The notes beneath the pieces are model-generated. The model had not been told where the DNA came from, ran no database searches, and saw only the letters and a program-made list of their open reading frames with translations. Shown one piece after another: positions 1 through 64,000 of a DNA stretch of 64,000 nucleotides. The translations under genes were made by a program, and so were the position numbers. The stretch is from Cyanidioschyzon merolae (Eukaryota): NCBI GenBank assembly GCA_000091205.1, contig AP006492.2, one strand, 5' to 3'. How positions within the stretch are numbered: the stretch's first letter is position 1; every line of letters begins with the position of its first letter.

Positions 1-1115
1 ACAGCTTCGGTATGCTGCTTATGACGATGACACCTGCGCGCGGTCGGATGTGCCCGTATTCATATGTATATACATCAGAGATCCCCCGACTTCGACCGCC
101 AGCCTTTGGCGCGAAAACGCGTGCTGCATCGCTCCGCAAACGCCTGTGACGGGTACCGAAGGCTCCGGTTGATGCCTCCTCGTGCGTTCCTTGCGGCCGG
201 TGTCGCACGCCTCCATCAAGCGCTTGTCTGGGGCGATCCGCTCGGCGAGTACGCCGTCCGCTGGACGTGTACGCGTACGCCGTCGCATTCGAGAGCGCCT
301 CACAAAAGGCGATGTCGTGCCCGATGGACGGCGCGCACGAGTTGCACGGAAACAGCGATACGGAAAACAAGAAGCATGCGTGATTCGACCATGCCACACA
401 CGAGGCAGAGGAAAAGCCTCGAGACTCTTTTCTACGAACTGAATAATGATACCAGTTGTTTTTGGAACCATCGTTCGAGGGCGTCGCGAATCACCCTGAC
501 GCTGTTGACGGTACGAATTCCAGCGGCAAAGCGTCGATTGCGTCACTCCGAAACCACAATCCGGAATCCTGGAACTGCACATGGATCCGTGAGCCCTTAT
601 TGCATCCATTTGGACATCGATCTGTACATCTAAAGAGCGTTCGGGAAACTAATCGAAAAGCAAGATGCGAGTAAGCAATTCGGTGCTCCTTCTTCATATG
701 AAGCGAGTCGATTTTTTCGAATCATGCATACGAACCACGAGTTCCGCCATCAAGCGATAATTATTGAAACCAGGAGAGCTTGCATTATCATGCTGCACAA
801 GACCTTGATATTCCGCCAGCATCCACCTTTAAATCCCTCCGATAATCGTGGCTCGTTCGTATGCGTCTCCCAATGCCTGCCACTAGCAGTCGCCCGCGAA
901 TGGTGTCTACCCATCTACGAAACGTCGTTCGCGCAGGAGCTGACAATGCGGGTCTCGTGGACGCGCCGCCTCCCAGTGCGTGGAACAGGACCTCGTTATT
1001 CTTGCATTCGCGCTGCACAGCGAGGCACACATCCTCGCCAGTAAGGATCGCTTTTTATCTTTCTCGTATACCACGACTGCTGTTTGATTAGGTACGGGGG
1101 CCAAGTCTTCAAAAA

Positions 1116-3218
1116 ATGCGCTGCGGCCGTCGTTTGATTTTCGTGCTTCTCTCGGTACTGCTGAGTTTCTTGGGCGGCCTCCCAGTTCAAGTCCTGGTAA
1201 GCAGCACCGACCTGGACCCTTTCCAGTACGCAACGCGGGGTGAGGAGCCTGCTAACATTTTGAGTTTGATCTCAAGCCAAACGATTCCGCGGGAGGACGA
1301 GGATATTGCTGCGCAGGAGTTCCACTCGGGAGCTTTTCTTGAGAGCTTTGACAACGAAGGCGTCGACGCCGCCGTACTTTCCCACGAGCCCGCTCGTGGA
1401 ACAGCGACGAAAGCCTACGTCACTCGTATACTGAACTGGAGGCACGAGCTGCCCGCAGCGTGCGCGCTTGCATACTCCATTGCTTCGGTCGTGTACGGCA
1501 TTGAGGATATTTCCAGAATCAGTGCCGGTGACGTCGAGCTTGTTGCTCTTGTTGAAAGTCAGCGGCTGCCGCGATCTGCCAGGTTCTACCTGGAAAAATG
1601 CGGGTACCGCGTAGTGCCGGTCCAGCCGCAACTAGGCATCCCAGATTTCCTGCGCTTGCCGCTTGCGTCATGGTCTCTCACCGAGTACAAGGCAGTTATC
1701 TTTATTGAACCCATAAGCCTGGTTCTGAGCCCCTCCGTGCAGGAACTCTTTCACTGCGGCTGCTTCTGTGCGGCGGTTCAAACAGGAGAATATTTCTCTG
1801 CTGGGGTGTTTGGCTTACGTCCAAGCTTGAAAGTTCATTCGCGAATGCTGGAGTTCCTCCGCAGGGATGTCATCGGCCTGGACTGGCCCCCCGCGCATTA
1901 TGCGGAAAAGCACCGGCATCTTTTCACAGAAGCGAGCAGATCACTGGGTGCTTTCTTGAACACGTACTTTCGAGACTTTTTGCGTGCGCCGTATTTCCCT
2001 CAAAAGATTCCAGCTGAGCACATTGATGAGGATGATATGGAGTACGGCGAGCTCATGCGCAGCTGCTGTGACGATCCGATCCTGCTGGTGTCGAGCCTGC
2101 GACTAGCGTCGGACCCCAACTCGGTTTGTGTACGGCGACTGCCGATCGGGTACAATGGCGACCCCGTGTTTCATGGCGTATTCTCCAATACCCGTGTCAT
2201 TCGATTCACAGTGCCACTGACGCCGTACGCCTGGTGGAGCGCATGGGTAATCGGTAATAAAGCAGCATGGCGAGCATCGCGCCGTGCTTTAGGAAGTGTT
2301 CGCGCTCGCTTCTGGGCTGCTGGGCCGCCCTTTCTGGGGCCGCTCATGTTAGGCAGCGGATTGATGGGCCTCGCTGCCGCCATTGTGGTACTGCTTGTGA
2401 GCTGGCGAGAGGCGCGACACCCGTTTCTGGGCCACTGGCTCGCGACCGTTCTGGGTACGCTTGCCAACGTGCAGCGCAACGCTCTCATCGAGCGCGGAGG
2501 ACAAAAGCGCGATCGCCCATTCAGGTTTTGGAGTCGACTCAGAACCGCGAGACGCCCGTCTGCGAAAAGTACTGTAGACGCTGGCTCGTGCGACCCCGAA
2601 TCGAGCTGTCGTCTGGAGCGCGCTCCATCAAGTCGTCGGTCGATGTGGATTCGGTGTATGAACCTGCTCGTTGGAAACTTATGTGGTTTGGTCGGTGGAT
2701 TAGTCTTGCCAGCCACAGCCTGGCTCATGGTGCCGACGTATCTGCCAGCACCGGTAGGAGCAGCGCTGTTCGCTAGCTTGTGTGTGGCTTTGCAACACTG
2801 CACGTTGAGTGTTCTCCGCTTTTATTTCCAGCGTCGATGTTTTTCGCAAACCATACCACCACCACCACCACAGGGTGCAGCTTTCGAGGGCGCACGTCAT
2901 CACGCCAGCGAACGAGATAGTAGCGACACCATCAACGCCATAGAAGAGAAGCAGAGTCGGGGCTATCCGCGGCTGGGTGCTTCTAGCCGCCATAGCGCTG
3001 GACTTCAGCGCAATGCTGCACGCCCGCTTCTGCTCCCGCGGTACGTTCACATCGCTCATTTCATCTGGTGGATCGTCGCTCCGCAGATACCGATTCTCTT
3101 TACGAGAAACATTCCGCGCGTGATAACAATTTGGGTCTCGTCTTTATTTATTTATGACATGATCTGTTGTCTGGGTTTCGCCTTTGTACTCCAGAGCGAT
3201 GCACAAGAAAGCTGTTAA
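1116..3218 (+). CDS. Glycosyltransferase family 8 (glycogenin/PGSIP-like) domain protein with N-terminal signal anchor and C-terminal multi-pass membrane region
   Basis: 700-aa uninterrupted ORF. GT8/glycogenin-like motifs seen in translation: AYVTRIL, SWSLTEYKAVIFIEPISLVL (where glycogenin has CWSLTQYsK..FmDADtLVL), SAGVFGLRPS (where glycogenin has NSGVFVyQPS), and FLNTYF. Hydrophobic N-terminus MRCGRRLIFVLLSVLLSFLGG and several predicted TM helices after residue about 380. The DxD position reads E-P-I. Confidence 0.4.
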   Translation: MRCGRRLIFVLLSVLLSFLGGLPVQVLVSSTDLDPFQYATRGEEPANILSLISSQTIPREDEDIAAQEFHSGAFLESFDNEGVDAAVLSHEPARGTATKAYVTRILNWRHELPAACALAYSIASVVYGIEDISRISAGDVELVALVESQRLPRSARFYLEKCGYRVVPVQPQLGIPDFLRLPLASWSLTEYKAVIFIEPISLVLSPSVQELFHCGCFCAAVQTGEYFSAGVFGLRPSLKVHSRMLEFLRRDVIGLDWPPAHYAEKHRHLFTEASRSLGAFLNTYFRDFLRAPYFPQKIPAEHIDEDDMEYGELMRSCCDDPILLVSSLRLASDPNSVCVRRLPIGYNGDPVFHGVFSNTRVIRFTVPLTPYAWWSAWVIGNKAAWRASRRALGSVRARFWAAGPPFLGPLMLGSGLMGLAAAIVVLLVSWREARHPFLGHWLATVLGTLANVQRNALIERGGQKRDRPFRFWSRLRTARRPSAKSTVDAGSCDPESSCRLERAPSSRRSMWIRCMNLLVGNLCGLVGGLVLPATAWLMVPTYLPAPVGAALFASLCVALQHCTLSVLRFYFQRRCFSQTIPPPPPQGAAFEGARHHASERDSSDTINAIEEKQSRGYPRLGASSRHSAGLQRNAARPLLLPRYVHIAHFIWWIVAPQIPILFTRNIPRVITIWVSSLFIYDMICCLGFAFVLQSDAQESC

Positions 3219-3577
3219 TGGGCCCTGGAGCAGCGGCCGTAGCCCGTAAACATCACTCATCACAAGTTCGCTGGGCGGGACTCGACTCCGACCCAAGGCG
3301 CTCTCTATCGCGCCATGAAAAGATGCTTGTGTGCTGCGTATCGCCAAAGGCAAGCACTTGCGCTCTCCCATGCAAGATGAACTCCAGTCTGTCGACGCGG
3401 AACGCTTCTCACCGATGCACGGTACGCGTGCGGACGTCACGCATTCCAACGAAGATGCCGGGATGCTGTCCATGGACAACGACAGGAATGGATAGGAGCC
3501 TGCAGTGTTGGCGTCAAACGCACATCAACAACGAGCATGGACCCGAAGCATCGTTCAAAGTCCGGGAGCATTCCGCT

Positions 3578-5128
3578 TCAAGTGTCGCTCTCCAGCATGG
3601 CCAGGGCACGCGCCGATTCCTCCGCTTGCTCTGGTGTCGTCGGGTAAACGGATCTCAGAGTGTGCGAAATGCCGCTTGTCGAAACCATGCAGGGAACTTG
3701 AAACAGGAACGTCATCGTGTTTGTAATGAGGTTCGCATCTTCGATGAAAGCTATCCGAGCGGGACTCGCTCCAGCGCTCCACAAGCGCACCGAGAGACGG
3801 ACTGCGACGCGGTCACCACGGACGCCAGCAATACTCGAACGCATCTCCAGAATGCTGCCCACGGGAATCGGTCGATGGAAGTCGATATCGCCGATAGCGA
3901 CGAGGCGGGGTACAATACTAAGGCCGGCGTCCTGGCGAGCGCTCTCTTTCGAGACGGTCAGCGACATGGAAGCGTGCTGAAGCACGGTCAAATATGCGAG
4001 CTCGAAAGACCATAAAAGCACCGTGCCTCCAAACATGAAACCGAACAAGTTCCGAACATCGGGCTGTACGATATGCATCGTGCGCATCGTGGTCTCGTCG
4101 ATAGAGACGGAGTTCGCGCTCGATTTTGGTGCTACTGTCGATGAGTCCAAGCGCGCCTTCTCAGATTGACCAGATGCACTGGCATGTTCTGACAAGCTCT
4201 CCCTGCTCGACTGGTGTGATGTGGACGCAGCCAGGCCAGCGTGACGGTGCTGTTGGAGCCGGCTTTTGCGGCGTTCTGTGGCCAACTTTTCTCCACGGGC
4301 GAACGCCTCACGGTCAGCAGCTGTTGCCAGCAGCAGGCCGGGTACCGGGATGGACTTGTTTCCGGAAGCGTCTCGAGCGACGAATACGAACACGGCCTCG
4401 AGGAATGGCGTGCTGTCCCTATCCGCCCGAGCGACTTCACAGGAAATCGTCATAGAAGTGTTTCCAACATGGAACAGATGACCGTTGTACAGGAGGTCGA
4501 AATGGATAGCGGACCAAGGCGGAGCACTGCGGGCTGGTTTCACGGATTCTGTCGAGATTCCTGTCGGCTCTGACTGATGGTGCTGTAAAATGCGGATTTT
4601 GTCGACACAAGCGGTTACCGTGTTGATATCTGGCAGTGCCACATGCCGCAGGGCGATAGAGCCAGCCAGCGCATCGAGGTCTTCGAGCACTCGACCGATT
4701 CGAAGGCTACCCCACGCATTCGTATAAAACGAGCGCAGTGCTGGCGACGTGGACAGCTGCAGGCGCGTGTGCAGGCGCTGCGGGTGCCGCTGGGCCCGCC
4801 CCAGAGCACCAACTGGACTGCTCGGTTGTGTTGCGGTCTGCACCGGGTGCGCGTCGTCGCTCCCTAGCCCAAGAATGCGCTCATTATCCAGGAATTCTGA
4901 CACAGAGCCGGCGTTATAGAGCGGAAAGGCAACAGCTCGGGCCGTGATGGCGTCTTGCATTCTGGGGTGGTACGCGCAACGCTGCTGGTACAGTGTCGAG
5001 CGCGCACACGACCGCAGGACGTGCGCACCAGCTGACGTCAACACGGTGCGCGCTGCGTCAGAGCGGCAGTCCACACAAAGCACGCAAGATATTCGGGCAA
5101 CCGTCTGTAAGCGCTTCACTGAAAGCAT
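3578..5128 (-). CDS. Acyl-CoA thioesterase with tandem hotdog-fold domains
   Basis: 516-aa ORF. Second hotdog: MHIVQPDVRNLFGFMFGGTVLLWSFELAYLTV...VAIGDIDFHRPIPVGSILEMRSSIAGVRG. First hotdog tail: FLEAVFVFVARDASGNKSIPVPGLLLATAADREAFARGE. The basic N-terminus may be a targeting presequence. Confidence 0.6.
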   Translation of the reverse strand: MLSVKRLQTVARISCVLCVDCRSDAARTVLTSAGAHVLRSCARSTLYQQRCAYHPRMQDAITARAVAFPLYNAGSVSEFLDNERILGLGSDDAHPVQTATQPSSPVGALGRAQRHPQRLHTRLQLSTSPALRSFYTNAWGSLRIGRVLEDLDALAGSIALRHVALPDINTVTACVDKIRILQHHQSEPTGISTESVKPARSAPPWSAIHFDLLYNGHLFHVGNTSMTISCEVARADRDSTPFLEAVFVFVARDASGNKSIPVPGLLLATAADREAFARGEKLATERRKSRLQQHRHAGLAASTSHQSSRESLSEHASASGQSEKARLDSSTVAPKSSANSVSIDETTMRTMHIVQPDVRNLFGFMFGGTVLLWSFELAYLTVLQHASMSLTVSKESARQDAGLSIVPRLVAIGDIDFHRPIPVGSILEMRSSIAGVRGDRVAVRLSVRLWSAGASPARIAFIEDANLITNTMTFLFQVPCMVSTSGISHTLRSVYPTTPEQAEESARALAMLESDT

Positions 5129-5153
5129 TTTCTCAGCAAGACTGGCAAAAGAA

Positions 5154-5225
5154 AGGAGGCAGTCGGATTTGAACCAACGACCTATCGGACTGCAGCCGAT
5201 TGCTCTACCACTGAGCTATACCTCC
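5154..5225 (-). tRNA. tRNA-Cys (anticodon GCA)
   Basis: Reverse complement reads GGAGGTATAGCTCAGTGGTAGAGCAATCGGCTGCAGTCCGATAGGTCGTTGGTTCAAATCCGACTGCCTCC plus discriminator U. Cloverleaf with 7-bp acceptor stem, D-arm GCTC/GAGC, anticodon loop CU-GCA-GU, T-arm GTTGG/CCGAC with TTCAAAT loop. A T-rich run follows the 3' end on the coding strand. Confidence 0.85.
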
Positions 5226-5645
5226 TGAGCGGCTTGCGTGAAAATGAGCACAAATTTCTATATAAATACGTGTTCGACGTTGATCGCATCCGCGGCGCAG
5301 CCGCGAATCCCCGCTGGCGCACGCGATCCGCTGCAGGTGCTCGGCGCGTGGCGGCGCGCTGCGCCATCCCTTTGACAAAGCGAAGAAGCGACCTTGGACC
5401 CGAGCGTGCGATAATGATCAAGTTTCATGGGGGAACGCAAAGCGGTACGGTGCGCGCTTGCAACTGCCGTGGCGGTTTCGCTTGGAAAGTGAGCTCTGAG
5501 TCATAGGTGCTCCTCATGTTGTTTCCCTGCGCATGGCGTCGAGCATGAAGAAGCGTGGATAGATTTTTTAGTTTGATTTATGCGCGCAGCGAGACCTGGA
5601 CGCATAAAGATGCGCCCTCCTTCCTGAATGCAATGCAGGGCCGAA

Positions 5646-6320
5646 TCATACACCTCGTATCTGGAGTCGGGAGCCCCCTGCATCGAGACGATGGCGCATG
5701 GATCGGGTCGCTTCCAGCGTTGTGATGACCAAGACAAGCAATTTCAGCAGTGCAGCGTAGAGCAGATGACGCGCGGCCCTTCTCTGAATACTCAAATCCT
5801 GCTGACGCAACCACCACGAGAGGCTTTGTTTGCTGCGAATGTGCAGGACGGCTCGGTACAAGCTCTGAATTTCATTCATCATGTGTTCGAGGTGCTCTTG
5901 TTTCGCTGCAGCTTCCAGTTCTTTCAGAGATCTCTCGGAATTCGTGCGCTCCCCGAGACCGCTGAAGACGGACTGCCATTCAAATCGCAACAGAACCACA
6001 CTAGCTGAGCTTTCTTCGATCCTGCTCAGGCAGAATGCATACGTTCCCGCCTCCGCTACTCTGATATCGAATCTTCCTTCCGGCTCTGAGGTCTCGAAAA
6101 GCGGAACCCCTCTATGTGATATCACGCGAACAGAGACGGGTTTCTTATCGCTCGTAGTGACCAGAAAGCTACCCACAAGTGAGTCGCCTTCCAATACGTC
6201 CTCGTAAAAGCACTCGGGGGACGCCTCAGAAAGCTCTACAAGGTATGCACGGCAGCCAGCAGCGATAAGAAATAACAGCTGAAAAGCGCAACAGACGAGC
6301 ACGAGACGTGATCGGCGCAT
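5646..6320 (-). CDS. p24/emp24 (TMED) GOLD-domain cargo receptor
   Basis: Start taken at internal Met (MRRSRLVLVCCAFQLLFLIAAG, a signal peptide). GOLD-like block CFYEDVLEGDSLVGSFLV...GTYAFCLS, then a coiled-coil region and a C-terminal TM (LLYAALLKLLVLVITTL). The C-terminal tail is longer than canonical, so a short terminal intron is possible. Confidence 0.6.
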   Translation of the reverse strand: MRRSRLVLVCCAFQLLFLIAAGCRAYLVELSEASPECFYEDVLEGDSLVGSFLVTTSDKKPVSVRVISHRGVPLFETSEPEGRFDIRVAEAGTYAFCLSRIEESSASVVLLRFEWQSVFSGLGERTNSERSLKELEAAAKQEHLEHMMNEIQSLYRAVLHIRSKQSLSWWLRQQDLSIQRRAARHLLYAALLKLLVLVITTLEATRSMRHRLDAGGSRLQIRGV

Positions 6321-7688
6321 AGGCAGCACCACAGCTATCTAGACGCGCCGCTCAAGCGGTTTTGCTGATGCACGAACGACGCAGCCGATTGTTGTCCGCT
6401 ACCGGTCGGACGTTTTTTGTGAACAACGCCTGGTGGCAACCGAAGAACCCCGTACCTAGCACTCGTGAATGCGTCTGGCGTGCGTGCGCGCGCAGTGCAG
6501 GGCGTCGCGTTCGCCGTCCGGTGCGCGTGTCCGCAACGGCGACGGCGGGTACGACGGGATCACCCTAGTCACCGCACGTCGTTGTGGAACGCATACCGGC
6601 CATATCGTTTCTACGACAGCCCGAAGAACTTTTTTCCCTGTTTCAAGTAGAAAAATGGTCAGGTGTTTCCTTATCAGCAATGCAACGACCGGGTTATCGA
6701 CTAGGTCTCCGGGCTATGGACTGCGTCGTCCGTTTTCGATTAGGTAGGGCATCGCGCATGATTGCACGCAGAGCGCCGGGCTCGAAAAGCTCGATGCCCA
6801 GGATCCGAAACAAGTTCTTTTATTGCCGTGGATGCAACTGCTCCGTAACCTTCCCCGTGAGTGGGATACGGCAATGTGTCCGTGCAGGCCGTGGGTCGCC
6901 CGATGAAATGCCCATGATTTGTGGATCGCTCTCTACCCTGGCGTTTCATTGAAAGCGTCGAAGATCGTTGGCAACGACAAACCACGCACATCCACGACCG
7001 CACTTGACGGCAGCAAGCGAAGCGAGTCGACGGCTGCTCCACGTCATACTGGCGCCTTCTATCGAGATTCTCGCTCCTGCAATACTTGAACTCTTTCGCG
7101 CTCTGTTTCGTTGATGTTCTGGACGGATGCGGCGATGGGTGGACCACGCTGTCACCGTGCCCCCTGCTGCCTGCTCCATGAAACTGTGTTCGCGATGAAA
7201 TCCCCCTGCGAGCGGCGAGCCCGTGGTAGCATCTCGAGCGAGAGCTCGCCCCAGGCTTCCATATTCACGCACCGTATTCGGGACGTCCGTGGATCCACTG
7301 CCAGCAACAGCATGCAGATACGGGACATTCGGGGACGGTTGCCTCTCGATAGACCAGCTCTCGTCGACGTGTGCAGCGCAGCGGGTACGCGAACGGGTGC
7401 GATACCCGCGCCTAATCTCAGGTGCACTTGCGCGCGCGCTCTCTGCAGAGAATAGGCTGTTTCGCAGGGCGCCTTGTCAGAAGCGACCTCACTGTCTAGT
7501 TCAAAGGCTTGGATGCAGTTCTTTCTGTTTTGGTCACCTGGTCAAACGGTTTCCAATATCGGAGCTCTCTGAGGATAAACAGTCAGTAGTGATCCTTTTC
7601 GACGGAGCGCAGACGTGGCTGGAGGCGACGGGTTCCTTCGGGTGCAGCGCTCGGCGACGTTGCCTCGCGAAAAACTCTTTGAAACAGT

Positions 7689-7928
7689 ATGCCGCTTTCC
7701 ATCGGATCGCTGCTCCTTTCCTTCTTGCTTTGCACAAATGCGATCGTTGTGTTGAACGAGGAGAGGTTCCTCTCACGTGTGGGTTGGCAGCGGGCGCAAC
7801 CTAACGAGGCTCGGGAGACCCTCAAGGGGCGTCTCGTCGCACTGCTGTACGCAGTGCAGATGCTTCTCCCGATCCCACTCATCTTAGCGAATACCGTAGC
7901 AGTCACGTTGTTGCTATTGTTCGGATAA
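7689..7928 (+). CDS. Yos1 / IER3IP1-like small ER-Golgi membrane protein (79 aa)
   Basis: MPLSIGSLLLSFLLCTNAIVVLNEERFLSRVG...LLYAVQMLLPIPLILANTVAVTLLLLFG aligns along its length with yeast Yos1 (LLLINAVAVLSEERFLRRIG...AVQTLLRIPLIGINILVIVYELLLG). Two TM segments. Confidence 0.7.
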   Translation: MPLSIGSLLLSFLLCTNAIVVLNEERFLSRVGWQRAQPNEARETLKGRLVALLYAVQMLLPIPLILANTVAVTLLLLFG

Positions 7929-8356
7929 AGACTCCGGAGCATACCTGGCCTGCTACCGTTGACGACGAATCTGTCCGGAATAGAGGTGATTTACCAGTAC
8001 CCACAAACCCTGGTACTAGGTTTTGCGTGCTTTGCGACATGTTGCTGTCGTCTACCGTTTGATTCCAAGTTATCTGCTTTAGACGAAAAGCATGGTATGT
8101 CCTACGCTTGGTGACAGCCCTGTCCCGCTTGAGCCCCTTGAGCATCTGTGCCGGCCTTGGCCAGCATCTACGACCATGATTTCGCGGTCAGTGTTACAGG
8201 CTCGTTACGACTCAACTCCCCGGTGCAGAAAACTTCGCAGAGGTATGGACGCTCGCGGCGGACGTTAGCAAACTGAGCAAGGCGTCCGCCGTACAGATCC
8301 GGTGCCTGCACGACTCGTAACCTAAACATAGATCGATTCTTCACGTGATGCGCTGT

Positions 8357-9226
8357 CTATGCTTTTGCCTTCGGATAATACGCCAAGAGACGATCCATGT
8401 CCGTCGAAAACGTACGCAGCCATTTGCGAACCGCATCAGTTTTGCGTGGTGTTCGACGGCCTTGGTTGCCACGTATACGCGCCGCCGTCTCTAACTCGCT
8501 AAGGTCCTGAAGTATGTTCCGCACCAGACGATCCGTGCGTTTCTGTACCTCTTCATCGAAGTTCGTATCGGCAACAACGTTAAGCACGTTTCGCAAAGTG
8601 TCGTACCGAAATACCCGCTCAAGCTCTCCAAGCACGTCGTAGGTGTCAGGGGCTGCCTCGAACTTTGCACTTATGTCGCTGACAGCCTGCCGATACTCAC
8701 GCAACGCAGCCAGCTGCTTTTGGACACGAGCCACGTCCTGTTCGGAAAGAGGCGGCGCCTCAAACTGCTCCTCAACGTTGTAACCAGGCTTTGGGTACAG
8801 CTTCTTCGTCAGCGCTGTACCTGCAGCCGCGTTGCACGCGCGCGGGGCCAGGCTACCCGCAACTGCGACGGTGAGCCACGTGAGCAGCGCTCGTCGCGTG
8901 ACGTCACCACCCGGAACCGTCGCTTTGAGCGTGCTGAACGTGTTTCGGGCACAGCTGGTCCGAAATTGGGGTATGTTGCGAAGTCCTCGTTGAGTAAGGT
9001 TTAGACGTAGGCAATGTGTAAACATTTCACCCGAGACGCTTGTACCTGCGCGGGGAGCGCCAGCAGCAAAGCAGGGACGCGTACGACGCGCCGCATTGGC
9101 GACCCCAGCCGCTGGAGCCGTGCGCTCCGCGCGAGCAGCGCCACTCACGTGCGCTCCGCGCCTCCGTTCAGGGGCGTGCAGCGCTGCCAGCATCTCTGAC
9201 AATGCACACGGGGGAAGCGTTTGCAC
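8357..9226 (-). CDS. Putative Tat-targeted thylakoid-lumen protein, PsbQ-like (start uncertain; alternative Met at 9025)
   Basis: S/T/R-rich N-terminal region, then twin-arginine motif TRRALLTWLTVAVAGSLAPRA-CNA-A (RR, hydrophobic core, AxA-like site). The mature part is predicted helical, with VFRYDTLRNVL and ELETAARI segments loosely resembling PsbQ RYDLKTVI / NLDHAAKI. Confidence 0.3.
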   Translation of the reverse strand: MQTLPPCALSEMLAALHAPERRRGAHVSGAARAERTAPAAGVANAARRTRPCFAAGAPRAGTSVSGEMFTHCLRLNLTQRGLRNIPQFRTSCARNTFSTLKATVPGGDVTRRALLTWLTVAVAGSLAPRACNAAAGTALTKKLYPKPGYNVEEQFEAPPLSEQDVARVQKQLAALREYRQAVSDISAKFEAAPDTYDVLGELERVFRYDTLRNVLNVVADTNFDEEVQKRTDRLVRNILQDLSELETAARIRGNQGRRTPRKTDAVRKWLRTFSTDMDRLLAYYPKAKA

Positions 9227-9706
9227 GCAGAGACTCTACACGGCGTACGGTATGCTCAGGTTAGGAACAAAGCAAGCACCGCGGAGACGGAGGTATGCTT
9301 GTGTGACGTGATTCGTCAATGGGTGCGCTTAAGTGACGAGTATCGGGAAAGCGACAAGTTCTGCAAGGAAACGCAACCCTACAAAAGAACTGTACGCCCT
9401 GCCTGCAAGTTTCGTTCTTCTTTAGGGACTCCCTGACGTTTCTTCCACGAATTGCTGTGCTAGTTCGTCGAACTCTGTCTCCGGCAGCGCTCTTAGAGTG
9501 TTTGCGGGAACGCAGCTGTCTGCGATAGTGCTGGACAAACGCGCAGGTGCCAGTAGAGCCAGTGTCCACCGAAAGCTCCGTGTGTCCTCGTATAGGAATT
9601 CTAGGACTGGCCAATTGATTCTGATAGTGGTTGTCTGGTTCATGAAGAACGACCGAATAAAAGCAAGCGGATCAGTTGCTGACATTTCGTGAAAAATGTC
9701 CTCAGT

Positions 9707-11506
9707 TATATCGATTAATGAAACGAGATTATTGTTCAGCAACTGCGTGGGAATACCATGCCTCGCGTGTCTATCCACACCGCTTCGTCCGCTCTAGATT
9801 GCCGAACGTGCCATACCAGTGACCGGCCTCGGGCAGCAATCCAATGCCTTGTCTCTGGGTCACTGGTTCTGCTCATCGAGAGTGCTCAGCGCCTCAGGGC
9901 AGTGCTCAAACCCAGTCCCAGACGAACTGATCGAATGTTCGCTCGACCCACAGCCGCTGGACGCCCCGGGAGCACGGAACATTGCCGGATGCTGATCGAC
10001 AGGTTCATGTCTCGGTACAGAAAAGTGCTTGCGCGCCTGGTTGCTGGTGCAGTTCCAAGGTGGCAAGCCTCTCGCCTTCGATTGCCTCGCCATCTGGCGT
10101 TCGGCCAGCATACCGCACACGGTATCGTGCATCCGACGCTGGTCCCGGCTCGTGTGCTCTACCGGTTTCAGCATGCATATGTTCTAGTCAGGCGCGTACG
10201 TCGTCATGAGGGCGTCAGTGAACGACCTTCGAAATCGATGCCTGCACTCACTTGAAGCGCTCTTCGACGGGGCACTGGAGCAACCGATGTTTGCTGGAGG
10301 ATGTTCATCGCGGTGGGCTACCACTCAACGACGCGACTTGCCGGTCGTTCCCTTTCCACAACCGCTGGACTAGGTGCCGAGTGCAAGACTACCGGCCTCC
10401 GCACAGACGAAACTGCAGGCTATCCGAGCACAGCGCCAGACACATCTGCCGTCGATTGTCTGTACAGGTCAGTCGCACGCTCGTGTGCTCTCTGAATGAC
10501 GCGCATAAACGCATCACCGTCTGCACAGTACAATACGACGCTGAGAGCGTCGCGATGCGCCCTGATGCCGTCATTCCACTTTGTGGTATGTCGCCTGGCG
10601 TCCATGATGCCCGGGCCCCGATGATGCCGCGCTCTGGAAGAATCCTGTCGCGGTGCCGATGGTGTCCCGAGCAGCCGCTGTGCTGCCGCACGAAGGTTTG
10701 ATCGAGAACGTCGAGGCGGGTAAGGACAGCTGGCTGCCGTGCGTACGGAACGCGCTCGAACAGCCGCTCGACGAGATGCGCTCCAGCGAGAGAGACGAGG
10801 GAAGCGCGAGCAAGTCGGCACACACGAAGCTTGAGGCCATCAGCGAATCTTTTCGTTTGGCCGTTGGTAGGCGACTGAACGGCTGCGTCACCACAAGCAC
10901 CGGTACTGCCGCCATTCAAGCTTGTCTCTTGTGTATGAAGTGCAGCTCGCGTCTCTCTGAATGCCGATACAAAGCTGTACCGGTTATTCCGAGAACAGTC
11001 TCATCCAGTGAGACGAAACCCCGTCCCTGCTGGAACCAGTGTTTGTGTTTCATGGGGAAGCTTAGCGAGCGAAGCTTAACGGGCGAGAGCTGCATACGGA
11101 AACATACTTCTTAGTACGAGTTCGTGTCTCTTCATCAATGCTCGTCTCAATAGAGCGGAAACTTCATATCCTGTCGCTTCTTTGACAAAACTGGTCAGCA
11201 AAAGTATGCTATAGAATGCGTTGTCGAGTGAGTGCGCAGCCGTATAGACAGCGTTTGCGAGGATCAGGGTAGGGTGCACGGCATCCGTTGCACGGACGAC
11301 GAGGACAGAGGATTCATCCGCCTACTGAGCGTAGAGTGACCGACTTGGACCAGTAATGTCGTTATCTCGCCAGCTAGCAGCGACAGCACAGAGTCTTTCC
11401 AGGACCGCTTCTCAAACCGAATAACACGTCCCGTTTGCTGAGTACCTGAAAGTAAAATAGTCTCAGATAATGTACTTGAACGTGTGTTCCGGAATTCTCT
11501 GATCTG
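9707..11506. repeat. Inverted repeat, left arm (1800 bp)
   Basis: Reverse-complement match to 16137-17936 with exact mirror symmetry. ORF pairs 9758-10255 / 17388-17885 and 11076-11279 / 16364-16567 are near-identical; every coordinate pair sums to 27643. About 97-98% identity is implied by a few amino-acid differences per ORF. Confidence 0.9.
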
Positions 11507-11740
11507 GATACGGCGCTTCGAGGATGCAGTAGTTTCTTGGTCCATGCTTTGATCGTGCACCTGGAATCGAATCGCCCGGGTGAGCGACACGCCCCGCTCG
11601 ACCAGATTTCGTTTGCTTGGAGACGCTACAGGAGCCAGAGCCTCGTGCCCTGTGCGGTACAGGGCGGACTTGACGCTTGTTTCGCACGAGTTGAGCTTTA
11701 CGCTGACGAGCGAGCCACCGGCTTGCGTCGCTTAACAAGG

Positions 11741-12313
11741 ATGGGTGCGAACGCGTCCACTTTGCTGGACGACGATATAACAGAAATAGTGGCCTCGTCG
11801 TCTTTCTCGAAAGATGAAATCGAGCAACTGTATAGCCGCTTTCAAAAGCTAGACCGCAACGGATCCGGAACGATCGATGCTTCAGAGTTCCTGATGATTC
11901 CGGAGCTCGCCATGAACCCACTTGTGCCGCGTATTGTCCAGCTTTTTGACGGTGTTAACTTCAAAGAGTTTGTGCGGCTGCTCTCGGCGTTCGGAAAAAA
12001 CGCACCTCGGGAAGCACGGATTGACTTCTTGTTCCGCTTTTACGACGTTGATGGGGATGGGGTGGTCAGCGAAGCAGACGTCAACAGTATTTTTCGGTTG
12101 CTCGTTGGCGAAAACCTGGACGACGCCACCTTGCGACGAATCGTACGCCAGGCTATGCTGGACTTTGGCGCTGGCCTAGAAGCTCTGGATGGCGGAGACG
12201 AGAGCGAAGAGCTGAACGGCTGTAGCGTTCAGTGCCGACCGCTCACGAGAGAGGACTTCTGTCGAAAGCTTCAAAACGTCGAACTCGATCGCATTTTACA
12301 AATATCCGTTTAG
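11741..12313 (+). CDS. Calcineurin B-like EF-hand Ca2+-binding protein (N-myristoylation motif MGxxxS)
   Basis: MGANASTLL... start. EF-hand loops DRNGSGTIDASEF and DVDGDGVVSEADV. PELAMNPLVPRIVQLFD matches the calcineurin B PELQQNPLVQRVIDIFD block. ATG at 11741 confirmed in sequence. Confidence 0.75.
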   Translation: MGANASTLLDDDITEIVASSSFSKDEIEQLYSRFQKLDRNGSGTIDASEFLMIPELAMNPLVPRIVQLFDGVNFKEFVRLLSAFGKNAPREARIDFLFRFYDVDGDGVVSEADVNSIFRLLVGENLDDATLRRIVRQAMLDFGAGLEALDGGDESEELNGCSVQCRPLTREDFCRKLQNVELDRILQISV

Positions 12314-12668
12314 GACTTCATTCCGGTGACCGCATTCGCTATGCTTCGTCAATCGAGCAGGGCATGCACCCCCAGGAGCCGCCTACGTGGCTACGCCTCC
12401 CCGCTCATGCTCTCTTTTTCAAGGCGATATCATTGGTGACCAGGCGAGCTGGTGCGTGCCCAGTGGTGCGTATCCACGAATACAACGCGCGCTCTCTACA
12501 ACAGCGTCTAGCGGCAGCCTCGGTTGTGGTGCTTTCGGAGTCGGCGTGCGGCGTGCACGAGGCACTGTCACCCTTCAACAAGCTCAGTTTAGAGGAGCCT
12601 CACAGGTCTCTTGCGGGACCAAAGTTCAGAGCCGCAGTCTCGCGCACTGGAGGTCGCCTTCTCTCTCT

Positions 12669-12697
12669 GTGTGTGTATGTATGTGTGTGTGTGAGCG
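12669..12697. repeat. (GT)n/(GTAT)n microsatellite
   Basis: gtgtgtgtatgtatgtgtgtgtgtg. Shorter in paralogous copy at about 46269-46290. Confidence 0.8.
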
Positions 12698-13144
12698 ACG
12701 CACAGCGGCCTCGCGAAAGGACGCGAGACCCCGCTCTGCGTACATTTACCACAACGATGCGCCTTCCTCGACGAACGTACATAACATAGGGGCATGCTAG
12801 AGTCTCCAGCAGAGTCGTCCTCGCTTTACATTCCAAGGATGTGTACTGCCGTTACATCCATACGTGCGCAGCCGGTGATACCACAGCACGTCATCGTGCA
12901 CAGGCAGGCACACGAGCCGCTCTGTCTCGGGTCCGCAGCTGAGGCACTGTCGCCTCAGAGGTCCAACAGACGCGGATACCGTTCCGCAGCCGCAGAGCAG
13001 GTCGAGCGCCCCAGAGGCAGCGCAGCGGCAACTGCTCCGAGATGGAGCGCTCCTGATGATGCCCGCTACAGATCGACTGTTCAATAAATGAATGAATGGA
13101 ATGCCACCTGGTCGAAGATGTTGCCGAACGGTTCACTAATCCTG

Positions 13145-14821
13145 TCACGACGCTACGACAACTGGTACGGCCTCCGATGTGCAAGCGGTGTCAGTGCCTG
13201 CCCCAGTGCCTGCTCCAGTGCTTGCGTCCGCAACACGCCAACGCGCACGAATAACACTGTCCGCTGGGTATATCGTCGGCAAGTAGATGATCTCGTCGCT
13301 GTGCACGGTGCGCACCCGAGTCCAGTCCACAGTGGTCGCCAGCACCGCCAAATAGCACATCAAATGGTTGATCGCATAGTTCCGCCCGACACACATGTGC
13401 GGACCGCAGCCAAACGTCAGGAAATGCTTCCGGTACTTTTGCTCCTCCTGCCGCGGCGGCAGCATCCGCTCCGGATCGAAGCGTTCAGGTGACGGAAAGC
13501 CCTGCATGCACGCAGTCCAGAGACTCGGCACCACGAGCGCACCTCGCGGCACCTCGTAGCCGTTCGGCAGCTGCACCCGCTTGCTCGCAACCTGCGGAAC
13601 CATCACAGGCGGCGGCCGGAAGCGCAGCACCTCCAGAACGACCGCGCGCGTGTACACCATCTGCTCCAGCAGCTCGTAGGTGATCGGCTCGTCGTGCGGG
13701 CGCAGCCGCTGTTGCTCTTCGCGCACCCGCTGCAGCACGTCGGGTCGCTCGGCCACCAGCACAGTCGTCCATACCAGCGACGCTGTCGACGCATCCTGAG
13801 ACGCAAACAAAAAGTCCAGCATGGCGTCCGCCATCTCGTGGTCCGCGCTGTACTTGGGCGGCGCCCGGTTCTCGCGCTTCGCAGCTGCAACCTCCTCCAG
13901 CACGGACACCGTCCAAAAGTCCAGCAGGCACTGCGGCTCCGCCTCGGCGTCCTTCCGGAAACGCTCCTTCGACGCCCGTACACACGCAGTCAGGTCCCGT
14001 AGTACACGCTCCCGCGCCCGTATCGCACGCCACAGGCCCGTCCCAGGCAGCGCTAACGGGAACGAAAGAAAACCCTGCGTGATCAGCAGATAGTCCGCAC
14101 AGAAGCGCTCCCGATCGCGCAGGTACGGACCCACAAACACCGTCTGCGACGTCCGCAGATTCAGGTCGCGGATGCGCGGGCGCACCTCAAATGCTGCCGC
14201 GGTGCCGTCCGTGCCGCGCCCCGACAGCCACGCCGCCAGGTGCTCGCCAATCAGGCGCTCGTGGATGCTCACGTACATGCCTAGCGCCTTGGGCGTGAAC
14301 AGCCGCAGAAAAGACTGCCGCAGGAGCTTGTGCTCCTCGCCGCTCTTGAAGGCAATATTGTTCCGCCCGAGGATCCGCCAGCCGTTCGGGTGCAGTATCA
14401 TCTCAAACGCGTGCGGGCCGTTCTCGCTGAGCACGTACCGGCTGAGGTCCGTGTCCGTCACGAAAAGCACGAAGAAGCCCGCCAGCGCATTCCAGCTCAG
14501 GCCGCACGGGTTTAAGCGCCGCTGCCGCTCCCAGAACCCGTACGGCGACAGCACCATTTCCACGATGCTCCCGATGAGCGGAATCACAAACCGCGGGCCT
14601 GGGATTCGCCCGTAGCCCGCCCAGCGCCGCAGTCGCACCTGCTCTGCGATCGCGAGGCCGAGCACCAGCAGCGCAACGTACGCCAGCGCACGGCTGGCGG
14701 TACCCCAGCCGGCGATCCCCAGCGCAGCGTCCGCGCGGCGCAGGCAGTGCCGCGCCACCGATACCACCCACTCGGCTGCTGCCACAGGCGTCGAGCGCGT
14801 AAGCGAGGCCGTCTCAATCAT
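13145..14821 (-). CDS. Cytochrome P450 monooxygenase (membrane-anchored)
   Basis: 558-aa ORF. Heme-binding signature FGCGPHMCVGRNYA, PERF motif (PERFDPER), and an N-terminal hydrophobic anchor ALAYVALLVLGLAIA. ATG confirmed at 14819-14821 on the minus strand. Confidence 0.85.
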   Translation of the reverse strand: MIETASLTRSTPVAAAEWVVSVARHCLRRADAALGIAGWGTASRALAYVALLVLGLAIAEQVRLRRWAGYGRIPGPRFVIPLIGSIVEMVLSPYGFWERQRRLNPCGLSWNALAGFFVLFVTDTDLSRYVLSENGPHAFEMILHPNGWRILGRNNIAFKSGEEHKLLRQSFLRLFTPKALGMYVSIHERLIGEHLAAWLSGRGTDGTAAAFEVRPRIRDLNLRTSQTVFVGPYLRDRERFCADYLLITQGFLSFPLALPGTGLWRAIRARERVLRDLTACVRASKERFRKDAEAEPQCLLDFWTVSVLEEVAAAKRENRAPPKYSADHEMADAMLDFLFASQDASTASLVWTTVLVAERPDVLQRVREEQQRLRPHDEPITYELLEQMVYTRAVVLEVLRFRPPPVMVPQVASKRVQLPNGYEVPRGALVVPSLWTACMQGFPSPERFDPERMLPPRQEEQKYRKHFLTFGCGPHMCVGRNYAINHLMCYLAVLATTVDWTRVRTVHSDEIIYLPTIYPADSVIRARWRVADASTGAGTGAGTDTACTSEAVPVVVAS

Positions 14822-15546
14822 TGCTGTCGCAGCTGCGCTCGATGCTCAAGCACGCGCACGCGCCAGCGAGTACGGCCGCGATCGCGAACGCGAACGCGTG
14901 TGTCTACGACTAGGAGGCGCGCGCCCGTGTGCTTCAGCAGCGTACGCGCCTTTGGACAGCAGCAAACGCTGACCGGTCCCGCTCAAGCGCTGCGCGTTTC
15001 GCCAAAACGTATACACAAACGGCACGCACTTGGTTCACGAGCAAAGCGCTCTGCTCGGTGCCGCTCCAAAATAGTCTCCAGCAACCTCTCGGGGGCGTCT
15101 GCGCCCCAGCACGGCACGCGCAGCTCAGCAACGCCTCGCTCGACGGGGTCTCGCTCAGCCTACCGAGTTCAAGCACGGCTTAGACTAGCCTTGCCCTTGC
15201 TGTGATTCAGTCCTTGCTTTCCCTCGCCGCACTAGACTCAGACTCGTGCGGCACAGCTGCGCACCGTCACGCCGGGTCAAGCGCGCTCGATCGTGTCAGA
15301 GCCCGAGGCAAGCGTTCACACGTGTACACACACACAGACACAAACACACTGATGCAGACAATAAAAACAGTGATATCGACAGGACCAAACCAGAGATGCA
15401 CACACACACTTCGACCCTGTTTGGAATACACACAAGACGGGTGTTCCCCGAAATACTGCTACACTTGATTGTGTTGAAACGCGCCTTCACCGAATAATGA
15501 AATGCGCGGCATCGAGCAGCACGCATCGACGACGCGACAGCCGCAA

Positions 15547-15547
<1 letters not shown>

Positions 15548-15622
<75 letters not shown>
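15548..15622. repeat. (GCGT)n microsatellite, about 19 units, alternating purine-pyrimidine (Z-DNA prone)
   Basis: Tandem gcgt units seen directly. Paralogous tract at 49137-49181 has about 11 units. Confidence 0.9.
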
Positions 15623-15623
<1 letters not shown>

Positions 15624-15739
15624 ATCCATAGACCGCTCGCCTTCAGACGTAGGGCAGCGAGGCACCCGGTCGATGCGGATGCGTCACGCGGGGCAATGCG
15701 CGCCACCACGCATCGATTGCGCTGCCGCTGAGGCCTGTT

Positions 15740-15892
15740 GATGATGATGATGATGGTGATGATGGTGATGCTTGGGAGCGAGGCGGGGAGTCGCTGTGCT
15801 GCGTCGCCGACGCTGCTGGCTACACGATCGCGGGAGGGGGGGGGGTTTGTGTTGATGCTTCTCTCTCTCTCTCTGTGTGTGTGTATGCATCT
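15740..15892. repeat. Compound simple-repeat cluster: (TGATGR)n, G10 run, (CT)n(GT)n
   Basis: tgatgatgatgatgatggtgatgatggtgatg; gggaggggggggggtttg; ctctctctctctctgtgtgtgtgt. Lies upstream of the minus-strand P450. Confidence 0.85.
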
Positions 15893-16136
15893 AACATCGT
15901 GCAGCGTCCCGTAATGGCACCAGATGGTGCAGTCGACGGGGTACGCTGATTTCCCGCAGGCGATGCCCGACATTACGTAGTAGGAAGAATGCCCCACAGG
16001 ATATGCAACGCTTTGTTATTTTCGAACTCGACTGTGTATGACCTCGAGCGAATTGCAAGTACCCTCAATTGATGGAGATGTGGAAGGGAAAAATCATGCG
16101 GAAGGCTCGATTTGCGCATGATGCTCACGTTTTACT

Positions 16137-17936
16137 CAGATCAGAGAATTCCGGAACACACGTTCAAGTACATTATCTGAGACTATTTTACTTTCAGGTA
16201 CTCAGCAAACGGGACGTGTTATTCGGTTTGAGAAGCGGTCCTGGAAAGACTCTGTGCTGTCGCTGCTAGCTGGCGAGATAACGACATTACTGGTCCAAGT
16301 CGGTCACTCTACGCTCAGTAGGCGGATGAATCCTCTGTCCTCGTCGTCCGTGCAACGGATGCCGTGCACCCTACCCTGATCCTCGCAAACGCTGTCTATA
16401 CGGCTGCGCACTCACTCGACAACGCATTCTATAGCATACTTTTGCTGACCAGTTTTGTCAAAGAAGCGACAGGATATGAAGTTTCCGCTCTATTGAGACG
16501 AGCATTGATGAAGAGACACGAACTCGTACTAAGAAGTATGTTTCCGTATGCAGCTCTCGCCCGTTAAGCTTCGCTCGCTAAGCTTCCCCATGAAACACAA
16601 ACACCGGTTCCAGCAGGGACGGGGTTTCGTCTCACTGGATGAGACTGTTCTCGGAATAACCGGTACAGCTTTGTATCGGCATTCAGAGAGACGCGAGCTG
16701 CACTTCATACACAAGAGACAAGCTTGAATGGCGGCAGTACCGGTGCTTGTGGTGACGCAGCCGTTCAGTCGCCTACCAACGGCCAAACGAAAAGATTCGC
16801 TGATGGCCTCAAGCTTCGTGTGTGCCGACTTGCTCGCGCTTCCCTCGTCTCCCTCGCTGGGGCGCATCTCGTCGAGCGGCTGTTCGAGCGCGTTCCGTAC
16901 GCACGGCGGCCAGCTGTCCTTACCCGCCTCGACGTTCTCGATCAAACCTTCGTGCGGCAGCACAACGGCTGCTCGGGACACCATCGGCACCGCGACAGGA
17001 TTCTTCCAGAGCGCGGCATCATCGGGGCCCGGGCATCATGGACGCCAGGCGACATACCACAAAGTGGAATGACGGCATCAGGGCGCATCGCGACGCTCTC
17101 AGCGTCGTATTGTACTGTGCAGACGGTGATGCGTTTATGCGCGTTATTCAGAGAGCACACGAGCGTGCGACTGGCCTGTACAGACGATCGACGGCAGATG
17201 TGTCTGGCGCTGTGCTCGGATAGCCTGCAGTTTCGTCTGTGCGGAGGCCGGTAGTCTTGCACTCGGCACCTAGTCAAGCGGTTGTGGAAAGGGAATGACC
17301 GGCAAGTCGCGTCGTTGAGTGGTAGCCCACCGCGATGAACATCCTCCAGCAAACATCGGTTGCTCCAGTGCCCCGTCGAAGCGCGCCTCAAGTGAGTGCA
17401 GGCATCGATTTCGAAGGTCGTTCACTGACGCCCTCATGACGACGTACGCGCCTGACTAGAACATATGCATGCTGAAACCGGTAGAGCACACGAGCCGGGA
17501 CCAGCGTCGGATGCACGATACCGTGTGCGGTATGCTGGCCGAACGCCAGATGGCGAGGCAATCGAAGGCGAGAGGCTTGCCACCTTGGAACTGCACCAGC
17601 AACCAGGCGCGCAAGCACTTTTCTGTACCGAGACATGAACCTGTCGATCAGCATCCGGCAATGTTCCGTGCTCCCGGGGCGTCCAGCGGCTGTGGGTCGA
17701 GCGAACGTTCGATCAGTTCGTCTGGGACTGGGTTTGAGCACTGCCCTGAGGCGCTGAGCACTCTCGATGAGCAGAACCAGTGACCCAGAGACAAGGCATT
17801 GGATTGCTGCCCGAGGCCGGTCACTGGTATGGCACGTTCGGCAATCTAGAGCGGACGAAGCGGCGTGGATAGATACGCGCGGCATGGTATTCCCACGCAG
17901 TTGCTGAACAATAATCTCGTTTCATTAATCGATATA
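16137..17936. repeat. Inverted repeat, right arm (1800 bp)
   Basis: Mirror of 9707-11506. See left arm. Confidence 0.9.
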
Positions 17937-19586
17937 TCTACGGATATCGCGTAAAGTGTACAGCAAGTATTCTTGTTAATACCCGTGTCAGACTAACACC
18001 GAACGGGTCTACCTAATGAAACGCGCCTGCAAAGTTTCGAGACGCTTTCAACATCCATCAGCACCAGCTTCCGCGGGCTTTGTCTGCGACTGCTTCCTTT
18101 TCCTCTGTATTATTTCCAGCTTTTAGTATGTCAGACTCTCGCGTACCTGCAGCATTGCTGTCAGAAGTCGATGGATGATGATGATCGCGTACAAGTCCCG
18201 AGTTCCTAGTTTCCGTTAGTTGCCAACGGATTCGAGACTCATACGGAAGTTGCGATCTACGCTTCGCTTGCCATTTTCACCTTCTTTTCATAGAGTCATA
18301 CTGCTCCCTGCATAGTGATGAGACTTGCCTTGGACAGGTGTTCCCCCAAGTCCATCAGATCTCCTTGACTGAGGGCTATACTCTAGCGCACGAAAGCTTG
18401 CTTCGCCATTCGATACACGCCCTCTGGCGCGGCAGCGCGAACCCTCGATGCCACCCTCCGTCTGTGCACCCCGTCGTCGTAACCTAGAATCACAGGGGTT
18501 TCCTGGGTGATCCCATTAGCGAGTATGCTCTCTGCCACCCGTGCACGAGCACGCTCCCTCATTCGATGAAGGATTCGGGAAATGCGGTATTGTCCATGAT
18601 GAAACAAGAAGTACCGTTTGGAAAAATCTGGTCTCTACAAGGAGCAACGGAACTTCGATCCGTCTATGCTGCCATCTCGCAAAACAGTGACCCTCTCTCT
18701 AGTGAGTGTGTTTGTTGGAATGACTGAAGCTGGAGTTCAAGGCCCTTTTACGTGCAAGCAGATGAAAAGGGAGCCTCTTGGAGCAGATCCCGTGAGATCT
18801 ATAATGCTGCTCTCGGATGCTGCTGCGTCGATGAGCGCAACGAAAGGAGTGTATGTCCTGCGAACAGAGCCAATTATTCGATGTGAAATGTTCAGTAAAT
18901 TTTTGGTATGGGCTTGTGAAAAGGTCGTCAATAAACGAAGCGCAGCGGTTTTTGTGGTCACTTGGGCGGCATGAATCGCCGTGCCAACCGTTTGCCTTGA
19001 AACCAAAACGTTGAAAACTTGACGCATGCGTGATTCGAGCGCGCCGCACGTAGAGTAAAGAGAAGCATGGGGGCTTGTGCATGTGACTCAGATAATGAAA
19101 TCGATTATTTTAAGAACACTTGTTCCGGAGCATGGCAAATCATGGTCATTCCGGTGACGTAACAACTTCCAGCGGCGAGGCGTTGAGGAAGTCACCCCGA
19201 AAAGACGACCATTCATCGATGAATTAGGCGTAAAACGTATGCAGGTATTGCTGCACTCGGAATCTCGCGGCTTTATATCCTAAAAAATCTCGGGGAAATT
19301 TGAATATCGGGAACAGAGATACCAGGTGAGAGCTCCATGTAGGTCTCGTTAAGCTTTTGGGCAAGAATAACCAGGGTCCCGAGCGGCGCCTCCTTATCTG
19401 TCCGCGGGATCCTGCATATCAGCGATACCGCAAGTTCGAGCATTTAACTGCTCCACATTGTTTCTGGACGCAAGATCCCGTTGCGAGCCCACGACATGCG
19501 ACAACGACGGCAACAACGGCAATCAGCATTACCGCGACGAAGATCGGCACTGCCCTCGTCAGGAGTGATGGCACCTAGCTGCAAGT

Positions 19587-21761
19587 TCAAGCACGGAGGT
19601 CTGGTCGCTCTCGGCCAAGCTCCGAGACGATTCCACAATAGAGAAGAGCTGCGCGCCCAATATCTGCCACAAAACTCGAGGCAAGTTCCCCAACAGCTTG
19701 AACGTCTCCGTCATTGGGGGCAACGTACTTTTCTAGGTAAACGCGCAGGGTCGCATCCGCTGAACTTGTCCCGCTGAGCCGCAGAACGGCTCGCATCCTC
19801 CGATCAGATGAGAAAAACAACCGTACGCCCTGGTTTCGCGCCCAGGAGCCATCCACTGGATCCTGGTAATGAAATACATCCGCGGCATAGAGCTGTGGTC
19901 CATCGATACGCAAGCTGAGGATTTCGCCGCCTTCGACCGAGCGTTCTAGGTTGCGCATCCAGCGCTCGGCTGTGGTCCGTTCGATTCCGTGAAAATCCCA
20001 GCGCTCGTAATAGTTGCGTCCGTAGTGAGCCCAGTGTGCTCGAACAATATCCTCAACACTTGTGCTTTTCGATCCCGGAGCGACTTGGAGATTATGGTAC
20101 GCCAAAATTGACAGCCAAAAAAGAATAGCCCACAAACCATCTTTCTCTCTGATATGAGCCCCGCCCGCCCCGCAACTCTCCTCTCCGCATAGAGAGACCA
20201 GGCCCGCGTCGAGCAGATTGCAGAAATATTTCCACCCCGTGGGCGTTTCGTAGCACCTAATATTATGGCGTGAAGCAACGACGTCAACAGCAGAGCTCGT
20301 CGGCATCGAGCGAGCGACGCCTCGAATAAGGCCACCATCAAATCTGCAGTATGCGGCAAAATCCGGTCGAAGTGCGTAATCCAACATAATCGCCAGCGAG
20401 TCTGATGGTTGCACGACGAACTTACGCCCGAGAATAAGATATCGGTCACCATCGGCATCGGAAGCAGCGCCAAAGTCGGGTGAATCCTCATCGGAAAAGA
20501 ATTCGGCAACCAAGTCTGCCAAGTTCTCCAGATTAGGTTCCGGATGAACGCCACCAAAGTCGGGGAGATACTGACCCCGCCGGAACCAGGGATACTCCCA
20601 GTACCCGAGTTTTTCGCCAAAAATCATGAACGCAAACGGACCAGTCGATCCATACATCGCATCGTAAACCATGTTAAAGTTTGGGAGACGCAAGAGCGCT
20701 CTTAATCGTTCAAAATGAAATATACCTTCCATCAGCTCCACGTACGTTGCAGTGGCATCAACGAGGTGGATTTCAAAAGTCCTCCCGCCATCCGAGTGTG
20801 GGAGTCTGTCCGGATTCGGGGACTGGAGCGCATCGCGAGCGCCCTCCGGCAAGATCCGAAAACGGTGTACCGTTTGGATCCGTTTGAAATTGACACCGTC
20901 GAACCCGTCCCGGCCACAGAGCGCCTCCGGATCCGACGCCTCCACCTCTAAATATCTAGATATTGTCAAGGTTCTCTCGTAAATTAGGGACGTAAATGAG
21001 TCCGGCGCTGGACCACCGTTTTCCATATTGTACTTGACACCCCAGTCGCCATCAACACCGCCAGGGTTGTGGCTCGCCGTCAGGGCGATCCCGCCCAGGG
21101 CACCAGCAGCTCGAATCGCCGCACTGATAGCGGGCGTCGTAGCGATAGCGTCCGGTCCGAGCACGATCAGCCGCTGCAGGCTGTTGGCGGCAGCGATGCG
21201 GAGCAGTGTTCGAAGGGCAGCCTGGTTGCCCTCGCGGCCGTCGCCACCGACAACGAGTGTTGCCCGGTTGAGGCACGTGCGCCCGTATCGCTCGACCAGC
21301 ACATCGAAAAGGGATTGAAACCAGTTCTCGAAAAAGTTTGGTGTCTGTGTTACCTCACGTGTGCGCTTTCGTATGCCAGAGGTGCCCGTCTTCTGACCAG
21401 GTATCGGTGACGTTGGAACCTGGACAACGCACAGCGGTGTGCTTTCCTCGTACACGACGGTTTCTTGGTGGAACAGATCACTCCAGTCGATTGCAGAGCA
21501 TCGGATTTTGCTGCGTTCGAGTCTAGAGGTTTGATTCGGTTCCCGTTTGCCTGCAAACTTGCGGCGACGCCACGCGCTCTGGCACAAGTAAGAACTTGCC
21601 CTGGTTGGGTTCCAGTAGGTCCCGCGCGCCAGCGTTGCTCGTTTCGGCGTGTAGTTCACGGTAAACGCCAGGCACGGAAACCAGCCGCACTCACAACGAG
21701 GCGCCAATCTGCCGTAAGTTACGCAGTCCATCCCAGTGGATGCATCCTCGATTGAAACCAT
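19587..21761 (-). CDS. Phosphoglucomutase (alpha-D-phosphohexomutase superfamily) with N-terminal extension
   Basis: 724-aa ORF. Active-site loop TASHNPGG, GQKTGTSGIRK phosphoserine region, and characteristic PGM blocks (FGAASDADGDR, GEESCG). About 125 extra N-terminal residues rich in R/S/T/C. Confidence 0.85.
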   Translation of the reverse strand: MVSIEDASTGMDCVTYGRLAPRCECGWFPCLAFTVNYTPKRATLARGTYWNPTRASSYLCQSAWRRRKFAGKREPNQTSRLERSKIRCSAIDWSDLFHQETVVYEESTPLCVVQVPTSPIPGQKTGTSGIRKRTREVTQTPNFFENWFQSLFDVLVERYGRTCLNRATLVVGGDGREGNQAALRTLLRIAAANSLQRLIVLGPDAIATTPAISAAIRAAGALGGIALTASHNPGGVDGDWGVKYNMENGGPAPDSFTSLIYERTLTISRYLEVEASDPEALCGRDGFDGVNFKRIQTVHRFRILPEGARDALQSPNPDRLPHSDGGRTFEIHLVDATATYVELMEGIFHFERLRALLRLPNFNMVYDAMYGSTGPFAFMIFGEKLGYWEYPWFRRGQYLPDFGGVHPEPNLENLADLVAEFFSDEDSPDFGAASDADGDRYLILGRKFVVQPSDSLAIMLDYALRPDFAAYCRFDGGLIRGVARSMPTSSAVDVVASRHNIRCYETPTGWKYFCNLLDAGLVSLCGEESCGAGGAHIREKDGLWAILFWLSILAYHNLQVAPGSKSTSVEDIVRAHWAHYGRNYYERWDFHGIERTTAERWMRNLERSVEGGEILSLRIDGPQLYAADVFHYQDPVDGSWARNQGVRLFFSSDRRMRAVLRLSGTSSADATLRVYLEKYVAPNDGDVQAVGELASSFVADIGRAALLYCGIVSELGRERPDLRA

Positions 21762-21855
21762 GCACTCCCTGGGACGTGCACCCGTGCGGCTCGCCCGCAG
21801 CTGCTGCTACAGAGTGCAGCGAATGAACGCGTAGTCTACAAATCCCAGTACGCGT

Positions 21856-22908
21856 TTACGACTTGTCGATCCGAACGCCGTTCGAAATTCGAACGACGCC
21901 AGCAGTACAGTAGTGGCGAGAAGCCCGACCTAGACTAGTCGTCATTAACCAATGTGCAGACGTCCTCGTCTTTTTCGACCGGCCCCCGCTACTGCTCCCT
22001 TTTTTCTCATATAGTTCCACTTTGAGAGATTGTCCAGCAAAGTTCGCGCTTGTCCAATCTGGTGGTCTCTCCTCCAGCACCGCACATCTCCTTATATTGA
22101 TGGCGGCGTTAGAGTCACGATTCACAAACTCCATCCGTTTCTTGCCATCACTGGTTGCACTTACTAATGCAAAGAGTCCACGAACTTTCGCCCTCCTTTC
22201 CATTTGCTCTTCTGTTAGCAGTCCGTACTTTGCTATATCCTCAGGGCTCCTCTGGCACTTTTCCATCTCGACTCTCTGAAGTGTACAACCCAGCTCGTGG
22301 TGTGTGTAGGACGTTCGGAACTCATCTACAGGTATCGTGACGAAACGCCTTGTGCACTCCTTGTACAACCTTGTCGTTGGAGCTGGTGTACACCCTTTTT
22401 GAATCTTCCATCGCCCTGCTGCGTACGCTACTACGAGCCTTTGAGTCTTGTCCTCTTTGAGGGCACTCAACTGATTGAAAAAGTTGGCGAACGCCTGCTG
22501 CTTACCACAATACAGATTCATTCGCAAACGAGCCCATCGGGGCTTTGTATACTCCTCCCAGAGTGCATCCCAATGGGCAACGCGAACTTCCATAAATTTC
22601 CGAAAAGCTTCAAAGTCCGCACCTCGGCTCGTCATCTCGCCCAAAGCTTCCAGGTGATCCTTCATTCCTGAATTCCAAGTCTCGATTTTCTTCCTCGCAT
22701 TCATTATACCGGATTCTCGATAGTATCTTGCTCTCGAGAACCTCATCAGACGCATGTCTTTCTGACGTAAGTTACCATCAGCGCCATCTTCTGCACGCTT
22801 CGGTGCTGCGATGGTTGTGATATTCGTATTCCCAGGGTCCGCGCCACCGACAAAGTCGTTATCTTGCACTTTCTCGGTCACAGGACCCGCCCTCCTTCTT
22901 TTCTTCAT
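21856..22908 (-). CDS. Fanzor/TnpB-like RuvC endonuclease, C-terminal catalytic half (RuvC-I, RuvC-II, Zn-ribbon remnant, RuvC-III)
   Basis: RuvC-I: [27 protein letters not shown] (GxDxG...DG). Bridge block: [29 protein letters not shown], where TnpB has LeYKa..G..v..Vdp.yTSq.C. RuvC-III: [14 protein letters not shown], where TnpB has DaDvNAAiNI. Zn-ribbon reduced to H/C remnants. Canonical RuvC-II Glu position reads VVAYAAG. Confidence 0.55.
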
Positions 22909-23075
22909 GCTTCACCGCGTCAATGGCAAGGTAGTCATCCTGCACCACCGGCGTCGCAGGATCCGCCTCCTTCTCATCTTCATCCTTCGCCGCGCCGACG
23001 ATAAGGTCGTTATCCTCCACCTCCTGCATCACAGAATCCTCCTCTTTGTTTTCTGCATCCCTCGTGACGGGCGCG
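22850..23075. repeat. In-frame 66-bp (22-codon) tandem repeat inside Fanzor-like ORF, about 3 units
   Basis: Units encode ..[24 protein letters not shown] / [25 protein letters not shown] / [21 protein letters not shown]. The last unit runs into the RuvC-I motif. Copy 2 has 4-5 units (33545-33835). Confidence 0.75.
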
Positions 23076-24584
23076 GCCGAGGGCGGATCTGGACGATCTT
23101 TCTTCAACCGCCGATAGAGTACACACGTGGCTACTCCATCGGTTTCGATCAACCCAGCAAATACCTTTTGTTTGCTGACTTTGAGACGTTTGAAGTCGAA
23201 GATACTCTTCCAGTACGTCTCCCGGTTTTCACCGATGAAGTCCTCCCTGCTCACATCGAACTCCGGACAGATCTCCCTCATGATGCCGTAAAGGACGCCT
23301 GAATCGATAGTCACGAAATGTGACTTGATATTGCACATTGGAACGCCGTTGAAGCGCTTACCCATTAGGAAAGCCTTCCGTCTCTCCCACTCTTGATTTG
23401 TCTCTTCACTCAGCTTCATCTCCGCTTCGCGTTCGAGCTCTCGGTCCAGAAACACGAAATATCACAGGATGAGGCGGTAGTATCTTTCCTTATCTTTTTT
23501 CAACTCTGATCAATTTTCTGCCAAATTCGCCAGCCCCAGGACTGCACGATACTCTTGGATAGCCGCACGGATTACAGAAGCTTCATTTGCGCTCCTGCGT
23601 GACGCCTTCTTATCGACAAACTCGATCTCAACTTCATACTTGCGATCTTTCATGATGCCATTGATAATCGCCCATTTTCCGTTGCGAGCGATGCCCGGGT
23701 AGAGTGTACCCACCGCGCGTATCATAAAACGTTCGAGGTTCACTGTCAAATGGTTCTTCAGACTCGTGGTGTACTTTTTCGCTCCGTATGCCTAAATATC
23801 CGAGGCACCCCTGTATCGATTACCTTCGAAGCGGAATTCCACCAAGTTTTCGTGGAGGGCGTGCACTAGCACATTTTCCTTCAGCGCTTCCGCTGTGCCA
23901 AGCATCAGGTGACGAATAAACGTCTTGTCGAAAAACTCGTCAGGAATCTCGACTGTTTCCGTGTGCGTCACGTCGCGATACATCTCCCTCACCAAATGCA
24001 TCAGTACTGACGACGCCTTGACAATACTCTTGGAGTACGAGTCGACATGGTTTCTGATAGCGTCTCGCAACTTTTCGTTGCACGGATCCTTGATATGTTT
24101 AAGAAGGAAGGTTTTCACCACCATCTCGTCGTAAAGTCGTCTTTGTTGCAGCCTTCAACGTAGGGCCTCCCCTTTCGGTTCTTCTTCTCTCCCTTTTCTT
24201 CTGGACTCGGCACTGTTTTTTGTTTTTTTTTCTGGCAGCCGGCGACCCTGGGCCTCCAGGATCGTGGACTTGCTTTTTCATAGCTTTCCTTTTTTAGTTT
24301 TTTTTTGAAAAACAACGCTCTGTGAACGCTTCTGTTATATACTGCGAAAAAAAACTTGAACACACTTGTTTGAGGTTTGAAAGAAAAATGAACTAAAAAA
24401 CTGTACTCTGCTAAGACCTTAACGGAAATCCAATTTTTCCAGTAGAACAACACGCTACTGATCAGGATCGCGTTTCCCTTCAACGGCGGCATTCGCATCG
24501 TGTCAGTAGACTGGCCGATCTCCGAGGTATCTCGGCGTCGATCTGGTCGTGGTGAGCAAAACGCCGGGTACAAAAACACCGATA

Positions 24585-27500
24585 ACAAAACAAACTAGTC
24601 GCAAACTATTTATTAAAGAACAACTATCTTAAAGACCCACACACCACGCCCGCCTTAGAGGTCTAGTTTTTCCGGAGAAGCTCTGAAAGTGGGTTAACGC
24701 GGGGTGCTTGGGCGACGGCGAAGGAAGCCCACGCCAGGGACCTTGACCGCAACGAACGGAGGGGCGGCGGCAGTAGCACCAGAAAATGTTGACGAAAATC
24801 CTGATTAGTCATCCGCCCCTCCCGAATCAACGCTGCAGGTTCGGGCGCAAATCTTGGATCGATCCTCGGACTCGGGCTCCGTTTTACCTCCTACCTTGGC
24901 TACCTACCTCAACTTTGGGAACAATTTCGGCGGATACTTTGGAAGACGGCTGGCAGTATGTTCACTGTCGAAGCTGGAATAAGCGGCTTGCCCGCCTATG
25001 TGTTTGGGGAGCGGATACGTAGCCGCTGAAAGGGTGGTTTGCAGACTGTTCCCAATTGTTGAGGGGAGGTTAAAGCGTCGGGCAAGATAAAGGTCGCATT
25101 CGAATCGACCTTGACTAGCGTACATCTGATTCTACGCTAGCGCTGCGGCAGACGCTCAATGAACGACTGGAATGCAGGAGGCGCTGGTGGCATGTGCGAT
25201 CACACACGCCATGGAGGGTGCATCTCAATCGACAACGTATCTCTCGAGTACCGCAGCGTTAATCCTATTCCCTTATGCGCTACGACTCGATAGGTTTCGC
25301 ATCATGGAATATTTGTGGGATCGCCTCGGTATTGAACTACGAGATATCGAATTACCAGTACAGTAATGAAGAACTGATACAAGTCGAGGACTGTACAAAA
25401 GGCAAAAGAGACCCAACCAGACACGGAGAAGGAGACACAGAAACCTCATGATCCACCTAGATGCAAAATAACCAGAGAATGTAGCTCAGGAAAGAACCCG
25501 ATGAAGAAGAAAACCAACAAGAGAAAAACAGAAGAATAGGAAGAAGAACTCCCGAACGAGTCCACAGGCGGGGGCTCCAGCGAACCCATCACAAGTCGTC
25601 CCCGAAAGAGCACCCCAGCAGGAACTCAAGAAAGCCGTCGCCAAACCGAGTCACCTACTCACAGCGCTGAAGATCCGAAAAGCCGTGCATACAAATCTTT
25701 AGACCAATTGGCACGCGAGTTTGTAGATGGGAATCAGAAGTTGCCGGAGAGCTGGGACTGCTTGCACCAGAACGCAACAGTTGCAAACCTCAGTGCCTGA
25801 AACGACGTACCAATACCCGGATTGACGAGCGCCACCGACTCTATCAGATCGTCAACCACACCGCCATACGCGCCAACGCTGGAGACAAGGAAGCGAAGGC
25901 AGTCCTAACGGCGCTACAGGCACAACATGAAGAAGCTATCAAAAGAAAGAAGAAACTTTCCAGAGAAGACAAACGAGAGGATCGAAACCGCAAAATCGCC
26001 TCCCTAGCGAAATCTATGCTAGAGAGCACCAACGAAGATGAGACCTGGCGCTACATTCGATCGAGACTGGACCCACCAAAAAAGTGCTTGGGGCTCACAC
26101 CAATCGTTTATGAGGAAGTGCTGAGGACGGAGCGTGCCTCAGTGAATGAGGCCTGGACGGACCACGGCACAGAGCTGCATGAAGACGCAACTGGGAACTG
26201 CCAAGACAGAATCTATTGGCACCAGTATGCCGCAGAACTACCGCGCCTCGAACCGGTACCGGAATGGAACGACCCAATCTTCTGGCCTGAATCTGTTCGG
26301 ACCGTGCTATGCTCAAGCAACCGCAAAACACCTGGCATCGACGGTATCGCGGCGGAGTGGATGAAACTGGTGATCCCAAAAGACGGGACAAGAGGGACAC
26401 TATCGATACCAGATGAACCTGACACAAGCTTAGGCAAACGCCTTGTGGAGCTCATCCAACGCATGTTCGAAGAGGCGTACATCCCGGATTTATGGAGGAC
26501 TGCCGAGGTCGTACCGATCCTCAAAAAGGACTCCGACGTACACAAACACAGACATGAACAACTACCGGACTATTCGCCTCATCCCGTCAATCATGAAGCT
26601 ACTTTGCGCCATTCCCACGAACCGGACTCAGAGAGGCCTCGTGGAACGCAAGTTCTTCGCCCCAGAACAGGCTGGATTCCGGAGCCACGAGGAGTGCATG
26701 AGCCATGCCCTGACCCTAACTGAAGTGGTGCAACGTCGCTCCATTAGCGGCCAACAACCAGCTTACGTATGCTTCACCGACTTTCAAAAGGCCTTTGACA
26801 CGGTCCCGCACGAGGCTCCATTTCTCAAGATGGAACGAGCCCAAGTCTCCGGAAAGTGCTTAGCGTTCTTCCGTGCGCTCTATGCAGACTCATGGATGCG
26901 CATCCGACTGGGCGACCGCTCAAGAACCCCTTCCAGAAGAATCCGCCGTGGACTGCGGCAGGGCGAGCGCGCATCCCCGCTCCTTTTCAACATCTTCATC
27001 AACGATCTGCTGAACAACTGCAGACAATACGGGCTTGAGGTGCCGTGGATAGACTGTGGAGATACCCGATGAGGAGCTCTCACATAGGAACCGCCTCGCA
27101 GGCCGTCTAGTTGCGGACGATGTCGTGCTGTTGGCACCCGCCCCGGAAACGCTTGCGGGTAGCATGGAACAAGTCAGCGCCCGGGCCGATCGCTGGGAGA
27201 TGAGCATAGGAGCATCGAAGTGCGGCGTCATGGTCATCCATGGAGACTCGCAGAGCATTCGCAATCGCTCGTGGCGGTTGCAGAATCAGGAAATTCCGAT
27301 CGTGGAAAAATATCGCTACCCGGGGGTCTGTCTAACGCCGACGCTCGACGAAGAGGCACACGTCGACGAGATGATCGCCAAGATGCATAGACGTACAGCG
27401 ATCGCACGTCCATTCCCATCCGACCCCTCTATCTGCATAGCAATTCGTACCAGGGCACGAAGGATGTGTATCATCCAGCCTGCGACCTGGGGTGCTGAGT

Positions 27501-28878
27501 GGTGCGGCATGAACCACACAAATGCCTCACGTCTGCAGATAGCCGCCAACATGGCAATGCGACTCGTTGTTGCTGTTGGATGCTCAATGTAGAGCAGAGC
27601 AACCACCGCGCTGGCACTCGGACTTGAACTCCAAATAGCCTCGACAGAGGCGACAGCAGCAGGTTGCCGGGCACGCATATGGGGCAAAGGGCCAACTATG
27701 AACACCTGGTTCGATCGGATATCCATGCAGACCCCAACGCACCGCAAGAACACTTGGATGAAATCGACGCAGATTTGGCTGAAGCGCCTCTTAGGGGACA
27801 ACACGCTCCCCAATCGTTCCCCAGGAATGTAGAAGACTTCAGACGCCTCAAGCGAACGGTCCAAACAACAATTTGGGAACGTAGACACGGAACCAGTCGC
27901 GCCAGTAACGCCGGCTTAACTCTATACCGGAACTACAACCTAGCATACACATGCAAGTACTGGTGGGAGGCGCTGGAATTCCCGGGACTTGCTCGAGGTA
28001 CCCAGTGGCTCGCCAAAATCCGCGTTGATGGCTTCTGGCTAGCGGCACCGGCTCTAAACCATATAGGGACACTGGAATCGCACTGGGAGTCACACTGTCC
28101 CTGCTATCGAGACGAAATCCCCGAGACGCTGACATATTTAGGCTTACAGTGCCCGCGCTGGAAGCAGGAGCGCAGCGAGCTCCTTGAAGGACAGCAGCAG
28201 CTGGGCATCACCATGATAGCCGAGGGCCGGACATTCACTTTGAGTGCAGCACTGGCAACTGATGGTCCGCTAACAGATCCTCAGTGCTCATTAGTGGCCA
28301 ACAAACTCACATGCTACGTTCTAGGCATGAGGTCCAGCGTATCGGATGCGCACACGGGCCCAGTGCGCTTTCTGCGCCCACCTTTTGTGGTGGGTGTCAA
28401 GCACAAATCCGCATTTCCAACCGACGACAACGCATTCCATGCATGATCACGAAGGAGAGAGGCGGCTCCCACGATATATCCTAACAGTCAAGTTTCTCCA
28501 GCGTGTCGTGCAGCGAAGGCAAGCCTGCATCCGCAGACTGTCCGAGCACAAACTGACGACGAGACTCGATTCTACGTCGGGTGAAGCACACCTCGAGCCG
28601 ACGCCCTTTGTGGTATAGAAAAGCCGTTCTGTCTCCATGATGCATCTGTACCAAAGGTAAAGACGCTATTGCGGATAATTAGGACAGGTTCTGGGCACAC
28701 GATAGGACGTATGAGATGACCAGAATATCTGAGACGAAGTATAGGTAATGGAACTTGGGAGTAGCCTGTTTGATGGATACTTCACGGCGCACTGAAAAAA
28801 AGAGAAAAAAGTAAGAAAAGAAAAATGCGCGTGATCGGAGAACGCTGGCCTAAGTAAACGTTTTGTCAACGAAAAAAC
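24585..28878 (+). mobile_element. Non-LTR (LINE-like) retrotransposon, copy A, degenerate (frameshifted)
   Basis: RT motifs across three frame segments (26016-26723, 26443-27072, 27056-27592): NYRTIRLIPSIMKLL, FRSHEECMSHAL, QGERASPLLFNIFINDL, LVADDVVLLA (FADD-box variant), CGVMVIHG. C-terminal Cys/His domain HCPCYRDEIPETLTYLGLQCPRW at 27664-28446. A-rich 3' tail region. No apurinic-endonuclease domain recognisable. Confidence 0.8.
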
Positions 28879-28926
28879 AAATACCGCCCCAGCAGCGCCT
28901 GGGCGGACAAGCGGCCGCGATCCGGC

Positions 28927-29144
28927 GCAATCGCCGGAAAGCTCTGCGCCGCTGCAATCGCCGGAAAGCTCTGCGCCGCTGCAATCGCCGGAAAGCTCTG
29001 CGCCGCTGCAATCGCCGGAACGCTCTGCGCCGCTGCAATCGCCGGAACGCTCTGCGCCGCTGCAATCGCCGGAAAGCTCTGCGCCGCTGCAATCGCCGGA
29101 AAGCTCTGCGCCGCTGCAATCGCCGGAAAGCTCTGCGCCGCTGC
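28927..29144. repeat. 27-bp minisatellite, about 8 units (gcaatcgccggaaagctctgcgccgct)
   Basis: Seen directly. Immediately 3' of LINE copy A. Absent at the equivalent junction of copy C. One frame reads RRAFRRLQR repeatedly. Confidence 0.9.
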
Positions 29145-29221
29145 AGGCGCGCCGGCCAGAGCGCTCTCCATAGATCCGTAACTCTTATTTTGCGTGTGCA
29201 GAGGCTAGAGCGGTACGCTGG

Positions 29222-29818
29222 ATGGAACTGTTTCGAAAAATGAAAGCTTGCAACGGCCTACTCGGTTTTTGTTCTTGGTATACGGATATCGGCAAACTGG
29301 ACTCGACTTTGCGGCAACGACGAGAACGTTTGCGTTGTCGAGTGCGGCGTGCGGTGGTAGCTGGAGCAGCGGCTTCTTCGCTCGACGGGTCGCGCACGCA
29401 TGCACGCGGGACACCAGGACACCGACTGGTGCGAGGGCAGATGCCCGCGCCTAAAATTGGGCGGCCGAAAACCGAAGTGAAGCGAGAGACCTTCCGTATG
29501 CCAGAACCGGTAAAGGAGGTCGAGGCAGAAGCGGGCGCTGTTCGAGGGCGCCCGAAAACGAAGCGTGTGACGGACACGGAGTTCGTGCCGATGTGGAAAG
29601 TGATTCTACTAGGCGACAAAGAATATGAGGAAAAGCACGTCATAGAATCGCTAGTGAAGACCATCCCAAAAATGGACAAGGAGGAGGCGCGACGAATTTT
29701 CAAAGAGGCCCAAGCTGTTGGGGAATCTGTGGTTACCGTTGTCGCTCAGGAGCACGCCGAGTTCTACGCGACGATGCTGCGGCGATGCTCGCTTTACGTG
29801 CGAATCGAACCGGAGTGA
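29222..29818 (+). CDS. ClpS-like Clp protease adaptor domain protein with N-terminal basic/AT-hook-like region (start uncertain)
   Basis: C-terminal WKVILLGDKEYEEKHVIESLVKTIPKMDKEEARRIFKEAQAVGESVVTVVAQEHAEFYATMLRR fits the ClpS fold consensus (yKVvLlNDD...A..im.evH..G.avv....E.AE). Upstream GRPK motifs: KIGRPKTE, RGRPKTKR. Confidence 0.55.
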   Translation: MELFRKMKACNGLLGFCSWYTDIGKLDSTLRQRRERLRCRVRRAVVAGAAASSLDGSRTHARGTPGHRLVRGQMPAPKIGRPKTEVKRETFRMPEPVKEVEAEAGAVRGRPKTKRVTDTEFVPMWKVILLGDKEYEEKHVIESLVKTIPKMDKEEARRIFKEAQAVGESVVTVVAQEHAEFYATMLRRCSLYVRIEPE

Positions 29819-31394
29819 ACGCGCATTCTGCAGCACGGGTCCTCTTGAGGGTGTCTTTCGTCGGTGATATGAGGCGGGGTCATACGAGCCGCTCTATGGC
29901 CGGCACGATCGCACCGCTTTTGCTGGAGTGGTGGCAGCTCTGCTGAAAAGGAGCACTGACGCCCCAATGATCAGTGAAGATCTAAAGCGCTTCAGAGTTC
30001 TAGCCTGGTGGTGCACAAGTTAGCATCGCCACGGAAAATCAAGGTGCATTTGGCCGTGAAATCCCCTGTGCATATCAGAGATACCCGTCGGATGCGCGAA
30101 TGCCAGGGGTTTCTCGCCGAACGCCCCGGGGGATCGTTTCGCAAGACCTGAGGCATCCTTGAACGCGCAACGTTTGATCTTTATAAGCAGCGAGAACCCG
30201 GCTATTGGACCGGTGAACAAATACATATGTTGCCGCTGGGCAACAGCATCGAATATGCCACCCCTGGTGCCCAGCTCGTGCATGGTGCTTCACCAATGCT
30301 GTCAGTTGCGCGTATGACATCAACATGCAATCGTGGATCATTTTGTAACCCAAGTGCCTTAATCTGTCCGCCCGTACGCGAGTATCATCACACAGCATCG
30401 GCCAACAAGCGCCCAGCAACGAGCGCAGAGCAAGGCCCGGACAAGTCAGCGTCGGTCTGCGCTTATGGGGGTGCCAGGGCACGAATACGGAACTTGCCGC
30501 GTCCGCAATTTGGAAACTCGTCGCGCACTTTGCGAGAAACATGGCGCGGCCGTCGGTTTCGAAAACGTACGAGACTTGGTACGTTCATGCTTGAAAGTCG
30601 TCAGGCAGTTATTGAGCGTGCAACCAAAGAGAACCGCTGACTGTCATACCTATTACCTTTCTTGTCTGTGTTCTTGACCACCCCGGAGGCTTGCATTGCG
30701 CAAAGCGGTGCTGTTCCTTGGTGAAATTCCATCCAGCGCGCGAAACTTAACATTCACTGGGTCCGTCTACTCGTAGCACAGATAAGGTGTCTGAATGAAC
30801 GACGCGACAGTAGTATCTGAAAGCTCTTTCCAGAGATTTTTGCACCACTAACCAGAGGTGTGACAAGTCGACTGGGCAGGAGACCTCTATCTTGTAGCAT
30901 GCATGGCTCAAGAGGATTGCGCAGGATATGAGTTGCAACGTAGGATCGAACGGGAACGAGCGGGACCGAGTGAGAACGAGCGGTTTCGTAAACTTACGCC
31001 AGCGCGTCGCAGAGATCATGCGCCCCCTGCGGCGTATGTGTTCTTGTTGCGCAGACGGAAAGCACGAGCGACGAACCGCTTCAAACCAAAATGCAACGCA
31101 TCACGCGGTCCAGCATCCACAGTCCCAAGGACGCCATGCTTTCATCGTACTCCAGCGTTCTGAAGTTCACCGCTGTCGATATGAATGAAAATTCGCTGCC
31201 GGGCGACTCGCGTTTCGATGCATAGCGCGAAACGTCTGCGTCTCTTACATTCAGCGTTGGGCTCCAGCTGCCGTCCTTTCGCATCACGCATGTACGAAGC
31301 ACGTCACGAGTCGCAAACTCCCCGACGCACTCGAGATGCCTGCTCCCCGCATGCATATCACTTCGCTCAGCGTAGTGTGCGCTCCAGAGATGCC

Positions 31395-32504
31395 TCATTT
31401 CGGAATTGGGCGCAAAAAATATTCGCAGACGTCATGGCTCATCGGTAGCAACTCCGCCACGAAAAGGCGCTGTATCCAGTACAGGCACAATGCGCCTCGA
31501 TGATCTTCTACCATTTCATTCGGGAAGAGCGGCGAGCGCTGGTCGGTCTCATGCTCCGCACGCTGACCCCTGAGTCCGCATGCCTCAAAGAACATTGCGT
31601 ACGAATCGGTTGGGAAAAGGAGATCATCGTCGTGAGCGGGAATTTTCAAAAAATAGAGCATCGTCGACTCACCAGTGTCTTTGCCGCCCTGCATCCATAA
31701 ATATTCCACTTCCGTTGATGTCAACGAGGTAGTGCACCAGCACGCGTACGTCGGTCGCCAGTCGACCTTCCGACGAACAAGACCGAGAAACACTGGATCA
31801 GATACTCTGCAAGTCGGCAGATTCAACTCGTCGCATAGTTCGCTCTTCACCGCGTCTAGAAATTCCTGCCAGACCCCCTGAGTCACGTCGATGGAGGTTG
31901 CAACATTCGATGGCTCTGGATGCCCGCCCGGAAGGACCCAGCGTCCGCTGGCTTCCCCCAAGCGACTGCTACGGCGCTGGCACACAATCTTGCCATCTGC
32001 TGTCTCCAGGATGGCCGCGTTGCCAATAGCGTTAGCGAGATGACACCATGGAGCGCCTCGCTCTGCTGAGCGGAAGGCTTTCAGTGCATTCGGTGCAAGC
32101 GTCGTTCCCTGGTGCGCACGATAATCAGTCGCTCCGACCTCAAGGTGAAATTTTCGATGGACAACGCCCTGCTCGTGGCGACACGAAACCCTAATTGCGT
32201 TGAGACGAAATTTGCTTGCGTTCCAGAGATTGTCGCCCAGGACTTTTTGCTGTTCAACCCAACGGGCTTCGATCGAGGCCTCCACGTGCTCCGAAGGATG
32301 CGGGCGGCGCGCAAAATGATCGCCTTCCATATCAACCTCAAGCACCAGATCGACGCTAGCCCCGGCAACAGCACGAGAAAGACACGACCTTTGCAGTCCG
32401 GGGGTACAGAACACGAGCAGCTCATACCGACCCTCTTTCTCCGCTCTGCGAACCAAGTCAACTACCCCCGGCTCCATACAGGCAAGGCTCTGAGCGCTCC
32501 ACAA
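31395..32504 (-). CDS. Hypothetical protein with possible divergent Nudix-like motif
   Basis: 369-aa ORF. WVLPGGHPEP...KSELCDELNL loosely resembles a Nudix box with an insertion. Weak. Confidence 0.25.
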   Translation of the reverse strand: MWSAQSLACMEPGVVDLVRRAEKEGRYELLVFCTPGLQRSCLSRAVAGASVDLVLEVDMEGDHFARRPHPSEHVEASIEARWVEQQKVLGDNLWNASKFRLNAIRVSCRHEQGVVHRKFHLEVGATDYRAHQGTTLAPNALKAFRSAERGAPWCHLANAIGNAAILETADGKIVCQRRSSRLGEASGRWVLPGGHPEPSNVATSIDVTQGVWQEFLDAVKSELCDELNLPTCRVSDPVFLGLVRRKVDWRPTYACWCTTSLTSTEVEYLWMQGGKDTGESTMLYFLKIPAHDDDLLFPTDSYAMFFEACGLRGQRAEHETDQRSPLFPNEMVEDHRGALCLYWIQRLFVAELLPMSHDVCEYFLRPIPK

Positions 32505-32575
32505 AGCGTCCCATACCTCCGATGCTCGGGTGCTTCAAGTGCACGCACACCGCCACCGCCACCGCCTTTTACACT

Positions 32576-33896
32576 CGAACGACGCCAGCGGTGTACAGTA
32601 TTGGCGAGAAGCCCGCCTTGGACAAGAAGTTTTCAACTGCGGTGTAGACGCCTCCCAGCCCTTTTGCATCGGCCACCTACTACTGCTTCCAATCTTTTCT
32701 CATATAATTCCACTTTGAGAGGTTGTCCAACAAAGTTCTCCCGTGTCTACTCTGGAGGTCTTTTCTCCAGCACCGCACATCTCCTTATATTGATTGCGGC
32801 ATTAAAGTCTCGGTTCACAAACTCCATACGTTTCTTGCAATTGATTGTACTTCCTAATGCTAGTAGCCCTCGCACTTTCGCCCTCCTTTCCATTTGCTCG
32901 TCTGTCAGCGGTCCGTACTTTGCGATTTCCTCAGGGCTCCTCTGGCACTTTTCCATCTCGACCCTCTGGAGTGTACAGCCCAGTTCATGGTGTGTATAGG
33001 ACGTTCGGAACTCGTCTACATGTATCGTGACGAAACGCCTTGCACACTCCTTATATGTTTTTGCCGTTGGAGCTGGCGTGGTCCCTTTTTGGGTCTTCCA
33101 GTGTCCCGCTCCGTACGCTACTACTAGCCTCTGATTTCCATCCTCCTTCAGGTCACTCAACTGATTGAAGAAAATCGCGAACGCCCGCTGCTTACCAAAA
33201 TACAAATTCATTCGCAAACGAGCCCACCGGGGCTTTGTATACCGCCCCCCACAGCGCATCCTAATGTGCCATGCGAAATTCCATGAATTTCCGAAAAGCT
33301 TCAAAGTCGGCTCCTCGGCTCGTCAGCTCGCTCAAAGCTTCAAGGTGATCTTTCATTCCTGAATTCCATTTCTCGGTTTTCTTCCTCGCATTCATGATTC
33401 CCGATTCCCGATTGTATCTCGCTGTCGAGAACCTCAAAAGACGCATGTCTTTCTGACGCAAGTTGCCGTCGGTACCATCCTCCGCGAGCTTGGGCACAAC
33501 GATGGTTACGATATATGTGTTTCCGGAGTCCGCGCCAACGACAAAGTCGTTCACATGCACTTTCTGTAGGGCAGGATCCGCCTTCTTCTCATCTTCATGC
33601 TTCGCCGCGTCAACGACAAACTCGTTATCCTGCACCTTCTGTGTCGCCGGATCCGCCTCCTTCTCATCTTTATGCATCGCCGCGCCAACGATAAAGCCGT
33701 TATCCTCCACCTTCTGCGTCACAGGACCCGCCTCCTTCTCATCTTTATGCATCGCCGCGCCAACGAATAGGTCGTTATCCTCTGCTTCCTGCGTCGCAGG
33801 ATCCGCCTCCTTCTCATATTCATGCTTCGTCGAGGGCGCAGCAGAGGGCGGGACTGGACGATCTTTCTTCAACCGCCGATAGTGTACACACAAGGC
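32576..33896 (-). mobile_element. TnpB/Fanzor-like element, copy 2: 5'-truncated, frameshifted, premature stop (pseudogene)
   Basis: ORFs 33261-33893 and 32747-33304 share about 88% amino-acid identity with copy 1 (VGADSGNTYIVTIV, RLYKEC-like block, [14 protein letters not shown]). Trp->stop after RPPE. Abuts the LINE copy at 33897. Confidence 0.55.
33545..33835. repeat. 66-bp in-frame tandem repeat inside Fanzor-like copy 2, 4-5 units
   Basis: Repeated [29 protein letters not shown] units in the translation. Confidence 0.75.
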
Positions 33897-36800
33897 TACT
33901 CCATCGGTTTCCTGGTTCCGTGTCTACGTTTCCGTATTGCTGTTTGGACCGTTCGCTTGAGGCGGCGGGAGCCTTGTACATTCCTGGGGAACGATTGGGG
34001 AGCGTGTTGTCCCCTAAGAGGCGCTTCAGCCAAATCTGCGTCGATTTCATCCAAGTGTTCTTGCGGTGCGTTGGGGTCTGCATGGATATCCGATCGAACC
34101 AGGTGTTCATAGTTGGCCCTTTGCCCCATATGCGTGCCCGGCAACCTGCTGCTGTCGCTTCTGTCGAGGCTATTTGGAGTTCAAGTCCGAGTGCCAGCGC
34201 GGTGGTTGCTCTGCTCTACATTGAGCATCCAACAGCAACAACGAGTCACATTGCCATGTTGGCGGCTGTCTGCAGACGTGAGGCATTTGTGTGGTTCATG
34301 CCGCACCACTCAGCACCACAGGTCGCAGGCTGGATGATACACATCCTTAGTGCCCTGGTACGAATTGCTATGCAGATAGAGGGGTCGGATGGGAATGGAC
34401 GTGCGATCGCTGTACGTCTATGCATCTTGGCGATCATCTCGTCGACGTGTGCCTCTTCGTCGATCGTCGGCGTTAGACAGACCCCCGGGTAGCGATATTT
34501 TTCCACGATCGGAATTTCCTGGTTCTGCAACCGCCACGAGCGATTGCGAATGCTCTGCGAGTCTCCATGGATGACCATGGCGCCGCACTTCGATGCTCCT
34601 ATGCTCATCTCCCAGCGATCGGCCCAGTCGCTGACTTGTTCCATGCTACCCGCAAGCGTTTCCGGGGCGGGTGCCAACAGCACGACATCGTCCGCAACGA
34701 GACAGCCTGCGAGGCGGTTCCTACGTGAGGGCTCCTCATCGGGCATCTCCACAGTCTATCCACGGCACCTCAAGCCCGTATTGTCTGCAGTTGTTCAGCA
34801 GATCGTTGATGAAGATGTTGAAAAGGAGCGGGGATGCGCGCTCGCCCTGCCGCAGTCCACGGCGGATTCTTCTGGAAGGGGTTCTTGAGCGGTCGCCCAG
34901 TCGGATGCGCATCCATGAGTCTGCATAGAGCGCACGGAAGAATGCTAAGCACTTTCCGGAGACTTGGGCTCGTTCCATCTTCAGAAATGGAGCCTCGTGC
35001 GGGACCGTGTCAAAGGCCTCTTGGAAGTCGATGAAGCATACGTAAGCTGGTTGTTGGCCGCTAATGGAGCGACGTTGCACCCATCAATGAGGGTCAGGGC
35101 ATGGCTCATGCACTCCTCGTGGCTCCGGAATCCAGCCTGTTCTGGGGCGAAGAACTTGCGTTCCACGAGGCCTCTCTGAGTCCGGTTCGTGGGAATGGCG
35201 CAAAGTAGCTTCATGATTGACGGGATGAGGCGAATAGTCCGGTAGTTGTTCATGTCTGTGTTTGTGTACGTCGGAGTCCTTTTTGAGGATCGGTACGACC
35301 TCGGCAGTCCTCCATACATCCGGGATGTACGCCTCTTCGAACATGCGTTGGATGAGCTCCACAAGGCGTTTGCCTAAGCTTGTGTCAGGTTCATCTGGTA
35401 TCGATAGTGTCCCTCTTGTCCCGTCTTTTGGGATCACCAGTTTCATCCACTCCGCCGCGATACCGTCGATGCCAGGTGTTTTGCGGTTGCTTGAGCATAG
35501 CACGGTCCGAACAGATTCAGGCCAGAAGATTGGGTCGTTCCATTCCGGTACCGGTTCGAGGCGCGGTAGTTCTGCGGCATATTGGTGCCAATAGATTCTG
35601 TCTTGGCAGTGCCCAGTTGCGTCTTCATGCAGCTCTGTGCCGTGGTCCGTCCAGGCCTCATTCACTGAGGCACGCTCCGTCCTCAGCGCTTCCTCATAAA
35701 CGATTGGTGTGAGCCCCAGGCACTTTTTTGGTGGGTCCAGTCTCGATCGAATGTAGCGCCAGGTCTCATCTTCGTTGGTGCTCTCTAGCATAGATTTCGC
35801 TAGGGAGGCGATTTTGCGGTTTCGATCCTCTCGTTTGTCTTCTCTGGAAAGTTTCTTCTTTCTTTTGATAGCTTCTTCATGTTGCGCCTGTAGCGCCGTT
35901 AGGACTGCCTTCGCTTCCTTGTCTCCTGCGTTGGCGCGTATGGCGGTGTGGTTGACGATCTGATAGAGTCGGTGATGCTCGTCAATCCGGGTATTGGTAC
36001 GTCGTTTCAGGCACTGAGGTTTGCAACTGTTGCGTTCTGGTGCAAGCAGTCCCAGCTCTCCGGCAATCTTCTGATTCCCATCTACAAACTCTCGTGCCAA
36101 TTGGTCTAAAGATTTGTATGCACAACTTTTCGGATCTTCAGCGCTGTGAGTAGGTGACTCGGTTTGGCGACGGCTTTCTTGAGTTCCTGCTGGGGTGCTC
36201 TTTCGGGGACGACTTGTGATGGGCTCGCTGGAGCCCCCGCCTGTGGGCTCGTTCGGGAGTTCTTCTTCCTATTCTTCTGTTTTTCTCTTGTTGGTTTTCT
36301 TCTTCATCGGGTTCTTTCCTGAGCTACATTCTCTGGTTACTTTGCATCTAGGCGGATCATGAGGTTTCTGTGTCTCCTTCTCCGTGTCTGGTTGGGTCTC
36401 TTTTGCCTTTTGTACAGTCCTCGACTTGTATCAGTTCTTCATTACTGTACTGGTAATTCGATATCTCGTAGTTCAATACCGAGGCGATCCCACAAATATT
36501 CCATGATGCGAAACCTATCGAGTCGTAGCGCATAAGGGAATAGGAGTAACGCTGCGGTACTCGAGAGATACGTTGTCGATTGAGATGCACCCTCCACGGG
36601 GTGTTTGAGAGCACATGCCACCAGCGCCTCCTGCATTCCAGTCGTTCACTGAGTGTCTGCCGCAGCGCTAGCGTAGAATCAGATGTACATTAGTCAAGGT
36701 CGATTCGAATGCGACCTTTATCTTGCCCGACGCTTTAACCTCCCCTCAACAATTGGGAACAGTCTGCAAACCACCCTTTCAGCGGCTACGTATCCGCTCC

Positions 36801-37226
36801 CCAAACACATAGGCGGGCAAGCCGCTTATTCCAGCTTCGACCGCAAACATACTGCCAGCCGTCTTCAAAAGTCTCCGCCGAGACTATTTCCAAAGTTGAG
36901 GTAGGTAGCCAAGGTAGGAGGTAAAACGGAGCCCGAGTTCAAGGATGGATCCAAGATTTGCGCCCGAACCTGCAGCGTTGATTCGGGAGGGGCGGATGAC
37001 TAATCAGGATTTTCGTCAACATTTTCTGGTGCTGCTGCCGCCGCCCCTCCGTTCGTTGCGGTCAAGGTCCCTGGCGTGGGCTTCCTTCGCCGTCGCCCAA
37101 GCACCCCGCGTTAACCCACTTTCAGAGCTTCTCCGGAAAAACTAGACCTCTAAGGCGGGCGTGGTGTGTGGGTCTTTAAGATAGTTGTTCTTTAATAAAT
37201 AGTTTGCGACTAGTTTGTTTTGTCTT
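33897..37226 (-). mobile_element. Non-LTR retrotransposon, copy B (3'-truncated), same family and same frameshifts as copy A
   Basis: ORFs 35084-36100, 34981-35364, 34736-35080 and 34246-34752 mirror the copy A segments at about 95% identity. The 5' end matches copy A at 24585. Lacks the last about 1 kb of the element. Confidence 0.8.
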
Positions 37227-37496
37227 TTTTTATTCTCCTCGCGCCCGTTGCATCACTAGCCACATTATTCGCGGCGTTTCTCCGTCCTATTCGAGTAGTT
37301 ATTGTTACTTTGTGCACATTGTTTAAAGCGCGTTCGTTTATTGAAAAACTCAAAACAGTATTCAATCGTGTGTACCTCGACTTGAAAATGACCTGCCGTG
37401 CCAGCCGCTGCATGCACGCGCTGTTAATCGTTCAATTCTTGCACATAAAAGCGAATTTGTTGACGGGGTGTAGGTTCATTGTGCTTGGGGTGAACG

Positions 37497-38786
37497 ATGC
37501 GTTCCTTGCCTCCCAGTGGCTCTAGGTGCTCAGAGGACGCAATGACATGGGTGCAAATAGTAGGAACACGAGCGGACCAAGTGCACTTCGCGCCAAGACC
37601 CGAACGGTGTGGTCGGGGGGCTCCCGTCTCCTTCACGAGACCCCTGCTTTCGAGGCGTCGCCAACAGGCGTTGATGGTGCGCTGGTGTCCAGCACGCCTG
37701 TGCGCCGGAAATAGCAACGGTAATCAGCCGAAAAAGACGCGAGCAAAGCAAACATTCTCGCCACCACCGAGTACCTTTTACCAGGCCCTAAACCAAGCAG
37801 TGGAAGCAGTTTTAGCAGCAGTGGAGGCTGGAGAGCGTCTACTGGAGATTGACTTCCCTCCATTGCCCGCAAGTGTGCTGAATTCGACCAGATCTTCATC
37901 GGACGACGTTATTGACGCCAATACGCGACTGGCGTTTGACTTTGCGAAAATGCTTCAGGAAACAACGCGAGAGAGACGCAATGGCCGCTCGACTTATCAG
38001 CGAGTCGCGCTCATCTATCCCGACATGATCGAGCGTAACCGAGCCTTTGCGGGGGATGCTGCCCCCAAGAAACCAGGCTCGGGGTATGCAAATCGCTTCG
38101 GTGATACAGTCGGCACTGCGGACAGCCGCATCCGGCTTGCTGCTCTGCGCGCGGGCTATGAGGCTGGTAACTTTATCCAGCGAATCCTGCAAGCCAATAT
38201 TCGCGACGGTGATGCTGGCGATCGTATCGAACCCATTTTGGATGATGACGATATTTTTATCGTTCTTGGCGCCTCGGCGCAGGAGCTCGTGGACGTGGAA
38301 AAGTTCGTGCAACGTCTCGAAGAAACGGACAAAACGAGAGGCGACCAGCGACCCGTCATTCTATTCAATATGCAGCTGGATACATCACGTGGTGATCTGG
38401 GCTTGCCTGCGTTTCCGTCTCGGATGCTCCATCACCGCTTTCTATGTCGATTCTTGCCCGTCTACTACTTGCGAACGCGCTCGTACTCGAGGTCGATTTC
38501 GCGACCTCCATTTGTTGTCAACTATCAAGGCGCAATATTTAGGGTATATCCAGAGCCATACCAGGTGCTTCTCGAGACCCAAGAGAATCGTTATCGGCAG
38601 GTTGCACAGTATGCCACACGGCCGAGACTCACAGAGGCCAAGGATGCCCTAACGAAGGCCGTATTTCCACAACAGAACGAGAAAGATGGTGGGTCATTTG
38701 GTTTCTTGCGGCGAGGGATGCAGACAGCGACCTGGTGGGAGCGTGCCTCCGACGACAGCTCTGTGTCGAACAAGTGGCGTCAGTAG
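37497..38786 (+). CDS. Conserved hypothetical protein (possibly plastid-type DUF1995-like)
   Basis: 429-aa ORF with non-repetitive composition and a basic S/R-rich N-terminus. Family assignment is from memory only and weak. Confidence 0.25.
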   Translation: MRSLPPSGSRCSEDAMTWVQIVGTRADQVHFAPRPERCGRGAPVSFTRPLLSRRRQQALMVRWCPARLCAGNSNGNQPKKTRAKQTFSPPPSTFYQALNQAVEAVLAAVEAGERLLEIDFPPLPASVLNSTRSSSDDVIDANTRLAFDFAKMLQETTRERRNGRSTYQRVALIYPDMIERNRAFAGDAAPKKPGSGYANRFGDTVGTADSRIRLAALRAGYEAGNFIQRILQANIRDGDAGDRIEPILDDDDIFIVLGASAQELVDVEKFVQRLEETDKTRGDQRPVILFNMQLDTSRGDLGLPAFPSRMLHHRFLCRFLPVYYLRTRSYSRSISRPPFVVNYQGAIFRVYPEPYQVLLETQENRYRQVAQYATRPRLTEAKDALTKAVFPQQNEKDGGSFGFLRRGMQTATWWERASDDSSVSNKWRQ

Positions 38787-41402
38787 CGTCTCCGTGGCAC
38801 TGGCCAGAAGCGCCGTTCGGCCCAACACTCATTTCAGCTTCGTCCAAGGTAAAGCTGGGGTTAGGGGTACCGGTTCGAATGAGTGTAACTTGTTCCAGCT
38901 CACAGACTCCGTGGAGTTGTCTTTAGCTATCGTTTGCGACCGTCCGCTTCGCCGGAGTGTGCCTTTGACGGACCTGGAGCTCTTCTGGTATCTCTTCTTG
39001 AACCAGCGGTCGAAGTCGTTTCGGGAGACGGTCTGCTACGTCAGCAAAGAAAGGGCCGCGACTTTTAGCTCGAAGAAAGCGAATCCTCCGCGCCTCCGCT
39101 GCGCGTCGCCAACGTGGCGTACGGTTATTCAGTATCGGAAACGGCGGTCGGTGGATCCGCATTCCGATGACCCCGAGCACCCCTAAGAGCATGGTGCGTA
39201 TAACGTAAAGTTGCAAGTCCGCGTGATGATGTAATTGTCCCTGTGAAAATGCGTCCACCATGGGACCGTCGAGCAGCGCGGAAAAACGCTGCCCAGGGAC
39301 TCGGCGCCTTCTGTGCACCAGCTGCTGACCCCTCGCCACACGCGCAGACAAGCCCTCGGCCGCAGCGTCGCGGCGACAAAACCTTCCACAAGTGCCAGCA
39401 GCTTTGTAAGCAGTTGAAAAGAGACCCGCGAACGCCAGTGTTTGGCTGGTTTTTCCGAAAAGCATCCGTGCGTCAACTCCTCTAGTCCAAAGTTTGCAAG
39501 CTGTACGCACACAGTATAAAGTTCCTTAGAACGCAGCACCAGCATGAGCGCTTGCCGTAGGCGCCGCCAGTTTGAGATCCGATCACCACCGTCGCGCAAC
39601 GCCGTGGCACAGGCACTCGCGGAGGCGTCTTGTTCTTATGCAGAGGCAGTGCTGCGGCAACGGTGCATCCTGGGTACCGGTACGTACCTGCGGTAGGCTT
39701 GGCATCTGGTGGTTCGCTCGACTGTGCAATCCGTTATGCCAACGCGAATACTAGTCCGATGTGACTGGAACCCGAACGTGCTTAGATCGGAGCGGGAGTG
39801 TCTCCACGGCGTCCAGGTCAACTGCGCATCCCGGGGATTCTTGTAAGCGTTGTCGATTGTGCATCATAGGGAAAGCCGGCGCTGGCATAGACGCAAGTCG
39901 TCTCGCAGCTCGCTGGATCCAAAGTAGAATCCGCACAGACGGACAAGACCAGGGCTGATAGAAAATTGTCAAATACGGTGAAGCGCTGCAGCGATCTCGT
40001 TTTTGCTGATCGATATACTCAGCAGTATCAGCTCATAGAACACGCTTATCGCGCATGAATCTCCAGGGGGAATGATTCCAGGTACAAGTTTCAACCGTGC
40101 TCTAGATTTGCTGCATTGTGTTTGCCGTACAACCTTTGTGCTTTGCTCCAGCGAGTAACCGATCCCCTCTGTCCTGACCGCTGATTGTTTACTTCGATAG
40201 CATTCAGCGTTTCAGCACAACGCTCACAATGACTGTTAAACGATTCCCTCGAACGTCCGCTTAACGTAAAGCCACCGAACGCTCTGGAGGCACGAGACAT
40301 TCCCGGATGTCGACTGCAGATGCTGCCGTCGACACAAACATATCAGACAGGACTTTTCCTCAGGAACGGAAACTCGATTGGCCCGGTGAATCTCCAGATG
40401 CCCAGCGCACCGCGTACGTTGCACGGTCTCAGCGTGGCGTTGCAGTGCCTCCAGCCATGGGGGCGGCTTCCTACAACGCTCGCACCCTTGGGGTTTCCCG
40501 GTCAGTCTTGACGATCTTGCACCGTAAAAAAATCCAAGGTCACATTCGATGATCGTCAGGTCTGCCTGCACACAATTTGTTTTGATCGACATAACATTTC
40601 AGTGAACCAGGGATCCTCGATTTCTTAATCGAAAGAAAGTACACACGAGCTCGGGATCCTCGAGTGCGCGAAGGATCTCGGCATCCAGTAGAGCGTGGCA
40701 TAGTGTTCGCGCTGAAAACGGGAAAGGTTTTCGGCATTTTCGAAAGGTTACCTTCTAGGCGGACGCTCCCGCGAACCGCTCGAGTCTACCAGGCTAGTGA
40801 ATCATCTACCTCTCCAATGGCAGGTGCTTTAGTGATATCTGAGCAGCAACTCGTCCGCTACGCAGTTCACTCTGGGACAAAGAGCGGGTAGATTGCGCCT
40901 GGACGTCGCTCTGGCCGCTGTAGACTCCCTGCATATTGCTTCGCGATGCGGCACGCAGTACGTCTCTCCGTACAGTTAGCAGGCTCCCAGAATGATTTTG
41001 TACTCCGACCCCATGTCGGGTGATCCACGCGTCGAGCCGGCTACCCCAGTGGTATGGCAGAGCCGTACTGTTTCCGTGAGGCATCGGCTCCAGCAGTATA
41101 AGCGCCAAGGCGGGCGCTCAAAGCAAGCAATCGCCGCGCGATTGAAGGTACAAAACGGCCAGCACCTCCGAGAGAAAATATGGGATATAGAGCTGGAAGT
41201 TAGGGCACAACATAAAGAGCGATTTCTCGTCTGCCAATAGCTATCCCGCAATCTGGAGTCCATAATCAATGAAAATGCTTTGTCACTGCGGCCCGCGGCG
41301 GCCGTGCGTTACGCCGCGCAGTACCTCGGGAATTCAATTTCCGACCGACAAACGAACTGGCTGCTGCTTCTCAGTATTTTCTGTCGCCGCTGAGACGCTT
41401 CC

Positions 41403-42476
41403 ATGCAGACACCTTCGCACGGGGCGCGTCCTTTCGGGACGCTCTCATACAGTCAGCAGCGTATCCATGCGCTCAAGGCAGAGTTGCTCCGCTATCGGAC
41501 AGCGTACAGGAGGCTTCGGAGCTATGTTTCTCGAATCAACGATTTGCTGGAACAACGCGAGAGAGCGCTAGCGTGTTCTTCACGTACAAGGCTCTTCCAA
41601 GCTATCGAAGAAAAGGTCGTTTATGGCCAGTATCCTGACAAGGAAAATCGGGACTTTTCGTATCTGAATACTTTGGAACCTGTCGCCCCGGTTCAGGTGG
41701 AAAAGGAGAGCCTGTTGCTCGAGGGTACGCCAGCCACTGCGTTCAGTGTGAGTCCCGTGTGCGCCCGAGCCCCCAGAGACGGCAGAGCAATTATGGGTGG
41801 AACGCTGGGCGGCGATGTGCTCGATTCCTGCAACCGAGCATATTCCGAACACGCAAGCTGCACCACAGTGGCTAAACCCGAGAGTGTCGACGAAAATTCC
41901 GGTCAGACTGCAGGCTCTGTCCGAGCTGACGATCTGGTGAGCCCGCCTCGTACAGGTGCTTCGCCACACACCGTGCATAACCCTATCACTGTTGCAGCGT
42001 CGATTGAAAATCCTGGATTGCAGGAGGAGGTGCATGATTGCGCGCAAGCGAATGCGGTAGCAAAAGCGCCTGATTCGACGCAAGCACCCTCCGAACCGCC
42101 ATCGAAAAGCGGGAAACCCCCAACAGAACGGGCTCCGGCGAGGACACAACGACGACGACAACAACAACAAGAACGACGACGACGACGGCTGCCAGCTATC
42201 TGTGTTGAAGAGGTTCCCAATATCTGGGCAGTGAATCCGGAACACCCGCCAGGTGATCGTCGAAGCCAATCGAATGCTCTGATAAGCTGCCTGAAGCGTG
42301 TATCTCGGATGCTGGCCGGGGCGCTGGGCCCCTCGAGGCGCATCTGCCATCCATCGTATTCGAAAATCTTCGCATTATGCGGCGTTTCCTTTGGTGCGGG
42401 CTTCCTCTCTGCGGTGTTGACCATACAGCACGTAGAGTGCAGCTCTGGAAGCGCGCGGCGAAGCCCGCGTGCCTAA
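41403..42476 (+). CDS. Hypothetical tail-anchored protein: N-terminal coiled coil, low-complexity middle, C-terminal TM
   Basis: 357-aa ORF. Heptad-like LKAELLRYRTAYRRLRSYVSRINDLLEQRERAL. C-terminal IFALCGVSFGAGFLSAVLTI. Poly-basic/Q stretch RRRQQQQERRRRR. Confidence 0.25.
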   Translation: MQTPSHGARPFGTLSYSQQRIHALKAELLRYRTAYRRLRSYVSRINDLLEQRERALACSSRTRLFQAIEEKVVYGQYPDKENRDFSYLNTLEPVAPVQVEKESLLLEGTPATAFSVSPVCARAPRDGRAIMGGTLGGDVLDSCNRAYSEHASCTTVAKPESVDENSGQTAGSVRADDLVSPPRTGASPHTVHNPITVAASIENPGLQEEVHDCAQANAVAKAPDSTQAPSEPPSKSGKPPTERAPARTQRRRQQQQERRRRRLPAICVEEVPNIWAVNPEHPPGDRRSQSNALISCLKRVSRMLAGALGPSRRICHPSYSKIFALCGVSFGAGFLSAVLTIQHVECSSGSARRSPRA

Positions 42477-43119
42477 GCGTCCAGCACCGGCGACATGCGG
42501 CCTTGTGCGACGCACGCTGAGCATACACCAGCGGAGCGTGCCGCATCTAGTCCACCACGAACAGTGTACTTGGGCACCTACCCGAAATGCGTGGATATGC
42601 GTTGCTCCCTCGACACCGGATGTCAGGTCTGTGGACAGAGGACGACGCTGGCGCCGAACCAGAGCCGCAGGCCAGCTGTGCTGTGGCGGAAACGATCGAT
42701 ATCCTCGCAACGCAATCGAATCTCTCGAGGTAACCTGTTCTCTTTTATACGAACACGAGGGACCAGCATGTTGCGCGCCACATGCTCGAATGAGAACACC
42801 TGAACCGCGGAGCGCATAATCGTGGTGCTCGCGCAACGCAGCCGCCATTCTGGGGCGTTGGCGCTACGCGATCACGACATCCAGCGCTGTCTATCGCTGC
42901 GGCCTTGGGCTTTTCTCCTTCGGGGCGCTAGCATCGGTCGCACTCGCTATCCGTTGACTGGGTAAAACTGATTCTATGAAATTTTTGAGCCATATCGTGT
43001 CCACCACTCTCCTCCTCAGCGAAAGCCGGTTACATTGAGATTTCATGCTGCTGTTCTTGTCGTCTGATGTTGGACACTGAGCCCTTTGTATGATGGAATC
43101 GCGCGGTATTGGCGCGAAC

Positions 43120-44730
43120 TTAGACGCCACTCAGGAGCCAGCCATCCAGATCTAGAATTTCCTTATCTTTGGGAATATCGCCTTTCTCGGCCGCGGGAGA
43201 TAGGTTCCAATCGAATGTTCCGAGGGCACTTGCGACATCGGCAATCTCGGTATGGTTCGCTAGTTCAAGGCCCTCGTTTGGGGCGAACTCCAACGGAGAT
43301 ACAAGTTCAGAGGCATCTGCCGAACATGTGGTGAGTTTCAGAAAGACCTCATCGCAGCAAGGCGTTTCCTGAGCGGCAAAGTTGTGCGCTCTGCCCATGT
43401 CCGTGCATATTTCCTTCGCGATATCTTCCTCGGACATTCTCATAAACGGACACGTCTTTGTCTTCTCTGCTGGGCGCTGTCTGTAGCGGTCCGAGCCAGA
43501 CGCGCTAAGCGTGCGACGACGAGAGGACGCACACCGAGCTCGCAGCTGCTCGCGAACTCGAAGCTTGCCTACGCCATCCTTCAGACTCGTCAGTGATCCG
43601 GAACTCGAGCAGCGGCTCAACGGGGAGTGCGCCACGGTCAGCATGCACCTGTTCACAGGTGAATACGAGCTCGGAAGCATTTCGCCAATTTTTGTCTCCA
43701 GCGATGAGGAAACCTGAACGCTAGAGTACGTCTCCGGGAACTGGGGCGCCTCACTACACGATAGCTGACGACTCGGGTCTAAACAGAGGCTATGGATGGT
43801 CTGGGAGGAGCTCTGCGTGGTGTTCGCGTACTCCTCATTCGTCTTGCAGAAGCATGTCTTACCGTTGCCGACTGGAATAGGTTCACTGTTCCGCTGGATA
43901 CGTTTTCTCGGTCCGGACACAATTTCATGCAGCTCTGTCGCAGTCGAAGCAGAGAGACGCTCAAGCGAGAGTGAACGTGGAACCTGTGATGCATGGTCTC
44001 CGCTGGTGCGGGGAAGATTCAAGCGCGCTGCAGTCTCCGCATTCCACGGGCGTCCAGCGGCCAAGGTCGCAGACCGTTCGGCTCGCCAGCGGCGATGCAT
44101 AGAACTGTTCCACCTATTCTTGATCGCATTATCCGTGCGACCGGGAAGATATTTGCTCATTTTCGCCCAGCAATTCCCAAAACGCGCATGCAGCAGCACA
44201 AGAGCCTCGTCCTCCTCGAACGTCCATGCACCTCGACGCACGGACGGATCCAACTGGTTGAGCCAACGCTCCCTGCACTGCTTGCCGCTACGCCCAGGCA
44301 TACACGCGGCAACAGCAGTCCAAGCCTGAATGCCGAACTGTGCAACCAAACTCAGAAGAAGTGCATCCTCAGCCGGTGTCCAAGGCCCTTTCACGTGCGC
44401 GACACTCGGAGACTGACTCTTTCCCGCTACAAGGTCCAGGTTGTCGGACAGCAACCAGCTGCCCCCTTTCAACGAACTATATGAGACGCTTGAGGAGGAA
44501 GCTTCAGGAGCTGGCGTAAGACAAACCTCTGGCGACGGTGCTAGTGGAGACTCCGACAGCTTCGCCGACTCGTTACTCGGTGTGCTCGGCGTCGCAAGAC
44601 CCGCCGATTCAAACGCTTTTGACGGCAACTCCAGAAGCAAATAGCGAAAAGTTGTCTCCTCGTCAAGTGTGAAAGGCTCCACGTCGTCCATTATGGTTCG
44701 TCGGCAAGAGTACGCACCACACACCGGCAC
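43120..44730 (-). CDS. R2R3-type MYB transcription factor
   Basis: Two Myb/SANT repeats: KGPWTPAEDALLLSLV..W..VAACMPGRSGKQCRERWLNQLDP and RGAWTFEEDEALVLLHARFGNCWAKMSKYLPGRTDNAIKNRWNSSM. The start may be the internal Met (MDDVEPF, about 44691). Confidence 0.75.
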   Translation of the reverse strand: MPVCGAYSCRRTIMDDVEPFTLDEETTFRYLLLELPSKAFESAGLATPSTPSNESAKLSESPLAPSPEVCLTPAPEASSSSVSYSSLKGGSWLLSDNLDLVAGKSQSPSVAHVKGPWTPAEDALLLSLVAQFGIQAWTAVAACMPGRSGKQCRERWLNQLDPSVRRGAWTFEEDEALVLLHARFGNCWAKMSKYLPGRTDNAIKNRWNSSMHRRWRAERSATLAAGRPWNAETAARLNLPRTSGDHASQVPRSLSLERLSASTATELHEIVSGPRKRIQRNSEPIPVGNGKTCFCKTNEEYANTTQSSSQTIHSLCLDPSRQLSCSEAPQFPETYSSVQVSSSLETKIGEMLPSSYSPVNRCMLTVAHSPLSRCSSSGSLTSLKDGVGKLRVREQLRARCASSRRRTLSASGSDRYRQRPAEKTKTCPFMRMSEEDIAKEICTDMGRAHNFAAQETPCCDEVFLKLTTCSADASELVSPLEFAPNEGLELANHTEIADVASALGTFDWNLSPAAEKGDIPKDKEILDLDGWLLSGV

Positions 44731-46742
44731 AGAAAACTTGCTCCTTCGTTAACCAGAGTACTGGCAGCGCGTTACAAGCCGTCGACCAGCAACAGCGCGC
44801 TGCATATGTGTTTGCGCCGTCGCGCCGGCGGCGGGTTCATTCGCGCATCGTCCAATATTGAAATCTGGACATTATTGTCCCAAAAGGCTCTCTTGACATC
44901 GCACGAAGTTGTCACGTGACATGTTTTGGCGATGCACGAAGGCATCGCGCGGCGATGAGATTCTTGAAACGCTGATCCGCTGCTTTTTGCAGTGCCGGCG
45001 CTGGAAACAAGCGCGCAGCTGCCTAGAATGCGAAAAGTAACGGGCCTCTCCGAAGGAACTTATTGTTGAGGAATTTGCGAGTTGGCGGAACAATGGATGC
45101 TTCACCAGGCGCTGAGAACCAGTGCGAAATTGGGGATCGCGGGTCAGTGCAGACGTTCTGCTCTCCCAAAAAATAGAGCGGCGATGCGTCCGCACCGACG
45201 CTCATTCGCGCCACCTTCCGCTGCAGAGCACACAGGAAACGCAGAAACACCGAGCTCGACCAGTCCCAGAGGCTGCCATAAACATCGGAAACACAGGTAA
45301 TATTCTGGCGATTGCAGTTTTACTTCATGGGATGCTGGGCTCGGGGAAGGATCTCGGAATGGCTACTTTCGAGGCTACAGCAGCAGGTTCCGCGCTCCGT
45401 ATTGGTGTTGCGGCATAGCGTTCCACGATATCGGTACCCGGAAAACGTCAAAACTCAGCACTGCGCAAGAAGATTACATGAAGAACCAAGTCGGCTTCGT
45501 TTGCTTCCAGAAAATCAACTGCAGCCTGAGGACATTCTGCTCCCATTCGTTCCTCAAGTGATAGGCTCGTTCCGGAATAAATCGATGGGCATGGCACACG
45601 CTACACTGTGGTGCTGCATGGCACTGCTTCCATGTAGATGGCATCTGCGATCAAGGCGATGCCGGAAGCCGCAGGCAGCAGCACTGGTCAATCGTCGGCA
45701 ACATCGAGATAACCATGGATTCAAACGCATGCTCCTGCTCTGGTGACAAAACAAGGATTTAATACGGCGGTTCCGGCTACGAAGAGGTAGACATTCTGTG
45801 GGACAAGCCCGCGACTTTCATGTCTTGAGTCGATTTCGCGAAAAATTGCGGTTTTCCAACATGCTGCATTATTCAACGGAAGAAAGGCATAGCCGTTCCC
45901 GTCTAGTGAAGAACCAGGACTTCATTCCGGTGACCGCATTCGCTATGCTTCGTCAATCGAGCAGGGCATGCACCCCCAGGAGCCGCCTACGTGGCTACGC
46001 CTCCCCGCTCATGCTCTCTTTTTCAAGGCGATATCATTGGTGACCAGGCGAGCTGGTGCGTCCCCAGTGGCGCGTATCCACGAATACAACGCGCGCTCTC
46101 TACAACAGCGTCTAGCGGCAGCCTCGGTTGTGGTGCTTTCGGAGTCGGCGTGCGGCGTGCACGAGGCACTGTCACCCTTCAACAAGCTCAGTTTAGAGGA
46201 GCCTCACAGGTCTCTTGCGGGACCAAAGTTCAGAGCCGCAGTCTCGCGCACTGGAGGTCGCCTTCTCTCTCTGTGTGTGTATGTGTGTGTGAGCGACGCA
46301 GAGCGGCCTCGCGAAAGGACGCGAGACCCCGCTCTGCGTACATTTACCACAACGATGCGCCTTCCTCGACGAACGTACATAACATAGGGGCATGCTAGAG
46401 TCTCCAGCAGAGTCGTCCTCGCTTTACATTCCAAGGATGTGTACTGCCGTTACATCCATACGTGCGCAGCCGGTGATACCACAGCACGTCATCGTGCACA
46501 GGCAGGCACACGAGCCGCTCTGTCTCGGGTCCGCAGCTGAGGCACTGTCGCCTCAGAGGTCCAACAGACGCGGATACCGTTCCGCGGCCGCAGAGCAGGT
46601 CGAGCGCCCCAGAGGCAGCGCAGCGGCAACTGCTCCGAGACGGAGCGCTCCTGATGATGCCCGCTACAGATCGACTGTTCAATAAATGAATGAATGGAAT
46701 GCCACCTGGTCGAAGATGTTGCCGAACGGTTCACTAATCCTG

Positions 46743-48413
46743 TCACGACGCTACGACAACTGGTACGGCCTCCGATGTGCAAGCGGTGTCAGTGCCTGCC
46801 CCAGTGCCTGCTCCAGTGCTTGCGTCCGCAACACGCCAACGCGCACGAATAACACTGTCCGCTGGGTATATCGTCGGCAAGTAGATGATCTCGTCGCTGT
46901 GCACGGTGCGCACCCGAGTCCAGTCCACAGTGGTCGCCAGCACCGCCAGATAGCACATCAAATGGTTGATCGCATAGTTCCGCCCGACACACATGTGCGG
47001 ACCGCAGCCAAACGTCAGGAAATGCTTCCGGTACTTTTGCTCCTCCTGCCGCGGCGGCAGCATCCGCTCCGGATCGAAGCGTTCAGGTGACGGAAAGCCC
47101 TGCATGCACGCAGTCCAGAGACTCGGCACCACGAGCGCACCTCGCGGCACCTCGTAGCCGTTCGGCAGCTGCACCCGCTTGCTCGCAACCTGCGGAACCA
47201 TCACAGGCGGCGGCCGGAAGCGCAGCACCTCCAGAACGACCGCGCGCGTGTACACCATCTGCTCCAGCAGCTCGTAGGTGATCGGCTCGTCGTGCGGGCG
47301 CAGCCGCTGTTGCTCTTCGCGCACCCGCTGCAGCACGTCGGGTCGCTCGGCCACCAGCACAGTCGTCCATACCAGCGACGCTGTCGACGCATCCTGAGAC
47401 GCAAACAAAAAGTCCAGCATGGCGTCCGCCATCTCGTGGTCCGCGCTGTACTTGGGCGGCGCCCGGTTCTCGCGCTTCGCAGCTGCAACCTCCTCCAGCA
47501 CGGACACCGTCCAAAAGTCCAGCAGGCACTGCGGCTCCGCCTCGGCGTCCTTCCGGAAACGCTCCTTCGACGCCCGTACACACGCAGTCAGGTCCCGTAG
47601 TACACGCTCCCGCGCCCGTATCGCACGCCACAGGCCCGTCCCAGGCAGCGCTAACGGGAACGAAAGAAAACCCTGCGTGATCAGCAGATAGTCCGCACAG
47701 AAGCGCTCCCGATCGCGCAGGTAAGGACCCACAAACACCGTCTGCGACGTCCGCAGATTCAGGTCGCGGATGCGCGGGCGCACCTCAAATGCGGCCGTGG
47801 TGCCGTCCGTGCCGCGCCCCGACAGCCACGCCGCCAGGTGCTCGCGAATCAGGCGCTCCTGGATGCTCACGTACACGCCTAGCGCCTTGGGCGTGAACAG
47901 CCGCAGAAAAGACTGCCGCAGGAGCTTGTGCTCCTCGCCGCTCTTGAAGGCAATATTGTTCCGCCCGAGGATCCGCCAGCCGTTCGGGTGCAGTATCATC
48001 TCAAACGCGTGCGGGCCGTTCTCGCTGAGCACGTACCGGCTGAGGTCCGTGTCCGTCACGAAAAGCACGAAGAAGCCCGCCAGCGCATTCCAGCTCAGGC
48101 CGCACGGGTTTAAGCGCCGCTGCCGCTCCCAGAACCCGTACGGCGACAGCACCATTTCCACGATGCTCCCGATGAGCGGAATCACAAACCGCGGGCCTGG
48201 GATTCGCCCGTAGCCCGCCCAGCGCCGCAGTCGCACCTGTCTGCGATCGCGAGGCCGAGCACCAGCAGCGCAACGTACGCCAGCGCACGGCTGGCGGTAC
48301 CCCAGCCGGCGATCCCAGCGCAGCGTCGCGCGGCGCAGGCAGTGCCGCGCCACCGATCCACCCACTCGGCTGCTGCCAGAGGCGTCGAGCGCGTAGCGAG
48401 GCCGTCTAATCAT
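46743..48413 (-). CDS. Cytochrome P450 paralog; N-terminal anchor region disrupted by clustered 1-bp deletions (possible pseudogene or anchor-less variant)
   Basis: 556-aa ORF, identical to the 13145-14821 product over the catalytic domain (FGCGPHMCVG). Residues about 10-60 read in an alternative frame, WDRRLGYRQPCAGVRCAAGARPRDRR instead of the hydrophobic anchor. At least six single-base deletions occur within about 200 bp at 48230-48420. Confidence 0.6.
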   Translation of the reverse strand: MIRRPRYALDASGSSRVGGSVARHCLRRATLRWDRRLGYRQPCAGVRCAAGARPRDRRQVRLRRWAGYGRIPGPRFVIPLIGSIVEMVLSPYGFWERQRRLNPCGLSWNALAGFFVLFVTDTDLSRYVLSENGPHAFEMILHPNGWRILGRNNIAFKSGEEHKLLRQSFLRLFTPKALGVYVSIQERLIREHLAAWLSGRGTDGTTAAFEVRPRIRDLNLRTSQTVFVGPYLRDRERFCADYLLITQGFLSFPLALPGTGLWRAIRARERVLRDLTACVRASKERFRKDAEAEPQCLLDFWTVSVLEEVAAAKRENRAPPKYSADHEMADAMLDFLFASQDASTASLVWTTVLVAERPDVLQRVREEQQRLRPHDEPITYELLEQMVYTRAVVLEVLRFRPPPVMVPQVASKRVQLPNGYEVPRGALVVPSLWTACMQGFPSPERFDPERMLPPRQEEQKYRKHFLTFGCGPHMCVGRNYAINHLMCYLAVLATTVDWTRVRTVHSDEIIYLPTIYPADSVIRARWRVADASTGAGTGAGTDTACTSEAVPVVVAS

Positions 48414-49136
48414 TGCTGTCGCAGCTGCGCTCGATGCTCAAGCACGCGCACGCGCCAGCGAGTACGGCCGCGATCGCGAACGCGAACGCGTGTCTCTACG
48501 ACTAGGAGGCGCGCGCCCGTGTGCTTCAGCAGCGTACGCGCCTTTGGACAGCAGCAAACGCTGACCGGTCCGCTCAAGCGCTGCGCGTTTCGCCAAAACG
48601 TATACACAAACGGCACGCACTTGGTTCACGAGCAAAGCGCTCTGCTCGGTGCCGCTCCAAAATAGTCTCCAGCAACCTCTCGGGGGCGTCTGCGCCCCAG
48701 CACGGCACGCGCAGCTCAGCAACGCCTCGCTCGACGGGGTCTCGCTCAGCCTACCGAGTTCAAGCACGGCTTAGACTAGCCTTGCCCTTGCTGTGATTCA
48801 GTCCTTGCTTTCCCTCGCCGCACTAGACTCAGACTCGTGCGGCACAGCTGCGCACCGACACGCCGGGTCAAGCGCGCTCGATCGTGTCAGAGCCCGAGGC
48901 AAGCGTTCACACGTGTACACACACACAGACACAAACACACTGATGCAGACAATAAAAACAGTGATATCGACAGGACCAAACCAGAGATGCACACACACAC
49001 TTCGACCCTGTTTGGAATACACACAAGACGGGTGTTCCCCGAAATACTGCTACACTTGATTGTGTTGAAACGCGCCTTCACCGAATAATGAAATGCGCGG
49101 CATCGAGCAGCACGCATCGACGACGCGACAGCCGCA

Positions 49137-49137
49137 A

Positions 49138-49181
<44 letters not shown>
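49137..49181. repeat. (GCGT)n microsatellite, about 11 units
   Basis: Paralog of the 15548-15622 tract, shorter. Confidence 0.9.
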
Positions 49182-49182
<1 letters not shown>

Positions 49183-51122
49183 ATCCATAGACCGCTCGCC
49201 TTCAGACGTAGGGCAGCGAGGCACCCGGTCGATGCGGATGCGTCACGCGGGGCAATGCGCGCCACCACGCATCGATTGCGCTGCCGCTGAGGCCTGTTGA
49301 TGATGGTGATGATGGTGATGATGGTGATGCTTGGGAGCGAGGCGGGGAGTCGCTGTGCTGCGTCGCCGACGCTGCTGGCTACACGATCGCGGGAGGGGAG
49401 GGTTTTGTGTTGATGCTTCTCTCTCTCTGTGTGTGTGTGTATGCATCTAACATCGTGCAGCGTCCCGTAATGGCACCAGATGGTGCAGTCGACGGGGTAC
49501 GCTGATTTCCCGCAGGCGATGCCCGACATTACGTAGTAGGTATTGGACCAATGTGCACGCGCACCGCTGCAGCGGGTGCTGTATCCTACTGCAGTATAGC
49601 TCATCCTTGAATTGCCACATTGGTTGATCATCGCTGAAGAACACTTTTAGCGACCAATAGTGTCTATCCAGCGCTGCTTCAGTGCCGTAACTGGTCATTC
49701 CGCACACGCGTCCAGTGCTTTTGCGGCCGACAGTCACTGTAGGCGCCGTATCTGCATACGCTTGCTCTCATGTTTTAAAGCCGCATGCCGCCCAGAATTA
49801 GATGCCCTTTCGTGCTGTTGCCGAGTTGTGCGGGCGTCTTGCGTGTAGACCAGCCCACCGAATCATCATGCCACTGTCGTCCTAGTGAATGCACCATCAT
49901 CGAAACCCGAATGGATCACGCATTGGACACTGCGAGCGTTTCCGAAGTATCTCGTGAAGATCAACAACGCAGGCGAACGCGAAGGTTGCGCTTTCCCGGT
50001 GGCGGGGCAACCTCCAGGGTGACGAAGCACTTTACCCCGTGACAAATTGAAAAGCTTGTGCATACGATGGTACCTTCTGTCCAGCTGATGCCTGCAGAGC
50101 AACTGCTGTAATGTTATAGTTCGCGCTCATGGTCCTGATGGCGGAATAAGAGACCATAGGTATCCTTTTTACCCGTGATCTAGGGGTACACTCACAAGCA
50201 ACGCATGATATCACGACGGGAGCGTGCTTGACACACACCATACTCATCGGTGATTCTTCTGCGCTAACGGTCGCTCTCATCGAGCCGGGCCTGCGTTGGC
50301 ATGCATTCGCCATCTTCATCGACCGAAATCGCATTCACGCGTATTGCAGGATTCTCCTCTTTGTCCCGCAACAATAGGATGTAAGTTTCTTTGCATTCAG
50401 GTCCGTCCAGTGTATCCGACAACCATACCCGGTCGTGAACAACACAACGCCTGTCTGATTTCTTTGGAAACAGTTTTCAGGCAGGATTTGTACCATGCTG
50501 CGAAAGCAAATCAGACCGAGGGAGCGCATGCGAAAGCGTCCCAGCCAGCGTGCATTCCAAATGAGGTATCTTCATGAGATCGGCGTCCGAGTCCCGTCGA
50601 CATGGAAATGCACAGATTTGTCTAGTGGTGTGCCAGGATGATTTTACGGTTTCCGGCGGCACGCTGCCTTCCGGAGCGGCAGCTCTGCAGCGTATAGCGC
50701 AGAGATTTCTGCAAACCACTCAAGTCCTTGCATGGAGCGCAGGCTTACGCCCAATAAATGTTCCTTGACATTGGGAGGCACTTTCATCGTCTGGTTCCAC
50801 AACTGCGGTCGCTAGGTAACCTCGATTGAATGCATCTATCCGACTGGGGTGCTCTACAGGCCCCACGCTTGCTGCTCGAGAACACGAGCTTTCCGAGACA
50901 TCGATCATGAATACGAGTAACGTTAGAAAGGCTGCCAAGACCTTCTTTTCGCGCGCTCGAGTGTCGAAAAGAAACCAAGTCGTTCAGTCGTGTGACTGCC
51001 ACCAGGCACTACACGCGGGACCCCCTCGGACCTGGCTTCGGCACTGTGCTCTGCTGCGCGTGAACGTACGAGCTTATGTTTCTAGACGAACGACGACCTG
51101 TAGCCGATTACCAACGCAGTAC

Positions 51123-51665
51123 TCAGGGAGCTTCCATACCTCTAACCGGAGGTTCCGCGCGCGGGGGGCGATACACGTCCCTGCCGCCCGCTCCCGGCGC
51201 GTTACCGCCGCCCCTGCCGAAGCTCCGAAAACCACCAGGCCCGCCACGACTCCGGTACTCTGACTGGAAGGTACCAGGGCCCCGGCGTTCACCAAAACCA
51301 CGTTCTCCGGGGGCCCCAGGACGGCGGTACCCGCCAGCGCGGTCACCGCGGAAACCTCCGATCACGCGCGGCGGTTCGGCTTTGGCTTGCAGAGTTTTCG
51401 GCACAACGTCTGACGGTACGTTCAGCCATTTTCGTAGGTATTCAATACCCTCGTCCGTTAGGAAGAAATAGTAGTGCTGCCAGCTGAACTGCTCCCGAAC
51501 GAAGCCGCGAGAACGCAGGGACTGGCACGTTTTGATCACCTCGATGTTCTTGATGTGCTTTAGCTCCATATGCTCTGGAGAAGCAAAGTCCTTCCTCGCG
51601 ACTAGAACGCCATCACTGAACAAGCGAGCGTAAATGTCGCGTCGATTGGGAGTCGAAACCAACAT
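51123..51665 (-). CDS. RPS10: 40S ribosomal protein eS10 (RPS10)
   Basis: RRDIYARLFSDGVLVARKDF...HIKNIEVIKTCQSLRSRGFVREQFSWQHYYFFLTDEGIEYLRKWLNVPSDVVPKTL matches the eS10 consensus closely. C-terminal RGG/GFG-rich tail. Confidence 0.85.
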   Translation of the reverse strand: MLVSTPNRRDIYARLFSDGVLVARKDFASPEHMELKHIKNIEVIKTCQSLRSRGFVREQFSWQHYYFFLTDEGIEYLRKWLNVPSDVVPKTLQAKAEPPRVIGGFRGDRAGGYRRPGAPGERGFGERRGPGTFQSEYRSRGGPGGFRSFGRGGGNAPGAGGRDVYRPPRAEPPVRGMEAP

Positions 51666-52336
51666 GAGCCTACGCGTTACAAGAATACGTGCGTGCAGCT
51701 GCAGCTGGTCGGGTTGTTGGATAGGTGTGCGGCGACAGCGCGGGGCACCTTGGAAACCAAACTAGACATCTTTGTTCTAATGGGACACGACCATCCCTGG
51801 CCTGGAAACGAGTGCGCTTGCGTGACGTGCTGGCAACAATGCACCGGCGGGTCCGTTCTGCGCGATAGAGGCGGACAGAGCCATGTACCGTCGATGTTTC
51901 ATCTGCGAACGCTGGGCCCTGAAGCCGCACAGCATGTCTCGACCGCTGTACCTTCAGGGACCACTGATTACCACTCAAACTTCATCTCGATTTTGCGTGC
52001 GCTGCCGCCTCGGCGCTATGCCAGCACCGCATCGAAACGAAACTGGGCAAAATCGATTATTTGTCCAAGCAGAAAGCCAGTATGACCGGCGGCTTGGTGA
52101 ATACCACGCACACAGCCGCTGTTCAGCGAGCACCTCGGCGCACCACCACCCACGAAGAGCGGCTCTATCCAACGCCCATGTCAGCGGCATTTGAGAATTC
52201 TCTATCGCGTTGCATACGTCGCATCTGGGAAATTTCATCAACCATGCACGGTCAACATCGTCTAGGAAATATAGGCTCGCGAGATAGAGAGACGCTCTGC
52301 ATGTGCGATAATCCCCTGTAAACCTCGATCTGTGCA

Positions 52337-52580
52337 CGCACGGACGCACGCACGGACGCACGCACGGACGCACGCATCATGCACCGCGGTGATCGCCACG
52401 TAGCGTCATTGCAGCCGTCGCCGCCGCCGCCGCCTGCCGGCAATCAGTTGGTCGACGGCGCCCACATCGCGAGCGGCGCCGCCGCGTGCGGTGTCCGCCT
52501 GCTGCGACGCATCACGCGACGCGCCAAGGCTCCCCGCTCCATCGTCATCATCATCATCATCATCGCCGCCGTCGTCATAA
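52337..52580. repeat. Low-complexity cluster upstream of PABP: 12-bp (gcacgcacggac)n, (CCG)n, (ATC)n
   Basis: Seen directly. Followed by an A-rich tract at 52641-52670, just before the PABP ATG. Confidence 0.7.
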
Positions 52581-52676
52581 CTAGGCACACCCGCCGGCTT
52601 CTGTTGTCGATTATTACAGAGCGCAGTACAGGGCTGTAGTAAAAAAAAGAGAAAAAAATAAAATAACGTTAAAGAA

Positions 52677-55676
52677 ATGGAGGACAGCAGAGGATCTAGC
52701 GCAGACGCGACTGGACTTTCTACTATGATCAGGGACTTGTCGCTGAACAGTGGTAGCGGGTCGAAACAGAACTCGACTAGCACTGGCGTTGGTGTTGCTG
52801 GTGCCACGGGTGCACCAGCTTCTGGAGAAACCTCAAGTCGCAAGACTTCCCCGATGAGCTACGCCAGCGCAGCCCAACAGTCGGGAGCGGAGAGCGGGGT
52901 ACTTGGTGGCACAGCGGGCGGGCCGTACGCAGCTTCGGCTGCTGCGCAAACCGCACGTGCGCCCTCCGCGAGCAGTACCAGCAGCATCAGCAGCGGCGGC
53001 GGCAGCAAAGGCCCCGGCGGAGCGCTACAGGCCGCTGGGGAGAGCATCCCTCCTGCGCAGAGCGTATCGGGCGCTGGTGCCGCTGGTTTCGGAGACGGAT
53101 CTGTGGCGGGCTTCGCCCTAAACGGTATGAGCTCGTTGCCAGCGAGCGGAGCTACTGCTGTGCCAGCCGCATCAGCGAGCGGAACGGGCGAACTGCCAAA
53201 CGTGTCTCTCTATGTTGGCGATTTGCAGCCAGATGTCGTTGAACAGAACCTTTTCGAGCTGTTTTCCTCCGTCGGACCGGTCGTCTCGGTAAGAGTCTGC
53301 CGCGACGTTGTAACCCGTCGCTCGCTTGGTTACGCGTACGTCAACTTTCAGAACCCAGAAGACGCCGAGAGAGCGATCGATGTCCTGCAGTTCTACGAGG
53401 GGCCGCTCACGAAAAATAAGCCCATTCGGATCATGTGGAAGCGCAGTGATCCTTCGCAACGCCGAAATCCCGAGGGAAATATCTTCATCAAAAATCTCGA
53501 CAAGAGCATTGACAACAAAGCGTTGTACGACACATTCAGCACATTTGGCAAGGTTCTTTCGTGCAAACTTGCGACCGACGACAAAGGCAATTCCTTGGGA
53601 TATGCGTTCGTGCACTACCAGGACGCGAATGTGGCGAAATACGTCATCTCGAAGATGAACGGCATGTTGCTCAACGGACAGAAGGTTTACGTTGGAGAAT
53701 TTCGCCCAAGACGCGAGCGCGAAGCCACTGGGGAATTATCCACCAAGTTCACGAACGTGTACGTCAAAAACTTGGATGAGTCGTTGTGCACGACCGAAGA
53801 GGTGACAAAGCTATTCGCACCATATGGAAACATCACGTCGATTTTCATCCCAACGGAAACCGTTCAGGAGCAGCAACCACACCACGAAGACGAGCACCGT
53901 GCACCTAGTGAAGAAGCGAGCAGCGAAGCGGGTCGCCAGGGTGGCAGCAGCCAAGAGGTCAAGTCGGCGGGCGCCGACCAATCGAATGCGGCACCAGACC
54001 TGGAAACGTCGGAACGGAACGATGGAGCCAAGGCTCCAGAGAATCGTGCGCATGCTCAAAGCGTTGTGCGCGTGCGACCTCGAGGATTTGCCTTTGTCAA
54101 TTTTGAGACGCCCGAGCAGGCAGCTGCAGCTGTAGAGGCTCTGAATGGAATGGAGCTTAACGGAAAGACGCTCTATGTCGGGCGAGCACAGAAGAAAGCC
54201 GAACGCGAGGCGATGCTACGAGCGCAAATGGAGCAGCTGCGCAACGACAGGATGCAGAAACTCCAGGATGTGAACCTTTTCGTGAAAAATCTCTCCGATG
54301 ATGTGGATGAGAATCGCCTCCGAGAAGAGTTCTCCCGCTTTGGCACAATCACCTCGCTGCGTATCATGCGCGATGAAAAGGGCGTGTCGAAAGGGTTCGG
54401 GTTTGTTGCGTTTTCGCACCCTGATGAAGCGATCAAGGCCGTCACTGAAATGAACCAGCGAATTGTCGGTCAGAAGCCGATATACGTGGCCCTCGCGCAA
54501 CGCAAAGACCAAAGAAGAGCACAGATCGAGGCACAGCGAGCGGCGATGATGCGAGCCCAGATGAGCTTCCTTCCGCCTGGCTTGGCTGCATCCATGTACG
54601 TTCCTGGAACTGGCATGCCGACACCTTCGGGTTATCCATATCCGTACGCAGTGCATCCGATGCAGATGCAGATGTCCATGGGCATGAGCCGCGCTATGTC
54701 CGCGATGCCCGGTGGTGCTGCCTCGGGTGCCATGACGTACGGCGGATTCGCAATGCAGCCAAATATGGCGGTTGGAGCATCAGGTATCCCGCGGATGAAT
54801 ATGACCTCGCCGAATATGACGAACGCTGCGCCCGCATCCGCCGGCAGTATTCCAATGGGCGGCCCAAATGCCGCCATGCTGATGCAGGGCCGCATACCCT
54901 ACGCTACCGTGGGATCGCAGCAGCCAATGACGAGCACGCTTGGCTCTGGTCAGGTTCTGCAGAACAGCGGGGCGCCGGGCGCTGTAGTCGGCGTACCCGG
55001 ATCGGCAAACGCCGAAGCAGGTGCCACAGCGGCCGCTTCTGGTCATCCCAACCCGAACTTTGCTGCAAGCGGCGTTGCAGGTCGTGCGGGGCCTCGCCAA
55101 GCGCGAATGGCTGCCCGTATGGGTCCAGCATCTGGCCCGATGCCGGGAGTATCCATGCCAGCCATGGCGTCAGGGTTACCGACCGGCCTGGGTGCACCCG
55201 GCATGGGCTACAAAATGGGTGGCGCGATGCGGGCGCCTCCTGGCGGTACCATGGCGGGTATGGTTGCCATGTCACCAATGACAGCTGGGGCGGGCAACAC
55301 GGTACCGTCCGGTGCCATGGGTAACATGATGATTGGCTCTGCGGCATCGCAGCCGCTCACCGTCCAAATGCTTGCGAATGCGGACCCCAAACAGCAGAAA
55401 CAAATCCTTGGAGAGCGGCTCTATCCACTCGTTTACCAGCAACTTGTGCGTGAGGGTAAGCGAGAGCTCGCTCCGAAAATAACCGGTATGCTTCTGGAGA
55501 TGGACAACTCCGAAGTGCTCCACCTTGTTGAGTCCCCAGAGGCCCTGCAGGAGAAAGTCGAAGAGGCGCTCGAAGTCTTGCAGCAACACCTGGCTAGTTT
55601 ACAGGCCAAGGCCGCTCAGCATACCTCCGCACAACAGGGCTTGTCATCAACAGCGCCGTCAAACTCTAGCGCGTAA
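52677..55676 (+). CDS. PABP: Poly(A)-binding protein (4 RRMs plus C-terminal MLLE/PABC domain)
   Basis: RRM1 LYVGDL...GYAYVNF. RRM2 IFIKNL...GYAFVHY. RRM3 NVYVKNL...GFAFVNF, with an acidic insertion of about 90 aa. RRM4 NLFVKNL...GFGFVAF. MLLE: KQILGERLYPLVYQQ...ITGMLLEMDNSEVLHLVESPEALQEKVEEALEVL. M/G/A/P-rich linker. Confidence 0.85.
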   Translation: MEDSRGSSADATGLSTMIRDLSLNSGSGSKQNSTSTGVGVAGATGAPASGETSSRKTSPMSYASAAQQSGAESGVLGGTAGGPYAASAAAQTARAPSASSTSSISSGGGSKGPGGALQAAGESIPPAQSVSGAGAAGFGDGSVAGFALNGMSSLPASGATAVPAASASGTGELPNVSLYVGDLQPDVVEQNLFELFSSVGPVVSVRVCRDVVTRRSLGYAYVNFQNPEDAERAIDVLQFYEGPLTKNKPIRIMWKRSDPSQRRNPEGNIFIKNLDKSIDNKALYDTFSTFGKVLSCKLATDDKGNSLGYAFVHYQDANVAKYVISKMNGMLLNGQKVYVGEFRPRREREATGELSTKFTNVYVKNLDESLCTTEEVTKLFAPYGNITSIFIPTETVQEQQPHHEDEHRAPSEEASSEAGRQGGSSQEVKSAGADQSNAAPDLETSERNDGAKAPENRAHAQSVVRVRPRGFAFVNFETPEQAAAAVEALNGMELNGKTLYVGRAQKKAEREAMLRAQMEQLRNDRMQKLQDVNLFVKNLSDDVDENRLREEFSRFGTITSLRIMRDEKGVSKGFGFVAFSHPDEAIKAVTEMNQRIVGQKPIYVALAQRKDQRRAQIEAQRAAMMRAQMSFLPPGLAASMYVPGTGMPTPSGYPYPYAVHPMQMQMSMGMSRAMSAMPGGAASGAMTYGGFAMQPNMAVGASGIPRMNMTSPNMTNAAPASAGSIPMGGPNAAMLMQGRIPYATVGSQQPMTSTLGSGQVLQNSGAPGAVVGVPGSANAEAGATAAASGHPNPNFAASGVAGRAGPRQARMAARMGPASGPMPGVSMPAMASGLPTGLGAPGMGYKMGGAMRAPPGGTMAGMVAMSPMTAGAGNTVPSGAMGNMMIGSAASQPLTVQMLANADPKQQKQILGERLYPLVYQQLVREGKRELAPKITGMLLEMDNSEVLHLVESPEALQEKVEEALEVLQQHLASLQAKAAQHTSAQQGLSSTAPSNSSA

Positions 55677-57029
55677 ATCCATCTGTTTCCGTCTCGCGTA
55701 TTCGTTTGTGCACGACCGGTCGAGGTTTCGGGGACAAGCGCGCACGTTTCGATGTGTGCGTACGCGTCCAGTCGTCCGCGGCCTCAGCGGAGCATCGCGT
55801 GAGCCGCCCGATGTCGCAGCGTCGTCACGAGACGCGGTCTTGCGTCGCAGCATCGATCTTCATAGCGCGCACACACACACATATAGACGTAAAACCTCCA
55901 CCCAGTCGGGCTCGTGTGCATTTCGCGCGAAAGGTTCTGGATCCGTGTCGCGCGTGCACCCAAAGTCACTGCTGTATCGGGCGATTGGGCTCGTTTCGCG
56001 GCTTTCTGCAACGCGTAGTCATCCGAATTACAGCAGGAAATTTCGCTGAATATAACACAAGTTCTCAGTCAAAGTCCTTGATCATATGAGGCGTACCAAT
56101 GCTGCACAGCATGCTGGTGCCTCGTCCAGCGCATTCACTGATCCATGGTGTCCAGATTCCGCGCTTTGAATGCCCACGAACGTTGCATACCACGCATGGA
56201 GTCGCTGTCTAGCGATTGCGCACAGAACGTACACGCGCTTGGAGAGCGAGTGCACCCCAAACCCGGCAACACCTTCGACTTTGCGTGCTTCGACCAAGCA
56301 TGACCAGAAGGAAAATCCTGCAGCCGCTGACTCTGGAGGCGCTTGCGTTCCATATTCATGCACGTTCAGGCCGCCAAATCAAGAATCCCATGCTCATCAG
56401 AGACTCCTTTCTCACGAGCAGTGACCCAGACGGGCATTGATGTTCGTCAGGTGCTCGTATCGCGCGGGCACCGGACGCGTGCGTGGAGCCGCTTTACCGT
56501 CGCGATGCTTAAACTTGATGAAAACAGTACCAGCATCGCCCTACGATACCCTGTTCGCCACGTATTGGAACGGGCCATCAGCGCGTCCAGTACGCAGCAT
56601 CACCTTGTTTCACTTGTCCAGAATCTTCAAGTTCCAATGAGATGCACGCACGCACGCATCGATACGTGTAATGTGAGTGCGTATCCATGCACTCTACACT
56701 ACTTACGATCGACGTTAAAAGAAGGGAAAACGTTTCCATATTGTCGAAAGTTTACGTTCTTGGTGGGATGTCCCGCGAGCCGGACGAGTCAGCCCGGCTA
56801 GTGCTTGATGCTTCCACCAGTGGCAGGTGCTGTGGCAAGACCTGCGCAGCTCGACCGCAACGCATTTCATTCTGAGACCTTGAGCAGGTTGCTACGTCTG
56901 GGCGTCGCCCTGGTCACAGCAGACTTGTCGTACATCGCTTCGCGCTGCCGCAGGCAGTACGTCTGTGTGCGCAACTTGCAGGCTCCCGGAATGATAATTA
57001 GCCGTGATTCCGTGTCAGGTGTAGGATTC

Positions 57030-57215
57030 CACGAGCCGACGCCCTCTGTGGTACGGCAAAGCCGTTCTATCCCTGTGCAGCTTCTGCTTCAGCGGTATAC
57101 GCGCTACGACGGGTGCAACAAGGCAGGCACTCGGCACACGATAGGACGTATGAAACGACCAGCATATCCGAGAGGAAGTATGGGTAATGGAACTTGAAGG
57201 TAGGTGGTTCATCAT
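57030..57215 (+). mobile_element. Fragment of the LINE 3' untranslated tail (two conserved blocks)
   Basis: Blocks gagccgacgccct.tgtggta..g.aaagccgttct and ggcacacgataggacgtatga.a.gaccag.atatc.gag..gaagtat.ggtaatggaactt are shared with copy A (about 28590-28775) and copy C. Confidence 0.5.
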
Positions 57216-57606
57216 GGACGCTTTCCCGAAAGCCATTATCCATTCCGAATTCTGGTATCCATGGTCAATCTAAATGTTTTGTCTTCTGAGACAAAATCGA
57301 TACGTGTACGCATGCGTCTGTGCACCAAGTGTCGCTGTTGACGACATCACTAAGCGCCTGGGGGCGGGCACAGCGCGCACGCCGCCGCTCCGTGAGCGCG
57401 TGCGTGCTTCGACGCGCGTGCGTGTGTCCATCGACGCTTCACGCATTATCTCCGGCGGATCGAGTGTTTCCACTGCGAGCGCTCGCTTGCTAGCGCTAGT
57501 TTACGCAGTATACGGCGGCTTGTTGAAGAAGCTTTTTTTGTACTGGAACGTGAAGCGTTTATTATCGAGTTGGGGAAATAGTTTTTTTTTTTTTGTTTTC
57601 TAGGAC

Positions 57607-59709
57607 TTGTCGAAGTGTAACTTGACCGAGCGCAGCATGGCATTGAAACACGAGGTCTTCCAGCGGGCTGTGCTCGAGTCGCACGTGGAACCGGAGCGCG
57701 TTCGTTTGCTGAACCAGTGCACTCCGAATACTGCGACTGGGACGTACGTGTTGTACTGGTGTACGCGGTCGCCGAGGGCGGTTCACAATGAGGCTCTTGA
57801 GGTTGCCAAGTCGCTTGCGCGCCTCGTGCGTCTGCCGCTGGTTTGTTTGAACGTCATCGATCTGGAAGAGGCACTGGAAGGGTCTCTTCGACACGTGCTT
57901 TTTCAATTAGAAGGGCTTGTGGACTTTAAGAGGGGGCTCGTGAAGCGCCATGGTCTCTCCCCAGACGCTATACATACGAGGCTGGATCCCGCTTTGAGCG
58001 TGGTTACCCGGCTGGACCCGACGGGAGCCTCTTCCGCAACGAGCAGAACTGGCGAGGAGAGCGTCCCGTACACACCTGAGAGTCCGCCGGCATCCACAAC
58101 GATTGTCGGTGGTCTGAGCGTTCTCGGTGGTGCAGCTCCAGCGCTAGTGGGCGGGCGAGAAGCCCCTGTCACACCACAAATATGCAGCTTCGAGGGCTTT
58201 GCTTCTCGCGCGTATGCTATCGTCACGGATCGCGGGCACTTGCGCTACCAGCGGGCTCGAGCGGCGCGCGTTGCAGCGCTCGCAGGGCGTCCTCTGTTAG
58301 AAGTCGAGACGTCGTTGATTGTTCCAGTTGAGACTGCTAGTGTTCGCGAGGAAGTGGTCGCGTCAACTTTTCTGGACCGCATGGGCAGCGGTCTCGGAGA
58401 GCGATACTTGCATGAGCTGCGCCCGAGCCCGCCCCTGGAACCCGCACCTGCAAACGTCTTAGCAGACCTGCATACGCTCGGGTACTGGCCGTTCCCTCAG
58501 GTTGATCAGGGCTGGTCTGCGGAGACGTGGCTCTCGTCTGTGAATCGCACCCACTTGCTGGAGGTACTGCGGTACCACGGCGTCGACTGTGATGCGCCGA
58601 TTATCAGCGCCTCGGCGTATCGAGGCGGTGAGACAGCTGCTCGCCGCTTGCTCTCAGTGTTTGTCGCACGCAAACTTTATGGCTACGCGGTCAAAGCAGA
58701 GCACCAAAATGAGGCGCTTCGGGCGGAGTATGGCTCCCTGCTTTCTCCTTACCTGACTTTTGGGCACATTTCTCCTGTCTACGTGGCGATCAAAGTTCAC
58801 CGCGCAGCCGCGGAGCGCGAACTCGACGAGCACGGTGGGCGTATGCGAGCCTGCGACAGCGCCGAACGGGTCGTGGCCTCTCTGGAAAAACACCATGGCG
58901 AGGATACGGGTGACTCGGGGGAATCTTTTCCCTCGCAGGCGGGGACGGCATCGCCTGGGTGCACGAGCGAGGAGGCTTTTCTTTTAGGCAGTGCATCCTC
59001 GATGTTGAGCATCGGCTCGTCAGCCAAACGGACCCTGACAACTGCTGATACCCTGACGCTTCGTGCGGCAGTTGAGATAGCCTCGCAGCAGCCTGATGTT
59101 CGCAAGTTTATGGAAAACATGTATCGGCGAGAGCTCGCGTACAATTTCGTGATGTACAACAAGCGTTACGATTCGTTCGATGGCGCGGTGCCGGTCTGGG
59201 CACGCCGCTCGCTCTACGACCGAGCGTCGCGGCGCACCAGCCACTACCAGTACTCCGAGACGGACTGGTACAATGCCCGGACACATAATATGCGCTGGAA
59301 CGCTGTGCAGCGTGAGTTGTTAACACGAGGTCGCAATATCTGCCGTGATCGCAATTACTGGTGCCAAAAAATCCTTGAATACGAAAATGATCCTGCACAT
59401 GCGTTTGAGCTGGCGATTCGCATTAACAACCACTTGATGCTGGACGCCAACGATCCCGTTGGATACGCGACCTGTGCGCAATGTTTCGGGCGCTGGCAAC
59501 AGCCGGTGACCCGCGCATCTACGTTTCCAGGCAGGGATCGAGATCCAGCGCCGGAAGCAGCGTTTGGCGAACAACTTGGCCTCGTACCGGAATTATACAC
59601 ATTGCGAACGGATGAGCAATGGAGAGCTGCAGAGACGCTCGCTGAAATGATCGACCAGCGGCTTGAAATCGTTCCCATACCCGAAAACGACACCGTAGAC
59701 GCGTATTAA
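57607..59709 (+). CDS. Class II CPD photolyase-related protein, divergent, with large low-complexity insertion
   Basis: N-terminus RVRLLNQ...GTYVLYWCTRSPRAVHNEALEVAKSLA, where class II has RIRaL...GpVvYWMsRDQRaeDNWALlfa. LLSPYLTFGHISPVYVAI, where class II has LSPYLHFGQIS. C-terminal YNFVMYN...WNAVQRELLTRG...YWCQKILEY...DPVGYA parallels the class II FAD-domain order. Ser/Pro/Ala-rich insert at about residues 130-190. Confidence 0.5.
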   Translation: MSKCNLTERSMALKHEVFQRAVLESHVEPERVRLLNQCTPNTATGTYVLYWCTRSPRAVHNEALEVAKSLARLVRLPLVCLNVIDLEEALEGSLRHVLFQLEGLVDFKRGLVKRHGLSPDAIHTRLDPALSVVTRLDPTGASSATSRTGEESVPYTPESPPASTTIVGGLSVLGGAAPALVGGREAPVTPQICSFEGFASRAYAIVTDRGHLRYQRARAARVAALAGRPLLEVETSLIVPVETASVREEVVASTFLDRMGSGLGERYLHELRPSPPLEPAPANVLADLHTLGYWPFPQVDQGWSAETWLSSVNRTHLLEVLRYHGVDCDAPIISASAYRGGETAARRLLSVFVARKLYGYAVKAEHQNEALRAEYGSLLSPYLTFGHISPVYVAIKVHRAAAERELDEHGGRMRACDSAERVVASLEKHHGEDTGDSGESFPSQAGTASPGCTSEEAFLLGSASSMLSIGSSAKRTLTTADTLTLRAAVEIASQQPDVRKFMENMYRRELAYNFVMYNKRYDSFDGAVPVWARRSLYDRASRRTSHYQYSETDWYNARTHNMRWNAVQRELLTRGRNICRDRNYWCQKILEYENDPAHAFELAIRINNHLMLDANDPVGYATCAQCFGRWQQPVTRASTFPGRDRDPAPEAAFGEQLGLVPELYTLRTDEQWRAAETLAEMIDQRLEIVPIPENDTVDAY

Positions 59710-60403
59710 CTTTTCTCGTGGTGCCACTACGCAGATCCTTCAAGAAAGCGCGCACCACTCTAGAGCCCTGTGCACGAAAGAGTGTTTGGCGACCACGCCG
59801 TAGGAAGCACTGGAGCACGGGCGCTCGCAACCCACACAGCAGCTTTATCGCGGGCCCCCTTTCTTTGCGTGCATTCGACCTTTTGATGCCCTTTAGAATG
59901 ACCGAACGGAATGGGGATGTCGAATGTGACGAGGTCACTGTTTGAAACGCATTCCATGTCTGCGGAGTTGGCGTTCGACGAAGAGAACTCACACAACATC
60001 TGACCGTTCAGGGGCCCGCCGTGCGCCTCTCAAATCGAATAGCTGCTTTTGATGATGGACATTATGGTTTAAAACCTCGAGCACTAACTAAATGAACTGC
60101 GATCAGAGCCTATCGAGCATAGGCGGCAGGCGCGATGCCCAGCACATGTCCGGGACCAAAGTTTTCGATTCGTCCCTACGCGACCTTGCATGGGTACAAG
60201 CGCATTCGCGAAGCCCGCACGGTCTCTTTGGACCCGCGTTCGTGTCAGGACGCTGGCATCCACCAACGCTTATAAGCGTCGAGTGGCAACTCCGTGGGGA
60301 GACACGCGCAAGCAACCGACGAAGGCTCGAGTGCAACATCAATATGCCGACGTGCCTCTAAAGTGCGAGCTTCCGTGCCCGGCGGCGCCCCGAGCGCACA
60401 AAT

Positions 60404-60802
60404 CTACGACTCTACGGGCTCGAGCCGACCAAGCGCGTTGGCGACACGAATGTCAAGTGCTGCAGCGCGTTTGACAATCGCTGCTCTCTTACGAGCAGAC
60501 ACGCTGTGTGCAATCACCGCGCAGTACCTTCTATTGTGCATCAAGAGGCACTCCAGATCCTTCGAGTTGTGAACTAGGAACGGAAAGAATCCACTTGGCA
60601 GCATATGACGCGTTTTCCTCGCTGATCCGTACCCGATGTTCGGCATCAGCGTTTTGCCGTTAAACCTGCGTCGAACCGCGGAGTCGATGCCTTTCGGTCG
60701 GCGCCAGGACTCTTTCACTCGTTTAAAACGGTCCGATTGATGACGCCGAAAGCGCTTTGTCCTTTTTTTCACAACGCGGACGTGCTCAAGTGGTTCCGGC
60801 AT
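60404..60802 (-). CDS. RPL32: 60S ribosomal protein eL32 (RPL32)
   Basis: Start taken at the internal Met. [117 protein letters not shown] matches eL32 nearly position by position. Confidence 0.85.
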
Positions 60803-61961
60803 CCTACAAAACTTCTGGTCCTTCGGCTTTGTCGAGACGCGCTCGCTGCGTAAACAAGGCACGGGCAACGAGCCTAGCGTCGACGCCTGACCGCTCAGCG
60901 CAATGGCGCTGCGTGCGACGCGCGTGCTTGGTGTCGACGAGGCGGCGCTCCGGATTCTGTATCAATAGGTACAAATTGTGCCTTTCCCTGACGAATACCG
61001 GTCGATCGACGACGCGCACGTGTATCCGATCAGCGTGGCGTACTGACCCGCTCGCACGGTGGCTACCCTGAAGGGTTTTTACAATTTTCTCCATGTCGAT
61101 ATCCTGGACATTCCAAGTACAAAAAAGCTCTTATGAATTCATAGGTAGTTCCAGGATGCTCGTTGGTTTTTTTGGAGTGGCTCCTTCGATACGTTCCCAG
61201 TGGAATTCGTCATGGCATTCGAATCAAGGGCCTTCGCGAATGCATCGATCAGGGATTCGTGAAGTACCCGATTTCATGATCCAATGCATATGCACAGGCT
61301 CCCATGCGTTCCATTTTACGCCGTACGACATGTTCAAATGACGGATGCTTCAAATTTTCGATCTTTGGTTTTCAAGGCAACTCGTGGGTGCAGCAAATCG
61401 CGCAGCGCGATGAACGATCCAACATTCTCGATGACGTTCCGCGACGGCGCATTCACACGCTCATACCGAAAGGTCACAGAACTCGTCATGTCAAATTATG
61501 GATTCTGTTCGAAAGATGAATCCTCACCTCTTTGATGGCATTGACGAAACGGAATACCCCAGCAGTAGCTCGGTGCGACTCACGGGCTAAGCTCCGAGAG
61601 GCTCCCGCCTGTGCTCTTTCCACACGCAGAAAGAATCTTGGAGTCAGACTTGCGCACGTGATCGTAGCGACAGCATCGAGTGGCGCATGCGTCACTGCAT
61701 TCCAAGAAGGGTGCGTAGACGGATAGGATTTTGTCGATTTGTTTTTTGGCCGGGATTTTCCTTTCGAAACTTGTATCATCAGAGACAAAACCGCATGCCA
61801 CATATCGTCTGCGGATTCGAAGCGTGAACGCTTGCGCATGCAGGGCGCAGCGTGCACCCGCGCCGAGGACATTGCTCAGAGGAAGCCCGTGGTCGAAGTA
61901 TATGGCACCGGTCGCGGAAACGGAGGGCGGCATTGAGACGAGCTTCCTCTACCCGTCATGG

Positions 61962-64000
61962 GCGGGTTTTTTCCATTGACAAAACGTTTACTTAGGCCAG
62001 CGTTCTCCGATTACGCGCATTTTTCTTTTCTTACTCTTTTTTTGTGTTTTTTTCAGAGCGAGTTGGGGTATCCATCAACCCCCTACCTCCATGTTACATT
62101 ACCTATACTTCGTCTCGGATATTCTGGTCGTTTCATACATCCTATCGTGTGTGCCTAGTACCTGCCGTTCCGTATCCTCCTTTGTGCCTGAACCGCTGGA
62201 GCAGATAGGTCATAGAGCTAGAACAGCTTTTCTATACCACAAAGGGCGTCGGCTCGAGGTGTGCTTCACCCGACGTAGAATCGGGTCTCGTCGTCAGTTT
62301 GTGCTCGGACAGTCTGCGGATGCAGGCTTGTCTTCGCTGCACGACACGCTGGAGAAACTTGGCTGTTAGGATATATCGTGGGAGCCGCCTCTCTCCTTCG
62401 TGATCATGCATGGAATGCGTTGTCGCCGGTTGGAAATGCGGATTTGTGCTTGACGCTCACCACAGTGGATAGGCGCAGAAAGCATACTAAACCCGTGTGC
62501 GCGTCCGATTCGCTAGACCTTCCGCTTGGAAGGTAGCACGTGAGTCTGTTGGCCACTCATGAGCGCTGAGGCTCGGTTAGCGGACCATCAGTTGCCAGTG
62601 CTGCAGTCAAAGTGAGTGTCCGGCCTTCGGCTATCATGGTGATGCCCAGCTGCTGCTGTCCTTCAAGGAGCTCGCTGCGCTCCTGCTTCCAGCGCGGGCA
62701 CTGTAAGCCTAAATATGTCAGCGTCTCGGGGGTCTCGTTTCCGCAGCAGGAACAGTGTGACTCCCAGTGCGATTCCAGTGTCCCTATATGGTTTAGAGCC
62801 GGTGCCGCTAGCCAGAAGCCACCAACGCGGATTTTGGCGAGCCACTGGGTACCTCGAGCAAGTCCTGGGAATTCCAGCGCCTCCCACCAGTACTTGCATG
62901 TGTATGCTAGGTTGTAGTTCCGGTATAGAGTCAAGCCGGCGTTACGGGCCCGACTGGTTCCGTGTCTACGTTCCCATATTGTTGTTTGGACCGTTCGCTT
63001 GAGGCAGCGGGAGCCTTGTACATTCCTGGGGAACGATTGGGGAGCGTGTTGTCTCCTAAGAGGCGCTTCAGCCAAATCTGCGTCGATTTCATCCAAGTGT
63101 TCTTGCGGTGCGTTGGGGTCTGCATGGATATCCGATCGAACCAGGTGTTCATAGTTGGCCCTTTGCCCCATATGCGTGCCCGGCAACCTGCTGCTGTCGC
63201 TTCTGTCGAGGCTATTTGGAGTTCAAGTCCGAGTGCCAGCGCGGTGGTTGCTCTGCTCTACATTGAGCATCCAACAGCAACAACGAGTCGCATTGCCATG
63301 TTGGCGGCTATCTGCAGACGTGAGGCATTTGTGTGGTTCATGCCGCACCACTCAACACCCCAGGTCGCAGGCTGGGTGATACACATCCTTAGTGCCCTCG
63401 TACGAATTGCTATGCGGATAGAGGGGTCGGATGGGAATGGACGTGCGATCGCTGTACGTCTATGCATCTTGGCGATTATCTCGTCGACGTGTGCCTTTTC
63501 GTCGAGCGTCGGCGTGAGACAGACCCTCCAGGTAGCGATATTTTTCCACGATCGGAATTTCCTGATTCTGCAACCGCCACGAGCGATTGCGAATGCGCTG
63601 CGAGTCTCCATGGATGAGCATGACGCCGCACTTCGATACTCCTATGCTCATCTCCGAGCGATCGGCCCGGGCGCTGACTTGTTCCATGCTACCCGCAAGC
63701 GTTTCCGGGGCGGGTGCCAACAGCACGGCTTCGTCCGCAACTAGACGGCCTGCGAGGCGGTTCCTATGTGAGGGCTCCTCACCGGGCATCTCCACAGTCT
63801 ATCCACGGCACCTCAAGCCCGTATTGTCTGCAGTTGTTAAGCAGATCGTTGATGAAGATGTTGAAAAGGAGCGGGGATGCGGGGTCGCCCTGCCGCAGTC
63901 CACGGCGGATTCTTCTGGAAGGGGTTCTTGAGCGGTCGCCCAGTCGGATGCGCATCCACGAGTCTGCATAGAGCGCACGGAAGAACGCCAAGCACTTTCC
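61962..64000 (-). mobile_element. Non-LTR retrotransposon, copy C (3' part; continues beyond window end)
   Basis: ORFs 62557-63186 (C-terminal Cys/His domain), 63258-63611 and 63460-63795 (RT, LVADEAVLLA box) match copies A and B. The A-rich 3' tail is at 61990-62060. Confidence 0.75.

Follow-up and report, generated by a model that had tools for sequence, protein, structure and literature searches.

How does a LINE that has lost its 3' end come to lie directly against the interior of a Fanzor element that has lost its 5' end? The question is raised by a junction in a 64,000-nucleotide stretch of Cyanidioschyzon merolae DNA, which as a whole is called the window here. A preliminary description of the locus attributed the junction to a deletion or to ectopic recombination, on the grounds that target-primed reverse transcription does not produce LINE copies that are truncated at the 3' end. 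To decide how the junction arose, the exact breakpoint, the two transposon families, independent assemblies and the surrounding host locus must all be considered.

Anatomy of the junction

Self-BLAST of the window and pairwise alignments place the switch between the two elements exactly at 33911|33912, with Fanzor1 copy 2 on the left and LINE copy B on the right, both on the minus strand (Table 1). The same comparisons confirm the anatomy first proposed, a 3'-truncated LINE joined to a 5'-truncated Fanzor, although the junction had been put at about 33897, 14 bp from its true position. Positions 32575-33911 match 21889-23146 in the same orientation at 80-82% identity, while 33912-37223 are the reverse complement of 24585-27896 with 97.8% identity over 3313 bp; all of these alignments have E = 0, so chance matching is of no concern. 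The LINE is fused directly to the Fanzor interior, at a point equivalent to 23146 in copy 1 (previously estimated as about 23140). At copy 1 the arrangement is indeed the opposite one, with the Fanzor on the minus strand and LINE A on the plus strand, head to head and 83 bp apart. As the relative orientation of the elements differs, a single composite that was duplicated does not account for the two loci.

Table 1. Coordinates of transposon copies, host genes and the breakpoint in the window
Feature	Position	Strand	Description
Fanzor1 copy 1	21877..24504	-	Full length, both ends present; pseudogene (one frameshift, several in-frame stops)
LINE copy A	24585..28877	+	4293 bp, full length; head to head with Fanzor copy 1
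Host gene, 369-aa ORF	31395..32504	-	Conserved in Cyanidiophyceae; left of the transposon block; start about 40-70 bp from the Fanzor right end
Fanzor1 copy 2	32548..33911	-	5'-truncated pseudogene; residues 357-752 of P0001 plus the right end of the element
75-bp tandem repeat in Fanzor copy 2	33530..33829		4 copies; codes for an acidic linker, ETDGV strand to RuvC-I
Breakpoint	33911..33912		Blunt join of Fanzor-internal ...CATCGGTTTC to LINE-internal CTGGTTCCG... (three-way comparison with parental sequences)
LINE copy B	33912..37223	-	3312 bp; 5' end same as in copy A; degenerate
Host gene, DUF1995/LPA3-like	37497..38786	+	On the right side of the block, at a distance of 273 bp from the 5' end of LINE B
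LINE copy C	61968..64000	-	3' part; runs off the window end; spans the LINE B truncation point

The search for microhomology that had been recommended was carried out as a three-way comparison with the parental sequences and gave 0 bp, with 0 filler bases. A search for a local repeat or hairpin at 33911|33912 found none, and there is no fusion ORF across the join. A join without microhomology disfavours homology-driven ectopic recombination and favours blunt end joining. Of the two mechanisms originally offered, the deletion would be the most economical.

The LINE family

LINE B has nearly all of its frameshifts in common with LINE A, and shared frameshifts are seen in all LINE copies. Compared with copies A and C, exactly 981 bp are absent from LINE B (about 1 kb had been estimated), corresponding to 27897-28877 of LINE A. 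The missing part holds the Cys-rich motif, the 3' UTR and the A6-7 tail, in agreement with the loss of the Cys/His domain and A-rich tail reported earlier. Had the LINE family simply ended at this point, as the preliminary description allowed, there would be no truncation to explain. LINE A, LINE C and a LINE fragment at metagenome locus L001 all extend 981 bp beyond the stop of LINE B, however, and end at these three loci in an identical GTCAAYGRAAAAAA tail, so that 33912 is not a natural end of the family. The Cys-rich motif (HCPC...x16...C, at about 28090-28150 in LINE A) is conserved in the same three copies, with the usual His being a Tyr in all of them.

RVT_1 is recognised in the LINE copies with 62-77 bits, above the cut-off of 29.6, and the closest solved relatives of the reverse transcriptase (RT) are R2 and LINE-1 ORF2 proteins (E 6e-12 to 1e-9). 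Judged by its RT type, the element is classified as a non-LTR retrotransposon (LINE). It resembles L1 and R2 in this RT domain (76.9 bits to RVT_1), in the C-terminal Cys-rich motif, in the short A tail and in the occurrence of a 5'-truncated copy, which lies in L001. It differs in that no endonuclease domain, APE or restriction-like, was detected by Pfam in any frame of 24585-26100 or the LINE B equivalent, where only a 'SWNICGI' remnant is found, and in the frameshifts common to its copies. A further difference is the 3' truncation of copy B, which is not a product of ordinary target-primed reverse transcription.

The 5' flank of LINE B (...GAGAATAAAAAAAG) is A-rich, which is what ordinary target-primed insertion of a full copy would lead one to expect, and two metagenome contigs, L004 and L005, bear out the 5' junction. 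Candidate target-site duplications of the LINEs, including those of LINE A and the L001 copy, score no better than shuffled sequence; with no LINE copy carrying a demonstrable duplication, ordinary insertion of LINE B is unproven.

The Fanzor1 family

Fanzor1 copy 2 represents the C-terminal 53% of Fanzor1, from the ETDGV strand through the RuvC motifs. Compared with copy 1 it lacks 1358 bp (23147-24504), which comprise the left end and the N-terminal 356 codons. It keeps the motifs GADSG, VDEFRTS and NRDFNAAINI, where copy 1 has GADPG, VDEFRTS and the third RuvC motif, and it carries one frameshift near residue 577 and one stop codon, both of which are also present in contig L012. The 75-bp repeat found four times in copy 2 is present in 2.5 copies in copy 1 (22878-23064). 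With residues 1-356 missing from copy 2, and no intact ORF for a functional nuclease in either copy, both are pseudogenes. An intact 752-aa relative, P0001, is 74% identical to copy 1.

The family is assigned to Fanzor1, the eukaryotic TnpB-like RNA-guided nucleases, by homology to characterised Fanzor1 proteins. A profile of 69 family members with P0001 as first sequence (A4) was searched against solved structures and matched the Fanzor1 proteins of Parasitella parasitica (9cf0, E 2.1e-21), Spizellomyces punctatus (8gkh, E 1.7e-13) and Guillardia theta (9cer, E 6.6e-7); the same search with a single sequence or a shallow profile gave no match. The split RuvC triad (D...E...D) is present: in A4, D484 and E656 do not vary and D725 varies hardly at all. 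When the family was scanned with Pfam and NCBIfam, the outcome was either negative or below threshold: PF07282 (TnpB/Cas12f-type) scored 18.5-20.1 bits, below the cut-off of 26.3, in the copy 2 ORF and three of ten distant relatives, in each case at the expected C-terminal position, and a PF07282 search of P0001 and the A1 members found no match. The structure prediction for P0001 had a pLDDT of 32, and an exact-protein look-up of two window ORFs returned no record.

The known C. merolae Fanzor1 family is CMe-1A, which is about 3 kb long, has no terminal inverted repeats and is present in many old copies of about 80% identity, some of them intact (Bao and Jurka 2013, PMC3627910). Likened by description, the copies studied here agree with it in their Cyanidiophyceae red-alga host, size, lack of terminal inverted repeats, mutual identity of 80-84% and the existence of the intact 752-aa relative, and the family profile matches solved Fanzor1 proteins. 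Copy 2 differs from CMe-1A in being a truncated pseudogene fused to a LINE. Exact ends can now be given for a CMe-1A-type element, the boundaries of which were previously undetermined.

Four independent loci of the family (copy 1, L001, L002/L003 and L018) are full length and begin at the same left end; loss of the 5' part is thus not the rule in this family. At the other end, the BLAST homology of copy 2 to copy 1 begins at 32575, and homology of the right end and flank with other loci reaches to about 32548. This right end is canonical, reading ...RAWAGGCR and then GTGGYGGTG as in L001 and L002, which points to ordinary DNA insertion of a Fanzor element at this site, and it bears a hairpin (CGTTCGAA-TT-TCGAACG) next to the canonical flank. 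An apparent 'AAAAG' duplication match was discarded as part of the conserved RAWAGGCR end. A candidate for a structured guide RNA (omega RNA) was sought in the 3' part up to the right end: six Fanzor copies have a long helix (GCAGTAG...CTACTGT) in common in their last 100 bp or so, in which only 3 of 34 pairs show a compensatory change (covariation term +1.39 over the six copies); Rfam gave no match for this region, and Rfam and tRNA scans of 20000-39000 were empty.

Independent assemblies

Metagenome contigs were scanned with a 22-mer across the join, which produced five matches. The exact 22-mer is present in L012 and L010; the other three matches (L011, L013 and L014) are due to chance and come from an unrelated organism. 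L012, an independent assembly from a slightly different strain, extends from the 3' end of LINE A across 3.7 kb of unique genes and Fanzor copy 2 to a point 387 bp inside LINE B. It is collinear with the window across the junction, at 99.25% identity over Fanzor copy 2 and 99.4% over unique DNA. Repeats flank the junction on both sides, which could suggest that two of them were misjoined or collapsed, but such an artefact is close to refuted: L012 crosses from the LINE A 3' end into LINE B, the same join recurs in L010, and copy 2, only 82% identical to copy 1, is effectively unique sequence. The junction is not the misassembly that the preliminary description had warned of.

Some observations may merit a genome-wide look in their own right. 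L010 repeats the LINE/Fanzor junction in a different sequence context, orthologous contigs agree at 88-92% in their LINE parts and at more than 99% in the flanks, and LINEs adjoin Fanzor left ends at two unrelated loci.

The host locus

In Cyanidiococcus yangmingshanensis (L015) and in GCA_041825655.1 (L016) the same two host genes are adjacent, transposon-free and 266-292 bp apart; apart from these two, no LINE-free allele of the 369-aa/DUF1995 locus was found. Both are distant relatives, so diverged that alignment with the window at the nucleotide level is impossible. For a neighbouring gene, identity to the best named relatives is only 63-66%. Between the two host genes of the window, DNA other than transposon sequence amounts to about 316 bp in total, compared with 266-292 bp in the relatives, so that only transposon sequence is missing. 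This block sits in an otherwise preserved divergent-promoter spacer of about 290 bp, and the loss is therefore internal to the transposon block.

Origin of the junction

The most likely origin, with a somewhat better than even chance, is the insertion of two elements into the spacer followed by a single deletion of at least 2339 bp. Both elements would have entered the divergent-promoter spacer of about 300 bp between the 369-aa gene and the DUF1995 gene. A CMe-1A-type Fanzor1 of about 2.6 kb would have inserted with its right end beside the 369-aa gene, and a non-LTR retrotransposon of 4.3 kb, oriented like the Fanzor, on the side of the Fanzor left end, which would have placed the two in tandem. 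One deletion after these insertions would then have taken away the final 981 bp of the LINE, the initial 1358 bp of the Fanzor and whatever lay between them. The ends would have been joined bluntly in the style of non-homologous end joining, leaving two pseudogene remnants with no fusion reading frame. A deletion is the most economical solution. It fits the synteny, in which host spacer DNA is conserved around the block, and it is supported by the passage of L012 across the junction and by the continuation of the LINE family in A, C and L001.

Some results count against the deletion. No progenitor allele with a complete LINE and a complete Fanzor in tandem was found, and the only two resolved LINE-Fanzor neighbourhoods (copy 1 and L001) are head to head rather than tandem. 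In addition, the same junction with an unrelated flank in L010 is not predicted by a one-off local deletion, unless L010 arose by recombination or was pieced together by the assembler.

Deletions by non-homologous end joining within nested transposon clusters are an established type of event. The present locus has the same loss of facing ends, the same blunt join and the same intact flanking host DNA, with no essential difference, and may be filed under this category.

The exclusion of reverse transcription as a source of 3'-truncated LINEs in the preliminary description was too strong, as endonuclease-independent L1 insertions are documented that lack target-site duplications, delete target DNA and may carry template-switched RNAs (Sen et al. 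2007, PMC1920257). In such a process the 3' truncation would date from the insertion itself, either by capture of LINE RNA or cDNA at a double-strand break in the Fanzor (inserted independently of an endonuclease or primed internally, target DNA being lost) or by a template switch from a Fanzor transcript to LINE RNA. The locus resembles these insertions in a LINE without its 3' end, the lack of a target-site duplication, a foreign join and missing DNA; the 0 bp of microhomology and the lack of filler are compatible, and the LINE copies here have no recognisable endonuclease domain. An origin of this type is nevertheless unlikely. The Fanzor part ends without an A tail at the DNA right end of full-length copies, a DNA-transposon terminus and not an RNA 3' end, the whole block has no flanking duplication, and the 5' end of LINE B is complete and lies at an A-rich site of the kind typical for ordinary insertions. 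No pre-insertion allele was found that would place the loss at insertion. Had the LINE been captured at a break, Fanzor sequence would be expected on its far side; host spacer lies there, so a deletion of more than 1.3 kb would still be needed. A template-switch chimeric retrocopy was rejected, with no A tail at the Fanzor end and unit flanks that have nothing in common.

It is similarly improbable that the chimera was formed elsewhere and arrived ready-made, or was copied from here to another locus, whether by read-through retrotransposition from the LINE promoter or by exchange (ectopic recombination or gene conversion) among scattered LINE and Fanzor copies. L010 is what speaks for it: it has the identical junction and all four 75-bp repeats, its overall identity is 88%, and beyond the right end its sequence has no relation to the window and no coding sequence for the 369-aa protein. 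Its identity to copy 2 falls from 90-96% near the junction to 70-76% near the right end, a mosaic as recombination between Fanzor copies would give, and LINE identities of 88-92% against flanks of more than 99% suggest active conversion among repeats. L010 is a single metagenome contig of 1980 bp, Ga0209012_1025008, however, and could be a mosaic made by the assembler. The unit in the window has neither a flanking target-site duplication nor an A tail, and a protein search with the junction-spanning ORF of L010 found no match covering both halves. Arrival as a chimera would moreover account for the spread of the junction and not for its first origin.

A primary 5'-truncated insertion of copy 2, one-ended and rolling-circle-like from the right end, which deleted the 3' kilobase of a LINE B already present beside it, is quite improbable. 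It has a precedent in the Chlamydomonas Fanzor1 families of the Helitron2 type, whose copies are reported to lack the 5' part often while keeping an intact 3' end (Bao and Jurka 2013, PMC3627910), and the hairpin and canonical flank of the copy 2 right end would suit it, but all four other resolved loci of the family are full length and a target deletion of about 1 kb would still be required.

Two simpler rearrangements were dismissed. A single inversion of a head-to-head pair like that at copy 1 would make this junction, but the N-terminal half of the Fanzor and the 3' kilobase of the LINE would then be expected on the right side of 37223; these pieces are absent, and the DNA there is host spacer without Fanzor similarity. 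Insertion of the Fanzor into the LINE fails as the remaining LINE is absent on the other side of the Fanzor.

Implications

On balance, the junction is probably a fixed, genuine rearrangement scar in a small nest of transposons in a red alga of the Cyanidiophyceae. That the LINE-5'/Fanzor-3' chimera is a propagating composite and not a one-off scar is quite improbable. Such a composite would let a LINE promoter and RT region carry the RuvC half and the guide-RNA-encoding right end of Fanzor1, spread via retrotransposition or repeat-mediated recombination and explain the junction in L010.

The junction is real yet an ordinary scar of DNA loss in a transposon cluster, of a rearrangement type that is already known. 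For annotation, the Fanzor and LINE remnants should be recorded as two pseudogenic fragments and not as a single gene. The locus is of little general significance; it shows the trimming of transposon remnants in a red alga whose genome is very compact and has its insertions restricted to short promoter spacers.

Position and structure of the junction

The LINE/Fanzor junction is real and precisely located. In a self-comparison of the window, 21889-23146, within the full-length Fanzor pseudogene (copy 1), aligned with 32575-33911, within the 5'-truncated remnant (copy 2), in the same orientation at 80-82% identity, and 24585-27896 (LINE A) matched the reverse complement of 33912-37223 (LINE B) with 97.8% identity over 3313 bp, while a third LINE-family copy at 61968-64000 (LINE C) paired with 28877-26851. 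Pairwise alignments place the change of homology from Fanzor to LINE exactly at 33911/33912. The preliminary description had put the breakpoint at about 33897 and its copy 1 equivalent at about 23140, which were off by 14 and 6 bases, respectively; all the other features it described are present. Comparison with the parental sequences revealed no microhomology (0 shared bases on either side) and no inserted bases at the breakpoint, and neither a hairpin nor a local repeat was found at the join. The LINE reading frame terminates 5 codons beyond the join and the Fanzor frame has a stop 5 codons ahead of it, so that no fusion protein is encoded.

A 22-mer spanning the join had five matches in public metagenome contigs, three of which were chance matches in an unrelated organism. 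The contig L012 (5829 bp), an independent assembly from a slightly different strain, runs collinearly with 28457-34298 of the window and so crosses the junction. The 5' junction of LINE B is confirmed by two further metagenome contigs, L004 and L005. Misassembly, for which a check by long reads had been proposed, is thereby effectively excluded by separately assembled DNA. Compared with the window, the LINE parts of orthologous metagenome contigs reach only 88-95% identity, against more than 99% for the adjoining unique DNA, and L004 and L005 differ by 11.6% within the LINE. This LINE divergence above that of the flanks stems either from assembler mosaics or from conversion between LINE copies.

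Features of the elements, the window and the metagenome contigs
Feature	Location	Identity or copies
GTGGYGGTG-like right-end flanks of Fanzor	window 32548-32575; L001 ~8426-8450; L002 ~9633-9676; L019 ~1740-1760	
Predicted Fanzor terminal helix	32575-32700 and 21877-22010 in the window; also in L001, L002, L018, L019	
75-bp tandem repeat, copy 1	22878-23064	2.5 copies
75-bp tandem repeat, copy 2	33530-33829	4 copies
L012, unique DNA		99.4% to window
L012, Fanzor copy 2		99.25% to window
L012, first 387 bp of LINE B		88.6% to window
LINE parts compared (orthologues of LINE B and LINE A)	L012 1-387 and 5408-5829; L004 1-810; L005 1-1034	
27-bp unit past LINE A 3' end	28927-29145	8 copies, 98%
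Old fragments related to LINE 3' untranslated region (28568-28757)	40720-41284; 56724-57283; 57006-57212	69-77%
Direct segmental duplication, 3.7 kb	12312-15984; 45916-49540	98.2%
Cytochrome P450 ORFs	13145-14821 (-); 46743-48413 (-)	
Inverted repeat, 1.8 kb	9696-11506; 16137-17947	98.9%
EF-hand gene	11741-12310	

Identity and ends of the two elements

The left element lies on the minus strand and encodes motifs including NRDxNAAxNI. Neither Pfam nor NCBIfam nor single-sequence comparison with solved structures named its family, the only matches being sub-threshold ones to a Cas12f1-like TNB domain. The stitched translation of copy 1 matched 32 protein clusters, all from JGI metagenomes, among them P0001, an intact protein of 752 aa with 74% identity. 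An exhaustive profile search yielded about 1400 representative clusters, mostly of 600-700-aa proteins, and a profile built from 69 of them matched Fanzor1 proteins of known structure from Parasitella (E 2e-21), Spizellomyces (E 2e-13) and Guillardia (E 7e-7), which assigns the left element, on sequence grounds, to Fanzor1. A family described as CMe-1A, of about 3 kb and about 150 copies that are about 80% identical to their consensus, lacks inverted repeats and has no defined termini (PMC3627910); this description agrees with the 80-84% identity among the Fanzor copies seen here.

Full-length Fanzor elements occur at four independent loci (copy 1, L001, L002/L003 and L018), which have in common both the left end (window 24504 for copy 1) and the right end, ...RAWAGGCR; some copies have a hairpin ahead of the right end. 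Copy 2 retains this right end, but its first codon corresponds to E357 of the 752-aa protein; it lacks 1358 bp, in addition to carrying a frameshift and a stop. GTGGYGGTG-like DNA lies just beyond the right end at three to four of seven loci, which suggests a target preference or a few extra bases of the element. The last ~100 bp, overlapping the end of the ORF, could form a conserved long helix (GCAGTAG...CTACTGT) at the position where a guide RNA scaffold is expected; compensatory change is seen in only 3 of its 34 pairs. Within the ORF, an acidic linker is encoded by a 75-bp tandem repeat of variable copy number, higher in some metagenome relatives.

The right element encodes a non-LTR reverse transcriptase (RVT_1, 76.9 bits) whose nearest solved relatives are the R2 and LINE-1 ORF2 proteins. 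Besides a C-terminal Cys-rich motif, it has a short A tail. Within the LINE copies, 24585-26100 and 35700-37223 showed no recognisable endonuclease domain, 'SWNICGI', near 25290-25330, being the sole remnant. LINE A and LINE B differ by just two 1-bp indels and have almost all frameshifts in common, which implies that they were copied from an already defective sequence or were homogenised. LINE B shares the 5' end of LINE A and terminates at the equivalent of 27896. LINE A, LINE C and a fragment in L001 extend 981 bp further to a common GTCAAYGRAAAAAA end at three different sites; the natural end of the family is thus not at the junction, and LINE B is 3'-truncated, as first proposed. Directly past the 3' end of LINE A lies a tandem array of a 27-bp unit, and the old fragments elsewhere in the window could represent tails of older LINEs or, alternatively, a short derivative element.

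The host locus

In Cyanidiococcus yangmingshanensis and GCA_041825655.1 the gene order is PGM, ClpS, a 357-359-aa gene and DUF1995, with transposon-free spacers of ~440-640 bp between PGM and ClpS and of 266-292 bp between the 357-359-aa gene and DUF1995. The window carries the same genes; its DUF1995 product shares 99% identity with a JGI metagenome protein and 63-66% with the proteins of these two relatives, which places the host among the red algae of the Cyanidiophyceae. Here, the PGM-ClpS spacer holds copy 1 and LINE A, and the spacer between the 369-aa gene and DUF1995 holds copy 2 and LINE B. The non-transposon DNA left in the latter (~43 bp + 273 bp) approximates the spacer length of the relatives. 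No Fanzor similarity is present in the 273 bp on the right side of LINE B. Together, these observations place the missing DNA inside the transposon block.

LINE and Fanzor stand head to head at two unrelated loci (window 24504-24585; L001 5667-5717), the LINE 5' junction being ~12-83 bp from the Fanzor left end and the LINE full-length in the window and 5'-truncated in L001; no LINE adjoins Fanzor in L002 or L018. Each 3.7-kb duplicate contains a cytochrome P450 ORF, and the 1.8-kb inverted repeat flanks both the EF-hand gene and P450 copy 1. In both relatives, the EF-hand and P450 genes are located downstream of DUF1995, so this part of the window is rearranged relative to them.

Origin of the junction

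A Fanzor element would have inserted with a canonical right-end junction, and a complete LINE would have integrated close by, oriented the same way; the LINE 5' flank GAGAATAAAAAAAG is A-rich, the type of site such elements use. A single deletion of at least 2339 bp would then have taken the facing ends of both, which would have been rejoined without homology. We give this sequence of events slightly better than an even chance. Of the deletion or ectopic recombination initially envisaged, deletion is retained as the best available, albeit unproven, explanation, while the blunt join indicates end joining rather than homologous ectopic recombination.

The chimera may have moved or been copied after it formed. 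In the contig L010 (1980 bp), which is 88% identical overall, the identical junction recurs together with the same four 75-bp repeats. The identity of L010 to copy 2 is 90-96% close to the junction and 70-76% close to the right end; the flank of L010 shows no relation to the window, and the 369-aa protein is not encoded there. The junction region thus exists in a second, diverged form, and L010 may be a paralogous copy from recombination between repeats, or an assembler mosaic. Such movement does not explain the first origin of the junction, and a self-propagating composite is very improbable. A 144-aa ATG ORF in L010 (1323-1757, minus strand) crosses the junction and continues in the Fanzor frame. 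Its LINE part is not read in the frame of the reverse transcriptase, and no protein spanning both halves was found in the databases, so this ORF has probably arisen by chance.

An origin through reverse transcription, by capture of LINE cDNA at a break or by template switching, has precedents in L1 (PMC1920257), but the Fanzor part stops at the DNA right end without an A tail, no duplication flanks the LINE/Fanzor unit, and a large deletion would be needed even so. Primary insertion of copy 2 in 5'-truncated form, as known for Helitron2-type Fanzor1 families of Chlamydomonas (PMC3627910), is unsupported by the four full-length loci. The junction is an unremarkable outcome of transposon decay within a compact genome.

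Follow-up and report, generated by a model that had tools for sequence, protein, structure and literature searches.

Seven clustered single-base omissions in the deposited sequence of a duplicated CYP710 gene of Cyanidioschyzon merolae 10D are probably reference errors

CYP710A proteins, which are related to fungal CYP61, are sterol C-22 desaturases with a cytochrome P450 domain, a heme motif, and usually an N-terminal hydrophobic anchor. P450s that lack the anchor or are sent to another compartment also occur naturally, such as the soluble fungal CYP55 (P450nor), the mitochondrial CYP11 and CYP27, which have basic presequences, and the plastid CYP74 and CYP97. For Cyanidioschyzon merolae, sterol profiles have not yet been established according to a review (PMC8172173). 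When Sato et al. resequenced two laboratory strains derived from 10D, 288 SNPs and 81 indels relative to the published nuclear sequence were common to both, and an earlier-reported 1-bp deletion discrepancy in CMO228C/Tic236 was confirmed (PMC7291098). Documented errors of the 10D reference thus include single-base indels that change an annotated protein, and the resequencing blames the published sequence rather than strain divergence (PMC7291098).

The locus described here belongs to the same genome and shows the same class of change, but with seven events within 331 bp of a duplicated gene. Both copies of this gene, referred to as copy 1 and copy 2, have the P450 domain and heme motif of CYP710A. 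The usual anchor is found in copy 1 and is absent from copy 2 as deposited. As in CYP55, CYP11/CYP27, and CYP74/CYP97, the P450 domain of copy 2 follows an N-terminus that is not hydrophobic and that in some cases is basic. Those families, however, are old and conserved, and their N-termini recur among relatives, whereas the N-terminus of copy 2 is found in one database entry only and derives from frame-shifted, otherwise unchanged anchor-coding sequence.

The window analyzed is a 64,000-nucleotide stretch of C. merolae 10D chromosome 10. Self-BLAST of the window identified a direct repeat of 3.67 kb with 98.2% identity, each copy of which contains one P450 gene. The segments and genes are as follows.

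12312..15984: duplicated segment, copy 1 (self-BLAST), flanked by an EF-hand gene (11537-12313) on one side and a phosphoglucomutase gene (19587-21761) on the other.
13145..14821, minus strand: copy 1 CYP710 gene, 558 aa, exact match to BAM80373.1 / XP_005534980.1.
45916..49540: duplicated segment, copy 2 (self-BLAST, with Pfam for the neighbors), flanked by a Myb gene (43120-44730) on one side and a poly(A)-binding-protein gene (52677-55676) on the other.
46743..48413, minus strand: copy 2 CYP710 gene, 556 aa, from the list of open reading frames (ORFs), exact match to BAM80381.1 / XP_005534988.1.

The other genes of the window are ordinary nuclear genes, encoding thioesterase, p24, EF-hand, phosphoglucomutase, DUF1995, Myb, poly(A)-binding, and photolyase-like proteins.

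Both C. merolae 10D proteins are named "cytochrome P450, family 710" at NCBI. Each matched Pfam PF00067 at ~1e-43, with 148.9 bits for copy 1 and 149.8 bits (1.4e-43) for copy 2 against a cut-off of 22.8. The proteins were examined for two P450 superfamily motifs, the heme-ligand motif FxxGxxxCxG and ExxR; both copies contain the heme-binding motif FGCGPHMCVG together with E-V-L-R. In the alignment, residues F470, G471, G473, C477, G479, E397, and R400 were invariant, as was the I-helix segment FLFASQDASTASL, which is present in both copies. The best named homologues of both copies were sterol 22-desaturases (CYP710A). Identity to CYP710A / sterol 22-desaturase proteins from green algae, plants, and trypanosomatids was 42-54%, and the orthologues from Cyanidiococcus and Cyanidium were 80% and 70% identical, respectively. 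In P450 nomenclature, family membership corresponds to an amino acid identity of at least 40% to named members. With identities above this value, both copies are assigned by sequence to the CYP710 family and are predicted to be sterol C-22 desaturases.

Base-by-base alignment of copy 2 with copy 1, complemented by alignments to the environmental contig L001 and to 11 environmental contigs in all, located the following omissions in copy 2.

48239, 48313, 48326, 48357, 48394, and 48407 (junctions): six 1-bp omissions in coding nucleotides 7-180 of copy 2. The corresponding copy 1 positions and missing bases are 14642 (C), 14717 (C of CCCC), 14731 (C of CC), 14763 (A), 14801 (A of AA), and 14815 (C), respectively.
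48569..48570 (copy 1: 14978): seventh 1-bp omission, where copy 2 lacks one C of CCC; the site is in the 5' UTR and lies 156 nt ahead of the ATG.

A single copy-1/copy-2 substitution, at 14785/48379, lies amid the coding omissions. A preliminary examination of the letters, hereafter the sequence-only reading, had noted at least six 1-bp deletions within about 200 bp. Each of the six that it quoted was borne out by the alignment, but the extent was understated: the cluster comprises seven omissions in 331 bp, and the interval given there covers six of them and misses the one at 48569. That the first deletion shifts the frame and later ones restore it was also found to be correct, with the frame running 0, -1, -2, 0, -1, -2, 0 in the direction of the gene.

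The omissions alter the N-terminus of the deposited protein. The affected element of copy 1 is as follows.

14645..14701, minus strand: coding sequence of the hydrophobic anchor of copy 1, TASRALAYVALLVLGLAIA, residues 41-59; the copy 2 counterpart is out of frame.

The sequence-only reading had described the conversion of this anchor into a basic hydrophilic stretch and had proposed a prediction for both N-termini. In the comparison, run by Kyte-Doolittle hydropathy, copy 1 gave a hydrophobic segment with a 19-residue mean of 1.84, and this is replaced in copy 2, whose residues 1-62 include 17 Arg/Lys and 3 Asp/Glu and contain no hydrophobic segment by the same method. Microsomal eukaryotic P450s have an N-terminal hydrophobic transmembrane segment before the proline-rich hinge; such a segment is a feature of copy 1 and is missing from copy 2 as deposited. 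The frame-scrambled part of copy 2 corresponds to residues 3-60. From residue 61, the P450 domain is unchanged and its Pfam scores are alike in both copies, in line with the description of the catalytic domain as intact. The reading frame, as had also been stated, survives overall, with an open ORF of 556 aa compared with 558 aa.

Taken at face value, such an N-terminus would be consistent with a variant in which the omissions are real and adaptive, and copy 2 has been remodeled into a soluble or organelle-targeted CYP710 with a new location or function. In this reading, an arginine-rich, presequence-like N-terminus takes the place of the anchor, behind which the catalytic domain is intact and the frame is kept overall. 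N-termini as rich in Arg/Lys as that of copy 2 loosely resemble mitochondrial or plastid presequences. A chromosome 10 P450 gene, CMJ284C, is heat-inducible according to a preprint and might be taken to support a functional role, but CMJ284C could be mapped to neither copy. To evaluate the open frame, 200,000 simulations were run, each removing seven random bases from the corresponding interval of copy 1. The whole ORF remained open in 30.9% of the simulated sets, and the number of coding-region deletions was a multiple of three in 31.4%. In this GC-rich stretch, the shifted frames are almost without stop codons. Since the full ORF stays open by chance in ~31% of cases, frame preservation is no evidence of selection. 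Furthermore, only six of the seven events fall within the coding region, and targeting peptides are not known to evolve by six independent compensating frameshifts without substitution.

The relatives of the two proteins also bear on an adaptive N-terminus. The N-terminus of copy 1 aligned with its counterparts in the orthologues from Cyanidiococcus and Cyanidium and in another metagenomic relative, sharing the consensus DAxLGIxxW...AYxxLxxLxLAIxEQxRLRR, whereas that of copy 2 did not align, and no relative at any distance was found with an N-terminus of the copy 2 type. In the 90%-identity protein cluster, all 13 of the 13 other members were 558 aa long and had the copy-1-type N-terminus. Environmental contigs coding for an intact protein (P0124) were found in two genomic contexts. 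In five of these (L001, 30.5 kb; L002, L003, L008, and L013), collinear at 99.1-99.3% identity with the copy 2 locus, the Myb gene lies downstream; in six (L004-L007, L009, and L010), which are collinear with the copy 1 locus, the downstream gene is the EF-hand one. All seven bases were present in 11 of the 11 contigs (99.1-99.5% identity; 11 samples; five syntenic with copy 2 and six with copy 1), which represent strains other than 10D and do not show the bases of 10D itself. The seven bases were likewise present in copy 1 of 10D. Both copy loci are intact in all of those environmental strains, and the presence of both contexts among wild contigs indicates that the duplication is older than these strains. 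Because environmental contigs of both loci code for the identical P0124, the loci undergo concerted evolution. In the sequences compared, the seven omissions are private to the deposited copy 2 of 10D, being absent from its paralogue, from the orthologues, and from relatives at the same locus.

Exact look-ups in a protein collection whose 10D proteins are all NCBI-derived gave results of limited weight. The scrambled peptide matched the NCBI entry and no other protein of the collection. As a control, the phosphoglucomutase and DUF1995 proteins of 10D were looked up exactly and were found only in the NCBI-derived sources of the collection. A look-up of the neighboring Myb protein gave no match. 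A repaired copy 2 and 13 plausible copy-1/copy-2 chimeras had no exact match, to which no weight is given because the 10D content of the collection is NCBI-derived only. For a small upstream ORF spanning the seventh deletion, exact look-up found the copy 1 form in ENA metagenomes only and did not find the copy 2 form. Searching for homologues of residues 1-220 of copy 2 returned four distant matches and missed even the 99%-identical cluster and is hence uninformative. The deletion allele was also sought in JGI metagenomes with a 28-mer over two deletions. Two matches (L011 and L012) were obtained and rejected as chance, because they are unrelated GC-rich contigs from one soil metagenome that are otherwise unlike the window.

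These observations bear directly on the soluble or retargeted variant, which the sequence-only reading had listed among three options. It gained no positive support: an event falls in the UTR, the frame stays open by chance in ~31% of trials, and the anchor is kept by every wild relative at the locus. We regard it as extremely improbable that the omissions are real and that copy 2 has been remodeled adaptively. Even in the barer form, that the losses are real in 10D and give an expressed, anchor-less CYP710, soluble or in a new compartment, with its N-terminus rewritten in one step, the proposal is very improbable.

We compared the cluster with the background of change in the region. A 21.7-kb comparison of the window with L001 gave 132 substitutions and 14 indel events, among which the only 1-bp indels were the seven at 48239-48569 and another at 37224. 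Differences were defined as private to 10D when at least two environmental contigs agreed against 10D. By this definition, the copy 2 locus (12.4 kb) had ~29 private substitutions, evenly spread, and its private 1-bp indels were the seven alone, while the copy 1 locus (5.9 kb) had 20 private substitutions and no indels. Outside the cluster, over ~18.4 kb, private substitutions numbered ~47 and private 1-bp indels were absent. Inside the 331-bp interval, seven 1-bp deletions stood against two substitutions. The substitution at 48257 is a genuine 10D variant, because it is also present in copy 1. The distribution of 1-bp indels and substitutions inside and outside the interval differed with P = 4e-6 (Fisher's exact test). 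The clustering is far beyond chance, and an indel:substitution ratio of 7:2 inside the cluster against 0:~47 outside does not fit evolution.

These values also bear on early pseudogenisation, another of the options raised. As gradual decay it was not upheld: there is no substitution excess in the interval, and the private substitutions of copy 2 are as dense as the background. Decay is not seen elsewhere in copy 2 either: it has no stop codon and one private amino acid change, M182V, in the 496 residues of the catalytic domain, where V matches the deeper orthologues. A dN/dS comparison of the two catalytic domains had been suggested. The differences could be counted, but 4 non-synonymous and 3 synonymous are too few for a meaningful ratio. 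The background of ~47 substitutions to no single-base indel excludes gradual decay. The main rival to a sequencing error is that the omissions are real and stem from one very recent error-prone repair or synthesis event in the 10D lineage, for example, during a conversion between the two copies, which left a patch of -1 frameshifts. Copy 1 would then supply the enzyme, and copy 2 would be anchor-less and probably non-functional or mislocalised, as a first step of pseudogenisation. The deposited sequence does show the omissions, in a genome that was finished with care, and the copies are redundant, so the loss of one should be tolerated. The concerted evolution of the loci implies, moreover, that recombination-associated synthesis occurs here. 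By contrast, none of the 11 wild contigs has even one of the seven events. In addition, we know of no natural mutational process that gives ~2% single-base loss over 331 bp essentially without substitutions, a rate orders of magnitude above those of known processes. On balance, a real lesion of this kind is unlikely.

The events themselves carry a distinct signature. There were seven losses and no insertion, corresponding to ~2.1% per base over 331 bp. On the plus strand, the lost bases were C, C, C, A, A, C, and C, and all being C or A has P = 0.017 given the composition. In six of the seven cases, the lost base or run lay right after a T (GATcCCC, CGTcC, GATaCC, CGTaA, TCTcAA, and GGTcCC). 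This context occurs at 13.7% of the positions of the region under the null (binomial P = 4e-5, in a post hoc test). The GC content of the locus reaches its maximum, 74%, at 48200-48399, under the cluster. Since one of the seven is in the 5' UTR, the events are indifferent to the coding region. The pattern points to a single systematic, strand-specific, and context-dependent process acting at ~2% per base. A loss of single bases at ~2% per base is typical of low-quality single-pass reads, and a peak swallowed after a particular dye-labeled base would give such a pattern. The strand and context bias might also reflect the action of a polymerase, which would favor a real lesion. Hairpin compression as the specific cause was not supported, as the single strand is predicted to fold no more strongly than shuffled sequence (z = -0.39), and the inverted repeats in the region were short ones only. 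The omissions are thus present in the deposited sequence, private to it, tightly clustered, and biased by strand and context.

We infer that the origin of the omissions lies in sequencing and not in the cell. The seven omissions are most probably errors in the deposited, Sanger-era reference of 10D chromosome 10. Localised sequencing error had been the first of the three options in the sequence-only reading, and it is the one favored by private, clustered, and strand- and context-biased losses. An artefact is favored over biology because the events are private, consist of deletions only at ~2% per base, are biased by strand and context, and coincide with the GC peak; it is further favored because they are indifferent to coding and lie in a duplicated segment of a reference with known indel errors. 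Base-calling drop-outs, or errors in PCR or subclones, may have entered in a poorly covered stretch that is very GC-rich and part of a 3.6-kb duplicated segment. The real copy 2 would then resemble copy 1 and code for an ordinary CYP710 of 558 aa with its anchor. An annotation artefact would account for residues 3-60 of XP_005534988.1; it may have survived since six omissions in a stop-poor, GC-rich stretch keep the frame open.

Besides the resequencing by Sato et al., the finishing of the genome offers a precedent. [quoted passage not shown] That 48239-48569 is one of the filled gaps is a lead and not a result. Against a sequencing error, the reference is finished, described as 100% complete, and of high shotgun coverage. 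Copy 2 also has private substitutions of its own (47876, 48494, and 48858), which implies that reads of the two copies were kept separate. The argument in support of an error is indirect, and the T-context statistic within it is post hoc.

The main value of the finding is a correction. It also illustrates how frame-compensating indels, in dense clusters, can go unnoticed as open reading frames in a "100% complete" reference. If the omissions are real, a sterol-pathway paralogue, copy 2, would have been knocked out or retargeted very recently and in one strain only, which would be of modest interest. If they are errors, residues 3-60 of BAM80381.1, XP_005534988.1, and UniRef100_M1URY0 would be fictitious, and localisation predictions, P450 censuses, and sterol-pathway models that use the second entry would inherit the mistake. 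C. merolae would then have two ordinary anchored CYP710 genes.

The 28-mer GGCGATCCCAGCGCAGCGTCGCGCGGCG, which is the copy 2 sequence across two of the single-base deletions, was found as an exact match in L011 (positions 411-438) and L012 (positions 61-88), two contigs from one unrelated GC-rich soil metagenome, Ga0190271. No similarity between these contigs and the window was detected apart from the 28-mer. The match is due to chance, albeit surprising. In addition, a G at window position 37224 is missing relative to L001, an environmental contig syntenic with the copy 2 locus. This was the only 1-bp indel besides the copy 2 deletions in the 21.7-kb comparison with L001, and it is located exactly at the end of a 3.3-kb inverted repeat (33912-37223).

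The coding sequences of the two cytochrome P450 genes also differ by substitutions. At window position 47876, codon 180 of copy 2 encodes Val; Met is present in copy 1 (M182, copy 1 numbering) and in all near relatives. Val occupies the equivalent position in the orthologues of Cyanidiococcus, Cyanidium, Galdieria, and Porphyridium. The Val codon of copy 2 is either an ancestral allele that was kept or a reversion. The copy 1 coding sequence contains four substitutions within 66 bp (14195, 14200, 14248, and 14261). These are specific to the 10D reference and are absent from copy 2 and from all 11 environmental contigs. Three of the four change residues (Q187H, R192G, and T208A), and Q187 and R192 are conserved across most orthologues. 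This cluster may represent more reference errors or genuine recent changes; private oddities are therefore present in the 5′ third of each 10D copy.

Upstream of each P450 copy, a (TGCG)n microsatellite was observed, with 19 units at copy 1 (15547-15622) and 11 at copy 2 (49138-49181); the unit count also varied among the environmental contigs. Beyond the P450 segment, the window is a patchwork of additional segmental duplications, and tandem arrays are also present:

9704-11506 and 16137-17939, 1.8-kb inverted pair, 99% identity, on both sides of the copy 1 P450 segment
24585-27896 and 33912-37223, 3.3-kb inverted pair, 97.8% identity
26851-28878 and 61966-64000, 2-kb inverted pair, 93% identity
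21889-23044 and 32575-33734, 1.2-kb direct pair, 82% identity
28927-29145, perfect-looking tandem array of a 27-bp unit, 8 copies with 98% matches
22878-23064 and 33530-33829, two related 75-bp tandem arrays

The 1.8-kb pair has the same arrangement in the environmental contig L004. No Pfam match was obtained for ORFs within these further duplicated pairs, and all three tandem arrays fall in the stretch separating the P450 loci, which is repeated and Pfam-less.

In environmental strains, both P450 loci encode an identical protein, the intact P450 P0124. Furthermore, the two 10D copies have variants in common that were not seen in the environmental contigs of their own locus, for example, at 14660/48257 and 14066/47664. 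Judged from these sequences, the copy 1 and copy 2 loci are evolving in concert, which implies ongoing gene conversion between P450 copies 33 kb apart.
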